Source: Candidatus Cloacimonadota bacterium (GTDB taxonomy: Bacteria; Cloacimonadota; Cloacimonadia; G963667145). From it: 64,000 bases of DNA. The stretch lies in the NCBI GenBank assembly GCA_963676615.1, contig OY781092.1, positions 973,745-1,037,744 of the forward strand, in the 5' to 3' direction. The position numbers were made by a program, and so were the translations under genes. Below are positions 1 to 64,000 of this stretch, one piece after another; the first letter of the stretch is position 1, and the number at the start of each line of letters is the position of its first letter. Under the pieces are notes generated by a model, which ran no database searches, was not told where the DNA came from, and was given only the letters and a program-made list of their open reading frames with translations.

Positions 1-437
1 CCTAATGATGCAAACAAAGAAATTATTGTTTTTAACAATTCTCCTCCTTGCATTGATAAAAGTCCTTTTACATTTTCAAATAGAAAGGCTTTCGGATTAA
101 ATTCTTTAAGAATTCTATAATATTCTTGAAACAATTTACCTTTAGGGTCATCTACCCATCTTTTGCCAACCGTCGAATATGCTTGACAAGGCGGACCGCC
201 AACAACTAAATTAATTTCCCCTTTTTTTATATTAAAATCTTTTTCTAAATCTTTAATTCCAAATTCTTTAATATCTTTACAATACATTTTAACGACAGGA
301 TGATTTAATTCATAAGCCTTTGCCATATTAGGCAAAATTTCGTTAGCTGCAATTATTTCAAAATCGTCATCTTGTGCAAATCCATAACTTAAACCACCAA
401 CTCCAGCAAATAAATCAATTATTTTAATTTTTTTCAT
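1..437 (-). CDS. DNA (cytosine-5)-methyltransferase; only the N-terminal part lies in the window and the gene runs past position 1
   Basis: The reverse-complement translation starts MKKIKIIDLFAGVGGLSYGF (motif I FxGxGG). It later has GGPPCQAYS (the PC catalytic motif IV) and FLFENVKGL (ENV motif VI). The start codon is the complement of 435-437. Composition is AT-rich. Confidence 0.8.
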   Translation of the reverse strand, partial: MKKIKIIDLFAGVGGLSYGFAQDDDFEIIAANEILPNMAKAYELNHPVVKMYCKDIKEFGIKDLEKDFNIKKGEINLVVGGPPCQAYSTVGKRWVDDPKGKLFQEYYRILKEFNPKAFLFENVKGLLSMQGGELLKTIISLFASL

Positions 438-447
438 AGTAAATCCT

Positions 448-1242
448 CTAATTAAAATTTAAATCTGAAAATTTAGGGGGTTCTTCTGTTAATTTCCATA
501 CAAAATAATTTTGCTCAATATTAAATACAGTTTGACCTTCCATTTGTTGTCTTGTGATCCAATTTACATTATCATCTTCAATTTCATTCAATTTTACAAA
601 AGCAACTTGACCATTAAATAAATCAAAATGAATTACCATTGAAGAAATATTTTCTTCTCGTTTGATTTTTTTAGCTTCCAAAACTTTATGCTGTTTAATA
701 TCATTTACACCTACAAATCCTGATTGAATCTCTAGCCTGATCTTTTCTCCATTTTTTAAATTTACTTCTAAATCTGCTTTTGGTGTTCTTTTAAAAGTAT
801 TGATATTAATAAAATCATCATCACCAATTAATTTTATGTCTTCAATACTAACTTCAAAAACTAAACTTAATGCCTTTAGAAAATAATTGGTAATTATAAA
901 TCCCCTCATCCAAGAAAAATAGACTTGTTCTGGTCTTCTTCCTTGATTATTTAACTTTGGAATAATCTTATTTTTTTTCAGCTTCTCAAATACACAATTT
1001 ATATTTCCTAAGCAAAAAGTATCTAAATTTTTAATTTTAATCGATGAATCTGACAACTCGTCTATTTTTTTAATAATTTCAATTAACCTTTCATTAAATA
1101 ATGCAATATAGTTAAAATCAACAGTAGGAATTATATCTTTTCCTCCAAAAAAAGATTTAACATCTTGCTGATTAGTAAAACCAAGTTTTTGCCTGTATTC
1201 TTTAAAATATTTTGTATCTATTAGTTCCATTTTTGCCCCCAT
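448..1242 (-). CDS. Putative type II restriction endonuclease, partner of the adjacent C5-methyltransferase
   Basis: This 264-aa ORF lies 10 bp upstream of the m5C methyltransferase on the same strand. It shares the same AT-rich composition, which is atypical for the surrounding genome, and I recognise no housekeeping family. The nuclease assignment rests on gene context only. Confidence 0.35.
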   Translation of the reverse strand: MGAKMELIDTKYFKEYRQKLGFTNQQDVKSFFGGKDIIPTVDFNYIALFNERLIEIIKKIDELSDSSIKIKNLDTFCLGNINCVFEKLKKNKIIPKLNNQGRRPEQVYFSWMRGFIITNYFLKALSLVFEVSIEDIKLIGDDDFININTFKRTPKADLEVNLKNGEKIRLEIQSGFVGVNDIKQHKVLEAKKIKREENISSMVIHFDLFNGQVAFVKLNEIEDDNVNWITRQQMEGQTVFNIEQNYFVWKLTEEPPKFSDLNFN

Positions 1243-1469
1243 ATCATAAATTAAAAGTATTCATATTATATTAAGTCTTGCTTTCCTATTTAAAAATATT
1301 TTTGAAACGAAATGAATAAACACAGTAATTATCCCACATTTTATTTTAGGGAAAAAATCAAAATTATTCCCATTTGAAGCCTGCCAGCACCCATTCTTTA
1401 TTAAAAAAATACCGCCAATAAAAAAATTGGCTATCTAAAACACGGCAAAAACACCCAATTCGCAAATTT

Positions 1470-1964
1470 CTACCTATCTATAGCTTTAGCTTTTAGCCGC
1501 CTTAGCGCTTTGAACTTCAACTGTCGCACCTTTTCTCTGCTCAGATTCAGCCGCAGGGCGATTTTGTCCAGCGGCAACTTTTGCTCAAAAAATAGCCGCA
1601 AAACCGCCTCTTCCGCCTTGGGCATATCCTGCGGAACGCAAAGCTGAAAACCTTGCTCGTCCTCTGCCTCCGCCATTTCCGCCTTGTTCTGCGAAACCTC
1701 CTGCGCCAAATCTCGCTCCTGCAAATCACTGGTCTGCAACTCAAACTCTTTGCCCAAATACGCCAAAATCCGCTTTTTCACCCAAAAAAACGCGTAGGTC
1801 GAAAACTTCACCCTTTTGCTTGCGTCAAAGCGCTCCTGAGCATCCAAAATTCCCAAAAAGCCCTCTTGCTCCAAATCTTCCTGCAGGTGCTTATCGCCGC
1901 CAGAATAACGCTTCGCTACGCCTTTCACCAGCGGCAAAAACTCCTGAATTTCTTGGCTATCCAT
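1470..1964 (-). CDS. RNA polymerase sigma factor, sigma-70 family (small, ECF/SigH-like)
   Basis: It has a region-2-like segment (FSTYAFFWVKKRI) and a C-terminal region-4-like HTH (LSREKVRQLKFKALRRLK). It sits directly downstream of the histidine-kinase gene. Confidence 0.7.
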   Translation of the reverse strand: MDSQEIQEFLPLVKGVAKRYSGGDKHLQEDLEQEGFLGILDAQERFDASKRVKFSTYAFFWVKKRILAYLGKEFELQTSDLQERDLAQEVSQNKAEMAEAEDEQGFQLCVPQDMPKAEEAVLRLFFEQKLPLDKIALRLNLSREKVRQLKFKALRRLKAKAIDR

Positions 1965-3128
1965 CTACTGCTTGGACATCGAAACTCGCACCGTCGTGCC
2001 TTGTCCCAGCTGACTTTGCACCGCAATCTGCCAGCCGTGCTTTTCCACAATTTTCTTCACAATTGCAAGCCCCAAGCCAGTATTATCAACCGTTTTGGAG
2101 CGCGAGCTATCTCCCACAAAAAATCGCTGAAAAATTTTCGGCAAATTTTCCTTAGAAATCCCAACTCCAGAATCTGCTATCTGCAAAAAAACACCGCCGC
2201 TGGCATCTTCGCCAACCTCCACCAAAATCTGCCCCTGATGCGTATATTTCACCGCATTGCTCAAAAGATTCACCACCACCTGCTGCAAACGAAAAAAATC
2301 CGCCTGAACCTCCACCTTTGGCTGCGCAAACTTGGTCTTTATCGGAATTTTACTATTGGGAAACAAAAGCGTGCTCTCCTGCACAATCGCCACCAAATCG
2401 ACCTGCTCCAACTCCAGCGACACGCCCGATTCCACCGTCGCCAGCTGCAAAATATCGTCCACCAACTGCTTCAGCCGCTCGGCGTTCCGCTTGAGAATCG
2501 TCAAAACCTTATCGTCCCCCGCAGGCAAAAGCTCCAAAAACCCGCTAATCGTCGTAAGAGGCGTCTTTAGCTCGTGCGAAATATTTATCAAAAGATCTTT
2601 TTTGAGAAGCTGCAACTCATACAGCTGACTAATGTCCTGCAAAACGAACACCTTGCCGCCAGAGGGCAAATTCGAGCCACCAGCCACAAAATGTTTTTCG
2701 TTCAACTTAATATTTTTCGTGCTTTGACTGTCCGCATCAAAATCGTCCACAAAGCGAAAAAGCTCGGGAAAATCTATCAAATTCCAGTAAAAATCTGGCT
2801 CGAAATCTTTGTCCAAAAGCTCACAAAAAGCACTGTTTCCTCGCAAAATAATGCCCTGCTCGTTCTGAATCCAAACAGGAGACGGCAAAAATTGCAACAC
2901 CCCTTTCAGATCGTCCTTTTCCCGCAAAGCCAACTGTTTAGCCTGCTTTCCCTGCCCTTTTAGCTCCTGCAAATAAAGCGACCACGCCTTGCCTTTTTGC
3001 CTCTTGCTGATTTTTCCTTCCAAAGCCAGCTGCTGCAAAGCTCCAAGCAGTTGCAAATAGCGCCAGCGAAAAAACAGCCAACCAGCCAAAAAAACGCCAG
3101 CCAGCGTTGCCAAAAACCAAATCACCAC
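1965..3128 (-). CDS. Sensor histidine kinase
   Basis: It has an N-terminal TM helix, an H-box (ELKTPLTTISGFLELL) and a HATPase G-box (GLGLAIVKKIVEKHGW). It overlaps the upstream response-regulator gene by 7 nt. Confidence 0.85.
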   Translation of the reverse strand: MVIWFLATLAGVFLAGWLFFRWRYLQLLGALQQLALEGKISKRQKGKAWSLYLQELKGQGKQAKQLALREKDDLKGVLQFLPSPVWIQNEQGIILRGNSAFCELLDKDFEPDFYWNLIDFPELFRFVDDFDADSQSTKNIKLNEKHFVAGGSNLPSGGKVFVLQDISQLYELQLLKKDLLINISHELKTPLTTISGFLELLPAGDDKVLTILKRNAERLKQLVDDILQLATVESGVSLELEQVDLVAIVQESTLLFPNSKIPIKTKFAQPKVEVQADFFRLQQVVVNLLSNAVKYTHQGQILVEVGEDASGGVFLQIADSGVGISKENLPKIFQRFFVGDSSRSKTVDNTGLGLAIVKKIVEKHGWQIAVQSQLGQGTTVRVSMSKQ

Positions 3129-3823
3129 AGCTCCAATCTGTATCCAACCGAGCGAACTCCCGATATTTTCAGAGATTTTAGCTTGCTCCGCAGCTTTGCA
3201 ATGTGCACATCCACCGTCCGATCACTCACGATTTTATCTTGCCCCCACACAAAATCCAAAATTTTCTCCCGCGAAAAAACCGCACCAATTTTGCTCGAAA
3301 GCAGCTTCAAAATCGAAAACTCGGCGAAAGTCAAAGCGACCGCTTCACCATTTTCCAAAACCAAATGCGCATCAAAATCGATGCGCACAGATTGTCCCAA
3401 ACTCCGCACTTTTTCCTGCGGTTTTTGCTCGTTTTTTTGTGAAAAATCCCGCTGACGACGCAAAAAGGCTCGCACCCTTGCCAGCAACTCCTTGGGATGA
3501 AAAGGCTTGGTAATATAGTCGTCTGCGCCAAGCTCCAGCCCAAGCACCTTGTCCGTGATGTCGCCTCTGGCAGTGAGCATCAGCACAAAAACCTGCGGAA
3601 AAGCTTTTTTCAAATCTTTGCAAATCTCAAGACCGTCTTTGCCAGGCAGCATCAAATCCAAAACCACCAAGTCTGGCAGCTGCGCTATCACAGCGTCCTC
3701 AAAATCCCGATAATCCGCAAAAGTCTGAAGCACAAAATTCGCATCGGCAAGGCTGGCGCGCACCAGCTCCAAAATATCTGGCTCATCGTCCAAAACATAA
3801 ATCAGCTTTTTCACTTTCGACAT
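3122..3823 (-). CDS. OmpR/PhoB-family response regulator with a winged-helix output domain
   Basis: The receiver domain carries conserved Asp residues (VLDDEPD ... LVVLDLMLPGKDG). The C-terminus is a trans_reg_C-like winged helix (RTVDVHIAKLRSKL). Confidence 0.85.
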   Translation of the reverse strand: MSKVKKLIYVLDDEPDILELVRASLADANFVLQTFADYRDFEDAVIAQLPDLVVLDLMLPGKDGLEICKDLKKAFPQVFVLMLTARGDITDKVLGLELGADDYITKPFHPKELLARVRAFLRRQRDFSQKNEQKPQEKVRSLGQSVRIDFDAHLVLENGEAVALTFAEFSILKLLSSKIGAVFSREKILDFVWGQDKIVSDRTVDVHIAKLRSKLKSLKISGVRSVGYRLELW

Positions 3824-3844
3824 TCAATTTTCCACATTTTTTAA

Positions 3845-4318
3845 TTAGACGACGCCGGGATAAAAATTTTGCACAAGTTCCAGCAAAAACCGCAAAATCC
3901 GAGACGACGCCACCGCAGGATTTTGCAAGAGATTGTAATCGAAAAAAATATTGAAGCCAACAGAAAGCAGCGCCACAATTCCCAAAAATAAAAGCACAAT
4001 GAATAGAGCGCCCAAAATCTTATCGTAAATTCCTAAGTCCAAAAAATCCAATCCTTTACGAATATAGACGCTAAAAATTTTGAGCAAAATCACGACCGCC
4101 AAAAAAATCAAAACGAAAGCAATCAACTTGCCCACAAAAACAGAAAGCCCAAACTCGTTTGCAAAAATTCCAGCCAAAACATCGCCAAAAAATACGCCGA
4201 AAACGACTGTGCCGACCACCGCCAGCACCTTGGTCAAAAAGCTGACAAACCCTTTGATGAAGCCATATACAAACAAGCCAAAGCCCAAAATCAACAAGAC
4301 AATATCTAAAATATTCAT
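3845..4318 (-). CDS. cvpA: CvpA-family membrane protein (colicin V production protein-like)
   Basis: The protein starts MNILDIVLLILGFGLFVYGFIKGF and has several TM helices, a typical CvpA N-terminus. The start is chosen at the internal Met of the track ORF. Confidence 0.6.
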   Translation of the reverse strand: MNILDIVLLILGFGLFVYGFIKGFVSFLTKVLAVVGTVVFGVFFGDVLAGIFANEFGLSVFVGKLIAFVLIFLAVVILLKIFSVYIRKGLDFLDLGIYDKILGALFIVLLFLGIVALLSVGFNIFFDYNLLQNPAVASSRILRFLLELVQNFYPGVV

Positions 4319-4402
4319 ACCATAAACAAAAGGCAATGCCTACCTCGTCTCACATCGACCAGCATACGCACTGCCTTATTTTTTTTAGTTCAAATTTGAA
4401 AA

Positions 4403-4609
4403 CTAATAACCTCTCATACGAGTCAACTTGCGTTGCTTGTTAAAAAGCTTTCTCTTAACCGCATTCACTTCGCGGCGTTTTTTGACAGAAGGCTTCTCGT
4501 AGCGTTGATTTTTTTTGATATCAGACAACACTCCCGCAATCTCGCACTTCTTCTTAAACTTGCGAAGCAAAACCTCAAAAGGTTCTTTATTTTTGGAAAC
4601 AACCATCGG
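4403..4609 (-). CDS. rpsU: 30S ribosomal protein S21
   Basis: The sequence MPMVVSKNKEPFEVLLRKFKKKCEIAGVLSDIKKNQRYEKPSVKKRREVNAVKRK matches the S21 consensus. The start is chosen at the internal Met. Confidence 0.85.
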   Translation of the reverse strand, partial: PMVVSKNKEPFEVLLRKFKKKCEIAGVLSDIKKNQRYEKPSVKKRREVNAVKRKLFNKQRKLTRMRGY

Positions 4610-4838
4610 CATAAGTAACATCACCCCACTTTTTGCTGTATTTTTTTCCTTTAGCAAAACCAAAACAAACTCCCTGCGTTATCGGTCAAGGAAATTGTTT
4701 GCTATTGGGGAAATTTATTTTGACGACACCGCTGGAAAATCTGCTCGACCAAATTTGAAGCTAAAAACAAACGGCACAATTTATATATTTCTTGACACTC
4801 TCCACCCAATGACAAAAAAATGCTTCATAATTTGGAAA

Positions 4839-4915
<77 letters not shown>

Positions 4916-4940
4916 TTTTTTTAAAAAGCAAATAAAAAAA

Positions 4941-4972
4941 ACAGCCACTTTTTTACGAGTGACTGTTTTTTT
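4941..4972. terminator. Putative bidirectional intrinsic terminator between the tRNA gene and the permease gene
   Basis: An imperfect 8-bp hairpin (ACAGCCAC ... GTGACTGT) is flanked by an A-run on one side and a T-run on the other. It lies between convergent genes. Confidence 0.4.
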
Positions 4973-4986
4973 GTAACTAAAAATTA

Positions 4987-6357
4987 CTAAACATCAATTT
5001 CGTTCTCTTCTTTTTTATCAAGAGGCAAAATCATATTAGCGATGATAGCAGTAACACCACCTGTTGTAATAGGCGAGCTAAAGATGCTTTTGATAACAGT
5101 TGGGAAGTGATTCATCACCCCTGGCACCATTTGCACACCCAAGCCAAGTCCAAAAGAAAGCGCCAAAATCATCACGCCTCTTCTGTCCAAACCGTGCTTG
5201 GTGATAATCTTGATACCAGAAGACGCAACCGTTCCAAACATAATCAGAGTAGCTCCACCCAAAACTGGTTTAGGCATCACTTGGAAAACTCCACCGATAA
5301 CTGGGAACAATCCCAAAAGCACCAAAAGACCTGCAATGTAAAGCCCCACATAACGAGAAGCGATACCAGTCAATTGGATGATACCGTTATTTTGACTGAA
5401 AGTAGTGTTAGGGAAAGTGTTAAAAACTGAAGCCAAAGCTGAGTTGAAACCGTCACCCAATACACCGTCGCCGATTCTCTTGAGATACAAATCGCCTTCT
5501 ACAGGCTCGCCAGAAACCATACTTGTCGCAGTAAGGTCACCAGTTGACTCGATAATCGTGATGATATAAATCAAACCGATAGTAAGGAAAGCCGAAACAT
5601 CAAAATTGAAGCCGTATTTGAAAGGAATAGGAATGTTAAAAACTGGCAATTGAGCAATAGGACTAAAATCGATTCCCACGGTGAAAAGAGCTGTAAAATA
5701 TCCTACAGCCAAACCGATAACAATCGACGCCATTCTGAGCATTGGTTGTCTTGAGCGGTTAAAGATAATCACCGTAAATAAAGTCAAAAACGCCAAACCA
5801 AGGCTTTCCATAGATGCAAATTGATCTGGGAAGTGATCTTTGATATACTGTCCACCAGCCATATCGGTAATTCCTACTTGAATAAGACTAAGACCGATAA
5901 GAGTCACCACGATACCAGAAACCAGCGGCGTAATCACTGTCCGCAAACGGTGAATAAACCGACTACCGATCATCTCGATAAACGATCCGAAGAAACAAGC
6001 CGTAAAGATTGTAGCAAGAACGAGCTCTACGCCACCACCTTGACCTTTAATCGCAAAACCTGCGCCCAAAATCGGACCCAAGAAAGCGAAGCTAGTTCCC
6101 TGAATACTCAAAAGTCCAGAACCAATAGGTCCAAACTTTTTCACCTGAATGAATGTGGCAAGACCAGAGACGATAAGCGCCATTCCAATAAGATACGGAA
6201 CCTCGCTGCCCAGACCAAGCACACTGCCGATGATAATCGTTGGAGTAATAATAGCCACGAATACACCCAGCAGGTGCTGAAAAGCAGCCAAAAGAGCTGT
6301 AACCGGCGCAGGCCTATCATTCAATCCAAACACCAAATCGGTATTTTTGTTTTCCAT
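4987..6357 (-). CDS. Nucleobase:cation symporter-2 (NCS2) family permease (xanthine/uracil permease family)
   Basis: A 456-aa polytopic membrane protein with NCS2-like composition and Gly-rich helices. A strong RBS (AAGGAGG) lies upstream. Confidence 0.7.
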   Translation of the reverse strand: MENKNTDLVFGLNDRPAPVTALLAAFQHLLGVFVAIITPTIIIGSVLGLGSEVPYLIGMALIVSGLATFIQVKKFGPIGSGLLSIQGTSFAFLGPILGAGFAIKGQGGGVELVLATIFTACFFGSFIEMIGSRFIHRLRTVITPLVSGIVVTLIGLSLIQVGITDMAGGQYIKDHFPDQFASMESLGLAFLTLFTVIIFNRSRQPMLRMASIVIGLAVGYFTALFTVGIDFSPIAQLPVFNIPIPFKYGFNFDVSAFLTIGLIYIITIIESTGDLTATSMVSGEPVEGDLYLKRIGDGVLGDGFNSALASVFNTFPNTTFSQNNGIIQLTGIASRYVGLYIAGLLVLLGLFPVIGGVFQVMPKPVLGGATLIMFGTVASSGIKIITKHGLDRRGVMILALSFGLGLGVQMVPGVMNHFPTVIKSIFSSPITTGGVTAIIANMILPLDKKEENEIDV

Positions 6358-6640
6358 TCCCCCTCCTTATTTTTATGTGGAATAAATTATGATACCACGA
6401 TTGGACATAAACCAAAATCTAGTCAAATAATTTATGCAAAAAATACGCCACACGCACTGGCAATCTCCCGCTAACTGTTTAATAATTCAACCAACTAGCA
6501 CAAAATCCAACAAAATCAAGCGCGAGAGTTATTTTTGGCAAACTATCCCGTAAACCTTCGGATTTCTTCTGGCGGCAAAAAACCCTTGACTCCTATATGA
6601 ATAAATAAAAAATAGCTAAAAAAATAAGAGAAGGACGGTT

Positions 6641-7396
6641 ATGAAGATAGTATCAGTCGTCAATCAAAAAGGTGGAGTGGGCAAAACCACAACTTCGGTA
6701 AACCTGTCGGCAGCTTTGGGCGTCTATGAAAAAAAGACTTTGCTTATCGATTTCGACCCGCAAGGCAACTCCACTTCTGGCATCGGCATAAACAAAGACA
6801 AGGTCAACAGCCAAGTTTACAAAATGCTAATCGGCGAAAAAAGCATCAAATCTTGCATCGTCAAATCCAACTACAAAAAATTGGATGTCGTCCCCGCTGA
6901 CATAAACCTCACTGGAGCCGAAATCGAACTGGTCAAAGAGTATGCACGCGAGCAAAAGCTAAAAAACGCTCTAGCTCCGATTTTGGACGACTACGAATAC
7001 ATCATCATCGACTGCCCGCCATCGCTTGGACTGCTGACAATAAACGCCCTGACGGCTAGCACTCATGTAATTTTGCCCATTCAGTGCGAATACTACGCCC
7101 TGGAAGGCGTGAGCCAATTGCTAAACACAATTCGCCTGATCCAAAGCAACTTAAACCCCAAGCTCGATATTTTGGGCGTGCTCCTGACGATGTATGACAA
7201 ACGGCTCAACCTGTGCCAGCAAGTCGAAGAAGATGTCAAAAATTATTTCGGCGACAAAGTTTTCAAATCTTGCATCCACCGCAATGTGAAGCTCAGCGAA
7301 GCTCCCAGTTTTGGCAAAACCATCTTCGACTACGAAATCACCTCGCGCGGCGCACAAGACTATCTGAACTTGGTAAAAGAGGTCGCATCCAGATGA
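6641..7396 (+). CDS. parA: Chromosome partitioning ATPase ParA/Soj
   Basis: It has the deviant Walker A KGGVGKTTT and the overall ParA pattern. Its stop overlaps the start of parB. Confidence 0.9.
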   Translation: MKIVSVVNQKGGVGKTTTSVNLSAALGVYEKKTLLIDFDPQGNSTSGIGINKDKVNSQVYKMLIGEKSIKSCIVKSNYKKLDVVPADINLTGAEIELVKEYAREQKLKNALAPILDDYEYIIIDCPPSLGLLTINALTASTHVILPIQCEYYALEGVSQLLNTIRLIQSNLNPKLDILGVLLTMYDKRLNLCQQVEEDVKNYFGDKVFKSCIHRNVKLSEAPSFGKTIFDYEITSRGAQDYLNLVKEVASR

Positions 7397-8253
7397 AAAA
7401 AAAACTCGGACGCGGACTAGAAGCGCTCATCAAGCCCGTCGATTTCAAACCAGTTGACGAAAAACAAAGCGATACGAAAAGCGAAAATTTCGTAAACGAA
7501 GTCCAGACAAAACTGATTTTTCCCAACCGTTATCAGCCTCGGCGACATTTTGATTTGGAAAAATTGGCTGAACTGCGCGATTCGATTCTCGAAAACGGCA
7601 TTATTCAACCGCTGATTGTTACCCAGCAAGACGACGAGCATTACGAGCTAATCGCCGGAGAACGCCGCCTGCAAGCCGCAAAATTGGCTAAGCTGGAAAA
7701 GGTGCCAGTCGTTGTGCGAGAGGCGACCAGCCAACAGATGCTGCAACTGGCGATTATCGAAAATGTGCAGCGCGAAAACCTCAACCCTATCGAAGAGGCG
7801 GAGAGCTATCAGCGCCTGCGCCAAGAGTTCAACTATACTCACGGCGAAATCGCCACCGCAATGGGCAAAGACCGCACCACTATCTCCAACTTTTTGCGAC
7901 TTTTGAGTCTGGAAAATTCCATCAAACAGTTGCTCGTCAAAAACAAAATCAGTATGGGACACGCCAAAGTTATTATGCAAGCGGAGCCCGAACAGCGAGA
8001 AAAAATTGCGCAAACGATTGCCGAAAAAGGTCTCTCGGTGCGTGCCAGCGAATCTTTGGTAAAATCTTCTGCCACCGTCGCCAAAAACAAGCAAGCCAAA
8101 ATAGATTTTTCACAAATGGAACAAACGCTGAAAAACAAATACAAAGTTTCCGTGAAAATACAAGGAACAAGCAGCAAGGGCAAAGTCGTCCTTTCTTATC
8201 AGTCGAAAAATCAAAAAGAAGAGCTCCTAAAACTTCTCGCCGATGAAAAATAA
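7393..8253 (+). CDS. parB: Chromosome partitioning protein ParB/Spo0J
   Basis: The protein starts MKKKLGRGLEALI, contains the ParB box GERRLQAAKLA and an HTH. The start is taken at the ATG overlapping the parA stop. The track ORF extends further upstream. Confidence 0.9.
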   Translation: MKKKLGRGLEALIKPVDFKPVDEKQSDTKSENFVNEVQTKLIFPNRYQPRRHFDLEKLAELRDSILENGIIQPLIVTQQDDEHYELIAGERRLQAAKLAKLEKVPVVVREATSQQMLQLAIIENVQRENLNPIEEAESYQRLRQEFNYTHGEIATAMGKDRTTISNFLRLLSLENSIKQLLVKNKISMGHAKVIMQAEPEQREKIAQTIAEKGLSVRASESLVKSSATVAKNKQAKIDFSQMEQTLKNKYKVSVKIQGTSSKGKVVLSYQSKNQKEELLKLLADEK

Positions 8254-8896
8254 GCACTTTGGCATAATTCTCTTCATTTTGATGCTCACTTTTTTGCTGG
8301 CCAGTTTTTTTTTGAACTACCATTTGATGAATAGGCTGGAAAAAAGCTCGCAAAAAATCAACACTCTTACCAAAAAGCTGGATTCGTATCAGCAAAACTT
8401 ATTGCAAAACAAAGACTTAAACAACAATCTGAAGCTGGAAAAATTGCGTTTGGCGCTGGAAAATTATCTGACAGAAAAACCGAAACCCAAAAAATACAAA
8501 GGCGAAAATCTGAGCAATCCCCAAAATTTTTATCCCGATATTTTACCTGTAAAAAAGCCGTTTCGGATCAGCAAAAAATTTAGCGAAAATCACCAAGGGC
8601 TAGATTTTGCGGGAAAAAAAGGCTCTCCTGTGCTGGCTAGCGCTGCGGGAATGATCGAAAAAACTAGCGACGAGACATATTTTGGCAAGTCGATTGTCGT
8701 CAATCACCTGAACGGCTTCAAGACGGTTTATGCACACCTGGACTCGATTATTCCATCAAAAAACACATTTGTGCAAAAAAATGAGCAAATCGGCACACTG
8801 GGAAATTCGGGATACAGCACCAGCCCGCATCTGCACTACGAAATCTGGCAACACGAAAAAAAAGAAAATCCACAAAATTTTATAAAAGACAATTAA
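8243..8896 (+). CDS. M23-family metallopeptidase
   Basis: M23 motifs are present: HQGLDFAG, then GNSGYSTSPHLHYEI. There is an N-terminal TM or signal segment. Confidence 0.8.
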   Translation: MKNKHFGIILFILMLTFLLASFFLNYHLMNRLEKSSQKINTLTKKLDSYQQNLLQNKDLNNNLKLEKLRLALENYLTEKPKPKKYKGENLSNPQNFYPDILPVKKPFRISKKFSENHQGLDFAGKKGSPVLASAAGMIEKTSDETYFGKSIVVNHLNGFKTVYAHLDSIIPSKNTFVQKNEQIGTLGNSGYSTSPHLHYEIWQHEKKENPQNFIKDN

Positions 8897-8909
8897 GGAG
8901 CAAACTGTT

Positions 8910-9263
8910 ATGATAAAAGAAAAAAATCGGGAAATTGAAGTTTCTTCCATCATCGGCAAAGACCTGAAAATCAACGGCGACATCAGCGGCGAGAACGGTA
9001 TCAAAATCGATGGCGATGTCTGCGGCAATATCGTCGGCAAATCTTTGATTTCCATCACCACCAGCGGGAAAGTTGAGGGCAACATCGACTGCCACAACTG
9101 CATCATCGCTGGCATCGTAAACGGCGGCGTCAACTGCAAAAACACCATCGAAATCAAAAAAAGCGCCAAAATCACTGGCGACATCAAAGCCATCACCTTG
9201 ATTGTAGAGCCAGGAGCGACCCTCAACGGCAACTGCACGATGGGCAAAGATGTCATCGAGTAA
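8910..9263 (+). CDS. Bactofilin (CcmA-like cytoskeletal protein)
   Basis: A beta-helical repeat pattern (ING DISGENGIKIDGDVCGNIVGKS ... ITGDIKAITLIVEPGATLNGN) typical of the bactofilin DUF583 domain. A good RBS (AAGGAG) is present. Confidence 0.75.
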   Translation: MIKEKNREIEVSSIIGKDLKINGDISGENGIKIDGDVCGNIVGKSLISITTSGKVEGNIDCHNCIIAGIVNGGVNCKNTIEIKKSAKITGDIKAITLIVEPGATLNGNCTMGKDVIE

Positions 9264-9621
9264 AAAACATTTCATCTACTTGGGCAAAGTCTGCCTGCTG
9301 AGCGTAGTGCTGGCTTGCCCGGGAATGCTCTTGCCCTCTGGATTCAGCCTTTTTTTGGGACTAATAGGAGGGTTATTTTTTTTGCTGGCAATGGGAGTGA
9401 GCACAATCATCGCCATCTCCTCGCGTTTTCGCACCAGCAAAGCCGTCCTCATCGGCTTCGGCGCCCGCTTTTTGTTCGTCGCCCTCTACAGCTACCTGCT
9501 CTTTACGCACCTCAAATTGCAAGTCATCGCCTATGGCCTCGGGCTTTTTTTGCCAATCGTCAGCCTCTACATCTACGAAGCCTACCTCTTTTGGTTACAC
9601 CACAACCAGAAAAAATCTTAG
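9250..9621 (+). CDS. Small hypothetical membrane protein
   Basis: A 123-aa ORF with 3-4 hydrophobic helices. Its start overlaps the end of the bactofilin gene. Confidence 0.4.
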   Translation: MSSSKKHFIYLGKVCLLSVVLACPGMLLPSGFSLFLGLIGGLFFLLAMGVSTIIAISSRFRTSKAVLIGFGARFLFVALYSYLLFTHLKLQVIAYGLGLFLPIVSLYIYEAYLFWLHHNQKKS

Positions 9622-9661
9622 CTCGATAATTTCGCAACAAGCAAAACACACACAAAATTTT

Positions 9662-10582
9662 ATGCAAATCCAAACTCTTTGCCAAAACACCACTTGGCTC
9701 GCACCGCTTGCGGGATTCACCGATTTGCCCTATCGCCAAATCGCCAAAGAAAACGGCGTCGGCGTGCTAACCACCGAAATGGTCAGCGCCGCGGGACTCA
9801 CCTACAACCCCGCAGCCAGCTTGCCCTATGCGGACACAAAAAACGATAAATCTCCCATCGGAATCCAGCTCTTCGGCACTGAGCCAGACCATTTCCAAAA
9901 AGCCATTTCGATTTTGCCAAAAACAGATTTTTTGTGCATCAATATGGGATGCCCCGTGAAAAAAGTGGTCAAAACTGGCGCAGGCTCGGCTCTTATGGAC
10001 ACTCCCGAACTCGCAGCCGAAATCGTTCAGCGCTGCAAAAAACACCTGCCAAAAAACACTCCGCTGGTGGTCAAATTTCGCACGGGATTTTCCTCGGAAA
10101 ACTTTCTGAATTTCGGGCTGCAGATGCAAGAAGCTGGAGCCGACATCCTGATTTTGCACCCTCGCACCAAAGCGCAGATGTTCACAGGTCACAGCAATTG
10201 GTCGCAAATCAAGACGCTGAAAAAAAAATGCCAAGTGCCCGTAATCGGCAACGGCGATATTTTTTGCCAAGCTGACATCAAAAAAATGCAAGACGAAACC
10301 GCTTGCGACGGCGTGATGATTGGGCGAGGCGCTATCGGCAATCCTTGGATTTTTTCGGGAAAATCGTCCACAAAAAGCGAAAAACTGGCGACGATTAAAA
10401 GGCACTATCATCTCGCGATAGCTCATTATGGGCAAGAAAAAGGCGTCCGCACAATGCGAGCGCATATCGGCAAATACACCAAAAATCTGCAAGGCGGCAA
10501 CAAAGCCCGCCAAGCTATCAACGCTCTTATGAATTTGGAAGAGATTTTTTCGGTGCTGGACGAACTTTTTTTATCCTCTTAA
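9662..10582 (+). CDS. tRNA-dihydrouridine synthase
   Basis: It has the Dus-like TIM-barrel signature LAPLAGFTDLPYRQIA and later ICINMGCPVKKV (catalytic Cys). The start is chosen at the internal MQIQTL. The track ORF begins earlier. Confidence 0.8.
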   Translation: MQIQTLCQNTTWLAPLAGFTDLPYRQIAKENGVGVLTTEMVSAAGLTYNPAASLPYADTKNDKSPIGIQLFGTEPDHFQKAISILPKTDFLCINMGCPVKKVVKTGAGSALMDTPELAAEIVQRCKKHLPKNTPLVVKFRTGFSSENFLNFGLQMQEAGADILILHPRTKAQMFTGHSNWSQIKTLKKKCQVPVIGNGDIFCQADIKKMQDETACDGVMIGRGAIGNPWIFSGKSSTKSEKLATIKRHYHLAIAHYGQEKGVRTMRAHIGKYTKNLQGGNKARQAINALMNLEEIFSVLDELFLSS

Positions 10583-10761
10583 TCGGGGAAATTTTCTGCT
10601 TTTTGAACACCAAAATAGGGACTTATATTTTGCACGAAAAATGGTGACTGGCTTTTGCTCTTCTTCCCTCATTCCACCAAAAGAGGGAATCCATCTCTAA
10701 CACAATTCTGAAAAATGAAGTCAGGCGGCTACTTTTAACTTTTACCTAATAACTAATAACT

Positions 10762-10815
10762 GTCTGACACCAAAATAGAGGCTTATCATTTATTGCTTAT
10801 ATTTTGGTGTCAGAC
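10762..10815. terminator. Strong stem-loop at the convergent ends of the dus and lptF/G-family genes
   Basis: The two arms, GTCTGACACCAAAATA and TATTTTGGTGTCAGAC, are perfect 16-bp reverse complements with about a 22-nt loop. The structure overlaps the stop of the downstream minus-strand gene. Confidence 0.5.
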
Positions 10816-11909
10816 TAAACTTCCGCCCTGCTGGCGAACCAAAGCCCAATAAAAGTAAACAAAATATTCGGTCCCCAAGCAGCCCAAAAAGGCGAAAGAA
10901 CGCCAGTATAACCAAGATTTTGGCTAACTCGCAAAGCCGCCAAATAAACAAAACAAACCACCAAGCCGACCAAAAACACAACGCTTCTAGTTTTGCTACG
11001 AACAGAAGCTGACGCCATGGGAACGCTAAAAAACAAAATAATAAAATTCGCAAACGGGAAAGCCAATTTCGTCGCCAAATCGACACGCTCTTCCAAAGAT
11101 TTTTCGCCCACTTTCTCCTGCCGCTGAATATACTCATTTAGCTCCGAATAGCTCATCGCCAGCGGATCTTTGGAAGATTTAACAAAATCGATCGGCTTCA
11201 CATCCACAATCGGAATAACTTTTTTGTCCTTGAAATACTCCACCTCCGTGGGCATTCCGTCCTCAAATTTGCGGATATAGCACTTTTTAAAAAGCCACTT
11301 ATCTCCTTCCCAAACAGCCGATTGCGCCGATATCGTTTGCAGCAAACCGCCCGTTTTGGGGTCGTATTGCACAATGTCGATATTGTAGAGCTTTTTGCTA
11401 TAGCCGTCAAAAAAACCGATATTAAAAAACAGGTCGTTCTCGCCTTTATAGTTAATGTTGGCGCGGCGCTTGATGTCTTCCATCTTTTCGCCCCGAATTT
11501 TGACAATATAAGTGTGCTCGCGCAGCTGAATCGCTTTTGGCAAAACGGCTTCGCCGACCCACATCACAAAAAAACTATAAAAAAATCCAAAAATAAAAAT
11601 GGGCAAAACCATCCGCGCGATGCTGCGTCCAGAAGCCCGAACAGCGATCGACTCGTTAAATTTCGAGAGCTTATTCATCAAAAACAAACTCGCCAAAAGC
11701 ACCGCCACAGGCGATGTGAGGATAAAAAGATACGGCATATTGTAGAGAAAATACGAAAGCGAATCGTAGAGCGTCGCCCCATATTTCATAAACCTCGTCA
11801 GGCGGTCAAAAATGCTAATCACCACAAAAAGCACCGAAAAAGACAAACTAATCAGCACAAAATTTTTAATGTAAGAGCCCAAAATGTAGCGGTCTAAAAT
11901 CTTTATCAA
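10815..11909 (-). CDS. LPS export ABC transporter permease, LptF/LptG (YjgP/YjgQ) family
   Basis: A 364-aa protein with TM helices at both ends and a central periplasmic domain. It overlaps its paralogous neighbour by 4 nt. Confidence 0.75.
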   Translation of the reverse strand: MIKILDRYILGSYIKNFVLISLSFSVLFVVISIFDRLTRFMKYGATLYDSLSYFLYNMPYLFILTSPVAVLLASLFLMNKLSKFNESIAVRASGRSIARMVLPIFIFGFFYSFFVMWVGEAVLPKAIQLREHTYIVKIRGEKMEDIKRRANINYKGENDLFFNIGFFDGYSKKLYNIDIVQYDPKTGGLLQTISAQSAVWEGDKWLFKKCYIRKFEDGMPTEVEYFKDKKVIPIVDVKPIDFVKSSKDPLAMSYSELNEYIQRQEKVGEKSLEERVDLATKLAFPFANFIILFFSVPMASASVRSKTRSVVFLVGLVVCFVYLAALRVSQNLGYTGVLSPFWAAWGPNILFTFIGLWFASRAEV

Positions 11910-13207
11910 ATTTGGCTTCCTTTTGATTTTACTATTTTTTGGAAAAATTTGCGAACCTTAAAGCGCACAGAATCGAAAGCGTTGGTGTCGCGTCGAGATT
12001 TCCAGGTGAGGAAAATTCCCAAAATAATCAGCACAATATTCGACAGCCACATCGCCAGCCACGGCGCAACATAGCCGCGGTCTGCCAGTTCTTCGCCTCC
12101 CAAAAGCATCGAATGATACAGCACGAATACGACCATACTAAAGCCAAAAGCCGCGCCAACTCCGCTGCTTTTCGCCATCAAACCCACTGGCACTCCCAAA
12201 AACAAAAACACGATGCAAGCAAAAGCCAAAGCGTTCTTCTTGTGAATTTCCACCCAATAAGCGTAATTATACTCCCGATGCTTGCGAGACTTACTCTCTT
12301 GCTGCAACATCTTGGTCGTCGTGGCATCATACGCTCTGCCATGCTCCATTTTTTCCAATTTTTGATGATAAATCTCCCGCAGAGAGTCAGCCGTGAGGAT
12401 AATCTTGGCATTCTCGCCAATTTTTTGCATCATCACTCTCGTGTTCATCTCCCTATCGCTGAGCGTGTGCCGCAAATTACTATCGCCCGTGCTCCCGAAG
12501 ATATTAAAGTTGAAAGTTTTGAACTTCACAACTCTGTAAGTGCTTGGATTTTTAAGGCTTTTCTCGTGAATTTCGCCATCGTAGAGCTTGGCAATCAAAT
12601 CGTTGCCGTTATTAGCAAGGTCAATTTCGCCATACTTGGCGCTAACTATCTGAAAAGTCTCTCGTTGCCCCTTGTTGTAGATAATCACATCGCGCAAATA
12701 CCGCTCGTCCTTTCCGCCAGCGTAAATCACCAAATCGGAGATGTTTTGATTTTTGTTAAAAACGCCCGTTTTGATATTGCTAATAGGGTTGCGATACGCA
12801 ATGTGAATGAGTAAATCACGCGAGTTGTAATTGCTGTCGGGCAAAATTATGTGATTGAAGTAGAGCATCCCGCACGAAAAAAGTATCACCAAAAGGTAAA
12901 GCGGACGAAGCAATCGGTAAACGCTTATTCCACAAGACTTTATCGCCGTTAGTTCATTATCGATGGAAAGCTTGCCGAAAGTCATTATCGACGCAAACAA
13001 AATCGCCATTGGAATAGTGAGCGCCACCATTGCCGGCAGATTGTAGCCAAACAAGCTCAACACCGTCATAAACGAGAGTTTTTTTTGAATAATCAGGCTG
13101 AGTTTGCTGATAATCATATCGATAAGGAAGAGCGATGTGAACACGCCAAGCGCACCAATAAACGGCTTAAACGACTCCTTAAGCAGATATCTTTCCAGTA
13201 TTTTCAT
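11906..13207 (-). CDS. LPS export ABC transporter permease, LptF/LptG (YjgP/YjgQ) family
   Basis: A 433-aa paralogue of the preceding gene with the same architecture. A pair of such genes is typical for lptF and lptG. Confidence 0.75.
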   Translation of the reverse strand: MKILERYLLKESFKPFIGALGVFTSLFLIDMIISKLSLIIQKKLSFMTVLSLFGYNLPAMVALTIPMAILFASIMTFGKLSIDNELTAIKSCGISVYRLLRPLYLLVILFSCGMLYFNHIILPDSNYNSRDLLIHIAYRNPISNIKTGVFNKNQNISDLVIYAGGKDERYLRDVIIYNKGQRETFQIVSAKYGEIDLANNGNDLIAKLYDGEIHEKSLKNPSTYRVVKFKTFNFNIFGSTGDSNLRHTLSDREMNTRVMMQKIGENAKIILTADSLREIYHQKLEKMEHGRAYDATTTKMLQQESKSRKHREYNYAYWVEIHKKNALAFACIVFLFLGVPVGLMAKSSGVGAAFGFSMVVFVLYHSMLLGGEELADRGYVAPWLAMWLSNIVLIILGIFLTWKSRRDTNAFDSVRFKVRKFFQKIVKSKGSQI

Positions 13208-13229
13208 CTAAGTTTTTTAAAAAGATTTT

Positions 13230-14000
13230 TTAGTAAGATTTTGCAATTCTAAATCCGACATTAGATTTTCGCCGCGATGGTCTTGCATAGTTGCGGAAAG
13301 CAACTCCCGCTTCTTTTTTGCCAGAAGTAAATCCTCCGCCTCTTATCACTCTATAATTTGAGTAGTTTGCGCCCTTAGGATTGTTTGGCATTAGCTTTGC
13401 CAATCGATAATAGGTAAGGTCATACCAATCGTTGCACCACTCGTTCACATTGCCTGTCATATCGTAAATTCCCAAGCTATTCGGAGATTTTTGCCCCACT
13501 GGATGCGGCAGAGTGTCGATTATCCAGCCGACATTATCTGCTATCAAACTCCCCGAATACTCGTTTCGATTTTTGTCGTTTCCGCCAATAGCCGCCAGCT
13601 CCCATTCCGCCTCAGAAGGCAATCTGTAACCAGAAGCGTCGTAGTTGCACTTTATCATCTCTCCTTTTTGCAAATCGTAGCACGGAGTCAGCCCCTCTTT
13701 TTCGCTCAATTTATTACAAAACAAAACTGCGTCCCACCAACTAACATTAGACACAGGATAATCGTCGCCATCTACAGGCCAGTCGCGGCGCCCCATTAGG
13801 CTATTCCACAATTTTTGCGTCACCTCGTATTTGGAAATGTAAAAACTGTTGACTTTGACTTTATGCTCTGGGAAAAGATCATCGGTTTGAGCGTTGTCGC
13901 CGCGCGTGTAACTATTGCCACGCACCTTCACCATCTGCACTCCCCACAGCAGCGAAAAACTCACAAAAACCAGCAGAAAAATCAACTTTTTCGTTTTCAT
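13230..14000 (-). CDS. Formylglycine-generating-enzyme (SUMF1/FGE-sulfatase) domain protein, secreted
   Basis: It has a signal peptide and FGE-domain motifs (VSNVSWWDAVLFCN, GNVNEWCNDWY, RVIRGGGF). Confidence 0.7.
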   Translation of the reverse strand: MKTKKLIFLLVFVSFSLLWGVQMVKVRGNSYTRGDNAQTDDLFPEHKVKVNSFYISKYEVTQKLWNSLMGRRDWPVDGDDYPVSNVSWWDAVLFCNKLSEKEGLTPCYDLQKGEMIKCNYDASGYRLPSEAEWELAAIGGNDKNRNEYSGSLIADNVGWIIDTLPHPVGQKSPNSLGIYDMTGNVNEWCNDWYDLTYYRLAKLMPNNPKGANYSNYRVIRGGGFTSGKKEAGVAFRNYARPSRRKSNVGFRIAKSY

Positions 14001-14174
14001 AATAAAAATCCCTTTAAAAAAAATTAAATCAACCGTTTACCTTAAAGATGCAAAAAGCAAAAACTCACAAAATAAAACGCGATTATAAACTCAAATAAGA
14101 TTGTGGGCTGTCAACCAAAAATTCCAGAATTTCCACTTTACAACTGCAGGAGATTAGTTTTGTTTGCGATAATT

Positions 14175-14501
14175 ATGAAAAAAGCGTATTATTCTATCGG
14201 CGAGGTCTGCAACCTGTTGGAGTTGCCCGATTACACCGTCCGTTATTGGGAGAGCGAGTTCAAGCAGCTATCGCCCAGCAAGCTCTCTGGACGCAAACGG
14301 CAGTTCACCAAAAAAGATATCAAACTCTTGCAAGAGATAAAATATATGCTCCACACGCAAGGCTACACCATCAAAGGCGTGAGAAAAATTTTGAACAATC
14401 GCAACAAAAAAGAGGACATCAAACAGGAGTTCGACCGAGCAACTGTGAAAAAACAGATCCTCAAAGCAATCCAAGAGATTGAAAATATTATAGCTGAATA
14501 A
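14175..14501 (+). CDS. MerR-family transcriptional regulator
   Basis: It has a MerR HTH (YSIGEVCNLLELPDYTVRYWESEF) and a C-terminal coiled-coil. It lies 10 bp upstream of hisG. The start is chosen at the internal Met. Confidence 0.7.
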   Translation: MKKAYYSIGEVCNLLELPDYTVRYWESEFKQLSPSKLSGRKRQFTKKDIKLLQEIKYMLHTQGYTIKGVRKILNNRNKKEDIKQEFDRATVKKQILKAIQEIENIIAE

Positions 14502-14511
14502 AGGACACAAA

Positions 14512-15369
14512 ATGAAGAAATTAAACCTAGTTTTGCCCAAAGGAAGAATTTTTGATCAGGTAAAAGATCTGCTCAGCCAAGCTGGCGTCAAGCTCACCCT
14601 CAGCGGCAGAGGACTGCGCCCGGCAACGAACAACGAAGATTTAATCGTTAAGATAATGAAGCCGCGCAACATCGCCAATCTGCTGGCTTTGGGCAGGCAC
14701 GACATCGGCTTTAGCGGGGACGACTGGATTTTGGAATCTGGGGTAACCAACGAGCTGACCACAATTTTGCCTCTGGGATTCAACCCCGTGAATATCGTGG
14801 CAGCGATTCCCGACAATCTAACTCTAGAGGGGCTAAAAAAGCGAAAAATCGTTGTCGTTTCTGAATACGAAAAAATCGCCAAAAGTTGGCTCGACGACCA
14901 AGGTTTCGACTACGAATTACTGACGGTGCACGGCGCAACGGAGGTTTATCCGCCCGAGGACGCGGATATGATCATAGACAACACCTCGACGGGTAACACA
15001 CTGCGAGACAATAATTTAAAGATTGTTGCCACGCTTATGCAATCTTCGACAAATTTCGTTGCCACCAAAAGCGCGATGAACGATTCCTGGAAAAGCGAAA
15101 AAATTTTGGAGCTGAAAATGCTGTTTGAGGCTATCCTTTTGGGACGCAACAAATCGATGATCGAGATGAATATCCCCCTAGAAAAAAAGGAGATTATCGA
15201 AAAATTGCCAGCGCTGAAATCGCCAACCGTGATGCCTTTGGCTGGCAATGCTGGCTTTGCTGTAAAAATCACCATCGACACGCAAGAGGTCGCCTCGCTT
15301 CTACCAAAGCTGAAAAAAATGGGCGCTTGCGACATTTTGGAATACAATCTGAACAAGGTAATCTTATGA
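14512..15369 (+). CDS. hisG: ATP phosphoribosyltransferase, long form with a C-terminal regulatory domain
   Basis: It begins LNLVLPKGRIFDQ and has the P-loop-like DNTSTGNTL. At 285 aa it is the long form. Its stop overlaps the next gene in an ATGA overlap. Confidence 0.85.
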   Translation: MKKLNLVLPKGRIFDQVKDLLSQAGVKLTLSGRGLRPATNNEDLIVKIMKPRNIANLLALGRHDIGFSGDDWILESGVTNELTTILPLGFNPVNIVAAIPDNLTLEGLKKRKIVVVSEYEKIAKSWLDDQGFDYELLTVHGATEVYPPEDADMIIDNTSTGNTLRDNNLKIVATLMQSSTNFVATKSAMNDSWKSEKILELKMLFEAILLGRNKSMIEMNIPLEKKEIIEKLPALKSPTVMPLAGNAGFAVKITIDTQEVASLLPKLKKMGACDILEYNLNKVIL

Positions 15370-17024
15370 TTAAAACCAAGCCCAGCGTAGAAAATTTGGC
15401 GCCGTATCAAGGACCGCCAGCGGACAGAATCGAGAAAATCCGCCTAGATTTCAACGAAGTAAATTTGCCGCCATCACCAAAATTGAGCCAGTTAAAATTC
15501 GACCCGCTGCTCTCGGGCGTCTATCCGCAAGAGGACAAGCTCATCGAAATTTTGGCAAAACGGTTTGGCGTCGCACCAAATTCTTTGCTGATTTGCAACG
15601 GCTCAAACGAAGCTATCACCTTGATTTTTGAGGCGTTTATTCAAGAAGGCGATCAGGTGCTCATCCCATTTCCGACTTTTTCGGTCTACTATCTGTTGCT
15701 ACAAAGCAAAAACGCCAAAATCAACAAAATCGCTTACGACGAAAATTTGCGCTTCCCCAAAGAAAAATTTCTGGCAGCCGCCAAAAAAAATCCCAAGCTC
15801 ATCGTTTTGGTGAACCCCAACAATCCCACGGGCGATATGCTCTCAAAGGCAGAAGTCGAGCAAATTTTGCAAGCTGCACCCGACTCGCTGCTCGTGCTGG
15901 ACGAGGCTTACATCCACTTTGCGGAAACGGAGCTGTGGGACTTGACACTGAAATACGAAAATTTGGTCGTGCTCAGAACTTTTTCCAAAGCCTACGCTCT
16001 GGCAGGACACAGAATCGGTTTTGCCATCGCAAATCCTGCAACAATGTCGCTGCTCTACAAGGTTTCACTGCCGTTTCGCATCAATTATTTTTCGCTAAAA
16101 GCCGCCAAAATCGCCCTTGCCGACGAGGAGCATTTTCAATACATTTTATCCACCATCAAAGACGAAAAGCAAAAAATGGAGAAATTTTTCCACTCGCTAA
16201 AAATCGATTTTCTGCCTAGCCAAACCAACTTTCTTCTGGTCAAAACTGGCATATGGAGCAAAGCGATTTACCAAACTTTGGCAGAGCAAGGCGTTATGGT
16301 ACGGCATCAAAAAAGCGGTCCGCTCAAAAATTACATCCGCATCTCGATGGGCACGCCAAAGCAGAACGAAATTTTTCGGGACGCTTTCCAAAAATTGTGG
16401 GCAAATCGGCTTTTGGCGTTCGATATGGACGGCACGCTCATCGATGTCGAACAGTCATATGTCCAGTCGATTAAAGACACCGTCGAGCATTTTTCGGGGA
16501 AAGCGGTCTCGTCTGCGCAAATCGACGCTGTGCGGAAAATTGGCGGCTACAACAACGATTGGGACTTAACGGAGTATCTTTTGCTGCAAGAAAAAATCGA
16601 AGTTGAAAAAACCGAAATTATCGAAAAGTTTGAAAATTTTTATCGTGAAAACAAAAAAACGGAAAAGTGGCTTTTGCCCAGCGAAGATTTGGCGGCTTTG
16701 AGCCAAGAGATTCCGCTGGCGATTTTTTCGGGACGACCACGAAAAGATATCGCTTACGCTCTCGATTTTTTCCAGAAAAAAGAGTTTTTCGGCGAAATTG
16801 TCGGAATGGAAGACACAAAAGATAAGCCAAAGCCCGACGGTTATGGGCTGGAGTTACTTCGCCAAAAATGCAACGCAAAGTTGATTGTATATGTTGGCGA
16901 CACCGTGGACGATGTCAGCGCGGCGCTTTCCGCTGGCTGCGTTGCGGTCGGTTTGCCCCAAGATGAGCGGGCGGATTACTACCTAAAAAAAATTACCGAG
17001 ATAAAAAATTTGGTGTTAAAATGA
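15366..17024 (+). CDS. hisC: Histidinol-phosphate aminotransferase fused to a C-terminal HAD-family phosphatase domain
   Basis: The N-terminal roughly 350 aa are a class-II aminotransferase with the PLP lysine in TFSKAYALAGHRIGF. The C-terminus carries HAD motif I LLAFDMDGTLID and motif IV VGDTVDDVSAA. ATGA overlaps on both sides show translational coupling. Confidence 0.8.
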   Translation: MIKTKPSVENLAPYQGPPADRIEKIRLDFNEVNLPPSPKLSQLKFDPLLSGVYPQEDKLIEILAKRFGVAPNSLLICNGSNEAITLIFEAFIQEGDQVLIPFPTFSVYYLLLQSKNAKINKIAYDENLRFPKEKFLAAAKKNPKLIVLVNPNNPTGDMLSKAEVEQILQAAPDSLLVLDEAYIHFAETELWDLTLKYENLVVLRTFSKAYALAGHRIGFAIANPATMSLLYKVSLPFRINYFSLKAAKIALADEEHFQYILSTIKDEKQKMEKFFHSLKIDFLPSQTNFLLVKTGIWSKAIYQTLAEQGVMVRHQKSGPLKNYIRISMGTPKQNEIFRDAFQKLWANRLLAFDMDGTLIDVEQSYVQSIKDTVEHFSGKAVSSAQIDAVRKIGGYNNDWDLTEYLLLQEKIEVEKTEIIEKFENFYRENKKTEKWLLPSEDLAALSQEIPLAIFSGRPRKDIAYALDFFQKKEFFGEIVGMEDTKDKPKPDGYGLELLRQKCNAKLIVYVGDTVDDVSAALSAGCVAVGLPQDERADYYLKKITEIKNLVLK

Positions 17025-17611
17025 ACAGAATTGCGAAAATCGAACGAAATACCAGCGAGACGAAAATCAAAATCGAGCTAAACCTCGATGGCGAAGGCAA
17101 CTATCAAATCGACACAGGCGTCGGATTTTTCGACCATATGCTCGAAGGGCTCTGCAAGCACGGCTTGTTTGACCTGAAGCTGAAAGCAACGGGCGATTTG
17201 CATGTCGATCAGCATCACTTGGTGGAAGATGTCGGCATCGCTTTAGGGCAAGCTTTTGGCAAAGCTCTGGCGGACAAAAAAGGCATCGAACGCAGCGGCT
17301 ATTTCGTCTATCCGATGGACGAGGCGCTCGCCGTGGTGGCTGTGGATTTAGGCGGCAGAGCCTATTTGCAATACGACTGCAGATTTTCGCGGCAATTTTG
17401 CGGCGGTCTGGATTTGGACTTAATGCCCGATTTTTTCGCAGGGCTATCCCAAAATATTCCGGCAAATCTCGTGGTACGAATGCCATACGGTCGCAGCGAT
17501 CATCACAAATTAGAGGCGTGCTTCAAGGCTCTGGCGAAGGCTCTACGCTTTGCCTGCGCCTATCTGCCACGAGCAACCGACAAAATTCCCTCAACCAAAG
17601 GCAGCCTATGA
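17021..17611 (+). CDS. hisB: Imidazoleglycerol-phosphate dehydratase (monofunctional)
   Basis: IGPD motifs are present: RNTSETKIKIELNLDG, GFFDHML, HHLVEDVGIALGQA. At 196 aa there is no fused phosphatase domain. Confidence 0.9.
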   Translation: MNRIAKIERNTSETKIKIELNLDGEGNYQIDTGVGFFDHMLEGLCKHGLFDLKLKATGDLHVDQHHLVEDVGIALGQAFGKALADKKGIERSGYFVYPMDEALAVVAVDLGGRAYLQYDCRFSRQFCGGLDLDLMPDFFAGLSQNIPANLVVRMPYGRSDHHKLEACFKALAKALRFACAYLPRATDKIPSTKGSL

Positions 17612-18462
17612 AAACCTACCTCGAGTGCTTTCCCTGCTTCCTCAAACAAGCGTTACACATCGCCAAACTTTGCGGGCTGAGCCAAGCAAATCAAAAAAAA
17701 GTGATTGACCAAACTGGCGCCCTTTTTGCCCAAATCGACTTGAACGCTACCGCGCCGCAAATCGCCAGCATAATTCACGACAAGCTCAAAGATTTTTTGC
17801 AAAACGACGACCCTTACGCACAAATAAAAGAGCAAAATGTCGCCCAAGCGCTAAAACTTGTGCCTGCGCTTACCTCCAAACTGCAAGCCGCAAAAAATCC
17901 GCTGCACAGCGCCGCTCGCCTTGCAATCGCTGGAAATGTTATCGACCTTGGCGCACACCAAAAATTTAATCTCGAACAAGAACTGCAGAGCGTGCTTACC
18001 GCCGGCTTTGCCATCGACGACTTCGACGATTTCGCCCAAGACATCAAAAAAGCTAAAAAAATCGTCTATCTTGGCGACAACACCGCCGAAGGCATTTTCG
18101 ACAAAATATTCATCCAACAAATTGCAAAACCAACAATTTACACAACTCGCGAAATTCCCGTAATAAACGACATTACCACACAATGGGCAAAAAGAATCGG
18201 CATCGACACCGTAGCAAATGTCGTCAGTTCGGGAGCGAAAACGCCAGGAACTGTGCCCGAGCTGTGTTCACCGCAATTTCAAAAAACTCTGGCAGAGGCG
18301 GAAATCATCATCAGCAAAGGACAGGGCAACTACGAGGCGCTCTCGGACACAAATTTGCCAATCTACTTTTTCCTCAAAGCCAAATGTCAGGTCATCGCCG
18401 ACCACATCGGCGTTCCGCTGGGTTCGTATCTCCTAATAAAAAATCAGAGGAGGGCAAAATGA
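17608..18462 (+). CDS. DUF89 (ARMT1-like, damage-control phosphatase) family protein
   Basis: It begins MKTYLECFPCFLKQALHIAKL, a characteristic DUF89 N-terminus. It sits inside the his operon with ATGA overlaps at both ends. The track ORF starts earlier in the same frame. Confidence 0.65.
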   Translation: MKTYLECFPCFLKQALHIAKLCGLSQANQKKVIDQTGALFAQIDLNATAPQIASIIHDKLKDFLQNDDPYAQIKEQNVAQALKLVPALTSKLQAAKNPLHSAARLAIAGNVIDLGAHQKFNLEQELQSVLTAGFAIDDFDDFAQDIKKAKKIVYLGDNTAEGIFDKIFIQQIAKPTIYTTREIPVINDITTQWAKRIGIDTVANVVSSGAKTPGTVPELCSPQFQKTLAEAEIIISKGQGNYEALSDTNLPIYFFLKAKCQVIADHIGVPLGSYLLIKNQRRAK

Positions 18463-19058
18463 TAGCCATAATCGACTACGGAGCGGGAAATCTGCATTCC
18501 GTGCAAAACGCCTTGAGCCACCTGCATGCCGACCACATCATCGCATCAACTCCGCAGCAAATTCTTGCGGCAGACAAAGTAATTTTGCCCGGCGTCGGAC
18601 ACTTTGGACAAGCCAGCGGCAAGCTGGAAAACTCGGGCTGCTACGACACTCTGCTCGACTGGATACGCCAAGACAAGCCGTTTTTGGGAATCTGCGTCGG
18701 TTTGCAACTTTTAATGGAAGGCAGCACCGAAGCACCCTCTGCAAAAGGGTTCGGTTTCTTTGCGGGGAAATGCGAAAAATTTGTCGGCAAAAGGGTGCCA
18801 CAAATGGGCTGGAATCAGATTTCGTTCCAGCGCGAAGACCCAATTTTTCAAGAAATACCCGACCAAAGCAACTTCTACTTCGTCCACAGCTACTACCCAA
18901 AAGCGCAAAATCAAGCCGACATCCTCGCCAAATGTAGCTATTGCGACCAAGATTTCGGGGCAATTTTGCAAAAAGGCAATATCTATGGCACACAATTTCA
19001 CCCCGAAAAAAGCGGCAAAGCGGGGCTGCAACTTCTCAAAAATTGGATAAATCTGTAA
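18459..19058 (+). CDS. hisH: Imidazole glycerol phosphate synthase, glutamine amidotransferase subunit
   Basis: It begins MIAIIDYGAGNLHSVQNAL and has the catalytic Cys in GICVGLQLL plus a C-terminal HPEKS motif. A strong RBS (GAGGAGGG) is present. Confidence 0.9.
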   Translation: MIAIIDYGAGNLHSVQNALSHLHADHIIASTPQQILAADKVILPGVGHFGQASGKLENSGCYDTLLDWIRQDKPFLGICVGLQLLMEGSTEAPSAKGFGFFAGKCEKFVGKRVPQMGWNQISFQREDPIFQEIPDQSNFYFVHSYYPKAQNQADILAKCSYCDQDFGAILQKGNIYGTQFHPEKSGKAGLQLLKNWINL

Positions 19059-19069
19059 CCGCAAAAACT

Positions 19070-19642
19070 TTGCAAAAAGTGGTCTTGCCCGACAAAAAAC
19101 GGCACATTTTTCAGACCGCCGCAGGTCAAGCCATCTCCAGTGACGGCAACTTTTTGGTCGAAACAGTTTTGCAAAATCACAGCCAAAAAACGCTGAAAGC
19201 TTTGGATATAGGTTGCGGTTGCGGAATTTTGAGTTTTATGCTCAAGCTAGCTCGTCCAGATTGGCAAATCTCCGGAATCGACATTCAAAAAAATCTAATC
19301 CAACTCGCCAAAGAAAACGCTCAACTCTGCCAGCTAGACGCAGAGTTCGCTTGCGAAGATCTAAACTCGCACCGCGAAAAATACGACCTCATTATCTGCA
19401 ATCCGCCATTCTTCCCAAAAAATTCGGGAAAAATGCCCCAAGAAATCGGCAAGCAAATCGCCCGCTTCGAGCTTAAATGCACCCAACAACAAGTCATCGC
19501 CGCCGTTCAAAATTGCCTGCAGCCCCAAGGAAACGGCTACATCCTCTACCCTCTGGCTCGTTTGCAAACCGCAGAACTTCAGGCGAAAATCGTCGCCAAA
19601 AAGGGAAATGTTGGGGTGATAGCCATAACATTAAGAAGCTGA
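19070..19642 (+). CDS. SAM-dependent N6-adenine-type methyltransferase (TrmN6/YfiC-like small methyltransferase)
   Basis: It has the SAM motif LDIGCGCGIL and the NPPF motif in DLIICNPPFF. The start is uncertain: TTG at 19070 or GTG at 19079, with no in-frame ATG near the hisH stop. Confidence 0.55.
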   Translation: MQKVVLPDKKRHIFQTAAGQAISSDGNFLVETVLQNHSQKTLKALDIGCGCGILSFMLKLARPDWQISGIDIQKNLIQLAKENAQLCQLDAEFACEDLNSHREKYDLIICNPPFFPKNSGKMPQEIGKQIARFELKCTQQQVIAAVQNCLQPQGNGYILYPLARLQTAELQAKIVAKKGNVGVIAITLRS

Positions 19643-19730
19643 ATTGGATTTTAATACTAATAAAACACCACATTAAAGAGCATAAAAAAAGCCCGCGAAC
19701 AACAACAAATTTAAAGCAACAAGCAGATTT

Positions 19731-20153
19731 TTATTGATTAAGCGACTTCATCCCAAAGCAATAGACAACATGAGCGACATCAGATTTTCGATAAAATCGC
19801 TCCATGATTGGTATCCAAATTTTAAACAAAATCTTGGCTATCGCTTGTGAAAAGGGAATTTTCGCCTTGTTGGTTTGTTCTTTGGCAGGATCAGATTTCC
19901 AAGGCGGCGCATCCGCATATCCCGATTGCACAACGCTATACCCTTTTTTTGCGACCTCATCTTCCAACTCTTGCCTACTCATCCCTCTGCCAGAATGTTC
20001 CCGATTAGAATGCAAAAAAATCTTTCCTGTAGAGTACTTTTTTCGCAGTTTTTTACGCAAAACCTCAATCGAAACAATCTCAAAAATTTCGCCCAGACCA
20101 AAAATTTCACAACCATATTCCACATCCAAAGACAAACTAATCACCCTATCCAT
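19731..20153 (-). CDS. Hypothetical protein
   Basis: A 140-aa ORF with no family recognised. It lies in a local lower-GC patch. Confidence 0.3.
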   Translation of the reverse strand: MDRVISLSLDVEYGCEIFGLGEIFEIVSIEVLRKKLRKKYSTGKIFLHSNREHSGRGMSRQELEDEVAKKGYSVVQSGYADAPPWKSDPAKEQTNKAKIPFSQAIAKILFKIWIPIMERFYRKSDVAHVVYCFGMKSLNQ

Positions 20154-20186
20154 CTTTTGTAACCCTCAATATTTAACCCAAACAAT

Positions 20187-21158
20187 TCAGTCATCCAACT
20201 CTTTGATAACTGGCAAAATCCCAGGAATAGTAAAATATTTTTTCTCAATATTCAAGCTCTTCTTAAACTCACTACGGTAATACCAATCGCTACACAAAAA
20301 ATCTAGCTTTTTCTTAAACTCCTTCAGAGCAAAAAGTTGAAAAATAAATCTAGCGAAGGAGAAAACAAAATTTGGCAACTTATGCCACTTTCCATATCTC
20401 CCAGCACCTAAATTTTGACTAATAAAATCTGCCAAATCTGCCAAAATTACTGGCTCGTCATCAACAACAATATCTTCAAAACAATTAGAAAATTTTTCAT
20501 CTAAAATTTTCAAAAAAACTTCCACTAAAAGTTCAATGCTCGTTAAGTGAAACTTAACAGCTTTCCTCGGGAAAAACAGCTTTCTTTTGCGAACAAGGTT
20601 GATCAAAATGTTAGGAAACCCGTTTTTATCCTCTGTGCCATAAATGATACTAGGTCTGACGATATTGCAATTCAACCCTTTCTGCATCAAAATCTTCAAT
20701 CTTTTTTCTGCTTCAATCTTTGATTTATAATACAGGGAATCGCCTGACAAAACACTATTTTTACCCGCAGGAACTTTTGGAGGAATCGTGCCATAAACTC
20801 CCACAGAAGAGCAAAAAATAAACTTTGTTTTGTTTTGCAAAGCGCTTTTAGCCAAAATTTCGGTCGCCTCAACATTTGCCAAAAAATACTCTTTCTCAGA
20901 AAACTTCCGCTGCCTTAAAAGAGCTCCTATATGCAAAATTGCATAAAAATTTTCCGTTTCTAAATAGTTTTGCAAGCCGTCTAAATCGCACAAATCAATT
21001 TCAATAATTTTTATTTTCCCTGTAAATTCTTTTAATCTTTCAGGGGCAGTATTTGGTCGCACAATAGCTGTTACATTATATAAACCTGTCTTCAAAAGAG
21101 CCCGCGCAGTGTGTTTGCCGACAAATCCCGTAACGCCAGTGATTAGAACTTTCTTCAT
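20187..21158 (-). CDS. NAD-dependent epimerase/dehydratase (extended SDR family)
   Basis: The N-terminal Rossmann motif is ITGVTGFVGKH. It has the YxxxK region and lower-GC codon usage. Confidence 0.7.
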   Translation of the reverse strand: MKKVLITGVTGFVGKHTARALLKTGLYNVTAIVRPNTAPERLKEFTGKIKIIEIDLCDLDGLQNYLETENFYAILHIGALLRQRKFSEKEYFLANVEATEILAKSALQNKTKFIFCSSVGVYGTIPPKVPAGKNSVLSGDSLYYKSKIEAEKRLKILMQKGLNCNIVRPSIIYGTEDKNGFPNILINLVRKRKLFFPRKAVKFHLTSIELLVEVFLKILDEKFSNCFEDIVVDDEPVILADLADFISQNLGAGRYGKWHKLPNFVFSFARFIFQLFALKEFKKKLDFLCSDWYYRSEFKKSLNIEKKYFTIPGILPVIKELDD

Positions 21159-21161
21159 TTT

Positions 21162-21884
21162 TTATTTTGATTTTTTTTTAGAACAAATATACAAAAAACC
21201 TAAAGAAAAAAGTTTCGGAAAAATTTTGTGTATTCTTAAAAAAAGCAATATACTTTCAACAATCTGAAAAACAAATTTATCTTCTTTTCTCCTAAAAAAA
21301 CAATAATTTTTCTTCTCAATTTTAAAGCCCGCATCATCTAAAAGTTTTTCCAACTTCCCTTTGGAAAAAACCCTAATATGCTCAGAAAAAAGGTCTGTCC
21401 CATTTTTGTGCGAAATATCCATATAATCGACAAACTCACCCAAAACAAAGCGAATTCTATTAGCTATATTCAGCATATTCGGCACACAGACCACAAATTT
21501 CCCGTCGTCTTTCAAAGAAGCAAAAATAGAATTAACAGCCGCTTGAGGATCAAAAATATGCTCCAAAACATCCAAACAAAAAATAGCGTCAAACTCATTT
21601 TTTGAAAAAGGCAAAGCCTGTGTATTAAGGTTACAAACTTTGGCTTTAATTCCCAACTTGCTAGCTTTTTCAACAGCATTATTCGAAATATCTACACCGT
21701 ATGTTTGGTTATTTTCGATAAAAGGCGTTAACATAAAACCATCACCACAACCAATATCGAGAATTTTTTTATTACCCCCATCTTTCATAAAAGAGGAAAG
21801 CAAAATTTTTCTCACCCAATCGTGATAATAGCCACCGATATAAATCTTCTCTTTTTTCCAATACTCGTCATAATACTCTTTCAT
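21162..21884 (-). CDS. Class I SAM-dependent methyltransferase
   Basis: Motif I is ILDIGCGDGFM and the post-I acidic motif is FDAIFCLDVLEHI. It is adjacent to and co-oriented with the epimerase. Confidence 0.7.
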   Translation of the reverse strand: MKEYYDEYWKKEKIYIGGYYHDWVRKILLSSFMKDGGNKKILDIGCGDGFMLTPFIENNQTYGVDISNNAVEKASKLGIKAKVCNLNTQALPFSKNEFDAIFCLDVLEHIFDPQAAVNSIFASLKDDGKFVVCVPNMLNIANRIRFVLGEFVDYMDISHKNGTDLFSEHIRVFSKGKLEKLLDDAGFKIEKKNYCFFRRKEDKFVFQIVESILLFLRIHKIFPKLFSLGFLYICSKKKSK

Positions 21885-22027
21885 TTTATCTCCATTATTA
21901 GTCGTTCTAACTTTGAAATCGCAAATATACTGACAAGCAAATTTTCCACCTTTTTATTTTCGCTTGACATCATAGAGTCCGCTGCAAACTGTTATCAAAA
22001 TTATTTTTGTTAAAAAAGAGGGACAAA

Positions 22028-23422
22028 ATGAGTAAACTTTGGGGCGGCAGATTTCAGAAAGAGACCGACAAGTTGGTGGAAGATTTTCATTCGTCGATTG
22101 GGTTTGACCAAAGGCTTTATCGGCAAGATATTCAAGGATCAATCGCTCACGCCAAGATGCTAGGAGAGCAAAATATCATCTCGCAAAATGAGGCGAAAGT
22201 TCTTGTAAACGGGCTGCTGGAGCTGCAAGCCGAGATAGACGCTGGCAAAATCAAGTTCGACCCCGCTGCCGAAGATATTCATATGAACATCGAGACTCTG
22301 CTGACAAAAAAAGTTGGCGATGTTGGCAAAAAGTTGCACACGGGCAGGTCGCGAAACGACCAAGTCGCTTTGGATATCAAGCTGTATCTGAAGAAAGAGA
22401 TTGCGAGCTTGCAAACTCTACTCCTGCAATTGCAAAAGACTATTTTGGAGCTTGCCAAAAAAAACTTGCACACCATTATGCCGGGCTACACGCATCTGCA
22501 AAAGGCGCAGCCGATCACTTTTGCGCACCACATTATGGCATATTTTTTTATGTTTGAACGAGATTTGAGCAGGTTCGCCGATTGCCAAAAAAGAGCAGAC
22601 ACTTGTCCGCTTGGCTCTGGCGCCCTTGCCACAACCACTTTTCCACTGGATAGAAAAATGGTCGCCGATGAGCTTGGCTTTGCCGAAATCACCGCCAACT
22701 CTCTGGACGGCGTGAGCGACCGCGACCACATCGCCGAGTTTCAGTCTGCCGCCGCAATTTTGATGATGCACTTTTCCCGATTGTGCGAAGAGATTATCCT
22801 CTGGTCGAGCGACGAATTCGGCTTCATCACGCTGGACGACGCCTATTCCACGGGCTCGAGCATTATGCCGCAAAAGAAAAATCCCGATGTTGCCGAACTG
22901 ATTAGAGGCAAAACTGGGCGAGTTTACGGAAATTTGCTGGCGATTTTGACGATCCTGAAGTCGCTGCCGCTTGCCTATAACAAAGATATGCAGGAGGACA
23001 AGGAGAGCTTTTTCGATACGGTCGATACGCTCTACGGCTGCCTTTTGACCATCACGCCGATGCTGGCGACGATGAAGATAAACAGCGAAAAAATGCTGGC
23101 TGGAGCCTCAGGCGGCTTTACCAACGCCACAGATGTCGCCGACTATCTTGCCAAAAAAGGGACACCTTTCCGCGAGGCTCACCGCATCGTGGGCGAGATT
23201 GTTTTTCATTGCCTAGAGAAAAAAATCGCCATCCAAGAGTTAACTTTGGCTGAATTTCAAAAATTTTCGCCGATTTTCACTGATGATATTTACGAGTTTA
23301 TCACCTTGCAAACTTGTGTCAACAAGCGAGATTTGCCCAGCGGACCAGCGCCAACGGCGGTAAAAGAGAGCATCGAGCTTGGCGAAAAATTGCTCGCAAA
23401 ATTTAGGCAAGAAAATTTTTAG
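22028..23422 (+). CDS. argH: Argininosuccinate lyase
   Basis: It begins MSKLWGGRFQKETD and carries the fumarate-lyase signature GSSIMPQKKNPD. Confidence 0.9.
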   Translation: MSKLWGGRFQKETDKLVEDFHSSIGFDQRLYRQDIQGSIAHAKMLGEQNIISQNEAKVLVNGLLELQAEIDAGKIKFDPAAEDIHMNIETLLTKKVGDVGKKLHTGRSRNDQVALDIKLYLKKEIASLQTLLLQLQKTILELAKKNLHTIMPGYTHLQKAQPITFAHHIMAYFFMFERDLSRFADCQKRADTCPLGSGALATTTFPLDRKMVADELGFAEITANSLDGVSDRDHIAEFQSAAAILMMHFSRLCEEIILWSSDEFGFITLDDAYSTGSSIMPQKKNPDVAELIRGKTGRVYGNLLAILTILKSLPLAYNKDMQEDKESFFDTVDTLYGCLLTITPMLATMKINSEKMLAGASGGFTNATDVADYLAKKGTPFREAHRIVGEIVFHCLEKKIAIQELTLAEFQKFSPIFTDDIYEFITLQTCVNKRDLPSGPAPTAVKESIELGEKLLAKFRQENF

Positions 23423-23432
23423 CTAAAAAAGT

Positions 23433-23855
23433 TTATCCGCTTTGGCAGGCGAGTTTTTCCAGCTCGTCCAACGCCTGACTTGGCGTTTTGGCAACGACAA
23501 AAAGCTCTTCCGCCGTCGAAAATTTTTTTGCGATTGTGAACTGGATAAATTCCAGCAGTTTGTCGTAAAATCCAGCCGTGTTCAAAAAAACAATCGGTTT
23601 GTGATGGTAGCCCAATTTTCGCAAAGTTATCATCTCCAGCACCTCCTCCAGCGTTCCGTATCCGCCCGGCAGAGCGATGAAAGCGTCGGCGTTGTCTTGC
23701 ATTACCGCCTTGCGAATCCGCATATTTTCGGTGAAAATCATCTGGCTAGCGCCGCGATAAGCCAGCTCTAGATTTTTCAACTTGTGTGGAATCACGCCCA
23801 AAGTGTAACCTCCTGCGCTCATAACGCTTCTGGCGAGCTCGCCCATCAGACCCAC
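23433..23855 (-). pseudogene. LOG-family (TIGR00730, cytokinin riboside 5'-monophosphate phosphoribohydrolase-like) gene, C-terminal fragment left by an IS insertion
   Basis: It begins (G)LMGELARS and contains PGGYGTLEEVLEMITL. The N-terminal Rossmann region is missing here and is found on the far side of the IS at 25185..25339. Confidence 0.7.
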
Positions 23856-23909
23856 ATTTCGGCACCGTCCAAAAAAGTGTGTCTAATCTCCAATTTGGTT
23901 TCCATTTTC

Positions 23910-24428
23910 TTAACTTTCTGGGAACAAAATTTTGTCAAATTTAAATTGATAAATCGGATAATTCAGATATTTATCGACCTTGTCCATCGCGACCTTGCTC
24001 AGCAGCAGTAGCACAGACTCATCGCTGGGCATCGAGTTCCTGATTTTCAAAACTTTCCGAAACTGTTTATTCAAATTTTCGATCCAATTTGTGGTGTAAA
24101 TCAGCCGCTGAATTCTGTGGTCAAACTCCAAAAAAGTGAAATAATAAACGACATCGTCTCTGTTTAATAACTTCTTGGTAAATCGATACTTATCTCCCCA
24201 TTTTTTCGCAAAATTATCCAAATTTTTCAAAGCAATTTCTTTCGTATAGCGTTCTTGTCCGACGCAAAAAATTTCCTTCAAATCGTCGCTAATTTCGCTT
24301 TTATCACTATTCCTGACCTTAGCTAATAGACTTCTTTTAAAGTGAGTTACACACTTTTGAAATTTCGCATTTTTAAAAACTTTGCTCACCACATTTTCCA
24401 GCCCAACAAGGCCGTCAGCCACGACCAA
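23910..24428 (-). pseudogene. IS256-family transposase, C-terminal part (split ORF)
   Basis: It begins VVADGLVGLENVVSKVFKNAKFQKCVTHFKRS, which continues the conserved core (DGxxGL ... FPxAxxQRC-like). Together the two parts give about 386 aa. Confidence 0.7.
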
Positions 24429-24437
24429 TTTTGTCGT

Positions 24438-25079
24438 TTACAAGCCTCGCGATTTTAGGCGATTAAACAAGAATTCCCAGCCAGCAGCGCTCTCGGTCGG
24501 GATATTTTCGAGCGCCAAAATGTCCCGACTTTTGTCCTCTCGGACGCCGATAACCACGCAAAACGCCTCAGTTTCAACACTGTCGAGCCGCCTCAATTTG
24601 GAATGTATGGCGTCAATCATAATAATCGGATAGTTTTTTTCTAGCGGCCTATTTCGCCAATTTGTCAACAATTCTTTGAATTCTTGGCTGATATTGCTGA
24701 TGGTCGATTTTTTGTAATTCGTGCCAAAAACATTTGCGAAAACATTCTCTATGTCTCTGGTAGACAAGCCTTTAGCATACAGCTGAAACGCCAATTCTCG
24801 TACTTCTTGCTCCTGCTTTTTCAAAATTTCCAAGATAAATGGATAAAATTGACCGAATCTGTCGCGCGGAATTTTGAATTGAATTTTGCCGCTGAGAGAT
24901 GAAAAACACCTGCTGCGATAGCCGTTGCCTTTGTTGTTTGAGCTTTTGTTTTCCGCCATAAAAGCCTGTCTTTCCAGCTTCATAAGGCTGTTAAAAACGA
25001 ACTCGATCAATTTATTCGCGCCATAATCATTGACATTTTCGTCTAAAATTTTTTGTAGTTGACTTGCGTTAAATCGCAT
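24438..25079 (-). pseudogene. IS256-family transposase, N-terminal part (split ORF)
   Basis: The sequence MRFNASQLQKIL ... AFQLYAKGLSTRDIENV ... IIMIDAIHSKLR matches the Transposase_mut pattern. The ORF terminates about 10 nt before the next ORF, which continues the same protein. Confidence 0.7.
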
Positions 25080-25184
25080 AAGAATCTCCTTTTTTGTTCT
25101 TTTTTTTATAAAAATTGGAGATTCTTTTTTTGTGTCTAGTTTTTTTTGCTGCAGACACACTTTTTTGGACAGTGCCCACATTTT

Positions 25185-25339
25185 CCACCGCCATAAACCA
25201 AACTATGCCCCCGAGTGACCATCTGCCTGCCCAAATCTTTAGCGGCGTCTTTGTAAGTTTGATCGATATTTTCCGCCGAAGCACAATAAACACAAATATT
25301 CATAACTTCCTCTGGTTTTGTCAAAAAAAGCACCTCCAC
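25185..25339 (-). pseudogene. LOG-family gene, N-terminal fragment
   Basis: The sequence ICVYCASAENIDQTYKDAAKDLGRQMVTRGHSLVYGGG then reads into the IS end. Joining it across one copy of the target-site duplication restores GGG-NV-GLMGELA, the LOG GGGxxGLMG motif. Confidence 0.7.
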
Positions 25340-25374
25340 CTTTCACGATGGAAGTGCTTTTGCTTTTTTATTTT

Positions 25375-27123
25375 TTACTCTTGTTTGCCCGATAGTTTGT
25401 TGCGTTTTTTGTAGTGCGTATGCAAATATTGGTGAGATTTGTGCGAGAGCGGCTCGCCCAAAAACTCTTTGTAAATTTTGGTAATCATCGGGTTGGTGTG
25501 CGAAGCCCTAAACTGGCAATCTTTGTCCTCTTTGTAGAGCGATTCGCCGCGTCTGGCACGGTCGGCAATGCTAGAGCCATACGGCTGTCCGCCGCCACCA
25601 ACGCATCCGCCAGGGCACGCCATTATCTCGATAAAGTGGTAAGATTTTTTACCCGACTGCACATCTTCGAGCAGCTTTTTGGCGTTGCCAAGCCCGTGCA
25701 CCACAGCCACATTCACCGTCAAAGTCGTCGAACTGTCTTTCAGCGGAATGTCCAAACTCGCTTCCTTAATTCCTTGCATTCCGCGCACAGCTTCCACCTC
25801 CATCTTGCCCAGCTCTTTGCCCGATAAAATTGCATAAGCTGTGCGAATTGCCGCTTCCATCACTCCACCTGTCGCACCAAAAATCGTCCCCGCACCTGTG
25901 TATTGTCCCATAAGCTGGTCGGCTTCCTCTTCTGGCAAATTTTTGAAATCCAAATTTGCCGCCTTTATCATCTTTACAAACTCCCGCACAGTCAGCACAC
26001 AATCGACATCCTGATAGCCAGAAGCGTTCATCTCGGGGCGCTTTGCCTCAAATTTTTTGGCTGTGCAAGGCATAATCGACACGCTGACAATATCTTTGGG
26101 GTCGATTTTCTCTTGCTCGGCAAAATAGGTCTTCACCATCGCGCCGAACATCTGTTGCGGCGATTTGCAAGTAGAAACATTATCGAGCAAATCTGGGAAA
26201 TAGGTCTCCACAAACTTCACCCAGCCAGGCGAACAAGAGGTGATAAGCGGTAAAGTTCCGCCCTCTTTTATCCGCTGAATAAGCTCCGAGCCCTCTTCCA
26301 TTATCGTCAAATCCGCAGCAAAGTTCGTATCGAAAACGCGGTCAAATCCCAGACGACGCAAAGCGGCATACATTTTGCCAACCGTCACTTTCGTCGGATC
26401 CATTCCAAACTCTTCGCCAAGAGCAGCCCGAACCGACGGCGCCTCTTGCACCACCACAATTTTGCTCGGGTCGAACAAAGCGTCTTGCACCTGCTCAATC
26501 TCACTCTTTTCCTTGAGCGCGCCCACAGGACAATACACCGTGCACTGCCCGCAGTTCACGCAAGGACTATCGGCAAGGCTCGTATCAAACGCCGCAGTCA
26601 CCTTGCTGGCAAAGCCACGACCGCTCACACAAAGAGCGTGAACTTTTTGAATATCGTTACACACCGTGATGCAACGCCCGCAATGGATGCACTTGTTGGT
26701 ATCTTTCACAATCGAAGGCCCCAAATTATCCACCTTCGCCCGCTCGAAAATCGGCTCGTAATCCGACTCGGGAATGTCCAAATAGTTGATCAGCTCCTGC
26801 AACTCGCATTTGCCGTTTTGGTCGCAAGTCGGGCATTTCACATCGTGTTCCAACAAAATCAAAGACAAGAGCTCTTTGCGAAGTTTGCGAATTTCTGGCG
26901 AATCGGTAACTATCGACATTCCGTCTGCCACAGGCGTAACACACGCCCGCTTTAGCGGACCCACACCCTCTATCTTCACCACACAAACTCCACAATTTCC
27001 AGTAGGAGTCAAATCTTTGTGATAACACAAACTCGGGATGTAATGTCCGCTCTGCTCAGCCGCTTCCATAATGGTCTGACCAGCCTTAGCCTCTACCGTT
27101 TTTCCGTTTATCGTTATTTGCAT
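25375..27123 (-). CDS. hydA: [FeFe]-hydrogenase catalytic subunit (M3-type, CpI/HydA-like)
   Basis: It has an N-terminal plant-type [2Fe-2S] domain and [4Fe-4S] motifs (CIHCGRCITVC). The H-cluster motifs are L1 SCSPGWV, L2 MPCTAKKFE and L3 EIMACPGGCVGGGGQP. Confidence 0.9.
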   Translation of the reverse strand: MQITINGKTVEAKAGQTIMEAAEQSGHYIPSLCYHKDLTPTGNCGVCVVKIEGVGPLKRACVTPVADGMSIVTDSPEIRKLRKELLSLILLEHDVKCPTCDQNGKCELQELINYLDIPESDYEPIFERAKVDNLGPSIVKDTNKCIHCGRCITVCNDIQKVHALCVSGRGFASKVTAAFDTSLADSPCVNCGQCTVYCPVGALKEKSEIEQVQDALFDPSKIVVVQEAPSVRAALGEEFGMDPTKVTVGKMYAALRRLGFDRVFDTNFAADLTIMEEGSELIQRIKEGGTLPLITSCSPGWVKFVETYFPDLLDNVSTCKSPQQMFGAMVKTYFAEQEKIDPKDIVSVSIMPCTAKKFEAKRPEMNASGYQDVDCVLTVREFVKMIKAANLDFKNLPEEEADQLMGQYTGAGTIFGATGGVMEAAIRTAYAILSGKELGKMEVEAVRGMQGIKEASLDIPLKDSSTTLTVNVAVVHGLGNAKKLLEDVQSGKKSYHFIEIMACPGGCVGGGGQPYGSSIADRARRGESLYKEDKDCQFRASHTNPMITKIYKEFLGEPLSHKSHQYLHTHYKKRNKLSGKQE

Positions 27124-27127
27124 TTTC

Positions 27128-28684
27128 TTACTCTCCTATAAACTTTTCAAATTCATCTCCAAAATATTTGACCATACTGCCAATGGGCATCGCAGGAGAT
27201 TGTCCCAGTGCGCAAAAAGAGGTTTTTTGCATCAAGCTGGAAACTTCGTCCAACCTTTTCACATCAGCGCGGCAGCCTTCTCCAGCCAATATTTTGTCTA
27301 TCAAACCAACCAAAACTTTGCAACCAATCCGACAAGAGCTACATTTTCCACAAGATTCGTGCAAAAAGAAGTTCAAAATAGAACGCAAAACTTTGAGCAT
27401 ATTTGCTTTTTCGCTCATAATCAAAATCGCCCCAGAGCCAAGCACCGCAGACTCTTTGGACAGATTTTCAAAATCGAGCTTAATCTGCAGAAGCTCCTTT
27501 GGCAAAAACATTCCCGCAGCTCCGCCAACCAAAGCGGCTTTGAACTTCTTGTCCTCTTTGAGTCCGCCGCCGTATTTAAAGATAATCTCCGACAAAGTCG
27601 TGCCCATAGGCACCTCTATCAAGCCGGGACTGTTCACATCGCCCAAAATCGTGTAAACCTTTGTTCCGCAAGAGCCAGGCGTGCCAATCTCGGCAAACTT
27701 CGCTCCGCCATTTTCCACAATCTCTGGCAAATTGGAGAGCGTCTCGACATTGTTAACCACCGTCGGTTTGCCCCAAAGTCCGCTCACGCCAGGATAAGGA
27801 GGCTTCGAGCGAGGATTACCTCTGCCGCCCTCCAGCGAATTCAAAAGCGCCGTCTCCTCACCGCAAACATAAGCACCAGCGCCAACTTTGACCATCACAT
27901 CAAAATCGAAACCGCTACCCAAAATATCTTTGCCCAAAAGCCCATACTCTCTGGCTTGCGCAATCGCTTTTTTGAGCCGATTAATGCAAAGCTTATACTC
28001 GCCACGAATGTAGATAAATCCAGTGTCCGCGCCAGCCACAAAACCCGCTATCATCATTCCCTCGAGCAGCTTGTGCGGGTCGCCTTCCATAATCAGCCGA
28101 TCCTTAAAAGTTCCCGCTTCGCCCTCGTCGGCGTTCACGACGATATACTTGTGCTTTTCGTCCAATTTGGCAGTCAGCTCCAGCTTCATTCCCGTGGGAA
28201 ATCCAGCACCGCCACGACCACGCAAATTGGAAGTTTTAATCTCTCGCAAAACCTCGTCTCTGCCCAGCTGCAAAGCTTTTCCCAAAGCTTGATAACCGTC
28301 CACGGCGATATACTCGTCGATAGATTCTGGGTCAATTTTGCCCGAATTTTTAAGCACAATTCGGTGTGAAAAAGCAAAATCAACCTCTTGTTTGGCTGGC
28401 TGACTCAAACTTTTCACAGGTCGCCCTTTAAGGAAATGTTCCAAAACAATCTGCGGAACATCCTCCACGGTGATATTGTGATACAAAAGATTATCGGGAT
28501 AAACCAGAAAATGCACGCCTTTGGACACATAGCCCAGCGTCCCTGTCTCCAGCACACCGACCTCTTTCTCCAAACCGTTTTTCGCCAGCTCGTCGCGCAT
28601 AGCCTGAATGACCGCCTTGACGCCCTTGTCCAGAGTGTGATCGTCAACTACAAAAAGAATGTGAGTTCTATAAAACATTTTCAC
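27128..28684 (-). CDS. NuoF-like flavoprotein subunit with a Cys-less N-terminal thioredoxin-like domain
   Basis: It has the FMN/NADH-site motif GRGGAGFPTGMK and the N3 [4Fe-4S] motif ESCGKCSSCRIGC. The N-terminal roughly 90 aa align with thioredoxin-like [2Fe-2S] domains but lack the Cys ligands. There is no C-terminal ferredoxin domain. Confidence 0.8.
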   Translation of the reverse strand: MKMFYRTHILFVVDDHTLDKGVKAVIQAMRDELAKNGLEKEVGVLETGTLGYVSKGVHFLVYPDNLLYHNITVEDVPQIVLEHFLKGRPVKSLSQPAKQEVDFAFSHRIVLKNSGKIDPESIDEYIAVDGYQALGKALQLGRDEVLREIKTSNLRGRGGAGFPTGMKLELTAKLDEKHKYIVVNADEGEAGTFKDRLIMEGDPHKLLEGMMIAGFVAGADTGFIYIRGEYKLCINRLKKAIAQAREYGLLGKDILGSGFDFDVMVKVGAGAYVCGEETALLNSLEGGRGNPRSKPPYPGVSGLWGKPTVVNNVETLSNLPEIVENGGAKFAEIGTPGSCGTKVYTILGDVNSPGLIEVPMGTTLSEIIFKYGGGLKEDKKFKAALVGGAAGMFLPKELLQIKLDFENLSKESAVLGSGAILIMSEKANMLKVLRSILNFFLHESCGKCSSCRIGCKVLVGLIDKILAGEGCRADVKRLDEVSSLMQKTSFCALGQSPAMPIGSMVKYFGDEFEKFIGE

Positions 28685-29108
28685 CTCCCTGCAGATTTTT
28701 GAGCAACCCCTCCAGCTTCTCTTGGGTCATATTTCCGTAAACTTTATCGTTGACCAGCACCACAGGAGCGTTACCACACACGCCCAGACACTGACAAGCT
28801 TCCAAAGTCACATCGTTCATTTTTTTGGTCTTTTTTTTCAGATAATCAAGCAAATTGTCCGAGCCCTGCACAACGCAATGAGGCGACTGACACACCTTGA
28901 TTACAAACTTTCCTCTGGATTCAAGCGCAAACATCGAATAAAAACTCGCCACAGAATACACCTGATTATAAGGCATCTTCAAATAATGTGCCACCTCTTT
29001 CAGAGCATCAACGCTCAGATGCTGCGTAGGGCTAGCGTCCTGAGCTATATGCAAAATCTGCAAAATATTCTCAGGCTTTGGTGGATATTTCGTAAAATCT
29101 GTCAACAC
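28668..29108 (-). CDS. NuoE-like [2Fe-2S] subunit (HydC/HndA-like)
   Basis: It has the thioredoxin-like [2Fe-2S] Cys pattern: CQSPHCVVQG, then CLGVCGNAP. Confidence 0.8.
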   Translation of the reverse strand: MLTDFTKYPPKPENILQILHIAQDASPTQHLSVDALKEVAHYLKMPYNQVYSVASFYSMFALESRGKFVIKVCQSPHCVVQGSDNLLDYLKKKTKKMNDVTLEACQCLGVCGNAPVVLVNDKVYGNMTQEKLEGLLKNLQGGENVL

Positions 29109-29139
29109 AACCTCCTTTTAGTTTCCACAACTTTCAACA

Positions 29140-30965
29140 TTACAATTCTTCACTAACTTCGCCTTGCCCAGGCAACTTTTTGATCGCTCCCACAGGGCAA
29201 ACCTCCATACAATTTCCGCACTTAACACAATCCGCCTGCGAAATCTCAAACTTCTCCTGGCGACTGCCGTGAATGCTGCTAACTGGGCACTTCTTCGCGC
29301 AAAGCGAGCAGCCCACACACTTGTCCTTATTTATCTGAAAATGCAAAAGATCAGGACAAACAAGCGCAGAACATTTTTTCTCATTTATATGCTCTTCATA
29401 CTCGTTTCGGAAATGTTTAATCGTTGACAACACTGGATTTGGCGCGGTCTGTCCCAAGCCGCACAAAGCGGTTTTCTTGATCACATTGCCCATTCGCTCC
29501 AGCTCTTGCAAATCTTCCATTGTCCCCTTTCCAGAAGTGATTTTTTCCAAAATATTGTGCAAATGCCGAAGTCCAATACGACACGGCGAACACTTGCCGC
29601 ACGACTCTTCCATCGTAAATTCCAAGAAAAATTTGGCAACATTCACCATACATTTGCTATCGTTCATCACAATCACGCCGCCAGAGCCCATCATCGCGCC
29701 CTCGGCAATCAGCGAATCGTAATCGATAGGCACATTCCAATGCTCTTTGGTCAGACAGCCGCCAGAAGGTCCGCCCAGCTGCACAGCCTTAAACTCGCCG
29801 CTGCTCATACCTCCGCCAACTTTATCGATAAGCTCGCCAATCGTCACGCCCATCGGCACTTCCACAAGCCCCGTATTTTTCACATCGCCCGTCAGCGCAA
29901 AAACTTTCGTGCCTTTGCTTTTTTCGGTGCCCATCGCCGCAAACCACTTGCCACCTTTTTCGATAATCGGCGGCACATTCGCCAAAGTCTCTACATTATT
30001 GATGTTCGTCGGCTTGTCCCAAAGTCCGCTAATAGCAGGAAACGGCGGTTTCGACCTCGGATGCCCTCTTCTTCCTTGAATCGACGAAATCAGAGCGGTC
30101 TCCTCTCCGCAAACAAAAGCGCCCGCTCCTGTGCGCACCTCCATATCAAAGCTAAAGCCACTGCCCAAAATATTCTCGCCCAGAAGCCCATACTCACGAG
30201 CCTTCTCAATCGCTAGCTTCACCCGCTCAATCGCCAGGGGATACTCCGCGCGGATATAAAAAAAGCCCTTCGTCGCTCCAATGGCATACGCGGCTATCAT
30301 CATCCCCTCCAGCACCTTGTGCGGATCGCCCTCCAAAACAGACCGATCCATAAAAGCGCCTGGGTCTCCCTCATCTCCGTTACAAATCAAATACTTAACG
30401 CCGTCATCGCTCTTGGCTTTTCGGGCAAATGTCCACTTCAAAAAAGTCGGGAAACCGCCACCGCCACGACCACGCAAGCCAGAAATCTCAATCTCCTTAA
30501 TCACATCCTCGGGGCTCATCGACTCCAGCACCTTCGCCAGCGAGCCGTAGCCGTCAACAGCCACATACTCTTCCAGCGACTCCGGATCGATATAACCGCA
30601 ATACTCCAGCGCAACTTCGTCTGACTCTTGTAAAACGGCACATCCTCCACATTCCGCACAACATTCTCGGCAGCCGAGCCGTCCCTCATCAAAAGCCGCT
30701 CAACCACGCGCCCTTTAACAAAATGCTCCTCGACAACCTCTTTCATATCCTCAGGTTTGAGCTGCTTATAAAAAACGCCCTCGGGATAAATCAGCATCAA
30801 AGGTCCAAAATCGCAAGGTCCCATACAGCCAGTCTCGATGATGTTAACCTCGCTCTCAATCCCAAACTCCCGCACCTGTTTTTGCAGCTCTTGCTTTATC
30901 TTTTTGGCTCCAGCAGAAACACAACCCGAGCCAAAACACAGCAAAACATCGATTCTCTTTAACAT
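29140..30965 (-). CDS. HydB-like NuoF subunit (N-terminal thioredoxin-like [2Fe-2S], NuoF core, C-terminal 2x[4Fe-4S]), interrupted by an apparent frameshift near 30620
   Basis: The track splits it into two ORFs. ORF 30516..30965 is a [2Fe-2S] thioredoxin-like domain (CFGSGC ... CMGPCDFGP). ORF 29140..30564 is the NuoF core (GRGGGGFPT ... SCGKCSPCRIG) plus CVGCSLCAKKCP ... CVKCGNCMEVCP. The NuoF reading frame continues upstream of 30564 without a stop, homologous to the paralogue, but in a different frame from the upstream ORF. The 30564 start of the track ORF is a GTG codon within this continuous frame. Confidence 0.65.
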
Positions 30966-30976
30966 CCTAACCTTCT

Positions 30977-31330
30977 CTAGATTAAAAATTCGCTAATAAC
31001 ATTGCCGTTAACAATATGCTCGCTCACCACTCTTTTCGCCTTCTCGGCGCTCATCTGACAATAAGTCACGCTCTTGCCATCCTTCTGCATCACATCCACC
31101 ACAGGCTCCATACTCGACGCCCCTTTCTCTCCGCTCTGGGTAACGACGACGCCCGAAATATCTCGTTTGGAAATCTCATCCAAAAACGCCCGCATCACCT
31201 CTCGTGCGCCCATAGCAATTCCCGAAGTCCCCATTCCAACGACAATCTTGTATTTGTAGTCCGAATTTCGCAAGTTCATCTTTTTTTGAACTTCTTCCTT
31301 TAACTTTTTCAAATCAGCTAACGATTTCAT
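30977..31330 (-). CDS. Small thioredoxin-like ferredoxin-fold protein lacking the [2Fe-2S] cysteine ligands
   Basis: KIVVGMGTSGIAMGAREV ... VTQSGEKGASSMEPVV aligns with the Cys-containing CFGSGCVSAGAKKI ... ETGCMGPCDFGPLM domain of the adjacent gene. The Cys residues are replaced by Met, Thr, Gly or Ser. Confidence 0.5.
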   Translation of the reverse strand: MKSLADLKKLKEEVQKKMNLRNSDYKYKIVVGMGTSGIAMGAREVMRAFLDEISKRDISGVVVTQSGEKGASSMEPVVDVMQKDGKSVTYCQMSAEKAKRVVSEHIVNGNVISEFLI

Positions 31331-31872
31331 CTATCCTCCAATTTTCCAATCTGCTGGCAAAGAATCTCTTCCATAAAATTTCTTATCTCTGGCTGATCCA
31401 AAGGCACGCCATCTAGCTCCTTCTTCACCAGCCGAGTATCAAAACAATCTTTTTCTCCATTCACACTGCTACGCAAAACAAAATCAACTTTTGGATGCGC
31501 CACAATGCAGGTAACCATCGTCAAGGCGACATCGCCAAGCGGCAAAGCGTCGATGCTGGAAACCACAAAACTCGCCTTCAAAATAGTGCCTTTGCCCAGC
31601 TCGGACTGCAAATCAAAACTACCGCCCGACAAAGTGGCACTCTGGGCAAACAGCGGAATGCCCAAACCGACCTTCTTTTTGCGAAACGCCTTGCTCGTAT
31701 AAAAAGGGTCAACCGCCGCCTTCAGCGTCTGCTCGTCCATCCCTTTGCCATTATCCTCCACGCTCAAACTCAAAACATCCTCTTTGCGCGAAAAACAACA
31801 CTCAATCAAAGTAGCACCAGCACTCACCGAATTTTGGAGAATATCTAAAAGGTGTAAAGATATATCTTCCAT
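31327..31872 (-). CDS. GHKL/HATPase_c-type ATP-binding protein (anti-sigma-factor / serine-kinase-like)
   Basis: It has the N-box/G1 motif SVEDNGKGMDE and G2 GLGIPLFAQSA. At 181 aa it has no His-kinase dimerisation domain. Confidence 0.7.
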   Translation of the reverse strand: MEDISLHLLDILQNSVSAGATLIECCFSRKEDVLSLSVEDNGKGMDEQTLKAAVDPFYTSKAFRKKKVGLGIPLFAQSATLSGGSFDLQSELGKGTILKASFVVSSIDALPLGDVALTMVTCIVAHPKVDFVLRSSVNGEKDCFDTRLVKKELDGVPLDQPEIRNFMEEILCQQIGKLEDR

Positions 31873-31905
31873 AAATTTGCGACTCCCTTATCTGCTCACC
31901 AAAAA

Positions 31906-32382
31906 CTAATACTTACTCAAAATCTCTTTAATCTGCCCTTTAGAAGCAATTTTACCATAAGTATCTTCGCCGATAACCACCACTGGCGCAAGCGAACACG
32001 CACCCACGCAGCGCACCGACGACAGCGAGAACTTGCCATCCTGAGTCGTTTGCCCAAGGCTCACGCCAAGCTCCTGCTCAAACATCTTAATCACATTCGC
32101 AGCGCCCTTCACATAACACGCAGTTCCCGTGCAAATATTGATAACGACCTCGCCGCGCGGCTTCATCGAAAAGAAATTATAAAAAGTCACCACGCCGTAG
32201 ATTTTGTTCACAGGCAAATCCATCTGCTCGGCAACAAACGCCTGCACCTCTTTCGGCAAATAGCCAAACAACCTTTGCGCCTCACGCAAAACCTCGATCA
32301 AAGGGTCTCTCAGACCTTTTTTCTCTTGGATAATCTCCTTCAGCTCCGCATAAAGTTTATTCTCACACTTCTCCACATTCAC
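31906..32382 (-). CDS. NuoE-like [2Fe-2S] subunit (HydC/HoxE-like)
   Basis: Its Cys motifs are CTGTACYVKG and CVGACSLAPV. Confidence 0.8.
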   Translation of the reverse strand: MNVEKCENKLYAELKEIIQEKKGLRDPLIEVLREAQRLFGYLPKEVQAFVAEQMDLPVNKIYGVVTFYNFFSMKPRGEVVINICTGTACYVKGAANVIKMFEQELGVSLGQTTQDGKFSLSSVRCVGACSLAPVVVIGEDTYGKIASKGQIKEILSKY

Positions 32383-32389
32383 CCCCTAC

Positions 32390-33103
32390 TTAAATCGTTT
32401 TTGTCTCAAACTCATTTTTTTGTAAAGCTATTTTTAAACTTTCAAAATTCAGCTCGTCCAGACTATACTCCGTATATCTTTTCCCAAAATCTTTTCGATA
32501 ATGAGCGTCGGAATTTCGCACCAGCGGCAACCCGTATTTTTCCCATGGCGCAAAATCTCCCACAACCTCCAGCGCATCAAAATCCACATCCTGCGGCAAA
32601 AATCCCAGCTGCGACTTTGTGCTAAAGCTATCGGCGTCCACATGCGAGGCGACCAAAAAGCCGCCATACTGCGCAACTTTGGCAGAAGTCGTCTGCAAAT
32701 CCCAGCTCACCGAATTCAGCAAAAGCTTGCCCTCAAACCCAAGCACCATCTCGTTTTCGTCGATAAGCACCTGATCGCCAAAAAAACCTTTGCGATTTTG
32801 AATGTCAGGCAGCGCCCGATACAGCTCCGCATCAAAAGCCGCCGCAGTCTTGCAGTCGGGAAAATACGCCAAAAGGTGCACCTCCAAACTGGTTTGAATC
32901 TCCACGCCGTAAATAAAATGGATGCCAAATTTTTGGGCAATACTCGCATAAGCCAAAGAGTTCGCCAGACTATTATGCTCCGTGATAGAGAGCATCCCAA
33001 AGCCCAAATCTCTGGCTTTTTCAAACAAAAGCGAGGGCGACATCGAATAATCGCCACACGGCGACAAAACAGAATGCAAATGCAAATCGGCCTTGCAAAC
33101 CAT
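32390..33103 (-). CDS. PHP-domain (polymerase/histidinol-phosphatase-like) metal-dependent phosphoesterase
   Basis: It begins ADLHLHSVLSPCGD and has SITEHNSL, the PHP His-rich motifs. Confidence 0.7.
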   Translation of the reverse strand: MVCKADLHLHSVLSPCGDYSMSPSLLFEKARDLGFGMLSITEHNSLANSLAYASIAQKFGIHFIYGVEIQTSLEVHLLAYFPDCKTAAAFDAELYRALPDIQNRKGFFGDQVLIDENEMVLGFEGKLLLNSVSWDLQTTSAKVAQYGGFLVASHVDADSFSTKSQLGFLPQDVDFDALEVVGDFAPWEKYGLPLVRNSDAHYRKDFGKRYTEYSLDELNFESLKIALQKNEFETKTI

Positions 33104-34723
33104 CTATTGCACCGCCACCAACTTATACAAAATCCCCGAAATCTGAAAAGAGTTATAAGGACTGCTCACAAGCACAATCCCCTCTTCGTTTGCCTTCTCA
33201 ATCACCTCTGGCGTCGGCATCTTATTCTTGGCAAAAATTATCGCATCAATCTCCAAGAGCGACGCCACAGCAATCGAATTTTGATGCTGCATAATCGTCA
33301 CCCACACTTGGCTATCGCCAGCCGAAGCCATCACATCCGAAAGCAAATCGCCCGCATAAACGCTGCTAACTCTCACGCTCGACAAATCTTTCTCCTTCGT
33401 CAAAAGTTTGCCGCCAATATACTCAATCAACTTCGCCAAAGACATCTCTTTTTTCTCCTGCAAATTAAAAACACAATCCGAAAACTTCGCCTTTCCACTC
33501 ACAATCTCCTTCGCCAAAACCTCGCAAGTCGGACACCCGCAAATCCCGCAATTTTTACCCGGCAAAAGCTTTTTAATGTCCTCATACTTTTTCATTTTGG
33601 CGATTTTTTCTTTAATCGACAAATTATCCACCTCGCGCGGCACAGGCGTAATCTCATTTTTTATCTCGAACTCTTTGTTTTTGAACAACTTATAAAAAAG
33701 CTCTTTGTCGATTTTTTCGAACTTCACATCCGAAGAAGCGATACGATTTGCCGCAATAAACGGATTTTCCACATTCAAATCTCCGCCGACACAACCGTTG
33801 GTGCAACTGCGCAGCACCACATAATCGTAATAATCCAGCTGACCGCCCTCGATTTTGGACAAAATATCTTTCGCACCCTTAAAACCGCTAACCGCCAAAG
33901 TCTTAAAATTGCTCTCCTTCACCTGATTGCCCTCGGAAATATAAATCCCCCAATTCTCGTGATTTATAACGCCACCCGAGTTTTGCACATCCTTTTTCTC
34001 GTCCTGCTTCTGATTATAACAAATATTCATAATCCGATTGTAAACATCGCGCATCGCCAAAGCGCCGTCCTGAAAAGATTTATCTTGCCCAACAGGATTT
34101 TTGAAAGCGGTAATTTGCGACGAACACGGAGCCACCGAAAAAATTCCAATCTCGTCTGGCTTGAACCCTTTTTTTTCTGCCAAATAGTGCCGATAGTAGG
34201 CGCTCAAAATCGCCACAGAAGACTCCAGCGGCACAATATGCTCCAGCAGCGACGGGTACTTAACCCTTATCAGCCGCACAATCGCAGGACAATTCGACGA
34301 AATCAAAGGGCGAATTTTGGCATCGTTCAACTTTTGCGCAAAAATCGGCGCCATCACTCCAGTAATCATATTTTCATCGATCACCTTGTCGAAACCCAGC
34401 TGCAAAAGGGCGTCCGTCGCCACCGCATAATCGATTTTGGGCGGAAGCTGCCCGATAAAAACATTCGACAAAAGCGCCACACGATATTTAAACCTAGAAT
34501 CGTGCAAGAGCTCATCGAAATCGTCGTAAACGCTTTTGATGGCTCCCACAGGGCAAATTTTGATGCACTGTCCGCAGCTGATGCACTTGTGCTGATACAG
34601 CTCGACCTTGCCGTCGCGGAGCCTGATGGCAGACACTGGGCAAACCCGAATACACCTCGTGCAACCGATGCACTTCTCCTTATCCTCCTGCACCGAGCCG
34701 CTAAAATTCACAATATTTTCCAT
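33104..34723 (-). CDS. Sensory [FeFe]-hydrogenase-like protein (HydS/HfsB-type) with a C-terminal DRTGG-like domain
   Basis: It has an N-terminal 2x[4Fe-4S] (CIGCTRCIRVCP, CISCGQCIKICP). The H-cluster-like motifs are degenerate: SSNCPAIV (L1 with one Cys), APCSSQ (L2) and CTNGCVGG (L3). An extra CGICGCPTC motif is present. The C-terminal roughly 110 aa (AGDLLSDVMA ... VLVSSP) resemble the adjacent DRTGG protein. Confidence 0.7.
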   Translation of the reverse strand: MENIVNFSGSVQEDKEKCIGCTRCIRVCPVSAIRLRDGKVELYQHKCISCGQCIKICPVGAIKSVYDDFDELLHDSRFKYRVALLSNVFIGQLPPKIDYAVATDALLQLGFDKVIDENMITGVMAPIFAQKLNDAKIRPLISSNCPAIVRLIRVKYPSLLEHIVPLESSVAILSAYYRHYLAEKKGFKPDEIGIFSVAPCSSQITAFKNPVGQDKSFQDGALAMRDVYNRIMNICYNQKQDEKKDVQNSGGVINHENWGIYISEGNQVKESNFKTLAVSGFKGAKDILSKIEGGQLDYYDYVVLRSCTNGCVGGDLNVENPFIAANRIASSDVKFEKIDKELFYKLFKNKEFEIKNEITPVPREVDNLSIKEKIAKMKKYEDIKKLLPGKNCGICGCPTCEVLAKEIVSGKAKFSDCVFNLQEKKEMSLAKLIEYIGGKLLTKEKDLSSVRVSSVYAGDLLSDVMASAGDSQVWVTIMQHQNSIAVASLLEIDAIIFAKNKMPTPEVIEKANEEGIVLVSSPYNSFQISGILYKLVAVQ

Positions 34724-34738
34724 CTTCTACTTTTTTCC

Positions 34739-35218
34739 TTAAAAAAACACGACCAAATCTAGCTCCGTATTTCCCGCAGAATAAAGCCTCATAATATCCA
34801 CATTATCTTTGATATTCGGCAGTCCCATACCAGCACCAAAACCCATTGAACGCGCCAAATCGTCTGCCGTGGAATAGCCCGGCTGCATCGCTTTTTCGAT
34901 ATCGGCAATGCCAGGACCATTATCGACAAACCGCAGATGCACAAACTCTGGATAAATTCCCACCAGCATCTTGCCACCCTTGGAATGCGCCACCACATTT
35001 ATCTCCGCCTCATAGCTCGCCACAGCAAAACGCCGCAAAGAGCCCGTATCGATGCCCAAACTTTTCAGCTTCTTCTTAACTTTCGTCGTCGCTTTTCCCG
35101 ATTCGACAAAATCTTTGGCTTTAATCTCAAAATCGAAATTTATCGCTGGCTTATCCAGCTCGTTCAAAAAAACTTCTGGCTCAACCTGTGCATCTTTGCT
35201 AAACTCAAAACTACTCAT
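34739..35218 (-). CDS. GHKL/HATPase_c-type ATP-binding protein (anti-sigma regulatory factor-like)
   Basis: It has VDNGPGIADIEK and GFGAGMGLPNI. At 159 aa it is a second paralogue within the same locus. Confidence 0.7.
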   Translation of the reverse strand: MSSFEFSKDAQVEPEVFLNELDKPAINFDFEIKAKDFVESGKATTKVKKKLKSLGIDTGSLRRFAVASYEAEINVVAHSKGGKMLVGIYPEFVHLRFVDNGPGIADIEKAMQPGYSTADDLARSMGFGAGMGLPNIKDNVDIMRLYSAGNTELDLVVFF

Positions 35219-35576
35219 CGATACTCACCTTTATCTCAAGAGGCGCAAGACCGCCCTTATACGAAAAAGCGCAAGCCTCAAAAAGCGACATCTTCGTGCA
35301 CAAAACTGGCAAATCGTGATCTTCTGCCAGCTGCAAAATTTCCGCCGTCGGCTTCTTCCCTCGCACAAACACAACCGCTTGCATATCAACCATTTCCGCC
35401 ACTCGAATAATCTGATGATTAACAAGCCCCGTAAAAAGCACCGCCGAATCTTTCACGCACATCAAAATATCGCTAATCAAATCTGACGCCGCGCCGCAAC
35501 TCACATCATAATCCAAATGCTTGGGCGAACTCAGCAACTTGCCGTCCACCAACTCTAAAAGTTCTTTCAATTTCAT
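35211..35576 (-). CDS. DRTGG-domain protein
   Basis: A 121-aa protein with CGAASDLISDILM ... AVLFTGL ... AVVFVRGKKP, the DRTGG domain pattern. It overlaps the next gene by 8 nt. Confidence 0.6.
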   Translation of the reverse strand: MKLKELLELVDGKLLSSPKHLDYDVSCGAASDLISDILMCVKDSAVLFTGLVNHQIIRVAEMVDMQAVVFVRGKKPTAEILQLAEDHDLPVLCTKMSLFEACAFSYKGGLAPLEIKVSIDE

Positions 35577-37931
35577 CTAATGCACCCTTATATATTGCTT
35601 GAGCGCTTCCAAATCTTTCTTCAGCTGCGCCATCAACTCCGCCTGCGAAGCGAACTTTTTCTCCGCCCGCAAAAACCGCAAAAACTCCACTTTCACCTCT
35701 CGGCCGTAAATATTTTTATTAAATTTATAAAGATAATTTTCGATCGTCTTCTTCCGCTCATCGCTACGCACAGTAGGCGCAAAGCCGATATTCGTAAGGC
35801 CATAATAGCCCTTGTCGCCGATTTTGGTATGCGTGATATATACCCCTTCGGCTGGATAAATTTTGAACTCCTCTTTGGGGCTTAAATTCAAAGTCGGGAA
35901 GCCAAGACTTCCGCCAATTTTGCGACCTTTCTCCACAGTTCCCACAACCGAATAGTTCCGCGAAAGATAGCGCCTGATGCCGTTAATCTCGCCTTTTTTT
36001 ATCTTCTCTCGAATGAGTTTGCTGCAAACAATCTCGCCGCTCATAATCAAAGGATCAACCAGACGCACCTTGATGCCATAAGGCTTGCCCAGCTTCATCA
36101 AAAGCCGATAATCGCCCTCTTTGCCTTTACCAAATCTGGTGTCGTGTCCACAAACAATCTCGCGAATATGCAACTTCTCCAGCAAAATCTTCTTGAAAAA
36201 CTCCTCGGCCGTAAAATGCGCGACCTCATCAAAATCCAGATACAAAATCGAATGCACCCCAAATTTGTGAAAAAGCAAATGCTCCTTATGTTTCCGCTCC
36301 AAAATCATATACGGTTCTATCGGGCGGTTGTCCATTTTCAAAAAATGCTCCCGAGTATGAGCGCGATAAGTCAGCACCAAAGCCTCTCCGCCCGTATCCG
36401 TCGCACGAGAATACAACCTGTTCAAAAGTTTCGAATGCCCAAAATGCAACCCCTCAAAATTGCCAATGGCAACAATCGGATACTTATACCGCAAGCTCGT
36501 CTGCTGGGTAATATCCACGATGCTCCCTTTCGGTGTATAGGGAATATCCTGGCTGGCAATCACGATTTTGAACATCTTCGACAAATTCGCAAAACTTTCG
36601 ACCTTCTTAATTTCGTCAGTTGAAAACTCAATCTTTTTCAAGTTTCGGAACCTGCCCAAAAAAGTCAAATCGACAAAAGATTGCAAAAACTCTGGCGTCT
36701 CGTCGTAAAAGCTCAACCGCTCCAGCTTTGTGCAATTTTGCAATCCCGATAAGTTGGTCAAATTTTCGGCTTGTATCCGAAAAAAGTTACTATTCACCAG
36801 CTCCCGCAGCTCGCTAGAATTTGGCAAAAACAAAGAGTAGCCGTTGTCCAGCTGCACATTAAACGCTCGCTTCCACTGCGGCTCCAGATTATTCCACCAC
36901 TGCCGCAAAAGCTTTTTAGAGTCAAAAAACGACGCATTTTGAGTTGCAAAAAGTTTCCGCAATCGCAAAAATTCCCTTCGCTTTTCCTTCCGCAATCTCC
37001 ATTTTTCCCAAAATTTGAACGAAACCATACTCACTAAAATCAAAATCAGCAATCCCAAAACTCCACCAATGATTAAAATCTTAGTATTCCGCTTCTCTGT
37101 AAAAAGCGCGCTCACCCTCTGTTTTTCTGACTCCGGCAAAGTTTTGCTATCCTCAGAGAACAAAAAAACTTTCAAACTTTTAAGCTTTTCCACGCCATCC
37201 AAATTGGTTAATTTATTTTTGAAAATAAAAATCTTTTCCAAATCTTTCGCATTCTCAAGACCTTTTATGTTGGCAATCTCGTTGTTGTGCGCCAACAAAA
37301 TCTTCAACTTCGGACTGCTACTCAGCGGCTCCAGCGACGAAATATTGTTGTGATTGATCGAGAGTTCCTCCAAAAGCGGCTTGTTCGCCAACGGCTCTAT
37401 CGACGAGATAAAGTTCCGATGCACATAAACCCTCTTCAGATTTTGCAAATCCTCAAGCCCTCTCAAATCTTGCAAATCGTTAAAATCAGCCCGCAAATAC
37501 TCTAGCTTCTTCAAATTCCGCAAGCGCCACAGCGACTGAATTCGGTTGTCACTTAGCTTCAACTCTTTTAGGTTCACCAAATTTTCAATGCCGTTCAAAT
37601 CAGCAATCTGGTTGTAAGAGCAATTGACATTTTCCAAATGATCTAGCTGACTCAATCCGCTGACATCCGTGAGGTTATGCCCATACAAAAACAAAGTTTT
37701 TCGCTTCAGCAAACTTTCCAAAAACACATCTTTTGGTTTTTGCACAGTTTTTCCTAACCCCAAAACCCTATTGAACGCCAGCTTCCACTGATAATCCAGA
37801 CCGTTCCACCATATCTCCCGTTTTTCGGGGGTATCAAATTTTCGACTCATCTCCACTTTTTGAGCAGCTGCCCACAAAAACCCTTGTAAAACCACAACTA
37901 TAAATAAAATTTTCAACAATTTTTTCATCAC
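35577..37931 (-). CDS. ribF: Fusion ORF: signal peptide + leucine-rich-repeat domains with a mid-protein TM helix, fused in frame to bifunctional riboflavin kinase/FMN adenylyltransferase (RibF)
   Basis: There are about 22-residue LRR units (NLxxLxxLxLxxNxIxxL) in two blocks around the TM helix ILIIGGVLGLLILILVSMV. The C-terminal roughly 310 aa are RibF (VAIGNFEGLHFGH ... riboflavin-kinase motifs GEIVCSKLIREKI, PTLNL). The 784 codons contain no stop. A possible internal GTG start for RibF, with an AAGGGAG SD, lies at the complement of 36515-36517. Confidence 0.7.
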   Translation of the reverse strand: MMKKLLKILFIVVVLQGFLWAAAQKVEMSRKFDTPEKREIWWNGLDYQWKLAFNRVLGLGKTVQKPKDVFLESLLKRKTLFLYGHNLTDVSGLSQLDHLENVNCSYNQIADLNGIENLVNLKELKLSDNRIQSLWRLRNLKKLEYLRADFNDLQDLRGLEDLQNLKRVYVHRNFISSIEPLANKPLLEELSINHNNISSLEPLSSSPKLKILLAHNNEIANIKGLENAKDLEKIFIFKNKLTNLDGVEKLKSLKVFLFSEDSKTLPESEKQRVSALFTEKRNTKILIIGGVLGLLILILVSMVSFKFWEKWRLRKEKRREFLRLRKLFATQNASFFDSKKLLRQWWNNLEPQWKRAFNVQLDNGYSLFLPNSSELRELVNSNFFRIQAENLTNLSGLQNCTKLERLSFYDETPEFLQSFVDLTFLGRFRNLKKIEFSTDEIKKVESFANLSKMFKIVIASQDIPYTPKGSIVDITQQTSLRYKYPIVAIGNFEGLHFGHSKLLNRLYSRATDTGGEALVLTYRAHTREHFLKMDNRPIEPYMILERKHKEHLLFHKFGVHSILYLDFDEVAHFTAEEFFKKILLEKLHIREIVCGHDTRFGKGKEGDYRLLMKLGKPYGIKVRLVDPLIMSGEIVCSKLIREKIKKGEINGIRRYLSRNYSVVGTVEKGRKIGGSLGFPTLNLSPKEEFKIYPAEGVYITHTKIGDKGYYGLTNIGFAPTVRSDERKKTIENYLYKFNKNIYGREVKVEFLRFLRAEKKFASQAELMAQLKKDLEALKQYIRVH

Positions 37932-37940
37932 TTTCCCTAA

Positions 37941-38801
37941 TCAAAACACTATTTTTGGCTGAACTTTTCCTTGTTCAGTCCAAGCTACACCCACAAATTC
38001 TTCGTTGTGGTAAATTTTTGTAAAGCCATTTTTTGCTCTTTCTTCTTCCCAAAAATTGCCGTGACAAAATCTTTCAAACAGAGCGTCGTCAATCTGCAAA
38101 GCGGGAAAATCTTGCAGCAAAACATCCGCCGAAAGCACTCGGGAACGCAAAAATTCGCCACTAGTTTGCTGATCAATCTGCACGCAATCGTCTATCCCAA
38201 AACCTGCACACTCCACACGCCGCAGCGCTTGCGTCGTGCCCACGACACCCAAAAGCTGGCTAATATCCTGACTGAGCGTCCGAATATATGTCCCTTTGGA
38301 AACTTTGGCTTCGTAGCTCATGAGCCTTCCGTCAAAATCTTTTATCGTAAAATTGGAAATTTTTATCGCTCGCGGTTTCATCGCAGGGGAAGCTCCCGCT
38401 CTTGCCAAGGCGTAAGCCCTTTTGCCATCGACTTTTATCGCCGAATAAATCGGAGGAATTTGCGAGGTCATCCCCAAAACTTTTTCCGCCAAATCGGCGC
38501 TCAAACCCTTGGGCAAATCGCTGATTGCAATCACCTTGCCCGTGATGTCCGCCGTGTCAGTTTTTTGCCCGAACAAAATCGTCGCCTGATAGCGTTTGTC
38601 CTGCACCGACACGAACCTCGCAAGGCGTGTGGCTCTGCCCAGCAACACCACCAGCACGCCCGTGGCAAAATTGTCCAGCGTTCCGCAATGCCCCACTTTT
38701 TTTATGCCCAAAATTCGCCGTATTTGCGCGATAACCCCAAACGAGCTGATTCCCGCGGGTTTATCCACCAAAAGCACGCCACTCAAAGAGCTTGCCTGCA
38801 T
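37941..38801 (-). CDS. truB: tRNA pseudouridine(55) synthase
   Basis: It has GVLLVDKPAGISSF ... GHCGTLD (catalytic Asp). The start is chosen at an internal Met. Confidence 0.85.
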   Translation of the reverse strand: MQASSLSGVLLVDKPAGISSFGVIAQIRRILGIKKVGHCGTLDNFATGVLVVLLGRATRLARFVSVQDKRYQATILFGQKTDTADITGKVIAISDLPKGLSADLAEKVLGMTSQIPPIYSAIKVDGKRAYALARAGASPAMKPRAIKISNFTIKDFDGRLMSYEAKVSKGTYIRTLSQDISQLLGVVGTTQALRRVECAGFGIDDCVQIDQQTSGEFLRSRVLSADVLLQDFPALQIDDALFERFCHGNFWEEERAKNGFTKIYHNEEFVGVAWTEQGKVQPKIVF

Positions 38802-39730
38802 AGCGCCAACACTTCCTTTTCGATTTCGTGCCGCTTGCCACAAACCTCACAACCAGCAGCCAAGCGGTGACCACCTCCGCCAAATTTTTGGCAAACAGCC
38901 TGCACATCCGCCACTTTCGAGCGAAAACTGAGCTTATACACGCCCGGTTCCTTCTGCTTAAACATCACAATTATCTGATAATCGCCCAGCTGCTTGAGCC
39001 TGCTGACGGCAGACGGCAACTCCTCATACGCAAATCCAAACCGTTCCTGTAGCTCCAAATCGCTATGAGCAAACACAATTTTTCCGCTCTCAAACTCTTT
39101 CAAATCGGCATAAACCGCCGCCAAATACCGAAACTCGGAAACTTTCATCTGGCAAAAAAAATCTTCGTAAGCTTGCCCAGCGTTCAATCCAAAATCGAGC
39201 AACGCCGCACAAACCGCAAAACATTCAGCGTCCACATTCCGATTCTGAAAACCGTCTGTGTCGCCCAAAATCGTATAGTAAATCGCCCGCGCAAACCTCG
39301 CCCGCTCCGTCTGCGGCAAAGCTTCGACCAACTTCTGACAATGCCGAAAAATCAAAATCCCAGCGCTGGCGGCACAAGGCTCAATAATCTCCTGCGCAGT
39401 CGGCAATTTGTCCGCGCCAACTTGATGATGATCGATCACAAAAATCTCTTTGTCGAAATCGCCGACAAACTTTTCCCACTTGCCAAGGCGCGACTTTTGG
39501 TGCGCATCCACCACCACCAAAGCGTCGAAATTGCAGGAGCTGATATCCACCTGCTCATAGCCAAACTCCAAAAACGCCAAACTTTGCGGCGGAGCCTCCA
39601 GCATCACCTTCGCCTTGCTTTTGCCCAGCACCATCTGCAAAGCAAAACAAGAGCCCAAAGCGTCCGCATCTGGATTTTGATGCGTAAATATCCCTATTTG
39701 CTTATATTTCAACAGATTATCGACAATCAT
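38783..39730 (-). CDS. nrnA: Bifunctional oligoribonuclease / pAp phosphatase NrnA (DHH-DHHA1)
   Basis: It has the DHH motifs HQNPDADALGS and DHH, and a DHHA1 GGGH near the C-terminus. The start is chosen at an internal Met. Confidence 0.8.
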   Translation of the reverse strand: MIVDNLLKYKQIGIFTHQNPDADALGSCFALQMVLGKSKAKVMLEAPPQSLAFLEFGYEQVDISSCNFDALVVVDAHQKSRLGKWEKFVGDFDKEIFVIDHHQVGADKLPTAQEIIEPCAASAGILIFRHCQKLVEALPQTERARFARAIYYTILGDTDGFQNRNVDAECFAVCAALLDFGLNAGQAYEDFFCQMKVSEFRYLAAVYADLKEFESGKIVFAHSDLELQERFGFAYEELPSAVSRLKQLGDYQIIVMFKQKEPGVYKLSFRSKVADVQAVCQKFGGGGHRLAAGCEVCGKRHEIEKEVLALCRQAL

Positions 39731-40283
39731 TCCACGCCTTTTGCACTTTAGCAAAATCGAGCAAACCCTCTCGCACGCAAAAAAGCTCGCCCGCTTCAAC
39801 CTTCACCACCGTAGATGGCGTGCCAGCCGCTTCTACAACGCCTTTTGGCACCCAATCTTCGTCGAACCAATCTCCAAATTTCTGCAAAATTTGCTCATAA
39901 TTTTGCAGCGGCTGCTCACCCGAACGGTTGACGCTGGTGCTCACCACCGCCCTCTTTTGCAAAAACTCCCGCAAGACCCTATCCTGCGGCACCCTAAAAG
40001 CGACAAAACCGTCTTGCGCCAGATGCGGCAAATTTGCACACGGCAAAATCACCGTTAATTTTCCCGGCCAAAATTTCGCCAAAAAACGCTCCAACCGCCC
40101 ATCAACACGAGTATAATCGCCCAATTTCGCAAGGCTAGACAGCAGCACAATAAAAGCTTTCCCCTGTCCTCTTCGCTTGAGCCGATCGATTTTTTGCAAA
40201 GACGCCAAATCGCCTATCGGAGCCCCAACACCGAACATATAGCCCGTGAAATGCAAATTTATTTTCGACATCGCAAAACTCAT
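39717..40283 (-). CDS. tsaC: L-threonylcarbamoyladenylate synthase (YrdC/TsaC domain)
   Basis: It shows the YrdC fold pattern ... KRRGQGKAFIVLL ... VSTSVNRSGEQP. Confidence 0.7.
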   Translation of the reverse strand: MSFAMSKINLHFTGYMFGVGAPIGDLASLQKIDRLKRRGQGKAFIVLLSSLAKLGDYTRVDGRLERFLAKFWPGKLTVILPCANLPHLAQDGFVAFRVPQDRVLREFLQKRAVVSTSVNRSGEQPLQNYEQILQKFGDWFDEDWVPKGVVEAAGTPSTVVKVEAGELFCVREGLLDFAKVQKAWNDCR

Positions 40284-40286
40284 TCC

Positions 40287-41309
40287 CTAAAAAAACGACC
40301 GCGGATCGACCGACTCTTTCAAATCTTTACGAAGCTCAAAATGAATCATATCCGAATGCAGTCGCGCCAAATTTTGCCCGCGCTTCACCTTGCTACGCAG
40401 CTCCGCCAAAGTGCTGCCCTTATACACATACACGCTAATATAGCCGTTGCGATGATCCACCACCAGGCACTTTTTATTCCCGATGCGAGTGTAATCTGCC
40501 ACCACTCCGTCGTCCACAGCTATGCAAAAATCGTCGTGGGTCTTGATGTCCAGCCCGCTTCGCCGCAAATCGTTCTCCACAATTTCGCCCTTGACTGGCC
40601 ACAAAATATTCCCAGTGCTGAACTCATACGAATAGCCAGAAATCTGCCGCTCCAGCTTCAAATTTGCGATAATCTTCTCCAGCTTGTCTCGCTCCTCCTG
40701 CAAAAAAGCCAGCTTCTTGCTAACCTCTTTCTCCTTCTTTTTGCTCTCCGCCAAATTTTTGCTCACCGCCGAAGTCACATACCGCGAAAACGAAATATTT
40801 TTCTGCTCCTTCCGCCGCTTCTCCTCAATCTCCCTTATCTGCTTATTCAAACTCACCGTATTATTTTTCAGCTTCAGATTTTTCTGGCTATACTGCTCCA
40901 CCTTCTCATCCGAGGCACGCACCAACGAGCTCAACACATTCGAACTAATGGGCTCCTCCTCGATATACTCCGCCTCAAAAAGCCGTATAAACGACTGAAC
41001 ATACAGCCCCTTAATCTCCTCAATCTTCGTCTTCAGCGCCTGAATTTGCTCGTTAAGCTTCCTCTTCTCCAAACTTTTGCCAGAATATTTACTCTCCAAA
41101 AACTTCATCCGCGACTGCGCATTTTTCAGCTTCTTATTATAAACCTCAATCTTCTTTGAATACTGACTCTGCTCCGAGCGAATCTCATCGATTTTGTGCT
41201 TCTGCTGCTCAATCTCCTCCAGCACCATATCCAGCTTCTGCTCCTGCCCAGCGTAAGCAAAACCAATCGCCGCAAAAAGCAACCCAAAAACTAAAGCTCG
41301 TTTATCCAT
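40287..41309 (-). CDS. Coiled-coil M23 peptidase-domain protein (EnvC-like activator/peptidase)
   Basis: It has a signal peptide, a long heptad coiled-coil, and a C-terminal M23-like domain (GLDIKTHDD ... VDHRNGYISVY). Confidence 0.7.
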   Translation of the reverse strand: MDKRALVFGLLFAAIGFAYAGQEQKLDMVLEEIEQQKHKIDEIRSEQSQYSKKIEVYNKKLKNAQSRMKFLESKYSGKSLEKRKLNEQIQALKTKIEEIKGLYVQSFIRLFEAEYIEEEPISSNVLSSLVRASDEKVEQYSQKNLKLKNNTVSLNKQIREIEEKRRKEQKNISFSRYVTSAVSKNLAESKKKEKEVSKKLAFLQEERDKLEKIIANLKLERQISGYSYEFSTGNILWPVKGEIVENDLRRSGLDIKTHDDFCIAVDDGVVADYTRIGNKKCLVVDHRNGYISVYVYKGSTLAELRSKVKRGQNLARLHSDMIHFELRKDLKESVDPRSFF

Positions 41310-41878
41310 TCCAGCACCTTACTCACGCCCTTTTTGCTCTTGGAAGAAAACGGCACCACCGCAAAAGGAAAATTTTTCTTGCAAATCGACGCAACCTTAC
41401 TAACGCCCAGCTTATCGCTCTTGGTCGCCACCACCAAATACGGAATCTTCTGCTCCTGCAGCATCTGCTGCATCAGTTCGTCCTTAAAATCCAGTTTGTG
41501 CCGAATATCCACCAGCAGCAACACCCCCAAAAGTTGCGGACGCCCAGCCAAATACGCCTGAATCATCCGCCGCCAACTCTCCTTCTCCTGCAAATTCACC
41601 TTGGCATAGCCATACCCCGGCAAATCCACAAAACTCAGCTCGCCCTTCTGCTCCTGCGCATCGTCCTTCACACCAACACGAAAAAAATTTATCAGCTGAG
41701 TTTTACCCGGCCTTCCCGAAGTTTTCGCCAGTAGCTTCCTGCCCAAAATCGCGTTAATCATCGACGACTTTCCCACATTCGAGCGACCCACAAAAGCCAC
41801 CTCTTTGCAGCTCACAGGCGGATATCCCTGCGGCTTTGTCGCACTTTTCACAAACTCAGACTCTATTACTCTTATCAA
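41291..41878 (-). CDS. engB: Ribosome-biogenesis GTPase EngB/YihA
   Basis: It has G1 GRSNVGKSS, G3 DLPGYG and G4 TKSD. Confidence 0.85.
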   Translation of the reverse strand: MIRVIESEFVKSATKPQGYPPVSCKEVAFVGRSNVGKSSMINAILGRKLLAKTSGRPGKTQLINFFRVGVKDDAQEQKGELSFVDLPGYGYAKVNLQEKESWRRMIQAYLAGRPQLLGVLLLVDIRHKLDFKDELMQQMLQEQKIPYLVVATKSDKLGVSKVASICKKNFPFAVVPFSSKSKKGVSKVLEWINEL

Positions 41879-42046
41879 AATCTAACCCACTTTAATCTAT
41901 AAATTTCGCCCAAAAAATCAAGCAAAACCAACATTTAGCAAATTGACCAAGTGTCAAAAAAAATCAAAATTTACTTGCTCAAAAAAGCGTTTTTTTTTCT
42001 TTGCGAAAAAAAATGAACTACTAACTTCATAAAAAACAAAGGAAGT

Positions 42047-42826
42047 ATGGTCACACAACACAAACCTGCGCTCTTTTTTCTACTTTTGATAATTGGCTTA
42101 TTTTGCAACAAGTTACACTCGATCGAAATAAACATCTCGCCCATTCAGGCAAATCTGCTCTCGCAGCGAATTTTCATCAACGAAACCGACCAACGCCACG
42201 CAAAACTTTTGCAATGGAACAAAGAAGAAAACTTCCTCTCACTGGGCATCGCCCACTTTATTTGGTATCCAAAAGAGCAAAAGCAAAATTTTGTGGAAAG
42301 CTTCCCTTTATTTCTAACCTACCTAAAAAACAGCGGCTACACCTTGCCAGAATGGCTATCCGACACCAGCGCTTGCCCTTGGCAAACCGAAGAAGATTTT
42401 TATACCGACGAGAACTCCCCACAAAAAAAGCAGCTCTACTCGTTTTTACAAGATTGCAAACAACAACAAACGCAATTCCTCGTCAGCCGCTTGCAGCAAG
42501 CAATTCCCAAGATTGTGCAAGCCAGCTCGCAAAAAGAAAAAGTTGCAGACAACATCAAAAAACTCGCCAAATCGATGAACGGCGTTTACGCGATGCTGGA
42601 CTATGTCAACTTCAAAGGCGAGGGGCTAGACCCCAAAGAGTCCTACGGCGGCAACTGCTGGGGCTTGCTACAGGTCTTGGAAAATATGCAAGACTCAACG
42701 CTCTCGCCCGCTCACGATTTTGCTAACGCTGCCAAAAAAATCCTCAAGCGCAGGACAAAGCTCGCACCGCACGAAAAAAACTGGCTGGCTGGCTGGAATA
42801 AACGCCTAGAAACCTATTATGAGTAA
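42047..42826 (+). CDS. Hypothetical exported protein
   Basis: It has an N-terminal signal sequence. It overlaps the downstream lipid A acyltransferase gene by 8 nt, which suggests an operon. No family is recognised. Confidence 0.4.
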   Translation: MVTQHKPALFFLLLIIGLFCNKLHSIEINISPIQANLLSQRIFINETDQRHAKLLQWNKEENFLSLGIAHFIWYPKEQKQNFVESFPLFLTYLKNSGYTLPEWLSDTSACPWQTEEDFYTDENSPQKKQLYSFLQDCKQQQTQFLVSRLQQAIPKIVQASSQKEKVADNIKKLAKSMNGVYAMLDYVNFKGEGLDPKESYGGNCWGLLQVLENMQDSTLSPAHDFANAAKKILKRRTKLAPHEKNWLAGWNKRLETYYE

Positions 42827-43664
42827 AAAAAGCAAAAACTTTTGGGAATATTTAGGGTTTCTGACTTTTCGCACTCTGCTAGCGCCACTTCCCAGTTTTT
42901 TGCAAAAATTCATTCTCGTGCGACTCGTCTTGCTCATCAAAATTCGCAAAAAGCTTGTCATAAAACAGCTCAAAATGGTTTTCCCCAAAAAAAGCGACCA
43001 ACAAATTTCGGCTCTTTGCCGAGAAATTTATCGCAATTTGGCACTTTTTGCCCACGAATTTTTCTTCTGTAATCAAAAAAAACTTCTCAAAAATTTTGAA
43101 ATCGAAGGGCTGGAAAGCCTGCAACATTCCCTATCGCAGCACAAAGGCGTGATTTATCCAAACCTGCACATCGGCAACTGGGAAATCGGGATGAAATATA
43201 TGGTCGAGAAGATGAATCTGCCCATAAACGCCCTTGCCAAAAGGATACGCAACCCGCATCTTGACGATTATATCGAAAAAATCCGCCGCAAAAATGGCGT
43301 AACAACAATTTTCTTGGAAAACGCATTTCGGGGCACTCTCGCCGCTCTGAAAAACGACGAGGGCATCGGCATTATGATCGACCAAAACGCCCGCAAAGTC
43401 GGACTAAAACAAGACTGGCTCGGGCATCCAGCTTCGGTCTTTCAGGGACCAGCCAAATTCGCCATAAAATCGGGAGCGATGATTCAGCCCATAATCTGCA
43501 TCAGAACAAAAAACGGGTTCAAAGTTATCGCCGAAGAGCCAATCGACGGCAGCCTCTACACCAAAAACCAAATCCCAGAACTAACAAAAAAAATCTGCAA
43601 CTCGCTAGAAAAGCAAATTTTGAAATACCCCGAACAGTGGTTTTGGATGCACAAAAGATGGTGA
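42819..43664 (+). CDS. Lipid A biosynthesis late acyltransferase (LpxL/HtrB family)
   Basis: It has an N-terminal TM helix and the HxxxxD-type acyltransferase motif (NLHIGNWEIG). It is the size of LpxL. Confidence 0.7.
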   Translation: MSKKSKNFWEYLGFLTFRTLLAPLPSFLQKFILVRLVLLIKIRKKLVIKQLKMVFPKKSDQQISALCREIYRNLALFAHEFFFCNQKKLLKNFEIEGLESLQHSLSQHKGVIYPNLHIGNWEIGMKYMVEKMNLPINALAKRIRNPHLDDYIEKIRRKNGVTTIFLENAFRGTLAALKNDEGIGIMIDQNARKVGLKQDWLGHPASVFQGPAKFAIKSGAMIQPIICIRTKNGFKVIAEEPIDGSLYTKNQIPELTKKICNSLEKQILKYPEQWFWMHKRW

Positions 43665-43747
43665 GATAGGAAACTTTGCAAGAACCAAAATCTAAAATTT
43701 TATCAAAATTAAAAACAACAAAAAAATCGAAATTTTAAGGAGAAATT

Positions 43748-44353
43748 ATGGTCGAAATCATCGCCTGGACGACAGAACACGCCATCGAAATCTTTGCGGC
43801 ACTCAGTGGCATACTTTTTTTGTATTTGGAAATTAAAGAAAATATTTGGCTCTGGCCGATTGGCATAATCTCCTCAGCTTTATACATTTATGTCTATTTC
43901 GACAGCAAATTTTACGCCGATATGGGCTTGCAAGTTTACTATCTGCTGATCAGCGTTTACGGCTGGATTTTGTGGTTCAAAGGCGCCGAAACCTCCAAAA
44001 ACGACCATCTGCCCATCGTCAAAGCGACCAAAACACAAGCCGTTTGGCTCACTGTCGCCTCGATTTTCACCTTCGTCCTCATAAAATGGATTTTGGTCAA
44101 ATTCACCGACTCGCCAGTGCCGACAGGCGACGCCATAACCACCGCTCTATCAATCGTTGCCACCTGGATGCTCGCCAAAAAAATCATCGAGCAATGGTGG
44201 ATTTGGATTTTCGTCAACCTCCTGTCGCTGGGGCTATATCTATACAAAGGGCTCTATCCGACCTCGGTCTTGTTCGTTTTTTACACGCTGGGCGCAGTCG
44301 TCGGTTACTTCCAATGGAAAAAAAGTTTCGCGCATCAGGTAAGTGATGAATAA
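43748..44353 (+). CDS. PnuC-family transporter (likely a thiamine-type PnuT, given the neighbouring gene)
   Basis: It has PnuC-like repeats with conserved Trp residues (W ... WLWPIG ... YGWILW). Its stop overlaps the TPK gene. Confidence 0.7.
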   Translation: MVEIIAWTTEHAIEIFAALSGILFLYLEIKENIWLWPIGIISSALYIYVYFDSKFYADMGLQVYYLLISVYGWILWFKGAETSKNDHLPIVKATKTQAVWLTVASIFTFVLIKWILVKFTDSPVPTGDAITTALSIVATWMLAKKIIEQWWIWIFVNLLSLGLYLYKGLYPTSVLFVFYTLGAVVGYFQWKKSFAHQVSDE

Positions 44354-44966
44354 ACAAGCAGTTATCGTTGCCGACGGAGAATTTCCGACTCACAAAATTC
44401 CCCTAGAAGCAATCAAAGCAGCAAAATTCCTCGTCTGCTGCGACGGCGCAATAAACCAGCTAGACGCCAGAAAAATTGTCCCCGATTTAATCGTCGGGGA
44501 TTTAGACTCGGCAGACCCAAAATTGCTCGACAAATACAAAACAAAAACTTGCAAAAGCGACTGCCAAGACACAAACGACCTAACCAAAGCGGTGAACTGG
44601 CTATTGGACAAAAATTTTGAGGAAATCGTCATCGTCGGCGCTTGCGGAAAGCGCGAAGACCACACCTTGGGCAACTTCTCGCTCCTGTTCGACTATTGCC
44701 AAAAAATCAAAGTGAGTATGCTCACCGACCACGGCAAATTCTCCACCGCCACCAAATCTACCACATTCGAGAGCTTCGCAGGGCAACAGGTCAGCATCTT
44801 TTCCATAAACCAAACGCTGAAAATCACATCCGAAAACCTAAAATATCCGCTGCGAAAAACCGCACTTTCCTCACTTTGGTGCGGCACACTCAACGAATCC
44901 ACCGCAGAAAATTTCACCCTCTTATTCGATGAGAGCGGTCAAATCGTGGTGTATCAGCTGTTTTAG
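44346..44966 (+). CDS. Thiamine pyrophosphokinase
   Basis: It begins AVIVADGEF, then CCDGAIN, then LIVGDLDS (the TPK catalytic motif), with a C-terminal thiamine-binding beta domain. Confidence 0.75.
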   Translation: MNKQAVIVADGEFPTHKIPLEAIKAAKFLVCCDGAINQLDARKIVPDLIVGDLDSADPKLLDKYKTKTCKSDCQDTNDLTKAVNWLLDKNFEEIVIVGACGKREDHTLGNFSLLFDYCQKIKVSMLTDHGKFSTATKSTTFESFAGQQVSIFSINQTLKITSENLKYPLRKTALSSLWCGTLNESTAENFTLLFDESGQIVVYQLF

Positions 44967-45127
44967 TTGCCTTTTTCGATGATATAACACTTCGCTAGTT
45001 GTCATAGCTCGCTCGATTAAGCAATTTTACGCTTTCCGATTTGAGTTTTTATTACCTGCCTCTTTCCAGCTAAGCGCGAGCAGGGAAGAGAAACGGCGTG
45101 AAATCATCAATCATCAATTGTAATTTA

Positions 45128-45460
45128 TCAATTATTCTGCAGTGCCTCGATTTTCCCGCTGAGCTCCACCGCTTTTTCCGTCGTATCATCGTAAATAAAC
45201 TTCAAATTTGGAATCCTGCGAATCGTCTTCAGGCTCGCCAGCTCGCCCTTAAACACGCCCGCGCTTTTTTTCAGATGCGACAACACATCCCCCTTTTTCA
45301 CCTTCGGATCAAAACACGACACAAAAACATTCGCCAGAGACAAATCTTTGGCAATCTTCACATCGTTAATATTCACAAACTGCAAAATCGGGTCGTCGAT
45401 ATTTTTTCGCAAAATCGCGCTAAAAATCTTAAACAACTTCATCTCCAACTTTCGAGTCAT
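45128..45460 (-). CDS. rbfA: Ribosome-binding factor A
   Basis: It has the KH-like RbfA pattern IFSAILRKNIDDP ... VKIAKDLSLANVFVS ... ELASL. Confidence 0.75.
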   Translation of the reverse strand: MTRKLEMKLFKIFSAILRKNIDDPILQFVNINDVKIAKDLSLANVFVSCFDPKVKKGDVLSHLKKSAGVFKGELASLKTIRRIPNLKFIYDDTTEKAVELSGKIEALQNN

Positions 45461-45500
45461 TTCCTACACTCTCCTTTTTCAAAAAAAAAATAGTTACAAA

Positions 45501-45533
45501 TAAAAAAAGCAAACTCGCTAATACAAGTTTGCC
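45501..45533 (-). terminator. Rho-independent terminator downstream of rplU-rpmA
   Basis: On the minus strand a hairpin GGCAAACT ... AGTTTGC is followed by a U-run. Confidence 0.5.
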
Positions 45534-45553
45534 TTAATATAAAAAAAATCAAG

Positions 45554-45802
45554 TTACACTACATTCACGAACTTCCGTCCATTTCTGCCAGTAGTGAACA
45601 AAACATTTCCGTCAACCAAACTAAAAATCGTGTGATCTTTGCCCAGACCAACATTTTTGCCTACCTTAAACTTCGTGCCTCTTTGGCGAACGATAATATT
45701 TCCCGCAATCACGCTCTCGCCACCATATTTTTTCACACCCAAATACTTAGGATTACTATCTCTACCGTTCTTGGACGAACCGACGCCTTTCTTATGTGCC
45801 AT
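45554..45802 (-). CDS. rpmA: 50S ribosomal protein L27
   Basis: The sequence [24 protein letters not shown] is a near-canonical L27. Confidence 0.9.
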
Positions 45803-45805
45803 TGG

Positions 45806-46123
45806 TTAGCTCCTTACAATATCATTTACTTTAATCTCGGTGAAATCCTGTCTGTGACCTTGTTTTCTCTTGTAACCTTTTCTTCTCTTCTTTTTGAAAA
45901 CAATCACTTTCTTATCTTTCTTATGAGCCAGCACCTCAATATCCACCTTAGTGCCGCTCACAGTGGGAGTTCCCAAAACTACATCGTTTTCATCTTTGAA
46001 AAAAATCACACTCTCCAAACTCATCTTAGCGCCAACCTCTGCATCGCTCAAAAACGGCACTTTGACAACCTTATCTTTTTCAGCCTTAAACTGCATACCC
46101 TTAAAATCCACTATCGCATACAT
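45806..46123 (-). CDS. rplU: 50S ribosomal protein L21
   Basis: It begins [13 protein letters not shown] and has a basic C-terminus. Confidence 0.9.
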
Positions 46124-46194
46124 CGCTAGTCTCCTGTTTACCTATTTCAACTTAATAAACGCTAATATTTTGTCTGCCTCTTTGTTGTCAACCC

Positions 46195-46776
46195 TTAACT
46201 TTCAACTTCAGCTTTCTCCTGCTTAATTTGCAAATACAACTGCGTCAAAGCTTGGTTAAAATACGGCAAACTCCACAAAAATCCGATGCCAAAAGTCATA
46301 CAACTCAACAAAAACCAACCAAAAAATCTCCAAAACAGACGAAAAATCTGCCACTTATGCCCCCGAGTCAGCTTTTTACTTTTCGCAATAATCTCCATAG
46401 CCAAAAGATCAGGCTCGTCCGCGGCTATCAGATACACAAACGAATAGCTAAACAAAGCGATAATTCCCGGGATTATCAATAAAAGCGACCACAAAAAAAC
46501 AAAAATCACCAAAAGCAAATACAGCAAAAAAGTTTCCAAAAAAATCTTGAACCCCGAAAACAAATCACCCAGCTGAGTCTCCTGCTTTCTGGCGATTTTT
46601 AGCGAAATCGAAGAAAAACCAACTCCCATTGCCACAGAAATCAAACAATTTCCGATAAAAGTAAAAGACGCGCCGCCAATCACAACATAATAAATCAGCG
46701 CAACCAGCACCATAAAACTCCACTTCCCCCGCAAATTCTCTCTCGCCAAACGAGTTATCTCACTATTCTTCACCAT
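46195..46776 (-). CDS. DUF975-family integral membrane protein
   Basis: It begins MVKNSEITRLARENLRGKW and has four or more TM helices. The start is chosen at an internal Met. Confidence 0.5.
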   Translation of the reverse strand: MVKNSEITRLARENLRGKWSFMVLVALIYYVVIGGASFTFIGNCLISVAMGVGFSSISLKIARKQETQLGDLFSGFKIFLETFLLYLLLVIFVFLWSLLLIIPGIIALFSYSFVYLIAADEPDLLAMEIIAKSKKLTRGHKWQIFRLFWRFFGWFLLSCMTFGIGFLWSLPYFNQALTQLYLQIKQEKAEVES

Positions 46777-46796
46777 TTTCACCTCCAATGTCTCCT

Positions 46797-47246
46797 TTAT
46801 TTTTGAACTCTCTCCACTTGCTCCAGCTGCCGAGCTGACCAATTATTTTTGCAAGCCTCTTCGATGTAATAAGTTCGCCTATCCTCGTCAACAATGCGTA
46901 TAAGCTGCTTGTATTGCGTCCAATTCAATTGCGCACGCACCTCGTGCGCAATTGGAAAAGCCTTATAAAACTGACGACTCATCTCCAGCTGACGAACGCT
47001 AAAACCGCTACCAAAATCTTTGCTCAATTCCGCAGAAAGATGCTTTATCAAAAAAGCGCCATACTCCGCTCTCTCCCGCTCATTCTGCTCCTGCACAAAA
47101 ATCTTTTGCCCAATCTTCCAATACATCATCACCCGCGCAAAATCGATAGCACGCACCGCCTTTTGCTGAGCATTCGAGATAATCGATTTTATCTCCTGAA
47201 CAAACCCAGACGAAAAATTTTTCCTCGTTTCAATCTCCATCGTCAA
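46797..47246 (-). CDS. DUF1016 (YhcG-like) N-terminal domain protein, apparently lacking the C-terminal PD-(D/E)xK nuclease domain
   Basis: It has AVRAIDFARVMMYWKIGQKI ... GFSVRQLEMSRQFY ... NWSARQLE, the YhcG N-terminal pattern. It is only 149 aa. Confidence 0.5.
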   Translation of the reverse strand: MTMEIETRKNFSSGFVQEIKSIISNAQQKAVRAIDFARVMMYWKIGQKIFVQEQNERERAEYGAFLIKHLSAELSKDFGSGFSVRQLEMSRQFYKAFPIAHEVRAQLNWTQYKQLIRIVDEDRRTYYIEEACKNNWSARQLEQVERVQK

Positions 47247-47255
47247 CTAAAAATT

Positions 47256-50200
47256 TTACACTCTCTCCACTTGCAAATAAATCTCAAGCCCGTTGATATC
47301 CCACTTTTGCATCCCCTGGCTAGAGTCCGCGCGCTCAAAACAGTCCGCCAAAGTCTCCTTTTTCAAATCCTCCAAATATCCAGCCAGCATCTGCGCCAAA
47401 TCCTCGCTGTAAAAATACCGCACCCGAATTCTATCCATCACCTGAAACCCAGAATTTTTCCGCGTAAACTGAATCTTGTTGATCAGCTCGCGGGCATACC
47501 CCTCGGCAATCAGCTCGTCCGACAGCTCCGTCTGCAGCGCCACAAAAAAATCGCCACCACTCTCCACCTGATAACCCACAAGGCTCTGAAGCTCCAGCGT
47601 CAAATCGTCCTTGTCCAGCCGATACTCTGCTTCCTCCAGCCGCACCGCAAAATCTTCGCCCTTGGCAAAAGCGCTCTGAATCGCCGCAACATCCGCCGAC
47701 TGCAAAAAATCTTGCAAAGCTTTCATCTGCTTGCCCACTTTCTTGCCCACATTCTTAAAATTCGGCTTAGCAAAATACGACACAAAATCTTCGTCCACAA
47801 AATCGACCTTTTTGATGTTAATCTCCTCCAAAATAAGCTCCTGCATCCCAGCAACCACGCTCTGCAACTTCTTGGGCAACTTAATTTGGGCAAGCGGCTG
47901 TCGCACCTTGAGCCCAGCATTATTCCGCGCAAATCGTCCCAGCGACACCACCTGAATGACCGTATCCATCTGCTTTTCCAGCTCCAAATCGATGGCAGCC
48001 AAATCACTCTTTGGAAAAGCCGCCAAATGCACCGACTCTTCGCCCGTGAGGCTACAATAAATATGATCCGCCAAAAACGGCGAAACTGGCGCAATCAGCT
48101 GCGTGAGCCGTGTCAAAACGGTCTGCAAAGTGTAATACGCATCCTTTTTATCATCGCTAAGCTCAAACGACCAAAACCGTTCCCGCGAGCGCCGAACATA
48201 CCAATTTGAAAGCTCCTCGCACGCAAAATTCTGAATCGCACGCACCGCCTTGGTCAAATCGTAGGCGTCCATCCGATCCTGCACATACGCAATCAAACCG
48301 TTGAGCTTGGAAAAAATCCAGCGGTCGATACTCGCGCTCACCTCCCGCGGCTTCTCGACTTTGTAACCGTCGATATTCGCATAAGTCGCAAAAAACGAAT
48401 AAACATTTTTGAGCGTGCCAAAAAATTTACCAGCCACCTCTTTCACGCCGCTAGCATCAAACTTCGTCGGCACCCACGGCGGACTGCCCGCCAAAAGATA
48501 CCACCGCACAGCGTCCGCTCCAAACTCGTCCATCACCTCAAACGGATTGACCGTGTTACCCTTGGACTTGCTCATCTTTTTGCCATTTTTATCCAAAATC
48601 AAATCGTTCACCAGCACATTTTTGTAAGGCGTTTGCCCTTTGATTATCGTCGAAATCGCCAGCAGAGAATAAAACCAGCCTCTTGTCTGGTCGATACCCT
48701 CACAAATAAAATCGGCAGGAAAAAGCTCGTCGAAATTTTCTTTGTTCTCAAACGGATAATGATGCTGGGCAAACGGCATCGCACCGCTGTCAAACCAGCA
48801 ATCTATCACCTGCGGCACTCGATGCATCACGCCGCCGCATTTTGGACACTCCAGCACAATATCGTCCACAAACGGCTTGTGCAACTCTGGATTTTCTGGC
48901 ACCGCAGAACCGTCGGAAGCCAGCCGTCCTTTCGCACGCAAATCAGCCTTTGAGCCGACACTTTCTTGAGCAGCACAATCATCGCAAACCCAAACATTCA
49001 GCGGAGTCCCCCAAAAACGATCCCGCGAAATCGCCCAATCCGTATTATTCTCCAGCCAAGAACCAAAACGCCCTTCGCCCACAAACGCAGGCGCCCAGTT
49101 GACCTTTTTATTCTCCGCAATCATTTTGTCTTTATAGTCGGTCGTCTTGATATACCAGCTCATCCGCGCGTAATACAAAAGCGGGCTATCGCAGCGCCAG
49201 CAGAAAGGATAGGAGTGTTTAAAACTCTCTTTCTTCAGAAACAAACCGCGCTCCTTGAGCGAAATCACGATCTGCTTCTCGACCTCCTTATCCTTGACAA
49301 AATATCCCTCCAACATCGGAAAATTCGCGTTATACTTGCCATCTTCGCCCACGGTATGCACCAGCGGAATGCCATTTTTTTTGCACACCTGATAATCGTC
49401 CTCACCATACATCCCCGCAGTATGCACAATCCCAGTTCCGTCCTCGGTCGTCACAAAATCGCCCGCGTAAATCTTATGCGAGTTCTCGTTCTGCAAACTC
49501 TCCACCGCAAAAAGCGGCTCGTACTCTTGCCCCAAAAGCGCATCGCCCTTGAACTCCTGCACGATTTTATACTCATCGTCCAGCACCTTCAGCAAATTTT
49601 TCGCCAAAATATAAAACTCGCCCTGGCACTCAACCTTCACATAATCGATCTGCGCTCCAACCACCAAAGCCACATTCCCCGCAAGCGTCCACGGCGTCGT
49701 CGTCCACGCCAAAAAATAGGTGTTCGCCTGATCTTTTTTGCGAAATTTGATAAAAACCGACGACTCGCTAACATCTTTATAACCAAGAGCCACCTCGTGC
49801 GAAGACAGCGGCGTCCCGCATTTCGGGCAAAACGGCACGACCTTGTGTCCCTGATACAAAAGCCCCTTTTCCCACATCTGCTGCAGTAGCCACCAAACCG
49901 ACTCTATATAATCGTTGTCCAGCGTGATATACGGATTGTCCAAATCGATTTCGTAGCCCATCTGCTGCGTCATCTTCCGCCACAACTTCTCGTAGCTAAA
50001 AACCGACTCGCGGCACTTTTGGTTAAACTCCTGCACGCCATAATCCAAAATCTTCTTCCGATCGTCCAACCCCAGCTGCTTCTGCACCTCAATCTCCACA
50101 GGCAAACCGTGCGTATCCCAGCCGGCCTTTCGCTTCACACGAAAACCCTGCATCGTCTTATATCGACACACCGTATCCTTGATCGAGCGCGCCATCACAT

Positions 50201-50366
50201 GATGAATTCCGGGCTTGCCGTTGGCAGTAGGAGGTCCCTCAAAAAAGATAAAATCTTCGCTTCCCTTGGCACTGCTCTTGCCCAAAATATCTATCTGCTC
50301 CCATTTTTTCGCCACTTCCGCCTCAATCCTAGCGCTCTTTTTTTTGGGATCAATCGGTTCATACAT
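47256..50366 (-). CDS. ileS: Isoleucine--tRNA ligase
   Basis: A 1036-aa protein with HIGH (PTANGKPGIHH) and KMSKS (KMSKSKGN) motifs, an editing domain and Zn-finger Cys residues. Confidence 0.9.
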   Translation of the reverse strand: MYEPIDPKKKSARIEAEVAKKWEQIDILGKSSAKGSEDFIFFEGPPTANGKPGIHHVMARSIKDTVCRYKTMQGFRVKRKAGWDTHGLPVEIEVQKQLGLDDRKKILDYGVQEFNQKCRESVFSYEKLWRKMTQQMGYEIDLDNPYITLDNDYIESVWWLLQQMWEKGLLYQGHKVVPFCPKCGTPLSSHEVALGYKDVSESSVFIKFRKKDQANTYFLAWTTTPWTLAGNVALVVGAQIDYVKVECQGEFYILAKNLLKVLDDEYKIVQEFKGDALLGQEYEPLFAVESLQNENSHKIYAGDFVTTEDGTGIVHTAGMYGEDDYQVCKKNGIPLVHTVGEDGKYNANFPMLEGYFVKDKEVEKQIVISLKERGLFLKKESFKHSYPFCWRCDSPLLYYARMSWYIKTTDYKDKMIAENKKVNWAPAFVGEGRFGSWLENNTDWAISRDRFWGTPLNVWVCDDCAAQESVGSKADLRAKGRLASDGSAVPENPELHKPFVDDIVLECPKCGGVMHRVPQVIDCWFDSGAMPFAQHHYPFENKENFDELFPADFICEGIDQTRGWFYSLLAISTIIKGQTPYKNVLVNDLILDKNGKKMSKSKGNTVNPFEVMDEFGADAVRWYLLAGSPPWVPTKFDASGVKEVAGKFFGTLKNVYSFFATYANIDGYKVEKPREVSASIDRWIFSKLNGLIAYVQDRMDAYDLTKAVRAIQNFACEELSNWYVRRSRERFWSFELSDDKKDAYYTLQTVLTRLTQLIAPVSPFLADHIYCSLTGEESVHLAAFPKSDLAAIDLELEKQMDTVIQVVSLGRFARNNAGLKVRQPLAQIKLPKKLQSVVAGMQELILEEINIKKVDFVDEDFVSYFAKPNFKNVGKKVGKQMKALQDFLQSADVAAIQSAFAKGEDFAVRLEEAEYRLDKDDLTLELQSLVGYQVESGGDFFVALQTELSDELIAEGYARELINKIQFTRKNSGFQVMDRIRVRYFYSEDLAQMLAGYLEDLKKETLADCFERADSSQGMQKWDINGLEIYLQVERV

Positions 50367-51272
50367 TGCAATCCTCCTGCTTTTCCAAACAAAATTTCTT
50401 CACATTAAAACTTTCGTCTCTTCATTTCTGTCAAGAGTTGTTTTGGCGCTACAAGAGAATTTCTCCCAAAAGCGTTACTTTTATTCAGCATTTTTTTATT
50501 GGTCTTGACACAAATAGAGAAATTTATCGAATTGGGAAAAGGTTAGAAAAGGGAATAAATGGACAAAATGTTGGATATAACACCAAATTGGAAGGCTAAA
50601 CGATATGTGGAGTTTGGTTAGTTGTGATAAAACATTTAAGGAGACTGACATAACTATGAATGGATTCCAAAGACCTGCACCAAAAACGAGAGATTCAATA
50701 AAAAATTTTTGCAAATCAATAGATTGTGAAGTTGGGGCACAAACAATTAATAGCATAATAGAATAATCAGACCTAATTTAGTGATTTTTGTGTCAAAATT
50801 TTCTTGGGACAAATTAAGGTGCAAAATTCCAAAATCAGAATTAAAGGTGAAATATGACTTTGTTTGTCATCCAGGAACAGGCGGTCTTTATTGGCATAAT
50901 AAGAATTATAATCACGGTGTGAAAAAATTTAAATCATTATATAGAAGAGAAAATAATAAAGCCCTCAAATAACATTTTGTATAAGTAATGGCAAGCAATG
51001 TGGTAAATATTAAGGCTTGTAGCCCGATCAAACTACGTAGCGGTTTAATAGGTTTGCTCTCCGAAATGCCAAACATTTCATATACTCACCGTTAGGCATA
51101 AGCTAAAAAAAACAGCGAATATAAAATATAAACTAAGAATTATTAAAAAAATCAATGCACAAACACACATTTAGTTTTGCCGACCAGAAAACCAAACCCT
51201 GAAAAACCCAAAGAGCTATTTTTTAGCCAGCGCACGAAAAATAATTATAAATTTGTAATTAAAGAGTTTAAA

Positions 51273-53465
51273 ATGAGTATAGAACAAGGAATTAATTCCA
51301 TACGAGAAAGTAATAAAAAGGTTGAAACTCAACAATGGTTTCAAAAACTTATTCAGACAGATGAATATGTTGGTGATTTGTATTCCATAAACTATGAAAC
51401 TGCGCGAGTAATAATTCATGACTTCTACAGAGAAAAAGTAGGAGGAATTCCAAGTTTGAGTTTCTTAATTGCTTCAAGAGTTGACCCAAATAATTCAGAA
51501 ATTGACTTTAAAACAGAGGATGCATCATTTATTCTTTTAAGAGTAATGGATGCAGCTGCACTTCCACAAGACAGAGAAGCTGAAAGAATTAGAGTTGAAA
51601 CAGCACAAAGAATAAGTGGTGAAACTGAAAAAAATTGGGATGAAGCAGGTTCAATGGATTTAAGAACAAAAAATCTGTTAAGTTTTGCTGGTGTGCAATG
51701 CAGAATAATCGGAACATTTTATCTCGAAGAAAATGGACAAAATGGAGAAGCACCACTTAATTTAAAATTCGGTAGTGACATTTCAAATTATTATCCAAAC
51801 AGAGGATTAAAAGTTTATAAACCAAATGGAAAGGCTCTTGAGTTAATTGTAAATTATTCTGACCCTTCAAATATTCAAGCACACATTGAAAAATATGGAA
51901 ATACAGAAAATGTAAAATTGGGTTTTGTAAGATATGCTTCAACAAATAGGAAATATCAGCAAATTGATGATGTCCCTGTTTATATTTATCCAGCAGACCT
52001 TCTATCTCAAAAATCTGCCTTGTTTGGAATGACAAGAACAGGGAAATCCAATACTACTAAAATAATTGCGAAATCTGTTTTTGAATTACGAAATGCACAA
52101 CAGTCTGGAGAAAAGCCATTAAGAATTGGGCAAATAATTTTTGACCCTAACGGTGAATATGCAAATGAAAACACACAGGATAAGGATGGCAGTGGAAATC
52201 CAAATGCACTCAAAAATATTTGGAAAAAAAACGAAACTTTAAAAAATGTAGCTGATAACTTAAAACAACAATATATCCAAGAGAAAGACATTGAAGATAA
52301 AAAAAGACTATGGAATGAAATTAAGACGTTGATTGATTCTGAAGTGGTTACTTTTGGTATTTTACCTCATCCAAATGATCCTGGCAGGAAGAGAATGCTA
52401 CTAAATTTCTATCTTGATGATAATTTACCTATTGGTAAAGAAATTATAAATTCTCTTTTGTCTGACGATACCACAATATATATAAAGAATTTTTTGCAGG
52501 TAAATTTGGAAAAACCTGACGAAAATGATAAGAGTGCAATGACAAGATATAAGAGAAGAGTTTTAGCATATCGTTCAGTTCTTGCACGAGCAGGTTTTCC
52601 TGTACCAGAAAAATTTAATGTTTCAGTAAAAAGTTTGTTTAATAAGGATTTATTGAATGCGATGGAAAATAGTAAAAGTGATAATTCGGTAGAATATAAA
52701 TCTGGGGCAAAAGTTTTTAAAGAAGAGAATCCTACTTTGCAACAATTAGCTGGTGCATTTGAATCACTTGATAAATTTATTCGCGAAAATAAAGAATACA
52801 AAATTTTTGAAACTGATTATGTTCAAAATTCAAAATCAGGTAATGCTTGGGCGGATGAGGATTTGAAAAAAATTATTGGGATTTTCCAATATCCAAATGG
52901 TACACGAAAAATTGGTAAAGCAGTAGAGCAACATAGTGCTGATACAACATGTGACTATGCAGATGATATTTATAATGATTTAAAAAACGGGAAACTTGTA
53001 ATTATTGATCAGTCAAGTGGAGATTCAGAGTTAAATGAGTCTTCAGCAAAAAGAGTGATGAAAAAAATATTTGATGAAAATAAAAATCTTTTTACATTGG
53101 GGAAAATTCCCCCCGATATAATGGTATATGTTGAAGAGGCACATAATATTTTACCATCTGATAAAGAAAAAGACTTAAAAGACATTTGGGTAAGAACAGC
53201 AAAAGAAGGAGCTAAATTGCATATAGGACTTGTTTACGCTACCCAAGAAGTAAGTAGTATTCAAAGAAATATTTTAAAAAATACAGCGAATTGGTTTATA
53301 AGCCATTTAAACAATACAGATGAAACCAAAGAACTCTGCAAGTACTATGACTTTGCAGACTTTGAACCGTCAATAAGGCGAGCACAGGATAAGGGCTTTT
53401 TAAGAGTTAAAACATTAAGCAATCTGTTTGTAATTCCTGTTCAAGTTGACAAATTTGAGGTTTAA
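51273..53465 (+). CDS. HerA/DUF87-family P-loop ATPase (FtsK-HerA superfamily)
   Basis: Walker A is FGMTRTGKSNTTK, followed by DPNGEY. Walker B is IMVYVEEAHNIL and the sensor motif is YATQEV. The N-terminal roughly 250 aa look like a HAS-barrel. The gene is very AT-rich. The start is chosen at MSIEQG (ATG 51273). Confidence 0.65.
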   Translation: MSIEQGINSIRESNKKVETQQWFQKLIQTDEYVGDLYSINYETARVIIHDFYREKVGGIPSLSFLIASRVDPNNSEIDFKTEDASFILLRVMDAAALPQDREAERIRVETAQRISGETEKNWDEAGSMDLRTKNLLSFAGVQCRIIGTFYLEENGQNGEAPLNLKFGSDISNYYPNRGLKVYKPNGKALELIVNYSDPSNIQAHIEKYGNTENVKLGFVRYASTNRKYQQIDDVPVYIYPADLLSQKSALFGMTRTGKSNTTKIIAKSVFELRNAQQSGEKPLRIGQIIFDPNGEYANENTQDKDGSGNPNALKNIWKKNETLKNVADNLKQQYIQEKDIEDKKRLWNEIKTLIDSEVVTFGILPHPNDPGRKRMLLNFYLDDNLPIGKEIINSLLSDDTTIYIKNFLQVNLEKPDENDKSAMTRYKRRVLAYRSVLARAGFPVPEKFNVSVKSLFNKDLLNAMENSKSDNSVEYKSGAKVFKEENPTLQQLAGAFESLDKFIRENKEYKIFETDYVQNSKSGNAWADEDLKKIIGIFQYPNGTRKIGKAVEQHSADTTCDYADDIYNDLKNGKLVIIDQSSGDSELNESSAKRVMKKIFDENKNLFTLGKIPPDIMVYVEEAHNILPSDKEKDLKDIWVRTAKEGAKLHIGLVYATQEVSSIQRNILKNTANWFISHLNNTDETKELCKYYDFADFEPSIRRAQDKGFLRVKTLSNLFVIPVQVDKFEV

Positions 53466-53476
53466 ACAGTATTTAT

Positions 53477-54865
53477 ATGGGATTTGAAGGAGAATTTGCC
53501 AGTTATGAGCCATTAAGGCGAATGCTTGATAGTGATAAAGTTAAATCACTCCAAGACAGACTGAAAATACGAAAACAAGAAGAAGAAACAGATACTTTTA
53601 CTGGCTCAATTGTTAAAAAGTCAGACTTGACTGAAAGTTCAATTCAACCAGATTTAGTTTTAGCTATTGATGGAAGTAATTTAGTGGCTAAAGCTGAAAA
53701 TGGTTTCCCAGGTGCAGAATTTGGTTATATTACAATAGCTTCTGTTTTAATAGATTTAAAGTTAATAGACAATTTAGAAAAGAAAAAGTTTATTGATCCA
53801 AAAAAAGTTAGAGAAACTGAAAAGGCATCAACAATAGAAAGTGTTTTTCCTGGGTGCAATGTAATATTAGATAACGAAAAAAATGCAAAAGCTTCAATTC
53901 GAAGAGCATTATTTGAAGAATTAAAAAGCAATACAATATTTGCGAATGGCGGAGAAACCTTATTGGGTACATACGAATATTTGTTCAGAATAAAGAGGGA
54001 ATATTTCTCCGAAATCCGCCTTCCAAGAAGCCCTATTGATGGTATTGATGATGAAATGACTTATGGATATGGTGAATATAATTGCCCTCATTCAGGAGAA
54101 AAACTATACTCAACTGATGCTTTGCGCTTACACGAATTAATGAATCCTGGTGGAACTAATGGAGAAATGTTTGGGCAAATAATGTCAACTCTTGAAAAAC
54201 TTTGGTTAGTTCACATACTTAGAGCCTTTGAACAAAAAAAATGGTTGTCAACACTTCGGAGAGTAGCATTTATTATGGATGGGCCATTAGCTGTATTTAG
54301 TACTTCATCATGGTTAACTAAAGTAATTAATTATGAATTAAATAGACTAAATGATTTGCAGAAAGCAGTTAACGGTCAGGATTTATTAATTATCGGTATT
54401 GAAAAATCAGGGACATTCGTAAATCATTTCGAGGAAATTGATACGACTAAAGATGGAGTTAGAGATAAATTCCCTAAACAATCAGCATTACTTCTTGATG
54501 ATGGATATATAAAAAGAAATATTATTTTTTCTGAAAGCATAAAACCATATGGTCAGGACACCTATTTTGGAAGGAAAATATTTTATAAAACTGCCTCTGG
54601 ACAAAAAATAGTTGCTGCAACTGCATTTTTGAGAAGCTTTTCTTCAGATAAAGAATTTTCCGAATATTTAGATTCTAGTAATCCTGTTAATTTTTCAAGA
54701 CTTCCAGATGTTATGAATTTACTTGATAAATTGGTTTCAAGTAGATACCCAAATTCCGTTTCACCTTTAGTATCAGCTCATGCAGAAGCAGCAATTCCTT
54801 TAAATTTAGGTAAACGTATATTTGAGGATATTGCAAGAGAAATAAGAGAAAATTCAAAACTATGA
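53477..54865 (+). CDS. NurA-like nuclease (RNase-H-like fold)
   Basis: It has LVLAIDGSNL near the N-terminus (catalytic-Asp motif) and later FIMDGPLAV. At 462 aa it lies immediately downstream of the HerA-like gene. Confidence 0.5.
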   Translation: MGFEGEFASYEPLRRMLDSDKVKSLQDRLKIRKQEEETDTFTGSIVKKSDLTESSIQPDLVLAIDGSNLVAKAENGFPGAEFGYITIASVLIDLKLIDNLEKKKFIDPKKVRETEKASTIESVFPGCNVILDNEKNAKASIRRALFEELKSNTIFANGGETLLGTYEYLFRIKREYFSEIRLPRSPIDGIDDEMTYGYGEYNCPHSGEKLYSTDALRLHELMNPGGTNGEMFGQIMSTLEKLWLVHILRAFEQKKWLSTLRRVAFIMDGPLAVFSTSSWLTKVINYELNRLNDLQKAVNGQDLLIIGIEKSGTFVNHFEEIDTTKDGVRDKFPKQSALLLDDGYIKRNIIFSESIKPYGQDTYFGRKIFYKTASGQKIVAATAFLRSFSSDKEFSEYLDSSNPVNFSRLPDVMNLLDKLVSSRYPNSVSPLVSAHAEAAIPLNLGKRIFEDIAREIRENSKL

Positions 54866-55989
54866 TAGTTTTAAATGATGTTTTAAAAGGGCGTAGTACT
54901 GCAGAAGCACGATGGGCAAGATTTGGTCCATATTATGCGATGTTTCCTGTAGATTTTGCTTTTGAAGTTGTTCAAAAATATTCAAAAGAGGGTGATTATA
55001 TAATAGATCCTTTTGCTGGAAGATGCAGTAGTATATATGCTGGGGGTGTTCTTGGTCGAGTTAGTTTAGGAATTGAAATTAATCCAGTTGGATGGCTTTT
55101 TGGAAAAGTAAAACTTCGACCTGCAAAAAAAGATCTTGTAATTGCAAGGTTGCTTGAGATTTATAAAAAAAGAGATTGTTATAGTTTAGCAATTGAAAAA
55201 ATGCTTGAATTTTATCGTATTTGTTATTGTGATGAGGTTTTAAAATTTTTATTAGCAGCAAGAGAAAATCTTGATTGGGAAAATAACAGTATTGATGCTT
55301 CCCTTATGTCTATTCTTTTGGTTTACTTACATGGTAAATTAGGAGAAGGCTTGTCAAATCAAATGAGAATGACAAAATCAATGGGAATGAACTATTCTGT
55401 TAAGTGGTGGAAGAAGAATGGTTTTATAAATCCGCCTGAAATTAATCCTTATGAATTTATTCTTAAGAAGATTGAATGGAGGTATGAAAAAGGTACACCA
55501 AGTATTACTGAAAGTGATGTTGTTTTTGGAGATAGCACTATTGAATTAAAAAAAATTGTCCAAAGAGCAGAGAGAAATAATATAAAATTTTCTTTACTTT
55601 TTACATCTCCGCCTTATTATTCAATTACGAATTATCATGCTGATCAATGGCTTAGAATATGGCTTTTAGGTGGGGCAGAAAATCCTCATTCATTTAATGC
55701 CAAATATAAAGGACGCTTTGGAAATAAACAAGAATATTATAATTTGCTTGATAGTGTATTTGGATATTCTTCTAAATTAATGGGGAAAGATAGTGCAATT
55801 TATGTTCGCACAGATAAAAGAGAATTTACTTTTAATTCAACTTTAGAAATATTAAAAAAACATTTTCCACATCATAAAATACAACTTATTGAAAAACCAC
55901 TGGATAATAATACTAAAACACAAACTAAATTATATGGAGATAAATCAATAAAGCCAGGGGAAGTAGATATAATATTGACAATAAAGTAA
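54862..55989 (+). CDS. DNA methyltransferase (N6-adenine / N4-cytosine type, SPPY motif)
   Basis: It has the SAM motif IIDPFAGRCSS and later the catalytic LLFTSPPYYSITNY. Its start overlaps the stop of the NurA-like gene (ATGA). Confidence 0.65.
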   Translation: MIVLNDVLKGRSTAEARWARFGPYYAMFPVDFAFEVVQKYSKEGDYIIDPFAGRCSSIYAGGVLGRVSLGIEINPVGWLFGKVKLRPAKKDLVIARLLEIYKKRDCYSLAIEKMLEFYRICYCDEVLKFLLAARENLDWENNSIDASLMSILLVYLHGKLGEGLSNQMRMTKSMGMNYSVKWWKKNGFINPPEINPYEFILKKIEWRYEKGTPSITESDVVFGDSTIELKKIVQRAERNNIKFSLLFTSPPYYSITNYHADQWLRIWLLGGAENPHSFNAKYKGRFGNKQEYYNLLDSVFGYSSKLMGKDSAIYVRTDKREFTFNSTLEILKKHFPHHKIQLIEKPLDNNTKTQTKLYGDKSIKPGEVDIILTIK

Positions 55990-56271
55990 AGTCAATGCTA
56001 AAGCCAATCACATTTGCAATTCACACAGACCACCTCTTGACCCAAAATTGCAAAAGAATATTTCTCACCAATGCACCGTAGAAAGTGAAAATAGTAGCAA
56101 ATTTGAAAGATAAAATGATTGCTCTAAAAGAAATTAGAAAAGGTTCAAGACAACATTACAAGTGTTAGACACAAGCTAGCTGTCTTGACCCAAAAAACCT
56201 TCTCTTCAATAAAAAAAGAGCCTCCAAAAAAATGAAGACTCTTTAAGTTTTTTAAGATTTTAAAATCAGCT

Positions 56272-57528
56272 CTATTTAATAAATTCAAGAAACGGCGAAA
56301 GAAACAGCAAAATACCAGTAAGAATTACAATAAACGGAACAACTCCACGATATTTCTTAAACCTATCCAACTTATACACAAGCAAAGTTGGGATAAAACA
56401 TCCAATTACAGCAAAAAATGGGCTGCATATACTCGTAAAATAAAGTATAGGGAAATTCGATAAAGCTGGAAGCCAAGCAATAATCACAATAAATATGATA
56501 ATGTAAATTGAGACTTTGCGCATATTGATCATATTTCTAGGGACTTTTCTGAAAAAAGTGTTAATAGTTATACCAGTACAAGCTTCATAAAATCCAAGCA
56601 TAACACCAAAAAAAGAAGTAACAACAGCACACAAATCAAGAGCAACACCCATTGATGGAATCGTTATTCCTGGTATTACTTCTGCCATAAGAGCAAGAAA
56701 TGAGGTATTGTCCTTAAAAGCCAATGCAGCTTCTGAATGGTCTATCGCCAATGTACACGAAAGAGCAAAAAAGAAAACAATGATAGCAAGAATAACAAAC
56801 GCAGTGTTCATTATCTTTAAAGACTTCAACCTAGCCATTTCTCTATCTTCATTCCGATTCTTAACCGAAAGAACCATTGGACTCAAAGACTGAAGAAAAA
56901 GTATGGAAGTCATCGCAAAAGGAAGAGTTATGATTACATTTTTCACTATTTCCCAAAACGACGGAAGCGCCATAATGTTCTTAATGTCCCAATATGGAAT
57001 TATCAAAAAACTCAGCACAATAAGAATTGCTAAAATGATAATGACAAGCACTTTAGAAATGTTTAACAACAATTTTCGACTTTTAAAAGCAAAAAATACA
57101 AGTAGTGAAATCAGCGCCAGAGAATACAAAGGATTATGATTAAGAAATCCCTTGGTCCAGCCAGCAGTATGAATATACGATGCGCTATCGTTTGTGATGG
57201 TCTCACTATAAATGAAAACCCATAGCAAAAGCATTATAAAGTAAATTATTCCCAACACAACACCCCATTTTTTCCCAAGATACTCCCCGATGATTGTTGG
57301 ATAATCGTCGGAAGAATCTGCCTCAGCCACGGTATTGACAAAAAGGCGTTGAAAAAGATACAAACCAGGATACGCAACCAATACTGTAATTAAAAATGTC
57401 CACAATCCGACCAAACCTGCCTGAATAGGCAAAAACACGATACCTGCCCCCACTCCCATTCCAATAGTTACCGCAACATAACCCCAATCCCAAGAGTCTA
57501 GCTTAACGATTTTTTTTTCATTTTTCAT
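56272..57528 (-). CDS. Amino-acid permease of the HAAAP type (aromatic amino acid/serine transporter-like)
   Basis: A 418-aa protein with about 11 TM helices and an N-terminal WDWGYVAVTIGMGVGAGIVFLP motif. The gene is AT-rich. Confidence 0.5.
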   Translation of the reverse strand: MKNEKKIVKLDSWDWGYVAVTIGMGVGAGIVFLPIQAGLVGLWTFLITVLVAYPGLYLFQRLFVNTVAEADSSDDYPTIIGEYLGKKWGVVLGIIYFIMLLLWVFIYSETITNDSASYIHTAGWTKGFLNHNPLYSLALISLLVFFAFKSRKLLLNISKVLVIIILAILIVLSFLIIPYWDIKNIMALPSFWEIVKNVIITLPFAMTSILFLQSLSPMVLSVKNRNEDREMARLKSLKIMNTAFVILAIIVFFFALSCTLAIDHSEAALAFKDNTSFLALMAEVIPGITIPSMGVALDLCAVVTSFFGVMLGFYEACTGITINTFFRKVPRNMINMRKVSIYIIIFIVIIAWLPALSNFPILYFTSICSPFFAVIGCFIPTLLVYKLDRFKKYRGVVPFIVILTGILLFLSPFLEFIK

Positions 57529-57743
57529 AAAAATCCCTTTTTTATTTAATAATTAAAAGCTGATTCAAAAATCAACTTTCCCTTCTCAACAAAATTTCTT
57601 AATTACAGTCGAAAACTGTCAATCTTTTTTTAAATATCTTCTCTTTATAATCTCCAAAATCAAAGAAAATCATAACTTTTCTTGACATTTCGCACAAATC
57701 TCACAGCCTAAAAATAAATTTATTTAATTTGCGGGAGGAACAA

Positions 57744-58682
57744 ATGAAAATCTTGGTCACCAAGAAATTGCCATATATGCCAGATTTTGCGGCGCTGGGC
57801 TATCAAACTTACATAAATCAAGACCAACAGTTGATGAGCTACGACCAAATCAAAAACGAAATCAAAGACGCAAGCGCCCTTGTCAGCGTTCTGGCGGACA
57901 AAATCGACCAAGAAATCATCGACGCAGCGCCAAACCTGAAGGTCATCTGCAACTACGCCGTGGGCTACAACAACATCGACTTCGCCTACGCCAAAAGCAA
58001 AGGAATCGTCGTCTGCAACACGCCCGATGTCCTAACCGACACCACCGCAGAGCTGGCTTGGTCGCTACTGATGTCCGCCGCAAGGCTCATCGTCGCCTCC
58101 GACCGCTTCGTGCAAAAAGGACTCTTCCAACAATGGCAACCCGACTTGATGCTCGGGCAAGACATCGTCGGCAAAACATTGGGCATAATCGGCTCGGGAC
58201 GCATCGGCACAGCTATGGGAAAAATGTCGCAAGGATTTAGAATGCCGCTGCTTTACACGCACAAAAAAAATCCCCAGCTAGATGCCATCGGCGGCAAAAT
58301 GGTCGAAATGAACAAACTGCTAGCAGAATCGGACTTCATCTCGCTTCACTGCCCGCTCACGCCAGCAACCAAACACCTCATTGGCAAAAACGAACTGAAA
58401 ATGATGAAAAAAAACGCAATCCTCATCAACACGGCACGCGGAGCGATTATCAACGAGCAAGATTTGGTGGACGCCCTCTGCTGCGGCGAAATCGCAGGAG
58501 CGGGACTCGATGTTTTCGAGGAGGAACCAAAAATCAACGAGGGACTGCTGAACAACGACAAAGTCGTCCTCACGCCGCACATCGGCTCGGCGACTCTTTC
58601 CACACGCACCAAAATGGCGAAAATGTGCTTCGACGATTGCTTCGCCGTCCTCTCTGGCAAAAAAGCCAAATTCACGGTTTAG
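57744..58682 (+). CDS. D-isomer-specific 2-hydroxyacid dehydrogenase (glycerate dehydrogenase / hydroxypyruvate reductase-like)
   Basis: It has the NAD motif GIIGSGRIG and a catalytic His in TPHIGSAT. The RBS is GGGAGG. Confidence 0.8.
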   Translation: MKILVTKKLPYMPDFAALGYQTYINQDQQLMSYDQIKNEIKDASALVSVLADKIDQEIIDAAPNLKVICNYAVGYNNIDFAYAKSKGIVVCNTPDVLTDTTAELAWSLLMSAARLIVASDRFVQKGLFQQWQPDLMLGQDIVGKTLGIIGSGRIGTAMGKMSQGFRMPLLYTHKKNPQLDAIGGKMVEMNKLLAESDFISLHCPLTPATKHLIGKNELKMMKKNAILINTARGAIINEQDLVDALCCGEIAGAGLDVFEEEPKINEGLLNNDKVVLTPHIGSATLSTRTKMAKMCFDDCFAVLSGKKAKFTV

Positions 58683-58687
58683 CGCAA

Positions 58688-59362
58688 ATGAACATCCTGA
58701 CAATCGACTCGCACTCCACTTCGGGCAGCGTCGCTATCGCCCAGAACGGACAAATCCGCTACCTCGCCTATCAGGACATCAAAGGCACACACAGTGCGCG
58801 CCTAATGAAAATGATCGACCAAGCGCTGCAAGTCTGCGAGCTACAAGTCGAAAACATCGACCAAATCGTCCTCTGCATCGGTCCTGGCTCGTTCACTGGC
58901 ATCCGCATCGGACTTGCCACCGCAAAAGGGCTTGCTTTCGCTCACAAAATCCCCATCGTGCCAGTCTCCTCGCTAGAGTTGCGAGCGCTGCCTTTGCAAA
59001 AATGCGGGGAAAAAATAATCAGCTTTTGTGACGCCAAAACCAAAGAGATTTACGCCGCCATCTACGACGAAAATTTCAAGCAAATTTTGCCCGCTGGCTG
59101 CTACAACGCAGAAAACTTTTTCAAAAACCTTAGCGGAAAATACATCGTCACTGGCGACAACTACCAAATAATCGAAAAACACTCGGCGCATTTGCAACTA
59201 GAAAAAGCCAGCCTTGCGCAAAGCCTGCCGCTCGCCGCTTTCCTCATCGAAAAAAATGACCCGCAGCAAAAATTCGACTTCGATCAGTTGGCAGACCTCG
59301 AGCCGCTATACCTGCGCAAATCGCAAGCAGAAATCGTCTGGGAAAAAAGAAAAGGGAAATAA
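58688..59362 (+). CDS. tsaB: tRNA threonylcarbamoyladenosine biosynthesis protein TsaB (YeaZ)
   Basis: It begins MNILTIDSHSTSGSVAI ... GPGSFTGIRIG. It is the inactive Kae1 paralogue. Confidence 0.75.
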   Translation: MNILTIDSHSTSGSVAIAQNGQIRYLAYQDIKGTHSARLMKMIDQALQVCELQVENIDQIVLCIGPGSFTGIRIGLATAKGLAFAHKIPIVPVSSLELRALPLQKCGEKIISFCDAKTKEIYAAIYDENFKQILPAGCYNAENFFKNLSGKYIVTGDNYQIIEKHSAHLQLEKASLAQSLPLAAFLIEKNDPQQKFDFDQLADLEPLYLRKSQAEIVWEKRKGK

Positions 59363-59390
59363 AAATCCCCATTTTGCAAAAATCATTCCA

Positions 59391-60005
59391 TTAAATATGA
59401 AATTTCTTGATTAAACCATCAAGGGCTTTATTCTGTTTTGTTGTCAATTCCCCTTTTTCAACATAATTTCTTTCCAAAGAAAGAACAAATTTACAATCAA
59501 ACCATTCATTGAATTTTACCCAATTTAAAATTTTATTAATTCTATACGGAACCGAAATATCCTCTCCACAAATAAAAATTAATACTTTTCTATTAATTTT
59601 CACCCTAAATTCAAGCTGTTTTTCAGTTAATTTTCTCTTTTTCAAAGTGTCAGAATAAAAGTTACATTCATACTTTGATAAAAACTTTTTTTCTTTAAGA
59701 TATTCTAGTATACTACTGCCAATACTTTTGTTTATATCTACTTTCACCCTTTCTGTTGCAGCCAAAATTTTAGTTCCAATATCAATATGCAAAAATTTAC
59801 TTACACAACAATTTCCCACCTCAGTTTGTTTATTATTTTTTACATTTTTTAACACACAAATATTTTTTATTGGATAATGTCCACAAAGACACTTTTTAGG
59901 GCTTCCACTCTTGTAAACAAAATCAAATTCCCACTCACTTTTAGCATTGTCCCAAATATTTGCTTCACTAATCTTTAAAATCTCTTCAAATAACTTATAT
60001 TCCAT
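59391..60005 (-). CDS. Hypothetical protein, AT-rich orphan with a CxCGH...GNCC motif
   Basis: A 204-aa ORF with about 30 % GC, unlike its neighbours. No family is recognised. Confidence 0.35.
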   Translation of the reverse strand: MEYKLFEEILKISEANIWDNAKSEWEFDFVYKSGSPKKCLCGHYPIKNICVLKNVKNNKQTEVGNCCVSKFLHIDIGTKILAATERVKVDINKSIGSSILEYLKEKKFLSKYECNFYSDTLKKRKLTEKQLEFRVKINRKVLIFICGEDISVPYRINKILNWVKFNEWFDCKFVLSLERNYVEKGELTTKQNKALDGLIKKFHI

Positions 60006-60028
60006 AAAAACATTTAATATGTCAAAAC

Positions 60029-60277
60029 TCAGGCTTTATACCGATGATACAGCGCCAAATCGACGCTCACCAGACAAAAATTGAACACATAAAGCCAAAC
60101 CACCGCGTCCATATTGTAAAAAAGTTTGTTCAAAATTCCAAACAGATAGCCCAAAAGCAGCAGAAACATAAACAGCGGGCTTTTCCCCGTAACCTGCTTT
60201 GTTCGCAAGGACTTAGCGATGCTCACTGGCCAGCTCGCGCCGAAACACACCAACATCAAAATTTCAAAAAAACTCAA
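60029..60277 (-). CDS. Small two- or three-TM membrane protein (possibly PQ-loop/SemiSWEET-like)
   Basis: An 82-aa protein with a GASWPVSIAKSLRTKQVTGKS motif loosely resembling a PQ-loop. Confidence 0.3.
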   Translation of the reverse strand: MSFFEILMLVCFGASWPVSIAKSLRTKQVTGKSPLFMFLLLLGYLFGILNKLFYNMDAVVWLYVFNFCLVSVDLALYHRYKA

Positions 60278-60297
60278 AGGTACTTCCTTTTTTTAAA

Positions 60298-60741
60298 TCA
60301 TCTCTTCGAGCGAAAATAGTCCCGCAAAATCTGCCCGCACTCTGTGGCTAGCACGCCTTTTCTCACGACTGGATTGTGATTGAGCCGCGCATCTTTCGCA
60401 ATATCGTAGAGCGAGCCCATCGCTCCAGATTTCGGATCGTCCGCGCCAAAAACCACCGTGCCCACTCGCGCCCACTGGATAATCCCTGCGCACATAACGC
60501 ACGGTTCCAGCGTCACATAGAGCGTGTAGTCATAAAAATAAACCTCGCCCCCAGCAATCGCAGACTCGATTACCAGCTTTTCTGCGTGCGCCAAACGATT
60601 GGACTTCTGCCCGTTTCCCGCCTCAGCCACCACTTTGCCGTCTTTCACCAAAACAGCTCCGATAGGAATATTCCCCGCTTTGGCAGCCAGCTCCGCTTGC
60701 GCAAGAGCCCGCCGCATAAATTTCTCGTCAGACTCAGCCAC
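60298..60741 (-). CDS. tadA: tRNA-specific adenosine deaminase
   Basis: It has the CDA zinc motifs HAEKLVI and PCVMCAG. Confidence 0.85.
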   Translation of the reverse strand: MAESDEKFMRRALAQAELAAKAGNIPIGAVLVKDGKVVAEAGNGQKSNRLAHAEKLVIESAIAGGEVYFYDYTLYVTLEPCVMCAGIIQWARVGTVVFGADDPKSGAMGSLYDIAKDARLNHNPVVRKGVLATECGQILRDYFRSKR

Positions 60742-61669
60742 TATTTCAGCTTGCCGCCTTTCAGATATTTAAACAGTTCCGAATCTGTCGATAAAATCAG
60801 CTCCGACTTGCCCGTCAAAGTTTTTTGATAAGCCTCCAGCGACTTCATAAATCTATAAAACTCAGGGTCTTTGTTATACGCCTTGGCATAAATCGAAATC
60901 GCCTGCGCATCCGCCTTACCCTTTATCGACTGCGCTTTTTGATAAGCCGCCGACTGAATATTGTCCAGCTCCCGCATCTTCATTCCCTCAATCTCCGCCT
61001 TTTTGCCCTTGCCCAGCGAGCGATACTTCTCGGCGATCTTTTGCCGCTCGGAAATCATCCGCTCATAAACCTTCTCACGCACATCTTTCACATAGTTAAT
61101 CCGCTTGATTTTCACATCGATGAGCTTGATGCCATACTTCGCCACTTCGCCTTTGGAAAGGTCAAAAATCTCCTTCTCCAAATCAGACCTGCCCACTGCA
61201 ATATCCATCCCATTGTCGTTCTCACGAGAGCGGGAATCTTCCGAATAGACCATCTTCCGATTGCTCGAACGCACCACGCTTATTAGCTTGTTACACGAAA
61301 TGATGTCCCTGGCAGAGCCCGAGATAATGTCGTCCAATCTGCCGTGCGCCAAACTTTCTGTCCGCACCGTCTGAAAAAATTTCAGCGGATTCTCGATCTG
61401 CCAACGAGAAAACATATCCAACCAAATATACCGCTTATCCGCCGTCGGAATTTGCTGCGGATCGCCATCCCATTCCAAAATTCGCTCATCGAAATAGTGC
61501 ACCTTTTGCACAAACGGAATTTTAAACTTCAGCCCAGCGGTTTTAATCGCGCCGCCCACTGGCTCGCCAAACTGCGTGACTATCGCCTGTTGACCCTCGG
61601 GCAAAATATAAAATCCGTTGAACAAAACCACCAGCGCTACAGCCGCAAGAGCCGCTAACTTCCAATGTC

Positions 61670-61673
<4 letters not shown>
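60741..61673 (-). CDS. hflC: Protease modulator HflC (SPFH/band-7)
   Basis: It has an N-terminal TM helix and an SPFH domain. It is paired with hflK. Confidence 0.8.

Positions 61674-64000
<2,327 letters not shown>

Follow-up and report, generated by a model that had tools for sequence, protein, structure and literature searches.

The dephosphorylation of histidinol phosphate is the one step of the histidine pathway for which several unrelated solutions are in use, and no other step is reported missing as often. In E. coli and other Gammaproteobacteria, the HisB-N phosphatase is fused to imidazoleglycerol-phosphate dehydratase (IGPD) in a bifunctional HisB. TON_0887 of Thermococcus onnurineus was reportedly described by Lee and co-workers in 2008 as a toHisN-type, monofunctional HAD histidinol-phosphate phosphatase, and the toHisN type is reported in the literature as an assayed enzyme for this reaction. 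Nitrosopumilus maritimus carries a HAD gene (Nmar_1556) between hisC and hisB, and the activity of its product, nmHisN, has been shown (Kinateder et al. 2024, PMC10804674). nmHisN is specific for histidinol phosphate, with a kcat/KM of roughly 1e4 M-1 s-1. The published specificity residues are Y24-D25-K56-E64 in nmHisN and Y-D-R-D in toHisN, and the D25A exchange in nmHisN lowers kcat/KM about 220-fold (PMC10804674). Clusters with an arginine at position 25, which are found in Euryarchaeota and in deltaproteobacterial sequences, are considered only 'likely' phosphatases by Kinateder et al. (PMC10804674). How often the step goes missing is illustrated by GapMind: for 28% of 148 prototrophic microbes, it identified histidinol-phosphate phosphatase with low confidence only (PMC7311316).

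Here, we describe a his operon in which hisC continues, in frame, into a HAD phosphatase domain. The window, i.e., the whole 64-kb stretch of DNA that was analysed, contains the following features relevant to this step:

14175..14501, + strand: MerR-family HTH regulator, directly upstream of hisG (Pfam MerR_1, E 6e-19)
14512..15369, + strand: hisG, long-form ATP phosphoribosyltransferase, 285 aa (Pfam HisG and HisG_C; TIGR00070 134 bits vs 75.75)
15366..16397, + strand: HisC half of the fusion protein, histidinol-phosphate aminotransferase, residues 1-344 (TIGR01141, active-site motifs, Foldseek)
16398..17024, + strand: HAD half of the fusion protein, predicted histidinol-phosphate phosphatase, residues 345-552 (TIGR01548-like, helical C1 cap)
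17021..17611, + strand: hisB, monofunctional imidazoleglycerol-phosphate dehydratase, 196 aa (Pfam IGPD at 32-175, E 2e-59)
17608..18462, + strand: DUF89/ARMT1-like metal-dependent phosphatase (Pfam PF01937, E 8e-64)
18459..19058, + strand: hisH, glutamine amidotransferase subunit of IGP synthase (TIGR01855 224 bits vs 105.4)
32390-33103, minus strand: PHP protein within an [FeFe]-hydrogenase cluster, the only PHP protein of the window

Four ATGA start/stop overlaps link hisG, the hisC-HAD fusion, hisB, the DUF89 gene, and hisH. The MerR gene, whose start codon is uncertain (gene calls of 108 or 113 aa), occupies the same position in two relatives (loci L002 and L091), and this position suggests a role in his regulation. 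The DUF89 phosphatase gene in the same operon had been overlooked in the original prediction.

The fusion ORF lies on the + strand, ends at 17024, and encodes 552 aa from the ATG at 15366. The length of 565 aa previously given for the product has to be corrected, as it requires a start at the TTG at 15327, outside 15366-17024 and within hisG. The ATG is favoured because it forms an ATGA overlap with the hisG stop and agrees with independent gene calls (552 aa on three contigs) as well as with the lengths of the closest homologues (551-553 aa); the TTG start was rejected on the basis of these gene calls and the overlap. An identical 552-aa protein is encoded on three contigs from different assemblies, one of which is circular (1.57 Mb, 899x). 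Residues 1-344 form a bona fide HisC and residues 345-552 a complete HAD phosphatase, so that the two-domain architecture initially proposed for this gene holds. Pfam places Aminotran_1_2 at 56-340 (E 3e-46) and HAD_2 at 352-528 (E 2e-21). The full-length AF2 model (pLDDT 94.4, pTM 0.90) has the C-terminal helix of HisC (331-346) continuing directly into strand 1 of the HAD domain (348-352).

The HisC half exceeds the equivalog cutoff of NCBIfam TIGR01141 (hisC; 293 bits vs 276.55) over residues 6-343. Its PLP-binding lysine is K208, and P151-N-N-P-T-G156, D179, Y182, S207-K208, and R325 do not vary among 66 fused homologues. When this half was compared with the PDB by Foldseek, nearly all of the top 50 matches were HisC structures, with target TM-scores up to 0.90.

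The HAD half matches the Pfam families HAD_2 and Hydrolase, and its AF2 model, built for this half alone, reached a pLDDT of 96.3. As in subfamily IA, its core is Rossmann-like and the C1 cap sits between motifs I and II. The two motifs that had first drawn attention to the domain, DMDGT and GDTVDD, are present as FDMDGT at 352-357 (D353, D355) and GDTVDD at 511-516 (D512, D516), and together with S455 and K489 the catalytic residues are intact. The four HAD motifs (DxDGT/V, S/T, K, and GDxxxD) are invariant or nearly so across 78 homologues. In the cap, S364, Y365, R390, D398, and W399 are conserved. The best NCBIfam family of the domain is TIGR01548, with 117.6 bits against a cutoff of 140.2, and the window HAD is thus a divergent relative of that family rather than a certified member; HAD halves taken from other fusions do pass, with 150 and 153 bits, and so does a stand-alone relative with 161 bits. 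A HAD of the HisB-N type (HAD-IIIA) was considered as well and rejected, as TIGR01656 gave 29.5 bits vs 84.15 and covered motifs III-IV only.

The best match among solved structures comes from Thermococcus. A profile of the HAD family searched against the PDB retrieved 6IAH (Thermococcus Tt82) as best match (E 3e-25, 92 bits; runner-up 71 bits), and hhalign of the fused family against 28 HADs from his clusters of Thermococcales and Thermoplasmata gave a probability of 99.95% (E 6e-38) over 199 columns. At the level of single sequences the resemblance is lower, with a pairwise identity of about 28-31% between the window HAD and the Thermococcus enzymes and a BLAST alignment confined to the N-terminal 78 residues. 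The Tt82 gene and its T. kodakarensis orthologue come last in the his operon, each with a start that overlaps the stop codon of hisC. TIGR01548 is the sole NCBIfam match at E <= 1e-5 of P0128 (Tt82) and P0177, two HADs from Thermococcus his operons. Synteny and the Y-D-R-D fingerprint suggest that Tt82 is orthologous to TON_0887.

The specificity fingerprint was mapped onto the fused family through the Thermococcus orthologues and the text of PMC10804674, not through a direct alignment with nmHisN or the T. onnurineus enzyme. By this route, the fingerprint of the window protein reads Y365-V366-R390-D398, so that three of the four specificity residues (Y365, R390, and D398) are kept. The tyrosine, which aligns with Y18 of Tt82, is Tyr in 76 and Phe in two of the 78 relatives. 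At the R390 position Lys (66) and Arg (12) occur, and at the D398 position Asp (77) and Glu (1); the two residues are spaced by eight residues and are aligned to R48 and D56, which are invariant in the Thermococcales family. The accessory hydrophobic positions of the fingerprint are retained as Ile or Val in the fused family. The exception is the aspartate equivalent to D25 of nmHisN, which is absent from the window protein and replaced by V366. This position is variable among the 78 relatives, with Arg in 60, Ile in nine, Met in three, His in two, and Val, Leu, Asp, and Tyr in one each.

The distribution of the fusion, for which a search had been proposed from the start, was surveyed in the best 150 of 724 representative clusters (E <= 1e-30, clustered at 50% identity). 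The architecture turned out to be common, with fusions in 84 of these 150 clusters (81 HisC-HAD, two HisC-HAD-IGPD, and one HisG-HisC-HAD), and it occurs in Woesearchaeota, Acidobacteriota, and other lineages within complete his operons. In a Woesearchaeota genome, a Terriglobales contig, and a 2.06-Mb genome, the fusion lies in a complete his operon with an IGPD-only hisB and no other phosphatase. At seven Acidobacteriota loci the same HAD has a gene of its own, located between hisC and hisB. The junction spacing is 25-32 residues in 59 of 66 fusions, and the fusion or adjacency partners of the HAD are always his genes, namely HisC, HisG, and IGPD. Public annotations of the fused proteins name one half only. 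One fused protein (P0117) carries the NCBI name 'TIGR01548 family HAD-type hydrolase'; since TIGR01548 (HAD-SF-IA-hyp1) is a 'hypothetical equivalog' of NCBIfam without an assigned function, the phosphatase step is left unannotated. No description of a HisC-phosphatase fusion was found in the literature searched, and the fused architecture therefore appears to be undescribed there, although the enzyme type is already known.

Taken together, these data make it likely that steps 7 and 8 of histidine biosynthesis are both catalysed by the bifunctional product of this gene. The original prediction had put the HAD domain forward as a candidate for the missing histidinol-phosphate phosphatase, a proposal that gains support from the homology to the toHisN family, the his-operon context, and the recurrence of the fusion. 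The HAD half is the most likely source of this step, which annotation pipelines frequently miss. It had also been argued that hisB is monofunctional, and this is borne out: the protein consists of IGPD only (NF002111, 254 bits at a cutoff of 231) and matches the bifunctional model NF003937 only via positions 166-355. A canonical histidinol-phosphate phosphatase located elsewhere had been named beforehand as a finding that would refute the proposal. Within the 64-kb window we found none, as hisB lacks the N-terminal domain, no IMPase-family gene is present among the called genes, and the PHP protein fails the HisJ models. The latter was rejected as a HisJ-type phosphatase with an E-value of 0.012 and scores of 15.3 bits vs 90.2 for TIGR01856 and 19.3 vs 133 for NF005996. 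Important to note here is that three observations count against the histidinol-phosphate reading, i.e., V366, the TIGR01548 score below the cutoff, and the translationally coupled DUF89 gene in the operon.

The DUF89 gene is a rival candidate for the step. It is inserted between hisB and hisH, forms an ATGA overlap with each of these neighbours, and encodes an intact member of a phosphatase family whose best PDB match is 2G8L (E 8e-43), a Pyrococcus horikoshii entry that we take to be PH1575. Its placement is conserved at locus L091, where the DUF89 protein is 44% and the fusion protein only 46% identical. Given further that Val or Ile, not Arg or Asp, stands at the nmHisN D25 equivalent in this lineage, it is conceivable, albeit rather unlikely, that the his operon of the lineage provides two phosphatases and that DUF89 has a dedicated role in the histidine pathway. 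One option would be that DUF89 acts as a non-HAD histidinol-phosphate phosphatase complementing a HAD half affected by the change from Arg/Asp to Val/Ile; the other would be the removal of a phosphorylated side-product or by-product arising in the pathway. Such a role, if true, would be the first pathway-specific one for a prokaryotic DUF89 protein in amino-acid biosynthesis.

The same observations could be taken further, to the effect that DUF89 is the real or main histidinol-phosphate phosphatase of the lineage and that the HAD half has drifted to another substrate or a minor role. We regard this as improbable. The DUF89 gene is missing from every other his locus examined, irrespective of whether the HAD is fused or split, which points to the HAD as the general solution. 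Moreover, the catalytic and cap residues of the HAD are fully conserved in the lineage, and the comparison with the 46%-identical relative gives 47% identity for the HAD half and 46% for the HisC half. The HAD half has thus not diverged faster than its partner and, at the sequence level, shows no sign of decay. At the D25 position, P0008-P0010 likewise have Ile or Leu, and the locus of P0008 has no DUF89 nearby. To our knowledge, no member of DUF89 has been reported to use histidinol phosphate.

Another possibility is that the HAD half is a housekeeping phosphatase, acting for example on phosphoglycolate or sugar phosphates, that was fused for unrelated reasons. A grouping with such phosphatases had been named beforehand as the outcome that would speak against a role in the histidine pathway, and it is not what was found: TIGR01548 is the best family, 6IAH is the best PDB match, and the co-occurrence with his genes is strong. 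On the window HAD, no phosphoglycolate phosphatase model exceeds 57.8 bits, which is far short of the cutoffs of these models (180-466 bits) and 60 bits less than the score of TIGR01548. The Thermococcus his-operon HADs have the cap motif S-Y-x...K/R-x7-D-W in common with the window HAD, the phosphoglycolate-type matches do not, and the exclusive association with HisC, HisG, and IGPD argues in the same direction, which makes a housekeeping function highly improbable. Finally, hisC and the HAD gene are adjacent in different frames in Thermococcus (where they overlap) and in several Acidobacteriota, so that a single indel would merge them, but a frameshift or assembly artefact is effectively refuted by the recurrence in 84 clusters among the best 150 of 724 representatives, by the identical product on three contigs, including the circular one, and by the conserved and confidently modelled junction.

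For the bifunctional enzyme, the following course of reaction can thus be proposed. The PLP-dependent HisC half would convert imidazole-acetol phosphate and glutamate to L-histidinol phosphate, which would in turn be the substrate of the HAD half and be hydrolysed to histidinol and phosphate by a Mg2+-dependent aspartyl-phosphate mechanism. In the latter, D353 is the predicted nucleophile and D355 the predicted acid/base, S455 and K489 would bind the phosphate, and D512 and D516 the metal, while the imidazole and amino part of the substrate would be accommodated by the helical C1 cap (Y365, R390, D398, and W399). The HAD half probably stems from the TIGR01548/toHisN/nmHisN lineage of cap-type HAD phosphatases, and separate HAD and hisC genes would have merged, essentially without a linker, here and in many other lineages. 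The fusion may offer an advantage, for example stoichiometric co-expression or substrate hand-over, and it is plausible that the phosphatase site receives the aminotransferase product directly.

The HisC-HAD fusion provides a Rosetta-stone link that connects TIGR01548, which is without a function, and the 'Arg-25' clusters to the product of HisC. If the assignment is true, the gap at the missing step would be closed for many DPANN archaea, Acidobacteriota, Planctomycetota, and other lineages. With two consecutive steps in one rigid polypeptide, the protein would also be a convenient test system for the hand-over of histidinol phosphate between sites. It represents an extension of a known enzyme type and not a new mechanism.

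nmHisN and the window HAD are both HAD phosphatases in which the cap is single, large, and helical, and the Y...K/R...D/E part of the fingerprint is common to nmHisN and the fused family. The gene order hisC-HAD-hisB of Nitrosopumilus recurs at the seven Acidobacteriota loci, and the fusion described here corresponds to it. On the other hand, nmHisN is a stand-alone protein, its cap is larger (described as nine helices), and its D25 is not conserved in the window HAD. The Thermococcales HADs share with the window HAD the HAD-IA fold, the single helical C1 cap, and the cap motifs S-Y, R/K-x7-D, and F-x3-Y-x-G, and in Thermococcus the HAD gene directly follows hisC in the same orientation. The Thermococcus enzymes differ in being separate proteins of 240 aa with an additional cap insertion of about 25 residues, and the cap tyrosine is followed by Asp in Thermococcus, whereas it is followed by Val in the window protein and by Arg in most fusions. 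The bifunctional HisB likewise joins a histidinol-phosphate phosphatase of the HAD superfamily to another his enzyme. Its phosphatase, however, belongs to the capless GmhB-like HAD lineage (TIGR01656/HAD-IIIA) and is located N-terminally with IGPD as partner, whereas here the partner is HisC and the phosphatase is C-terminal. HisB thereby combines the non-consecutive steps 6 and 8, whereas the fusion in the window joins the consecutive steps 7 and 8.

Five genes of the window are translationally coupled, in the order hisG (long form), hisC-HAD, hisB, a DUF89 gene, and hisH, with an ATGA start/stop overlap joining every adjacent pair. The operon is preceded by a MerR-type regulator and followed by a methyltransferase, and lies on a circular 1.57-Mb contig (ENA assembly ERZ25074360); hisA, hisF, hisIE, and hisD were not found within the window.

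14175-14501, + strand: MerR-family HTH regulator, directly upstream of hisG
15366-17024, + strand: hisC-HAD fusion gene
17021-17611: hisB, a 196-aa imidazoleglycerol-phosphate dehydratase (IGPD)
17608-18462, + strand: DUF89/ARMT1-like 'damage-control' metal phosphatase, located between hisB and hisH and sharing an ATGA overlap with each

The MerR gene holds the same position in locus L091, a relative, and may encode a his-operon regulator specific to this lineage.

The original prediction assigned a 565-aa HisC-HAD fusion to 15366-17024. The fusion and its coordinates hold (the ORF stops at 17024 on the + strand), but a length of 565 aa requires a TTG start at 15327 within hisG. The ATG at 15366, which delivers a 552-aa product, is favored because it shares an ATGA overlap with the hisG stop, is chosen by gene calls on three independent contigs, and agrees with the closest homologues (551-553 aa). 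Pfam assigns residues 56-340 to Aminotran_1_2 and 348-528 to HAD_2/Hydrolase, and the match to the NCBIfam hisC model TIGR01141 (293 bits) exceeds the cutoff of 276.55. The motifs quoted for the HAD domain are found at residues 352-357 (FDMDGT) and 511-516 (GDTVDD). In the full-length model (pLDDT 94.4, pTM 0.90) the C-terminal helix of HisC (331-346) runs straight on to HAD strand 1 (348-352), and the junction is generally tight, with 59 of 66 fusions having 25-32 residues between the last conserved HisC arginine and the HAD nucleophile. Of the 50 top Foldseek matches in the PDB, none spans the two domains together, and almost all are structures of HisC with about 320-370 aligned columns.

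In the proposed mechanism, the HisC half would form L-histidinol phosphate, which the HAD half would hydrolyse through the standard Mg2+/aspartyl-phosphate mechanism, with the cap residues Y365, R390, D398, and W399 recognising the substrate. That the fused HAD half acts on the product of HisC in this way is, in our judgment, quite probable. The hisB gene is indeed monofunctional; its match to the bifunctional HisB model is confined to the C-terminal half of that model, and no IMPase-family gene is present among the genes called in the window. The interpretation of the HAD half as the missing histidinol-phosphate phosphatase is supported. Domain architecture, intact motifs, homology, synteny, and the repeated occurrence of the fusion are all established, and histidinol phosphate is the predicted substrate. 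The benefit of the fusion would be a fixed 1:1 expression and possibly substrate hand-over.

All four HAD motifs are intact in the HAD half: motif I comprises D353 and D355, motif II S455 with R457, motif III K489-P490, and motif IV G511-D512...D516. They are invariant or nearly so across 78 homologues. Its AlphaFold2 model (pLDDT 96.3) consists of a Rossmann-like core and a four-helix C1 cap. Among NCBIfam families it fits TIGR01548 best, a 'hypothetical equivalog' without assigned function, at 117.6 bits, which lies under the cutoff of 140.2 bits; the HAD halves of another fusion (P0117) and of a Woesearchaeota-type fusion (P0012) score 150 and 153 bits, and a stand-alone relative (P0121) scores 161 bits. 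Because TIGR01548 is the best family and no phosphoglycolate phosphatase model exceeds 57.8 bits (cutoffs 180-466), the HAD half does not cluster with phosphoglycolate or sugar phosphatases, a grouping that had been named as counting against the prediction.

The main competing explanation concerns the DUF89 gene, which would make its product the main histidinol phosphatase of this lineage. The gene is intact, belongs to a metal-dependent phosphatase family (PF01937, E 8e-64), and occupies the same position in L091, whose fusion protein is 46% identical; its best PDB match is 2G8L, Pyrococcus horikoshii PH1575 (E 8e-43). However, no DUF89 gene occurs in any other his locus examined. Since the HAD half shows no relaxation (47% identity vs 46% for the HisC half) and retains all catalytic and cap residues save position 366, we regard this explanation as improbable. 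The DUF89 protein could instead serve as a back-up enzyme or scavenge some other phosphorylated compound of the pathway. The one PHP-domain protein elsewhere in the window was rejected as a HisJ-type histidinol phosphatase, as it scores 15-19 bits vs HisJ-model cutoffs of 90-133 and lies within an [FeFe]-hydrogenase cluster. This protein and further features of the window are listed here.

About 23910-25079, - strand: two adjoining ORFs (170 and 213 aa), both matching Transposase_mut (IS256 type), probably a frameshifted or split transposase
32390-33103, - strand: PHP-domain protein, 237 aa, with neighbours to about 34723
35577-37928, - strand: 783-aa protein with faint or weak leucine-rich-repeat matches and a FAD synthetase/riboflavin kinase (RibF) module
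51273-55989, + strand: low-GC island (GC about 0.31 vs about 0.45 elsewhere)

The PHP protein adjoins a sensory-type [FeFe]-hydrogenase in a cluster that also contains a HATPase_c protein and NuoE/NuoF-like subunits, and may be part of hydrogenase regulation. The combination of leucine-rich repeats and RibF is an unusual RibF architecture. On the island lie genes for a DUF87 (HerA-like) ATPase and a NurA nuclease, as well as a weak match to an N6/N4 DNA methylase; it resembles an acquired module for defence or DNA processing. The GC skew of the + strand is strongly negative over nearly all 64 kb (cumulative skew down to -5.8), and long spurious ORFs lie opposite real genes, for example at 32501-34762 (+).

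The phylogenetic distribution of the fusion, proposed earlier as a check, proved to be wide. A word-indexed search yielded over 100 full-length homologues with the fusion, and those with a named source belong to Woesearchaeota, Nanoarchaeia, Planctomycetota, and Terriglobales; HisG extends several of the fusions at the N-terminus, and IGPD extends one at the C-terminus. When 1.84 billion representatives were searched exhaustively by HMMER with the HAD profile, 724 clusters were obtained at E <= 1e-30; among the best 150 of these, 84 are fused (81 HisC-HAD, 2 HisC-HAD-IGPD, and 1 HisG-HisC-HAD) and 66 are HAD alone. Three distant fusions lie within complete his operons (hisG, hisC-HAD, IGPD-only hisB, hisH, hisA, hisF/IE, and hisD), where no other phosphatase was found. 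In a genome scan with a poorly selective pattern, a separate HAD gene stands between hisC and hisB in 7 of the 18 strong matches among those listed (Acidobacteriota), one is fused (Lysobacterales), one lies in a his cluster with hisC not adjoining, and nine are not beside his genes. Triple fusions of both types were observed (HisC-HAD-IGPD and HisG-HisC-HAD; P0103, P0314, P0334; P0011, P0017, and others), the former joining pathway steps 7, 8, and 6. According to the TIGR01548 description, members formerly bore the unexplained annotation 'imidazoleglycerol-phosphate dehydratase', for which the HisC-HAD-IGPD form may account.

Of all steps in histidine biosynthesis, the phosphatase step most often seems to be missing, and histidinol-phosphate phosphatase is assigned with low confidence in 28% of organisms (GapMind, PMC7311316). 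Public annotations of the fused proteins name one half only, which gives the HisC-HAD fusion practical value for annotation. No description of a covalent HisC-phosphatase fusion was found in the searchable literature, but the enzyme type is already known: a cap-type HAD histidinol-phosphate phosphatase whose gene lies beside hisC. This HAD lineage, with a single large helical cap, includes toHisN of Thermococcus onnurineus (known too from T. kodakarensis and P. furiosus) and nmHisN (Nmar_1556) of Nitrosopumilus, whose gene lies between hisC and hisB and which has a kcat/KM of ~1.1e4 M-1 s-1 and is inactive on nine other phosphoesters (Kinateder et al. 2024, PMC10804674). The specificity fingerprint of nmHisN is Y24, D25, K56, and E64 (Y-D-R-D in toHisN), with I28 and I52 as accessory residues (PMC10804674). 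Through a profile-profile alignment of fused and Thermococcales HADs, these positions were mapped as follows.

nmHisN residue, equivalent in the window HAD half, and tally over 78 relatives
Y24, Y365: Y 76, F 2
D25, V366: R 60, I 9, M 3, H 2, and V, L, D, Y 1 each
I28, I369: I/V retained
I52, I386: I/V retained
K56, R390: K 66, R 12
E64, D398: D 77, E 1

The window HAD half thus keeps three of four fingerprint and both accessory residues. The D25-equivalent position is variable; arginine, found in most fused proteins, agrees with the 'Y-R-K-D' clusters of Euryarchaeota and deltaproteobacteria, for which a phosphatase role was considered likely but unproven (Kinateder et al., PMC10804674). The clade of the window protein (P0001-P0010) has Val, Ile, or Leu here, which is the main sequence-level reservation because the D25A exchange in nmHisN lowers kcat/KM ~220-fold (PMC10804674).

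Among all PDB sequences, the top match to a profile of 22 HAD halves was 6IAH, the Thermococcus thioreducens phosphatase Tt82 (E 3e-25, 92 bits; second match 71 bits), with the alignment spanning the cap helices. Deposited as just 'Hydrolase', 6IAH is the product of the HAD gene of the T. thioreducens his operon. The genes of Tt82 and of its T. kodakarensis KOD1 orthologue close his operons of the order hisG-D-B-H-A-F-IE-C-HAD, and TIGR01548 is the sole NCBIfam match of both proteins at E <= 1e-5. From this synteny and the invariant S-Y-D...R...D motif of Thermococcus his-operon HADs, both would be toHisN-type enzymes. The first 10-17 nt of these HAD genes are shared with the end of hisC, read in another frame (T. 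kodakarensis, L009 7007-8729; T. thioreducens, L010 6991-8726); one indel in such an overlap would yield a fusion of the window type. The fusion plausibly originated through the loss of a short hisC/HAD overlap like that in Thermococcus. In a profile-profile comparison, the fused-HAD family aligned to 28 his-cluster HADs over 199 columns (99.95% probability, E 6e-38), and the chief difference from the fused family is a cap insertion of ~25 extra residues in the Thermococcales his-cluster HADs.

Follow-up and report, generated by a model that had tools for sequence, protein, structure and literature searches.

Organization of the his Operon

The window (i.e., the whole stretch of DNA analyzed here, 64 kb in length) has a GC content of 43% and contains a set of histidine biosynthesis genes arranged in the order merR-hisG-hisC~HAD-hisB-DUF89-hisH-methyltransferase (Table 1). 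As hisD, hisA, hisF, and hisIE were not found within the 64-kb window, this his operon is partial. In the same genome, hisF is located about 270 kb away, where its tightly packed neighbors are genes for a DAHP-synthase-family protein, Hsp33, and a class IV aminotransferase, and its presence in this distant mixed operon indicates that the his pathway is retained but dispersed.

Table 1. Genes of the partial his operon in the window, with the profile matches on which their assignments are based.
Feature	Coordinates	Strand	Evidence and remarks
MerR-family regulator gene, directly 5' of hisG	14160..14501	+	PF13411, 67.6 bits
hisG, long-form ATP phosphoribosyltransferase, first his gene of the operon	14512..15369	+	PF01634 and PF08029; TIGR00070, 134 bits
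hisC~HAD fusion, 552 aa	15366..17024	+	TIGR01141, 293 bits (above cutoff); HAD_2, 77 bits
hisB, monofunctional imidazoleglycerol-phosphate dehydratase, without phosphatase domain	17021..17611	+	PF00475, 200 bits; NF002111, 254 bits vs. cutoff 231
DUF89/ARMT1-like metal-dependent phosphatase gene (subfamily I)	17608..18462	+	284 aa; PF01937, 216 bits, E=7.8e-64
hisH, glutaminase subunit of IGP synthase	18459..19058	+	TIGR01855, 224 bits vs. cutoff 105
SAM methyltransferase gene, small-domain PrmC/TrmN6/RsmC type, last gene of the operon	19043..19642	+	PF05175 (MTS), 65 bits; start codon uncertain

The DUF89 open reading frame extends from an ATG at 17608 to a TGA at 18460-18462. In the alignment, its predicted N-terminus, MKTYLECFPCF, lines up with residue 1 in all homologues, and therefore we take ATG 17608 as the true start; a TTG farther upstream, at 17398, was ruled out as a start by the same alignment. 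The gene shares an ATGA overlap with hisB at 17608-17611 and another with hisH at 18459-18462, and a GGAGG precedes the hisH start. An earlier note on this DNA had read a DUF89-family gene at this position, between hisB and hisH and with ATGA start-stop overlaps on both sides, and the profile matches, the 284-aa reading frame, and the junction sequences bear out this reading in full.

The hisG/hisC and hisC/hisB junctions are ATGA overlaps too, and four-base overlaps occur in further same-strand gene pairs of the window (e.g., at 11906-11909, 54862-54865, and 61670-61673). The overlaps therefore reflect how tightly operons are packed in this compact genome and are not a feature specific to DUF89. 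Because both the GC content and the GC3 of the DUF89 gene are like those of the neighboring genes, there is no sign of a recent transfer. An Rfam scan gave no match near the operon, and promoter-like and terminator-like matches in the operon were in no clear excess over the shuffled expectation.

DUF89 is not the only gene of the operon outside the his set. The position of merR is kept in the close clade (loci L001, L003, and L007) and in the more distant locus L089, and the MerR protein may regulate the operon. The methyltransferase, for which every NCBIfam match fell below its cutoff, is the second non-his gene kept in the operon (L001, L003, and L089), and its ortholog in L089 has an NPPY motif. 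In another lineage (L173 and L174), in which HisC~HAD is 41% identical to that of the window, the slot after hisB is taken by a pentapeptide-repeat gene. Unrelated genes are thus common in operons here, and co-location therefore carries less weight as a guide to function.

Family, Fold, and Active Site of DUF89

The match of the DUF89 protein to PF01937 (216.2 bits against a cutoff of 25) covers protein residues 4-273 and profile positions 2-309 of 311. The protein is a single-domain, stand-alone DUF89 of 284 aa that lacks both the RTxK motif and a PanK fusion, which are the traits of subfamily I, and its best relatives in the PDB are the two subfamily I structures, PH1575 (2G8L) and AF1104 (2FFJ). 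An AF2/AlphaFold model built on 30 homologues had a pLDDT of 89.2 and a pTM of 0.89, and in Foldseek this model matched 2G8L and 2FFJ with TM-scores of 0.89 and 0.84, respectively. The sequence contains C7xxC10, the lid motif G109-N110-x-x-D113 (G109NVID113), and D157-N158-T-A-E161, followed in the C-terminal half by N187-D188 and K237-G-Q-G-N241-Y-E243. Among 83 aligned family members, 40 positions show conservation of at least 97%, and the protein keeps them all, every catalytic residue included. The NCBIfam damage-control phosphatase equivalogs NF040824 and NF041594 were missed, with 183.7 bits against 440 and 138.2 bits against 500, which indicates that the protein belongs to the DUF89 family without being closely orthologous to the archaeal reference proteins.

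We conclude that DUF89 is an ordinary member of subfamily I with intact catalytic motifs, and phosphatase activity is predicted from its sequence. Roles were assigned to the active-site residues by reference to the structures of Duf8901, in which an aspartyl-phosphate intermediate is seen (PMC9062747). Asp157, Asn158, and Asp188 would, by homology, hold a divalent metal (Mn, Co, or Ni), and Asp157 would attack the phosphomonoester to give the aspartyl-phosphate intermediate, while the phosphate would be bound by Lys237 and Asn241 and the Gly109-Asn110-x-x-Asp113 lid would close over the site. Bacterial and archaeal DUF89s of subfamily I have a very wide distribution, with homologues numbering in the thousands, and our literature search found no assigned physiological substrate for them. 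The family as a whole is described, in a passage of PMC9062747 that cites Huang et al. (2016), as damage-control phosphatases with varied substrates.

The HisC~HAD Fusion and the Histidinol-Phosphate Phosphatase Step

The HisC~HAD protein consists of a histidinol-phosphate aminotransferase (approximately residues 1-345) and a TIGR01548-like HAD-IA hydrolase (approximately residues 350-552). This fusion was absent from the earlier note's reading of the operon. TIGR01548 is the best model for the HAD domain, and it scored 113 bits with the whole protein and 98 bits with the domain alone, both under the cutoff of 140. Across 15 fusion proteins, among them that of the window, HAD motifs I-IV (DxD, S/T-G-R, K, and GDxxDD) show no variation, and neither do several residues of the cap, which rules out the possibility that a decayed HAD domain was replaced by DUF89. 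A Tyr-x-x-x-Ile located 12 residues past motif I resembles, as a pattern, the fingerprint of nmHisN.

Fusions of HisC and HAD are widespread, occurring in Woesearchaeota/Nanoarchaeia, Planctomycetota, and Terriglobales, and triple fusions also exist, namely HisG~HisC~HAD and HisC~HAD~IGPD. In Woesearchaeota (DPANN) contigs and one further locus (L091, L092, and L175), the order is hisG-hisC~HAD-hisB-hisH-hisA-hisF~IE-hisD; all steps are covered in these operons, DUF89 is absent, and the HAD domain is the sole phosphatase. Since it is the sole phosphatase in complete DUF89-less operons and its motifs are intact, the HAD domain is the parsimonious candidate for the histidinol-phosphate phosphatase (HolPase), and we predict that the HAD domain fused to HisC is likely the HolPase of the operon in the window. 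If so, DUF89 is not needed at that step. HolPases have repeatedly been recruited from the HAD superfamily, and in Nitrosopumilus the hydrolase gene sits between hisC and hisB (PMC10804674). A PHP-domain protein encoded at 32390-33103 was also considered as the HolPase and was rejected, since HisJ-type models gave it only 19-22 bits, where cutoffs are 117-133, and it is encoded within a hydrogenase cluster.

It could still be proposed that DUF89 is the real HolPase, or a second and redundant one, with the HAD domain doing something else or sharing the step. The absence of a phosphatase domain from hisB, the position of the DUF89 gene after hisC and hisB, and the history of the step itself, for which enzymes of several superfamilies have been recruited independently and which lacks an assigned enzyme in roughly one-third of the organisms that make histidine (PMC10804674, PMC7311316), are all in keeping with this proposal. 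However, the HAD domain of the window is intact, complete operons without DUF89 manage with HAD as their only phosphatase, and DUF89 has no homology to any known HolPase family, with only DUF89 models matching it in Pfam, NCBIfam, and the PDB. In addition, our literature search found no DUF89 that acts on histidinol phosphate, nor any paper tying DUF89 to this compound or to histidine biosynthesis. We therefore regard a HolPase role for DUF89 as very unlikely.

Conservation and Origin of the Linkage Between DUF89 and his Genes

A long-read metagenome contains a circular contig of 1,570,370 bp that encodes proteins identical to those of the window, and the nearest species representatives are MAGs labeled Candidatus Cloacimonadales with 1.56-Mb chromosomes. 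The full operon order occurs in all six close relatives (four other genomes of approximately 1.56-1.59 Mb plus short contigs), with DUF89 identities of 65-77%. The same order is found in L089, a far more distant locus on a JGI metagenome contig with different downstream genes, where the proteins share 72% (HisB), 66% (HisG), 58% (HisH), 46% (HisC~HAD), and 44% (DUF89) identity with those of the window. The conservation of order in so divergent a locus indicates that the insertion of DUF89 is old relative to the lineage and has since been kept.

Outside this lineage, hisB, hisG, or hisH was present within 10 kb at none of 78 other DUF89 loci, which come from many phyla, other Cloacimonadota included, and are 40-48% identical. 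Likewise, DUF89 was present within 6 kb of none of the 80 metagenome hisB loci among the matches listed, although these have HisB identities of 56% or less and thus sample unrelated his loci and not near relatives. Neither set contained an independent DUF89-his linkage in an unrelated lineage. The earlier note had held that DUF89 has a fixed place inside the his operon and that absence from the his operons of all close relatives would point to a chance insertion. The linkage is present in every one of the close relatives, and the fixed place holds throughout the lineage examined, L089 included, but does not extend to the other DUF89 loci or to the listed hisB loci.

The genomic setting of related DUF89 genes is quite different. 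The nearest outgroup DUF89s (47-48% identity) have a conserved ferredoxin-ArsP_2 permease-DUF89 arrangement, and in a Cloacimonadota locus (L018) a DUF89 gene with 45% identity overlaps an ArsP_2 gene and lies among NifX-like and MinD/4Fe-4S ATPase genes. When the neighbors at the 78 loci were clustered by sequence, the largest of the recurrent clusters had the appearance of MinD-like Fe-S ATPases (at 19 loci), CGGC-type, radical-SAM-like, and metallo-beta-lactamase-fold proteins (at 14 loci each), and NifX-like proteins (at 11 loci). Of these labels, MinD/Fer4, NifX-like, and metallo-beta-lactamase, together with ArsP_2, were Pfam-confirmed on L018, and the remaining ones were read off representative sequences. 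No ArsP_2 gene was found in the window or in the loci of its clade. In a neighbor-joining tree, the window clade groups with L089 and with a Marinimicrobia sequence that is ArsP_2-linked, and an exclusive group of his-linked DUF89s was recovered in only 6 of 200 bootstraps. The phylogeny shows no two independent origins of the linkage, and the data fit a single relocation of DUF89 into the his operon.

Sequence Divergence of the his-Linked DUF89 Proteins

Within the clade of the window, identities range from 66 to 77% for both DUF89 and HisC~HAD and from 81 to 92% for HisB, with DUF89 evolving faster than HisB and HisG. DUF89 is nevertheless clearly under purifying selection. It ranks with HisC~HAD, the methyltransferase, and MerR as one of the genes that evolve fastest in the operon, and its clade is on a long branch, as might be expected of a decaying or non-catalytic remnant that is kept since its deletion would upset the translational coupling of hisB and hisH. 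Such a remnant is nonetheless extremely improbable, as the frame is intact in seven of seven genomes, the 40 family-conserved positions are kept, the fold is predicted with confidence, and HisC~HAD evolves at the same rate.

Compared with the 78 other subfamily I sequences, the DUF89s of the window clade have 13-15 fixed substitutions at sites where those sequences show conservation of at least 85%. Among them is the change of DNAGE to DNTAE, which immediately follows the catalytic Asp-Asn. A his-specific change of the active site (DNAGE to DNTAE or DNSSE) was ruled out, as the same change, in the form of a DN[ST]AE variant, occurs in ArsP_2-linked outgroups (P0008, P0009, P0013, and others); the Gly-to-Ala/Ser change in these outgroups makes it a mark of a phylogenetic subgroup and not of the his context. 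L089 shares only three of the clade substitutions, at positions 85, 159, and 160, and the remaining ones are specific to the fast-evolving, small-genome clade.

These observations bear on whether DUF89 could be a his-dedicated accessory enzyme that clears a harmful or surplus phosphorylated compound at high flux. Candidate substrates would be imidazoleglycerol phosphate, imidazole acetol phosphate, excess histidinol phosphate, PRPP/PRFAR breakdown products, and AICAR (ZMP), the by-product released at the HisH/HisF step. The mid-operon position with ATGA coupling to both hisB and hisH, the retention of the gene in two divergent sub-lineages with different flanks, the substitutions fixed in the clade at otherwise conserved sites, and the damage-control activities attributed to the family in the passage of PMC9062747 mentioned above would all suit an accessory enzyme. 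However, the linkage has a single evolutionary origin and is absent from the other DUF89 loci, from the other his loci among the matches listed, and from complete operons of the HisC~HAD type. Moreover, the change at two of the three substituted positions shared with L089 (159 and 160) is also found in ArsP_2-linked outgroups, and the genome routinely mixes unrelated genes in its operons. On these grounds, an accessory role of this kind appears rather unlikely.

Proposed History and Role of DUF89 in the his Operon

The explanation that we favor, and to which we give slightly better than an even chance, is that DUF89 is a general subfamily I phosphatase that was relocated to the his operon within a single lineage of Cloacimonadales, where it is a co-expressed passenger, with the HAD domain of HisC serving as the HolPase. 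The move of DUF89 out of a ferredoxin/ArsP_2 permease/Fe-S/NifX-like setting into the slot between hisB and hisH would have taken place in the ancestor of this lineage, which has small genomes, and DUF89 would have been inherited there since. Judging from the gene packing, it would be co-transcribed with hisG-hisC~HAD-hisB and with hisH, and the ATGA overlaps would permit translational coupling, so that the level of DUF89 would then track that of the his enzymes. The protein itself has probably kept a general role in the hydrolysis of phosphometabolites, as a passenger in a mixed operon.

Several observations speak against a mere passenger. DUF89 has a mid-operon position and overlaps each of its two neighbors by four bases, and the arrangement survives in L089, down to 44% identity in DUF89 and 46% in HisC~HAD and with changed flanks, which seems over-stable for a neutral passenger. 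Furthermore, unknown ORFs in his operons have often proved to be his enzymes, as in the case of Nmar_1556 (PMC10804674), and the 13-15 substitutions fixed in the clade could reflect an altered specificity. One may ask whether histidine biosynthesis has taken on DUF89 as a dedicated helper, either as a second HolPase or for the disposal of his phosphoesters or AICAR, with its expression locked to that of hisB and hisH by coupling; we consider such a recruitment unlikely. The functional part of the earlier note, in which the place of DUF89 in the operon suggested a second candidate for histidinol-phosphate dephosphorylation or the clean-up of a reactive pathway intermediate, is weakened by the HAD domain fused to HisC, by the HisC~HAD operons that lack DUF89, by the restriction of the linkage to a single lineage, and by the mixed content of the operons, and none of our findings argues specifically for a clean-up or back-up function.

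DUF89 is thus a further member of a known family, in a context that is unusual but lineage-restricted, and the data suggest that the his context is a weak lead to its function. If the reading as a dedicated helper were true, it would provide the first assignment of a physiological substrate and pathway to a bacterial subfamily I DUF89. Stable association with a particular pathway could offer a testable lead on the substrate, and the locus would be a reasonable one for a substrate screen. The more useful by-product of the analysis may be HisC~HAD, which suggests that a TIGR01548-like HAD domain is the putative HolPase in Cloacimonadota, DPANN archaea, Planctomycetota, and other groups.

Comparison With Known DUF89 Proteins and Histidinol-Phosphate Phosphatases

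The closest characterized structure, PH1575 of Pyrococcus horikoshii, is like the DUF89 of the window in family, size, and fold, with E=8e-43 over residues 1-280 and 31% identity in the superposition on the model (TM 0.89). PH1575, AF1104 of Archaeoglobus fulgidus, and the DUF89 of the window have in common the CxxC, GNxxD, DN, ND, and KGxGN[YF]E motifs. By contrast, the window protein carries DNTAE where most subfamily I members carry DN[AS]GE, and its his-operon setting is found in no other subfamily I locus sampled.

The eukaryotic DUF89s belong to other subfamilies, with Saccharomyces cerevisiae YMR027W, Schizosaccharomyces pombe Duf89/Duf8901, and human ARMT1 in subfamily III and Arabidopsis At2g17340 in subfamily II. 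They share a core with the DUF89 of the window, namely the nucleophile Asp, the metal-binding Asn and Asp, the Lys, and the lid Asp, but are far more distant (E=2.4e-4 for At2g17340; TM 0.49 for 5F13). The window protein is approximately 160 residues shorter than the eukaryotic enzymes and has no RTxK motif, and the substrates of the eukaryotic DUF89s (fructose-1-phosphate, PPi, and pNPP) are not transferable to it.

The known HolPases comprise HisB-N and paHisN/nmHisN of the HAD superfamily, HisJ/HisK of the PHP type, and the IMPase-like HisN, all of which are unrelated to DUF89 in sequence and fold. The case of nmHisN (Nmar_1556) is similar to that of the DUF89 of the window in that an extra hydrolase gene is lodged among his genes (PMC10804674). 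In terms of the proteins themselves, however, the part of this operon that resembles the known HolPases is the HAD domain on HisC, and not DUF89.

Composition and dispersal of the his genes

The operon carries two non-his genes besides DUF89, a methyltransferase at its end and a MerR-family regulator at its start. The top matches of the methyltransferase are PrmC, TrmN6, and RsmC, all sub-threshold, and an NPPY motif is present in its ortholog on L089, a metagenome contig from a more distant sub-lineage; the gene has no obvious connection to histidine. Both the close clade and L089 retain the merR gene upstream of hisG; it is missing from the his loci L090, L173, L091, and L175. MerR may be a lineage-specific regulator of the his operon. 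The close relative L003 has an insertion downstream of the operon, consisting of a transposase gene and additional methyltransferase genes.

The slot after hisB is occupied differently in the related lineage of L173 and L174 (HisC~HAD 41% identical), where a pentapeptide-repeat gene takes the position of DUF89 and hisH. In the window's own genome, hisF is separate from the remaining his genes and tightly adjoins genes for a DAHP-synthase-family protein, a class IV aminotransferase, and Hsp33. Histidine genes in this genome are scattered across mixed operons.

Features of the operon, related his loci, and the remainder of the window
Feature	Location	Strand	Remarks
MerR-family regulator	window 14160-14501	+	immediately 5' of hisG; weak HspR-like match
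HisC joined to TIGR01548-like HAD-IA hydrolase	window 15366-17024	+	fusion also at L091, L092, L175, L173, L090
Small-domain SAM methyltransferase	window 19043-19642; L089 5230-5826	+ (window)	last operon gene; conserved in both sub-lineages
Pentapeptide-repeat protein, 279 aa	L173 11439-12278; L174 6132-6971		between hisB and a hisF gene
hisF locus, same genome	L179 10001-13482		about 270 kb from operon
Two neighboring ORFs, each matching Transposase_mut (IS256 family)	window 23910-25181	-
PHP-domain protein	window 32390-33103	-	inside [FeFe]-hydrogenase/NuoE-NuoF-like cluster 25375-34723
784-aa ORF, leucine-rich repeats (N-terminal) and FAD synthetase/riboflavin kinase, RibF (C-terminal)	window 35577-37931	-
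HerA-like helicase (DUF87), NurA nuclease, partial N6/N4 DNA methylase match	window 51177-55989	+	consecutive

DUF89 subfamily I

Outside the his-linked lineage, subfamily I DUF89 genes of anaerobes (L006/L011, L176-L178, L018) recurrently neighbor ferredoxin and ArsP_2 permease genes. Other recurrent neighbors encode MinD-like Fe-S ATPases, NifX-like proteins, CGGC proteins, radical-SAM proteins, and proteins with a metallo-beta-lactamase fold. In addition, Cys7, Cys10, Cys220, and Cys260 are conserved in at least 97% of 83 aligned sequences. Together, these neighbors and cysteines hint at a metal- or redox-linked role beyond “sugar-phosphate damage control.”

Other loci in the window

Because both adjacent ORFs match Transposase_mut, the IS256-family pair suggests a split transposase, probably inactivated. 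The LRR/RibF ORF may represent an unusual fusion; alternatively, its reading frame has been extended too far, to a GTG start. The HerA-like/NurA/methylase-like trio, in which the latter two genes overlap by four bases, may be a defense or DNA-processing module. The PHP-domain protein was ruled out as a HisJ-type histidinol phosphatase, scoring 19-22 bits with HisJ-type models against cutoffs of 117-133.

The HisC~HAD fusion

HisC~HAD is widespread, occurring in DPANN archaea, Planctomycetota, and Terriglobales, and the triple fusions HisG~HisC~HAD and HisC~HAD~IGPD also occur. In complete his operons carrying HisC~HAD, the fused HAD domain is the sole phosphatase. For the groups that carry the fusion, this makes the domain a strong candidate for the “missing” enzyme that dephosphorylates histidinol phosphate. 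Its Tyr-x-x-x-Ile pattern after motif I resembles the fingerprint of nmHisN (Nmar_1556), the HAD histidinol-phosphate phosphatase of Nitrosopumilus.

Follow-up and report, generated by a model that had tools for sequence, protein, structure and literature searches.

Flavoproteins of the HydB type are represented among solved structures by several hydrogenase chains, i.e., 7t2r_B ('NiFe hydrogenase subunit B'), 7q4v_B/8a5e ('Iron hydrogenase HydB'), 8a6t_B/8bew ('Electron bifurcating hydrogenase subunit HydB') and 7p5h_B ('Fe-hydrogenase, subunit beta'). Known HydB/HndC proteins share the domain order thioredoxin-like [2Fe-2S], Complex1_51K, SLBB, NADH_4Fe-4S and 2xFer4, and their genes stand in an operon with those for a NuoE-like protein (HydC) and for the [FeFe] hydrogenase HydA. 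Both features recur in the locus described here, which belongs to a Cloacimonadota bacterium whose chromosome is circular and approximately 1.57 Mb long. The window, by which we mean the whole stretch of 64,000 nucleotides that was analysed, carries a hydrogenase operon with the following genes in transcription order:

25375..34723, minus strand: hydrogenase operon, from HydS-like to HydA
34723..33104, minus strand: HydS-like sensory hydrogenase
33103..32390, minus strand: PHP
32382..31906, minus strand: NuoE1
31872..31327, minus strand: HATPase
31330..30977, minus strand: HndB-like
30965..29140, minus strand: HydB1, the split gene
29108..28668, minus strand: NuoE2
28684..27128, minus strand: NuoF2
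27123..25375, minus strand: HydA

This order is kept in L001-L009, which are close relatives. Among distant Cloacimonadota, loci L010, L011 and L014 share it from HydS to HydA, and locus L126, which is cut at both ends, shares it from PHP to NuoF2. Two NuoE/NuoF pairs are present in the operon (27128..32382), NuoE1 with HydB1 and NuoE2 with NuoF2. The homology between HydB1 and the paralogue at 27128..28684, proposed in a preliminary description of this DNA, is borne out by an identity of approximately 46-52%. NuoF2 has no C-terminal 2x[4Fe-4S] domain, and no PF01257 match was found in its N-terminal region. Both pairs are retained in the four distant loci L010, L011, L014 and L126 (57-67% identity), and L005 shows the arrangement as well. 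The second pair is absent from L015, the one Bacillota relative examined. On the Synergistales contig CAYPIU010000029.1, a NuoE-HndB-HydB block occurs twice (444..3058 and 8698..11348) with near-identical match scores, as a result of duplication or of a repeat in the assembly.

The HydB1 gene is interrupted in the window, and the relevant features are:

29140..30965, minus strand: HydB/HndC-like flavoprotein gene of the [FeFe]-hydrogenase operon, interrupted in this assembly; one added A gives 608 aa
30516..30965, minus strand: upstream fragment, ORF of 149 aa; the genuine part, thioredoxin-like [2Fe-2S] domain plus linker, covers residues 1-117
29140..30564, minus strand: downstream fragment, ORF of 474 aa with the NuoF core and the C-terminal 2x[4Fe-4S] domain
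30616..30617, minus strand: lesion, AA in the window (ACGAAGTT) versus AAA in the other assemblies of the same clone (ACGAAAGTT)

The two ORFs lie in different frames exactly as the preliminary description had claimed, and three-frame translation shows that a -1 frame change is required to join them. Because the Pfam domains are divided between them, the ORFs can be regarded as halves of one HydB/HndC-type gene. The 149-aa ORF matches PF01257 (thioredoxin-like [2Fe-2S]) over residues 4-80 and contains the four cysteines of the N-terminal [2Fe-2S] domain, within CFGSGC and CMGPC; its final 32 residues are an out-of-frame tail. The NuoF core of the 474-aa ORF comprises the FMN/NADH site, the SLBB domain and the N3 [4Fe-4S] cluster, with matches to PF01512 (Complex1_51K, 4.7e-47), PF10531 (SLBB) and PF10589 (NADH_4Fe-4S, 1.4e-34). 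Residues 410-462 of the same ORF match Fer4_21, Fer4 and Fer4_7, corresponding to the C-terminal 2x[4Fe-4S] ferredoxin domain. This ORF begins at GTG 30564, the earliest possible start, with no in-frame start codon upstream. Its frame was said to continue upstream without a stop, and translation agrees: it is open as far as approximately 30700, reading ...DEVALEYCGYIDPESLEEYVAVDGY... All cofactor motifs of HydB1 are intact in the window, and the rest of the gene contains no second lesion.

The site of the break was located by a MAFFT DNA alignment of the window HydB1 with four orthologues, which contains a single internal gap, of 1 nt and in the window sequence. On the minus strand, the base is missing between 30616 and 30615, where the orthologues read CAG ACG AAR GTN GCT and the window reads CAGACGAA-GTTGCG. 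The lesion is a contraction of a homopolymer from A3 to A2, or from T3 to T2 on the plus strand. The interval first proposed for the break, 30618..30625, was close, the real site at 30616/30615 being 2-3 nt away. The proposed connection with a T-run does not hold, since the TTTT at 30636..30633 lies 15 nt upstream and is uninvolved, the lesion sitting in an A run. Across the junction the repaired protein reads ...PFYKSQTKVALEYCGYIDPES...; its 608 residues agree with the length originally predicted and with that of the intact allele P0121. The peptide PFYKSQ-DEVALEY suggested for the junction has to be replaced by PFYKSQTK|VALEY, as follows from P0121 and the site comparison.

P0121 was found through a homologue search, in which the 474-aa fragment was identical (100%) to protein P0006 on a contig of 1,570,356 bp, the contig to which the window belongs. 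The 90%-identity cluster of P0006 has one further member, P0121 (608 aa), on a contig of 1,570,370 bp. Its sequence is that of the two window fragments linked via ...KSQTKVALEY... It is encoded on the circular contig ena:ERZ25074360:ctg24561_899x_c (1,570,370 bp, 899x coverage) and also on a Logan contig whose only source is run ERR14749983. When the 149-aa and 474-aa fragments were looked up as exact proteins, no contig was on record, and a look-up of the 762-aa ORF at 51177..53465 gave no match either, probably due to a different called start.

To compare the nucleotide sequences, three stretches of the 899x contig were aligned by blastn with window positions 1906-40965 and 43477-64000 (59.6 kb). 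There were 0 mismatches and exactly 1 gap, at the hydB site. Three Logan contigs from ERR14749983 likewise showed 0 mismatches and a sole gap at this site. The comparators and the window are the same clone. At the lesion, the 899x and Logan contigs both have AAA (ACGAAAGTT) and encode an uninterrupted 608-aa protein, so the frameshift is reproduced in neither; apart from the missing base, the window HydB1 is 100% identical to the intact allele, with no extra substitutions. The preliminary description had reasoned that raw reads with an extra nucleotide restoring a single 608-aa ORF would make the break a simple sequencing error, and an extra A of this kind is indeed what the 899x and Logan assemblies contain. 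The intact alleles in the same clone therefore support an assembly indel. The difference of 14 bp between the two genome contigs (1,570,356 vs 1,570,370) was considered as proof of many small indels and rejected as too strong a reading, because one event elsewhere could explain it.

The comparators also allowed us to judge another disrupted gene in the window, a LOG-family gene (Lysine_decarbox family) interrupted by an insertion sequence:

23860..25174, minus strand: IS256-like element of approximately 1.3 kb (Pfam Transposase_mut, PF00872)
25303..25175 and 23855..23433, minus strand: fragments of the LOG-family gene flanking the element
24438..24440, minus strand: in-frame TAA in the transposase of the element, a substitution and not an indel

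The element has terminal inverted repeats (CACTGTCCAAAAAAGTGTGTCT and a near-complement) and a 9-bp target duplication (AAATGTGGG). In four relatives (L001, L002, L006 and L009) the LOG-family gene directly follows hydA, and in L003 two other genes intervene. The comparators, including the 899x assembly, share both the insertion and the nonsense codon; the occurrence of the insertion in the 899x assembly marks it as a real gene disruption. The transposase pieces of 247 and 172 aa are in the same frame and cover Pfam profile positions 11-223 and 228-376, and this copy of the element looks genuinely decayed. A tblastn search with ORFs of the relatives identified no other indel frame breaks in the window, the LOG-family gene with its insertion being the only other disrupted gene.

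Elsewhere in the window, low-GC islands occur at 50000..57000, 1..2000 and 20000..22000 (31-35% GC vs approximately 46% elsewhere). The largest, at 50000..57000, encodes DUF87 (HerA-like), NurA and an N6_N4 DNA methyltransferase, and may have been acquired as an island for defence or DNA processing. A linear contig of 18,255 bp from the same ENA set (ena:ERZ25074360:ctg22551_176x_l, 176x) matches window positions 52943..62287 as a near-perfect palindrome, with arms running from 62113 down to 52943 and then from 53203 up to 62287, and with a truncated DUF87/HerA-like gene. No long inverted repeat was found at its turn-around point. The palindrome may be a fold-back artefact of assembly or library preparation, or may reflect an inverted duplication that a subpopulation really carries.

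Beyond the clone itself, a scan of genome contigs found only related species, with 79-84% amino acid identity, and a scan of metagenome contigs found nothing above 67% identity and so provided no same-species comparator. Comparison with orthologues, which the preliminary description had recommended, gave a uniform result: all seven from related Cloacimonadota species (79-84% amino acid identity) are in frame at the site, with ACG AAR GTN, and the window alone has a 1-nt gap. The closest species-level relatives are OZ245797.1, OZ223280.1, OY762940.1, OY762943.1 and OY781061.1. Together with the JGI contig Ga0366841_1014855, these five share the gene order of the window and carry an orthologue of 607-609 aa without interruption, again with 79-84% identity. 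On the JGI contig, hydA (9800..11524) is called as pieces of 466 and 75 aa with the Fe_hyd_SSU domain separate, which may reflect another frameshift or an assembly error in that different assembly.

Three explanations had been put forward for the break, namely an assembly indel, pseudogenisation and recoding. The intact alleles in two same-clone assemblies favour the indel, and we consider it very probable that the frameshift is a consensus error, from assembly or polishing, in which A3 was called as A2 in the long-read metagenome assembly of the window. A lone difference in homopolymer length, with no substitution, among assemblies of the same clone is what long-read consensus errors typically look like, and the version that restores the frame comes from a very deep (899x) assembly and from a second assembler; both facts argue for a technical indel. 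Pseudogenisation is unlikely. It would require a real 1-base deletion, fixed or dominant in the sampled population, by which HydB1 was either inactivated very recently or divided, leaving a free [2Fe-2S] domain and a NuoF core that restarts at GTG 30564, the latter outcome being tolerated via the second NuoE/NuoF pair. A deletion of this kind is what the deposited sequence literally contains, its effect could be buffered by the paralogous NuoE2/NuoF2 pair, and gene decay is possible in this clone given the genuine lesions nearby, i.e., the IS256-like insertion in the LOG-family gene and the TAA in the transposase. However, the two other assemblies of the clone are intact, with 0 substitutions over 59.6 kb, and HydB1 has acquired neither a second lesion nor added substitutions. 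A restarted core would moreover lack an N-terminal stretch of approximately 18 conserved residues (TKVALEYCGYIDPESLEEY). Conservation across Cloacimonadota extends to both flavoprotein paralogues, and because both NuoE/NuoF pairs are kept in the four distant loci, loss of HydB1 would be unexpected. That a clonal lineage has just inactivated or split one of two flavoprotein modules conserved in the phylum appears improbable. If it had, the deletion would amount to a knock-out made by nature, from which the NuoE2/NuoF2 pair could be seen to be sufficient, and also to a minor strain-level loss of function in a duplicated module, involving no new mechanism.

Recoding, in which the 608-aa protein would arise from the two frames by programmed -1 ribosomal frameshifting or by slippage during transcription, can be given practically no weight. 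Programmed -1 frameshifting is known in dnaX and in IS3-family transposases, and the HydB1 site shares with these only the -1 direction. This is indeed the frame change required, and the fused product would be a normal HydB. However, CAG ACG AAG TTG contains neither an X XXY YYZ heptamer nor a long A/T run; a slippery site was not found in AGT CAG ACG AAG TTG CGC, the nearest run being the TTTT 15 nt upstream, which is out of register. The 93 nt downstream, inspected for a stimulatory RNA structure, fold no better than shuffled sequences (MFE -34.5 kcal/mol vs a shuffle mean of -30.6, z = -1.31, 23/200 shuffles as good). Furthermore, the shift is not conserved, since the seven orthologues and the same-clone assemblies are all single-frame. 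The lack of a slippery heptamer, of significant downstream structure and of conservation effectively refutes recoding.

We conclude that the consensus error is the best explanation and that the sampled population almost certainly carries no such mutation, the cause being technical. A homopolymer of three A's would have been read as two during consensus building or polishing of the long-read metagenome assembly, so that the frameshift, although present in the sequence, is most probably absent from the organism. The actual gene would then encode an uninterrupted HydB/HndC-type flavoprotein of 608 aa, predicted to have a thioredoxin-like [2Fe-2S] domain at the N-terminus, then a NuoF core carrying FMN and [4Fe-4S], and a 2x[4Fe-4S] ferredoxin domain at the C-terminus, in the setting of a putative electron-bifurcating-type [FeFe]-hydrogenase operon. 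HydB1 should be annotated as intact (608 aa). For quality control this matters, as annotators of the metagenome-assembled genome might otherwise enter the hydrogenase flavoprotein as pseudogenised or as split, and the uncorrected frameshift might prompt the inference that electron-bifurcating H2 metabolism was lost.

Long-read metagenome assemblies are known to retain indels by which predicted proteins are truncated, a class of error that has been quantified as 'frameshift errors' (PMC13087279). The HydB1 break resembles the IDEEL-type truncated-protein signal (PMC13087279) in that a single-base homopolymer difference, with no substitutions, truncates a conserved protein. Unlike in a typical HiFi/ONT homopolymer error, the run is short here, only 3 nt, which counts against a technical cause. 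With respect to the protein family, residues 3-597 of P0121 align as one colinear stretch with 7t2r_B, 7q4v_B, 8a6t_B and 7p5h_B (E 6e-252 to 7e-207), and the window sequence as written is, unlike P0121, not one continuous polypeptide. Judged by its sequence, the intact allele is a standard HydB/HndC flavoprotein of electron-bifurcating hydrogenases, with bifurcation as its predicted function, and the HydB1 gene itself is nothing new. It differs from known HydB in that the Cloacimonadota operon has an extra NuoE/NuoF pair between hydB and hydA, and in that the gene in the window is cut by a single missing base in this assembly.

Follow-up and report, generated by a model that had tools for sequence, protein, structure and literature searches.

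A group D hydrogenase homologue encoded by a Candidatus Cloacimonadota bacterium may act as the receptor in a conserved regulatory complex of five proteins. The complex would comprise a stand-alone DRTGG protein (DRTGG1), a GHKL ATPase or Ser kinase, the hydrogenase homologue itself (HydS), a second DRTGG domain (DRTGG2) and a PHP phosphoesterase, and presumably it would control the adjacent genes of a bifurcating-type hydrogenase. We give this reading slightly less than an even chance (about 45%). Fermenting bacteria with [FeFe] hydrogenases must sense the partial pressure of H2, and the route that they use is an open question. It has been noted since 2010–2012 that group D genes lie upstream of bifurcating hydrogenases and beside kinase-like genes. 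The literature lists such genes (M2e), upstream of bifurcating hydrogenases, in Thermoanaerobacter, Caldicellulosiruptor and Clostridium thermocellum. This makes the question relevant to the engineering of H2 and ethanol yields in these organisms. The latest work on the model enzyme of the group considers the identification of interaction partners as the critical next step.

The window, i.e. the whole stretch of 64,000 nucleotides analysed here, carries the module on its minus strand. From 35576 down to 32390 the order is DRTGG1, GHKL1, a 539-aa [FeFe]-hydrogenase homologue and PHP. Directly downstream comes a hydrogenase operon of the electron-bifurcating type, with a second GHKL gene (GHKL2) inside it:

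35211..35576, minus strand: DRTGG1, stand-alone protein of 121 aa (Pfam DRTGG, E 1e-4)
34739..35218, minus strand: GHKL1, stand-alone protein of 159 aa, SpoIIAB/RsbW/RsbT-like, resembling anti-sigma-type Ser kinases (HATPase_c, E 6e-5)
33104..34723, minus strand: HydS-DRTGG2, hydrogenase part residues 1-~425, DRTGG2 part residues ~427-539 (Fe_hyd_lg_C, 9.8e-26; two Fer4 motifs; PF04060 FeS, 1.9e-11; DRTGG, residues 432-532)
34529..34693, minus strand: N-terminal 2x[4Fe-4S] ferredoxin-like domain of HydS, residues ~11-65 (Pfam Fer4 family)
33782..34447, minus strand: H-domain of HydS, residues 93-314 (Fe_hyd_lg_C, E 9.8e-26)
33473..33550, minus strand: C-terminal [4Fe-4S] motif of HydS, Cx2Cx4Cx16C (PF04060 FeS, E 1.9e-11)
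33107..33448, minus strand: DRTGG2 domain of HydS, residues 426-539 (DRTGG, 27.1 bits when scanned alone)
32390..33103, minus strand: PHP phosphoesterase, 237 aa (PHP, E 1.1e-8, and PHP_C)
25375..32382, minus strand: downstream HydABC-type hydrogenase genes, whole block (Pfam and NCBIfam, also for the genes below where nothing else is given)
31906..32382, minus strand: NuoE1
31327..31872, minus strand: GHKL2, 181 aa, small and histidine-kinase-like, within the structural operon of the hydrogenase (HATPase_c, E 1.3e-11)
30977..31330, minus strand: 2Fe-2S ferredoxin-like protein
29140..30965, minus strand: NuoF1, frameshifted
28668..29108, minus strand: NuoE2
27128..28684, minus strand: NuoF2
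25375..27123, minus strand: HydA (NF040763, 851 bits; A. woodii and T. kivui HydA1, E 1e-189 and 1e-178)

DRTGG1 and GHKL1 overlap by 8 nt, and the downstream hydrogenase genes are separated by 0–33 nt when they do not overlap. The module and the bifurcating-type hydrogenase genes are probably co-transcribed. A previous sequence-only reading had listed a HydS-like protein, a stand-alone DRTGG protein, two small GHKL ATPases and a PHP enzyme, and all of these genes are indeed there, on the minus strand. The second GHKL gene (31872..31327), however, lies outside the region that it had assigned to the module, beyond a NuoE gene.

Judged by its sequence, the 539-aa protein is a putative sensory [FeFe] hydrogenase of group D (M2e, TamHydS-type), a family already described, which the sequence-only reading did not recognise. 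This placement rests on its architecture and on relatives of about 425 aa, TamHydS (WP_418365830.1) being compared through its published description, outside the alignment. These closest relatives of the full-length core combine 2x[4Fe-4S], an H-domain and PF04060, without PAS. Pfam likewise matched no PAS domain, the mark of group C (M2f), in the 539-aa protein. The AF2 model has a hydrogenase fold (pLDDT 90.3, pTM 0.81). Residue statistics were obtained from 195 relatives, with alignments to group A structures used to match positions. All eight cysteines of the N-terminal clusters (C18/21/24/28 and C47/50/53/57) are invariant in the alignment, and so are those of the C-terminal cluster (C392, C395, C400 and C417) in the 195 sequences. 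The H-cluster ligands C145, C200, C307 and C311 align with C300, C355, C499 and C503 of CpI, and 191–195 of the relatives keep them. The proton-relay cysteine is gone: N144 stands at the position of CpI C299, which is N, F or A across the 195 relatives. At the positions of the framing methionines we find A198 for M353 and R305 for M497, which fits the published description of group D. Further, Q203 replaces K358 and V303 the P3 Glu, a pair of changes in the clade that calls for caution about binding of the [2Fe] subcluster. Four motifs had been singled out in the earlier reading (SSNCP, APCSS, CTNGCVGG and CGICGCPTC) and all are found in the translation. The H-cluster motifs deserve to be called degenerate in their second-sphere residues, but not in their four ligand cysteines. 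CGICGCPTC, which had been taken for an extra motif, belongs to the known Cx2Cx4Cx16C cluster of the family, described in the literature as defining groups C and D. Only C397 is extra there, a cysteine seen in 18 of the 195 relatives.

Could HydS be a second, slow catalytic hydrogenase or an electron-transfer subunit, with small neighbours that are structural or maturation accessories and no signalling at all? TamHydS turns over H2, and the four H-cluster cysteines as well as both N-terminal clusters are kept in the window protein, all of which would suit such a role. Yet the proton pathway of group A is missing, this clade has other residues in place of K358 and of the P3 Glu, the neighbours come from families of the signalling type (SpoIIAB/RsbW-like ATPase, DRTGG regulatory domain), and a complete catalytic hydrogenase operon lies downstream in most loci. 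We hold this explanation to be quite unlikely. The sequence-only reading had accepted that it would fall if HydS were simply a second catalytic hydrogenase; what we see is four retained cysteines, but loss of the proton-relay cysteine and of other catalytic second-sphere residues, as in the slow TamHydS.

The idea that a slow hydrogenase serves to perceive H2 has a counterpart in the regulatory [NiFe] hydrogenase HoxBC of Ralstonia eutropha, which controls a kinase and, via this kinase, hydrogenase genes (HoxJ/HoxA). The metal centre and the protein families are unrelated, however, and the HoxBC system uses a histidine kinase that carries a PAS-like domain and a response regulator, neither of which is found at the window locus. 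Closer to the present case, the group C proteins (M2f: HydS of Thermotoga maritima and of Ruminococcus albus, HfsB of Thermoanaerobacterium) have the same core, the same C-terminal cluster motif and a degenerate proton pathway. Group C HydS has been proposed to sense H2 and to signal to an adjacent Ser/Thr kinase. Group C proteins end in a PAS domain, whereas the window protein ends in a DRTGG domain and is accompanied by DRTGG and PHP partners. The closest likeness is with TamHydS of Thermoanaerobacter mathranii, a group D enzyme of low turnover that changes its secondary structure upon H2 addition and whose partners are unidentified. Both proteins have the N-terminal 2x[4Fe-4S], an H-domain with four cysteine ligands and the C-terminal Cx2Cx4Cx16C motif, and both lack PAS and C299. 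H2 does not reduce the C-terminal cluster of TamHydS, so that one of the signalling routes that had been proposed falls away. The window protein differs by Asn at the C299 position (Ala in TamHydS), Arg at that of M497 (Leu in TamHydS), Gln at that of K358, Val for the P3 Glu, and by a fused DRTGG domain of 110 residues.

This domain is a real DRTGG domain according to both Pfam and the AF2 model, as the sequence-only reading had rightly seen when it described the C-terminus as DRTGG-like and not PAS. Scanned alone it reaches 27.1 bits, above the PF07085 cut-off of 25.2. Its model (pLDDT 93) best matches the fold of AF1212, a Pfam DRTGG protein (2ioj, TM 0.82/0.78, rmsd 2.5 Å), then that of the CBS-PPase DRTGG domain 3l31 (TM 0.78). 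That reading had overlooked, by contrast, that the C-terminus is a gene fusion with a downstream gene that is normally separate. Of 73 related loci, spread over several phyla, 62 encode DRTGG2 as a gene of its own; 43 of 45 stand-alone orthologues match DRTGG (E<=1e-3), and M427 of the fusion is the retained ancestral start methionine. Residues Y456, D459, L461, S462, T476 and N482 are invariant in the family. Full-length HydS-DRTGG2 proteins make only seven clusters at 90% identity, the other close matches being all about 425 aa long. The 150 best representative clusters hold eleven HydS-DRTGG2 fusions, two DRTGG1-HydS and one GHKL-HydS; HydS-DRTGG2 occurs in about 7% of group D lineages. The fused forms are dispersed over the tree, with unfused nearest neighbours, and this shows that HydS has recurrently and independently become fused with DRTGG2, with DRTGG1 and with the GHKL protein. 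The fusions thereby nominate physical partners of a kind that the TamHydS literature calls unknown. They are evidence that the proteins are linked physically or functionally, not that they signal, and they would fit obligate structural subunits of a second hydrogenase equally well. The fused protein, the five-gene module and the DRTGG1 and GHKL fusions nevertheless provide concrete, testable candidates, and a natural single-chain HydS-DRTGG could serve structural work.

The same set of genes is found well beyond the window. Synteny was followed at 80 loci, and the order DRTGG1–GHKL–HydS–DRTGG2–PHP is strongly conserved, independent gene calls agreeing with it. DRTGG1 lies upstream in 75 of 76 loci and GHKL1 is present in as many (75/76). 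DRTGG2 is found in 63 of 73, and PHP in 60 of 73, solely where DRTGG2 occurs. Median intergenic gaps range from -0.5 to 13 nt. The earlier reading had asked for a check of co-occurrence, and would have been abandoned had the partner genes been unrelated in other genomes: they accompany the hydrogenase homologue in 60–75 of about 75 loci, which belong to Cloacimonadota, Bacteroidales, Clostridia, Halanaerobiales and Symbiobacterium, and they do so in conserved order.

DRTGG1 and the C-terminal domain of HydS are paralogues (hhalign 99.8%, E 4.5e-28). The DRTGG1 of the window scores 22.5 bits, under the Pfam cut-off of 25.2; 42 of 46 orthologues match PF07085 (E<=1e-3). D32, S35, D36, T49, G50, R72 and K74 are near-invariant in the family, and both hydrogenase-linked DRTGG families keep an SDL[LM]SDV[LM] motif and an invariant threonine. 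The fold is the one known from the DRTGG domain in CBS-pyrophosphatase (3l2b/3l31) and from AF1212 (2ioj), with TM 0.70–0.82, some 15–17% identity and no attached CBS domains. In CBS-PPase, DRTGG is a dimerising regulatory domain with known DRTGG-DRTGG' contacts. A phospho-acceptor role of DRTGG domains was not reported in the literature that we searched.

GHKL1 resembles the small ATP-binding kinases of partner switching. Taken alone, the window protein is a weak match (23.8 bits for HATPase_c; 33 bits for TIGR01925, whose cut-off is 135), while 44 of 47 orthologues match PF13581 (HATPase_c_2) and the family profile matches SpoIIAB (E 7e-12) and RsbW (3e-4). Its ATP-binding boxes are invariant (N-box E70xExN74, G1 D99xGPG, G2 G126FGAGMGLPN). 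As in the SpoIIAB-SpoIIAA-SpoIIE and RsbW-RsbV-RsbU modules, the gene of a small stand-alone SpoIIAB/RsbW-like protein adjoins that of a small alpha/beta protein in which one helix N-terminus has an invariant serine, and the module also encodes a hydrolase that might reverse phosphorylation. The likeness stops at the nature of the parts: the small partner folds as DRTGG here and as STAS there, the hydrolase is PHP instead of PP2C (SpoIIE/RsbU), and no counterpart was found for the sigma factor which serves as the alternative partner. Among the module genes and their conserved neighbours we found no conserved STAS, PP2C, sigma factor, transcription factor or other DNA-binding protein. A partner-switch-like circuit is plausible for the module, and the partner-switching or phospho-relay mechanism that the sequence-only reading had suggested is to be taken as an inference. 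It is more doubtful that DRTGG1, the SpoIIAB-like GHKL kinase, DRTGG2 and PHP make up an undescribed type of partner switching, with DRTGG for STAS and PHP for PP2C, wired to an [FeFe]-hydrogenase H2 receptor whose group D interaction partners the fusions reveal.

Were HydS the receptor of the complex, events might unfold as follows. Its conformation would shift when H2 binds at the slow H-cluster, and the change would be relayed through the region of the C-terminal [4Fe-4S] cluster and its helix to the attached DRTGG2. As DRTGG domains dimerise in known structures, DRTGG2 could then alter its pairing with its paralogue DRTGG1, so that the GHKL kinase would be sequestered or set free, as in anti-sigma partner switching. 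A serine that is invariant at a helix N-terminus, S35 of DRTGG1 and S462 of the fusion, is the candidate phospho-acceptor, and the PHP enzyme is a candidate for the reset. The output might lie in hydABC transcription, or the HydABC enzyme might be controlled directly through GHKL2. Should the circuit work in this way, partner switching would be wired here in a new manner.

The PHP enzyme also lends itself to another explanation: it might be a nuclease or nucleotidase acting on RNA or on a nucleotide messenger, the DRTGG proteins being nucleotide-responsive adaptors, without any protein phosphorylation. The protein scores 36.1 bits against a Pfam cut-off of 26.4. H8, H10, C16, H43, E68, H76, H154, D199 and H201 are invariant in its family, apparently a complete set of metal ligands, with C16 near the place of the usual third histidine; an LSPC motif is invariant too. 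The best-characterised relatives of the protein are nucleases and nucleotidases rather than protein phosphatases, which the sequence-only reading had not recognised: the family profile matches Endonuclease Q (E 9e-18) and TrpH/RNase AM-type phosphoesterases (TrpH-like 3e0f, 6e-13; RNase AM, 1.6e-9), together with pAp phosphatase; a PHP-type protein phosphatase (YwqE/CpsB) was considered, and no such chain appeared among PDB matches at E<=0.01. The strict co-occurrence of PHP with DRTGG2 goes in the same direction, as does the fact that the response of DRTGG-containing CBS-PPases to diadenosine polyphosphates requires the DRTGG domain. However, all these nuclease and nucleotidase matches fall far under the family cut-offs, the nucleotides of CBS-PPase sit in its CBS domains and not in DRTGG, the module has no nucleotide cyclase or synthetase, and the conserved SpoIIAB-like kinase would be left without explanation. 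Nucleotide or RNA signalling seems to us very unlikely.

The output of the module leaves room for a last alternative, control at the level of the enzyme: the HydS/DRTGG/GHKL/PHP complex would dock on HydABC, phosphorylate it or modify it, possibly via GHKL2, tuning its activity to H2 pressure without any transcription factor. The lack of a conserved DNA-binding protein or sigma factor beside the module speaks for it, and so does the usual location of the module within the same tight string of genes as hydABC. Where the sequence extends 7.5 kb or more downstream, as it does at 48 loci, HydA is found there in 30 but not in the other 18, and in the 13 of these that were inspected unrelated genes follow the module, which argues against control of this kind. 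Purified HydABC(D) preparations are not known to include kinase-like subunits, again a point against it. On balance we regard this mode of control as unlikely. Another argument for it is GHKL2, which is conserved among the structural genes, downstream of the module in 32 of the 48 loci whose sequence reaches far enough and immediately after PHP in Bacteroidales. D10, N14, D40xGxG44 and G69xG71 are invariant in its 52 orthologues.

The genes of the module and those of the hydrogenase operon that comes after it lie on one strand (minus), in tight packing. Read along that strand, they are:

Genes of the module and of the downstream hydrogenase operon (window positions)
35576..35211, minus strand: DRTGG1, 121 aa, confirmed by Pfam
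35218..34739, minus strand: GHKL1, 159 aa, overlapping DRTGG1 by 8 nt, confirmed by Pfam
34723..33104, minus strand: HydS, the [FeFe]-hydrogenase homologue, 539 aa, confirmed by Pfam
33103..32390, minus strand: PHP, 237 aa, its first base directly after the hydrogenase stop, confirmed by Pfam
directly downstream of PHP, minus strand: NuoE1, first gene of the hydrogenase operon
31872..31327, minus strand: GHKL2, confirmed by Pfam
downstream of GHKL2, minus strand, in order: a small 2Fe-2S ferredoxin-like protein, NuoF1, NuoE2, NuoF2
27123..25375, minus strand: HydA, last of the hydrogenase operon genes

The gene content that a sequence-only reading had proposed is borne out, every assignment being confirmed by Pfam. 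Both of the GHKL genes which it placed between 32390 and 35576 exist, with GHKL2 falling outside this interval. Within HydS, Pfam finds two Fer4 motifs, Fe_hyd_lg_C (E 9.8e-26), the PF04060 'FeS' domain (E 1.9e-11) and a DRTGG match at residues 432-532, weak when the full-length protein is scanned. Counts in a promoter and terminator consensus scan of positions 24900-42000 were no higher than in shuffled sequence.

This arrangement is widespread. ORFs were called in 80 related loci and labelled with the window's proteins, the counts referring to loci with enough flanking DNA. The order DRTGG1–GHKL1–HydS–DRTGG2–PHP recurs in Cloacimonadota, Bacteroidales, many Clostridia, Halanaerobiales and Symbiobacterium. 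GHKL1 and DRTGG1 are each found in 75/76 loci, DRTGG2 in 63/73 and PHP in 60/73, and no locus has PHP without DRTGG2. The median gap between successive genes is -0.5 to 13 nt, figures biased downwards because every ORF was started at its earliest possible start codon. The identical order is given for one more locus (L081) by independent gene calls from public sources, which come with precomputed Pfam annotation. Co-occurrence of the partner genes with HydS, on which the idea of a module depends, thus holds for 60-75 of about 75 loci, in several phyla.

In the window, DRTGG2 is the C-terminal domain of HydS (residues 426-539). In 62/73 loci with enough downstream DNA these residues have their homologue in an ORF of its own, about 110 aa long and located a few bases after HydS. 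A search for full-length relatives over 5.8 billion proteins returned only seven clusters covering the whole 539-aa query (70-100% identity, 534-542 aa), all other close matches being of about 425 aa and ending after the C-terminal cluster. The best genomic relative belongs to a Candidatus Cloacimonadales chromosome, with 79% identity. The C-terminal domain of HydS is a fused copy of the neighbouring DRTGG2 gene. An assembly artefact was considered and rejected: there are seven full-length clusters, at least four of them on contigs of chromosome scale (1.55-1.59 Mb), and the ancestral start methionine of DRTGG2 is kept in frame at the junction (M427). In another assembly a 132-aa protein (P0121; ENA contig, 4640 bp), with 100% identity to the fused domain, was called separately; probably this is a fragment, or else a gene call from an internal start.

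That this C-terminus is DRTGG-like, with no PAS domain, had been read from the sequence and is now confirmed. When only the domain is scanned, its Pfam DRTGG score lies above the threshold (27.1 bits against 25.2), and 43/45 stand-alone DRTGG2 orthologues match DRTGG too. Its AlphaFold2 model (pLDDT 93) matches AF1212 best (2ioj, TM 0.82/0.78), followed by the CBS-pyrophosphatase DRTGG domain and the HPr-kinase N-domain. The full-length model (pLDDT 90.3, pTM 0.81) has the hydrogenase fold; Foldseek matched it to group A hydrogenases only, with no group C or D structure among the matches.

Similar events took place elsewhere in the family. When 1.84 billion cluster representatives were scanned exhaustively with HMMER, 214 members came out at E<1e-30. 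The best 150 of these 214 include 11 C-terminal DRTGG2 fusions (about 30% identity to the window protein), two proteins with an N-terminal DRTGG1-type domain (P0141, P0187) and one with an N-terminal GHKL1-type domain (P0189; PF13581, above cut-off). Fused forms lie scattered over a rough neighbour-joining tree and their nearest neighbours are almost always unfused; fusion therefore took place repeatedly. Such a pattern is classic Rosetta-stone evidence for joint action of HydS, GHKL1 and the two DRTGG proteins, and no pointer to what they do. A Symbiobacterium MAG also carries a 546-aa HydS-DRTGG2 (L014, 2291-3931), and another relative, P0232, has an unexplained C-terminal extension of 150 residues with a weak zinc-ribbon match.

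The HydS family and its general genomic setting were already known. That M2e genes lie close to kinases and to bifurcating hydrogenases was remarked on in 2012, and the genome paper of Halanaerobium hydrogeniformans lists the gene order of the module, unanalysed. Literature searches combining DRTGG with hydrogenase, and M2e with anti-sigma or PHP, found no mechanistic description of the module and no connection between DRTGG and hydrogenases. New with respect to this literature are the architecture in which HydS and DRTGG are fused, the five-gene module as defined here, with its PHP enzyme and two DRTGG paralogues, and the recurrent fusions that nominate partners of HydS.

What kind of hydrogenase is HydS? 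Residue equivalences, given in CpI numbering, were taken from its alignment with group A structures and with 195 relatives. The four cysteines that hold the H-cluster (CpI C300, C355, C499 and C503) are C145, C200, C307 and C311 in the window, and are kept in 191-195 of the 195 relatives. The motifs had been described as degenerate. Loss of the H-cluster, as a meaning of this word, is ruled out for the cysteine ligands, all four being present; what stands is the replacement of second-sphere residues (M353 by A198, K358 by Q203, M497 by R305, and the P3-motif Glu by V303) and of the proton-relay cysteine (C299 by N144). The C299 position is N in 91, F in 53 and A in 30 of the 195 relatives, while the P3 position divides the sampled family into 97 Glu and 93 Val. 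Judged from these residues, the change of K358 to Q leaves [2Fe] binding by the window protein in doubt.

The string CGICGCPTC, previously noted as an extra motif, is present as part of a Cx2Cx4Cx16C pattern (C392, C395, C400, C417) invariant in the HydS family, which the literature gives as the C-terminal [4Fe-4S] site that marks groups C and D. Only C397 is additional, and 18/195 relatives have it. A Pfam scan found no PAS domain in HydS. With these features, which are those published for group D, HydS is a group D (M2e) putative sensory hydrogenase. The absence of PAS, the Cx2Cx4Cx16C site and the lost proton-relay cysteine of group A are common to it and to TamHydS, the type member of group D, an enzyme of low turnover that is missing the group A proton pathway. 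Its suspected sensory role is based on its location near kinase-like genes and bifurcating hydrogenases. The sequence-only reading would have yielded to a simple second catalytic hydrogenase if all ligands were retained. Literally, for the cysteines, they are; this alternative is still disfavoured because of the second-sphere losses and the biochemistry of the family.

The partners agree with the families first assigned to them (stand-alone DRTGG, small anti-sigma or Ser-kinase-like GHKL ATPases, PHP). DRTGG1 and DRTGG2 are paralogues (hhalign 99.8%, E 4.5e-28) with a common SDL[LM]SDV[LM] motif in which one Asp and one Ser are invariant. The model places this Ser, S35 in DRTGG1 and S462 in the fusion, in the first turn of a helix following a strand; a Thr is also invariant (T49 and T476). 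In the regulatory region of CBS-pyrophosphatase, DRTGG domains make dimer contacts. GHKL1 of the window, taken alone, is weakly classifiable. Its orthologues match PF13581 in 44/47 cases, their N, G1 and G2 boxes are invariant, and the family profile matches SpoIIAB over nearly its whole length (E 7e-12) and RsbW (3e-4); relatives go by the public names 'anti-sigma regulatory factor (Ser/Thr kinase)' or 'RsbT'. By its profile the family is clearly SpoIIAB/RsbW-like. PHP has an invariant, apparently complete metal-ligand set. Its family profile comes closest to Endonuclease Q (E 9e-18), TrpH-like 3e0f, RNase AM and pAp phosphatase, and matched no PHP-type protein phosphatase; action on a nucleotide or RNA is a real rival to a role in protein dephosphorylation.

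The best-supported reading makes the module an H2-responsive regulatory complex, with the slow H-cluster of HydS as its receptor. An H2-induced conformational change is reported for TamHydS. In HydS, such a change would pass via the C-terminal cluster and helix region to DRTGG2, altering its pairing with DRTGG1, and this might shift how available or how active the SpoIIAB-like GHKL1 is; as candidates, the invariant DRTGG Ser would be the phospho-site and PHP a reset enzyme. The C-terminal cluster of TamHydS is not reduced by H2, which argues against a purely redox relay and is compatible with a conformational one. A resemblance to partner switching had been proposed. Unlike such modules, the locus lacks STAS, PP2C and a sigma factor, and because of this it may work like them and is not a member. 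By analogy, a partner switch built on DRTGG and PHP, with an [FeFe] H2 receptor to drive it, is possible, if rather doubtful.

The output could be transcriptional control of hydABC, or the HydABC enzyme could be controlled directly, GHKL2 perhaps being the link. A HydABC-type operon, usually with GHKL2, comes after the module in 30/48 loci, and no HydA was found downstream in the remaining 18/48. Around the 13 HydA-less modules inspected, the flanking genes are unrelated and no conserved regulator appears among those scanned. In place of a transcription or sigma factor, the neighbours in loci without hydABC are only an amidohydrolase, an ABC-3 permease, SPOR, ValRS and C_GCAxxG_C_C.

HydA of the window is a canonical bifurcating-type enzyme (851 bits against NF040763; E 1e-189 and 1e-178 against HydA1 of A. 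woodii and T. kivui).

The same protein (25375-27123, minus) has TSCSPGW in place of TSCCPGW, hence Ser at the position of the CpI ligand C300; the identical string in the A. woodii HydA1 structure 7q4v makes this a known natural variant. The HydB-like NuoF1 gene (29140-30965, minus) is split into ORFs of 149 and 474 aa around 30614, by a 1-nt deletion in comparison with the Cloacimonadales relative L001, whose counterpart is a single 607-aa ORF; it is either a pseudogene or an assembly error. The second NuoE/NuoF pair (28668-29108, 27128-28684) is intact. Two pairs per operon are found in Cloacimonadota (L001, L002, L004, L005, L009 and the window, 27128-32382), the second NuoF being without the C-terminal 2x[4Fe-4S] domain. 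In Bacteroidales and Clostridia the loci have a single pair, and in Bacteroidales NuoE comes after HydA.

Directly downstream of hydA, a Mutator-family transposase (23910-25181, minus) is split into two ORFs of 247 aa (profile positions 11-223) and 172 aa (228-376), probably a decayed insertion sequence. A 753-aa ORF (32501-34762, plus) antisense to PHP and HydS is regarded as a mechanical effect and no gene; the GC skew of its strand, strong and constant at about -0.3, probably keeps the frame open. Finally, the stop codon of a 784-aa protein (35577-37931, minus) lies directly against the start of DRTGG1. This protein has leucine-rich repeats at its N-terminus and an FAD synthetase/riboflavin kinase (RibF) at its C-terminus, and its translation also shows a hydrophobic stretch. 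This architecture is unusual for RibF, and the protein has the same length in L001 (4778-7132).
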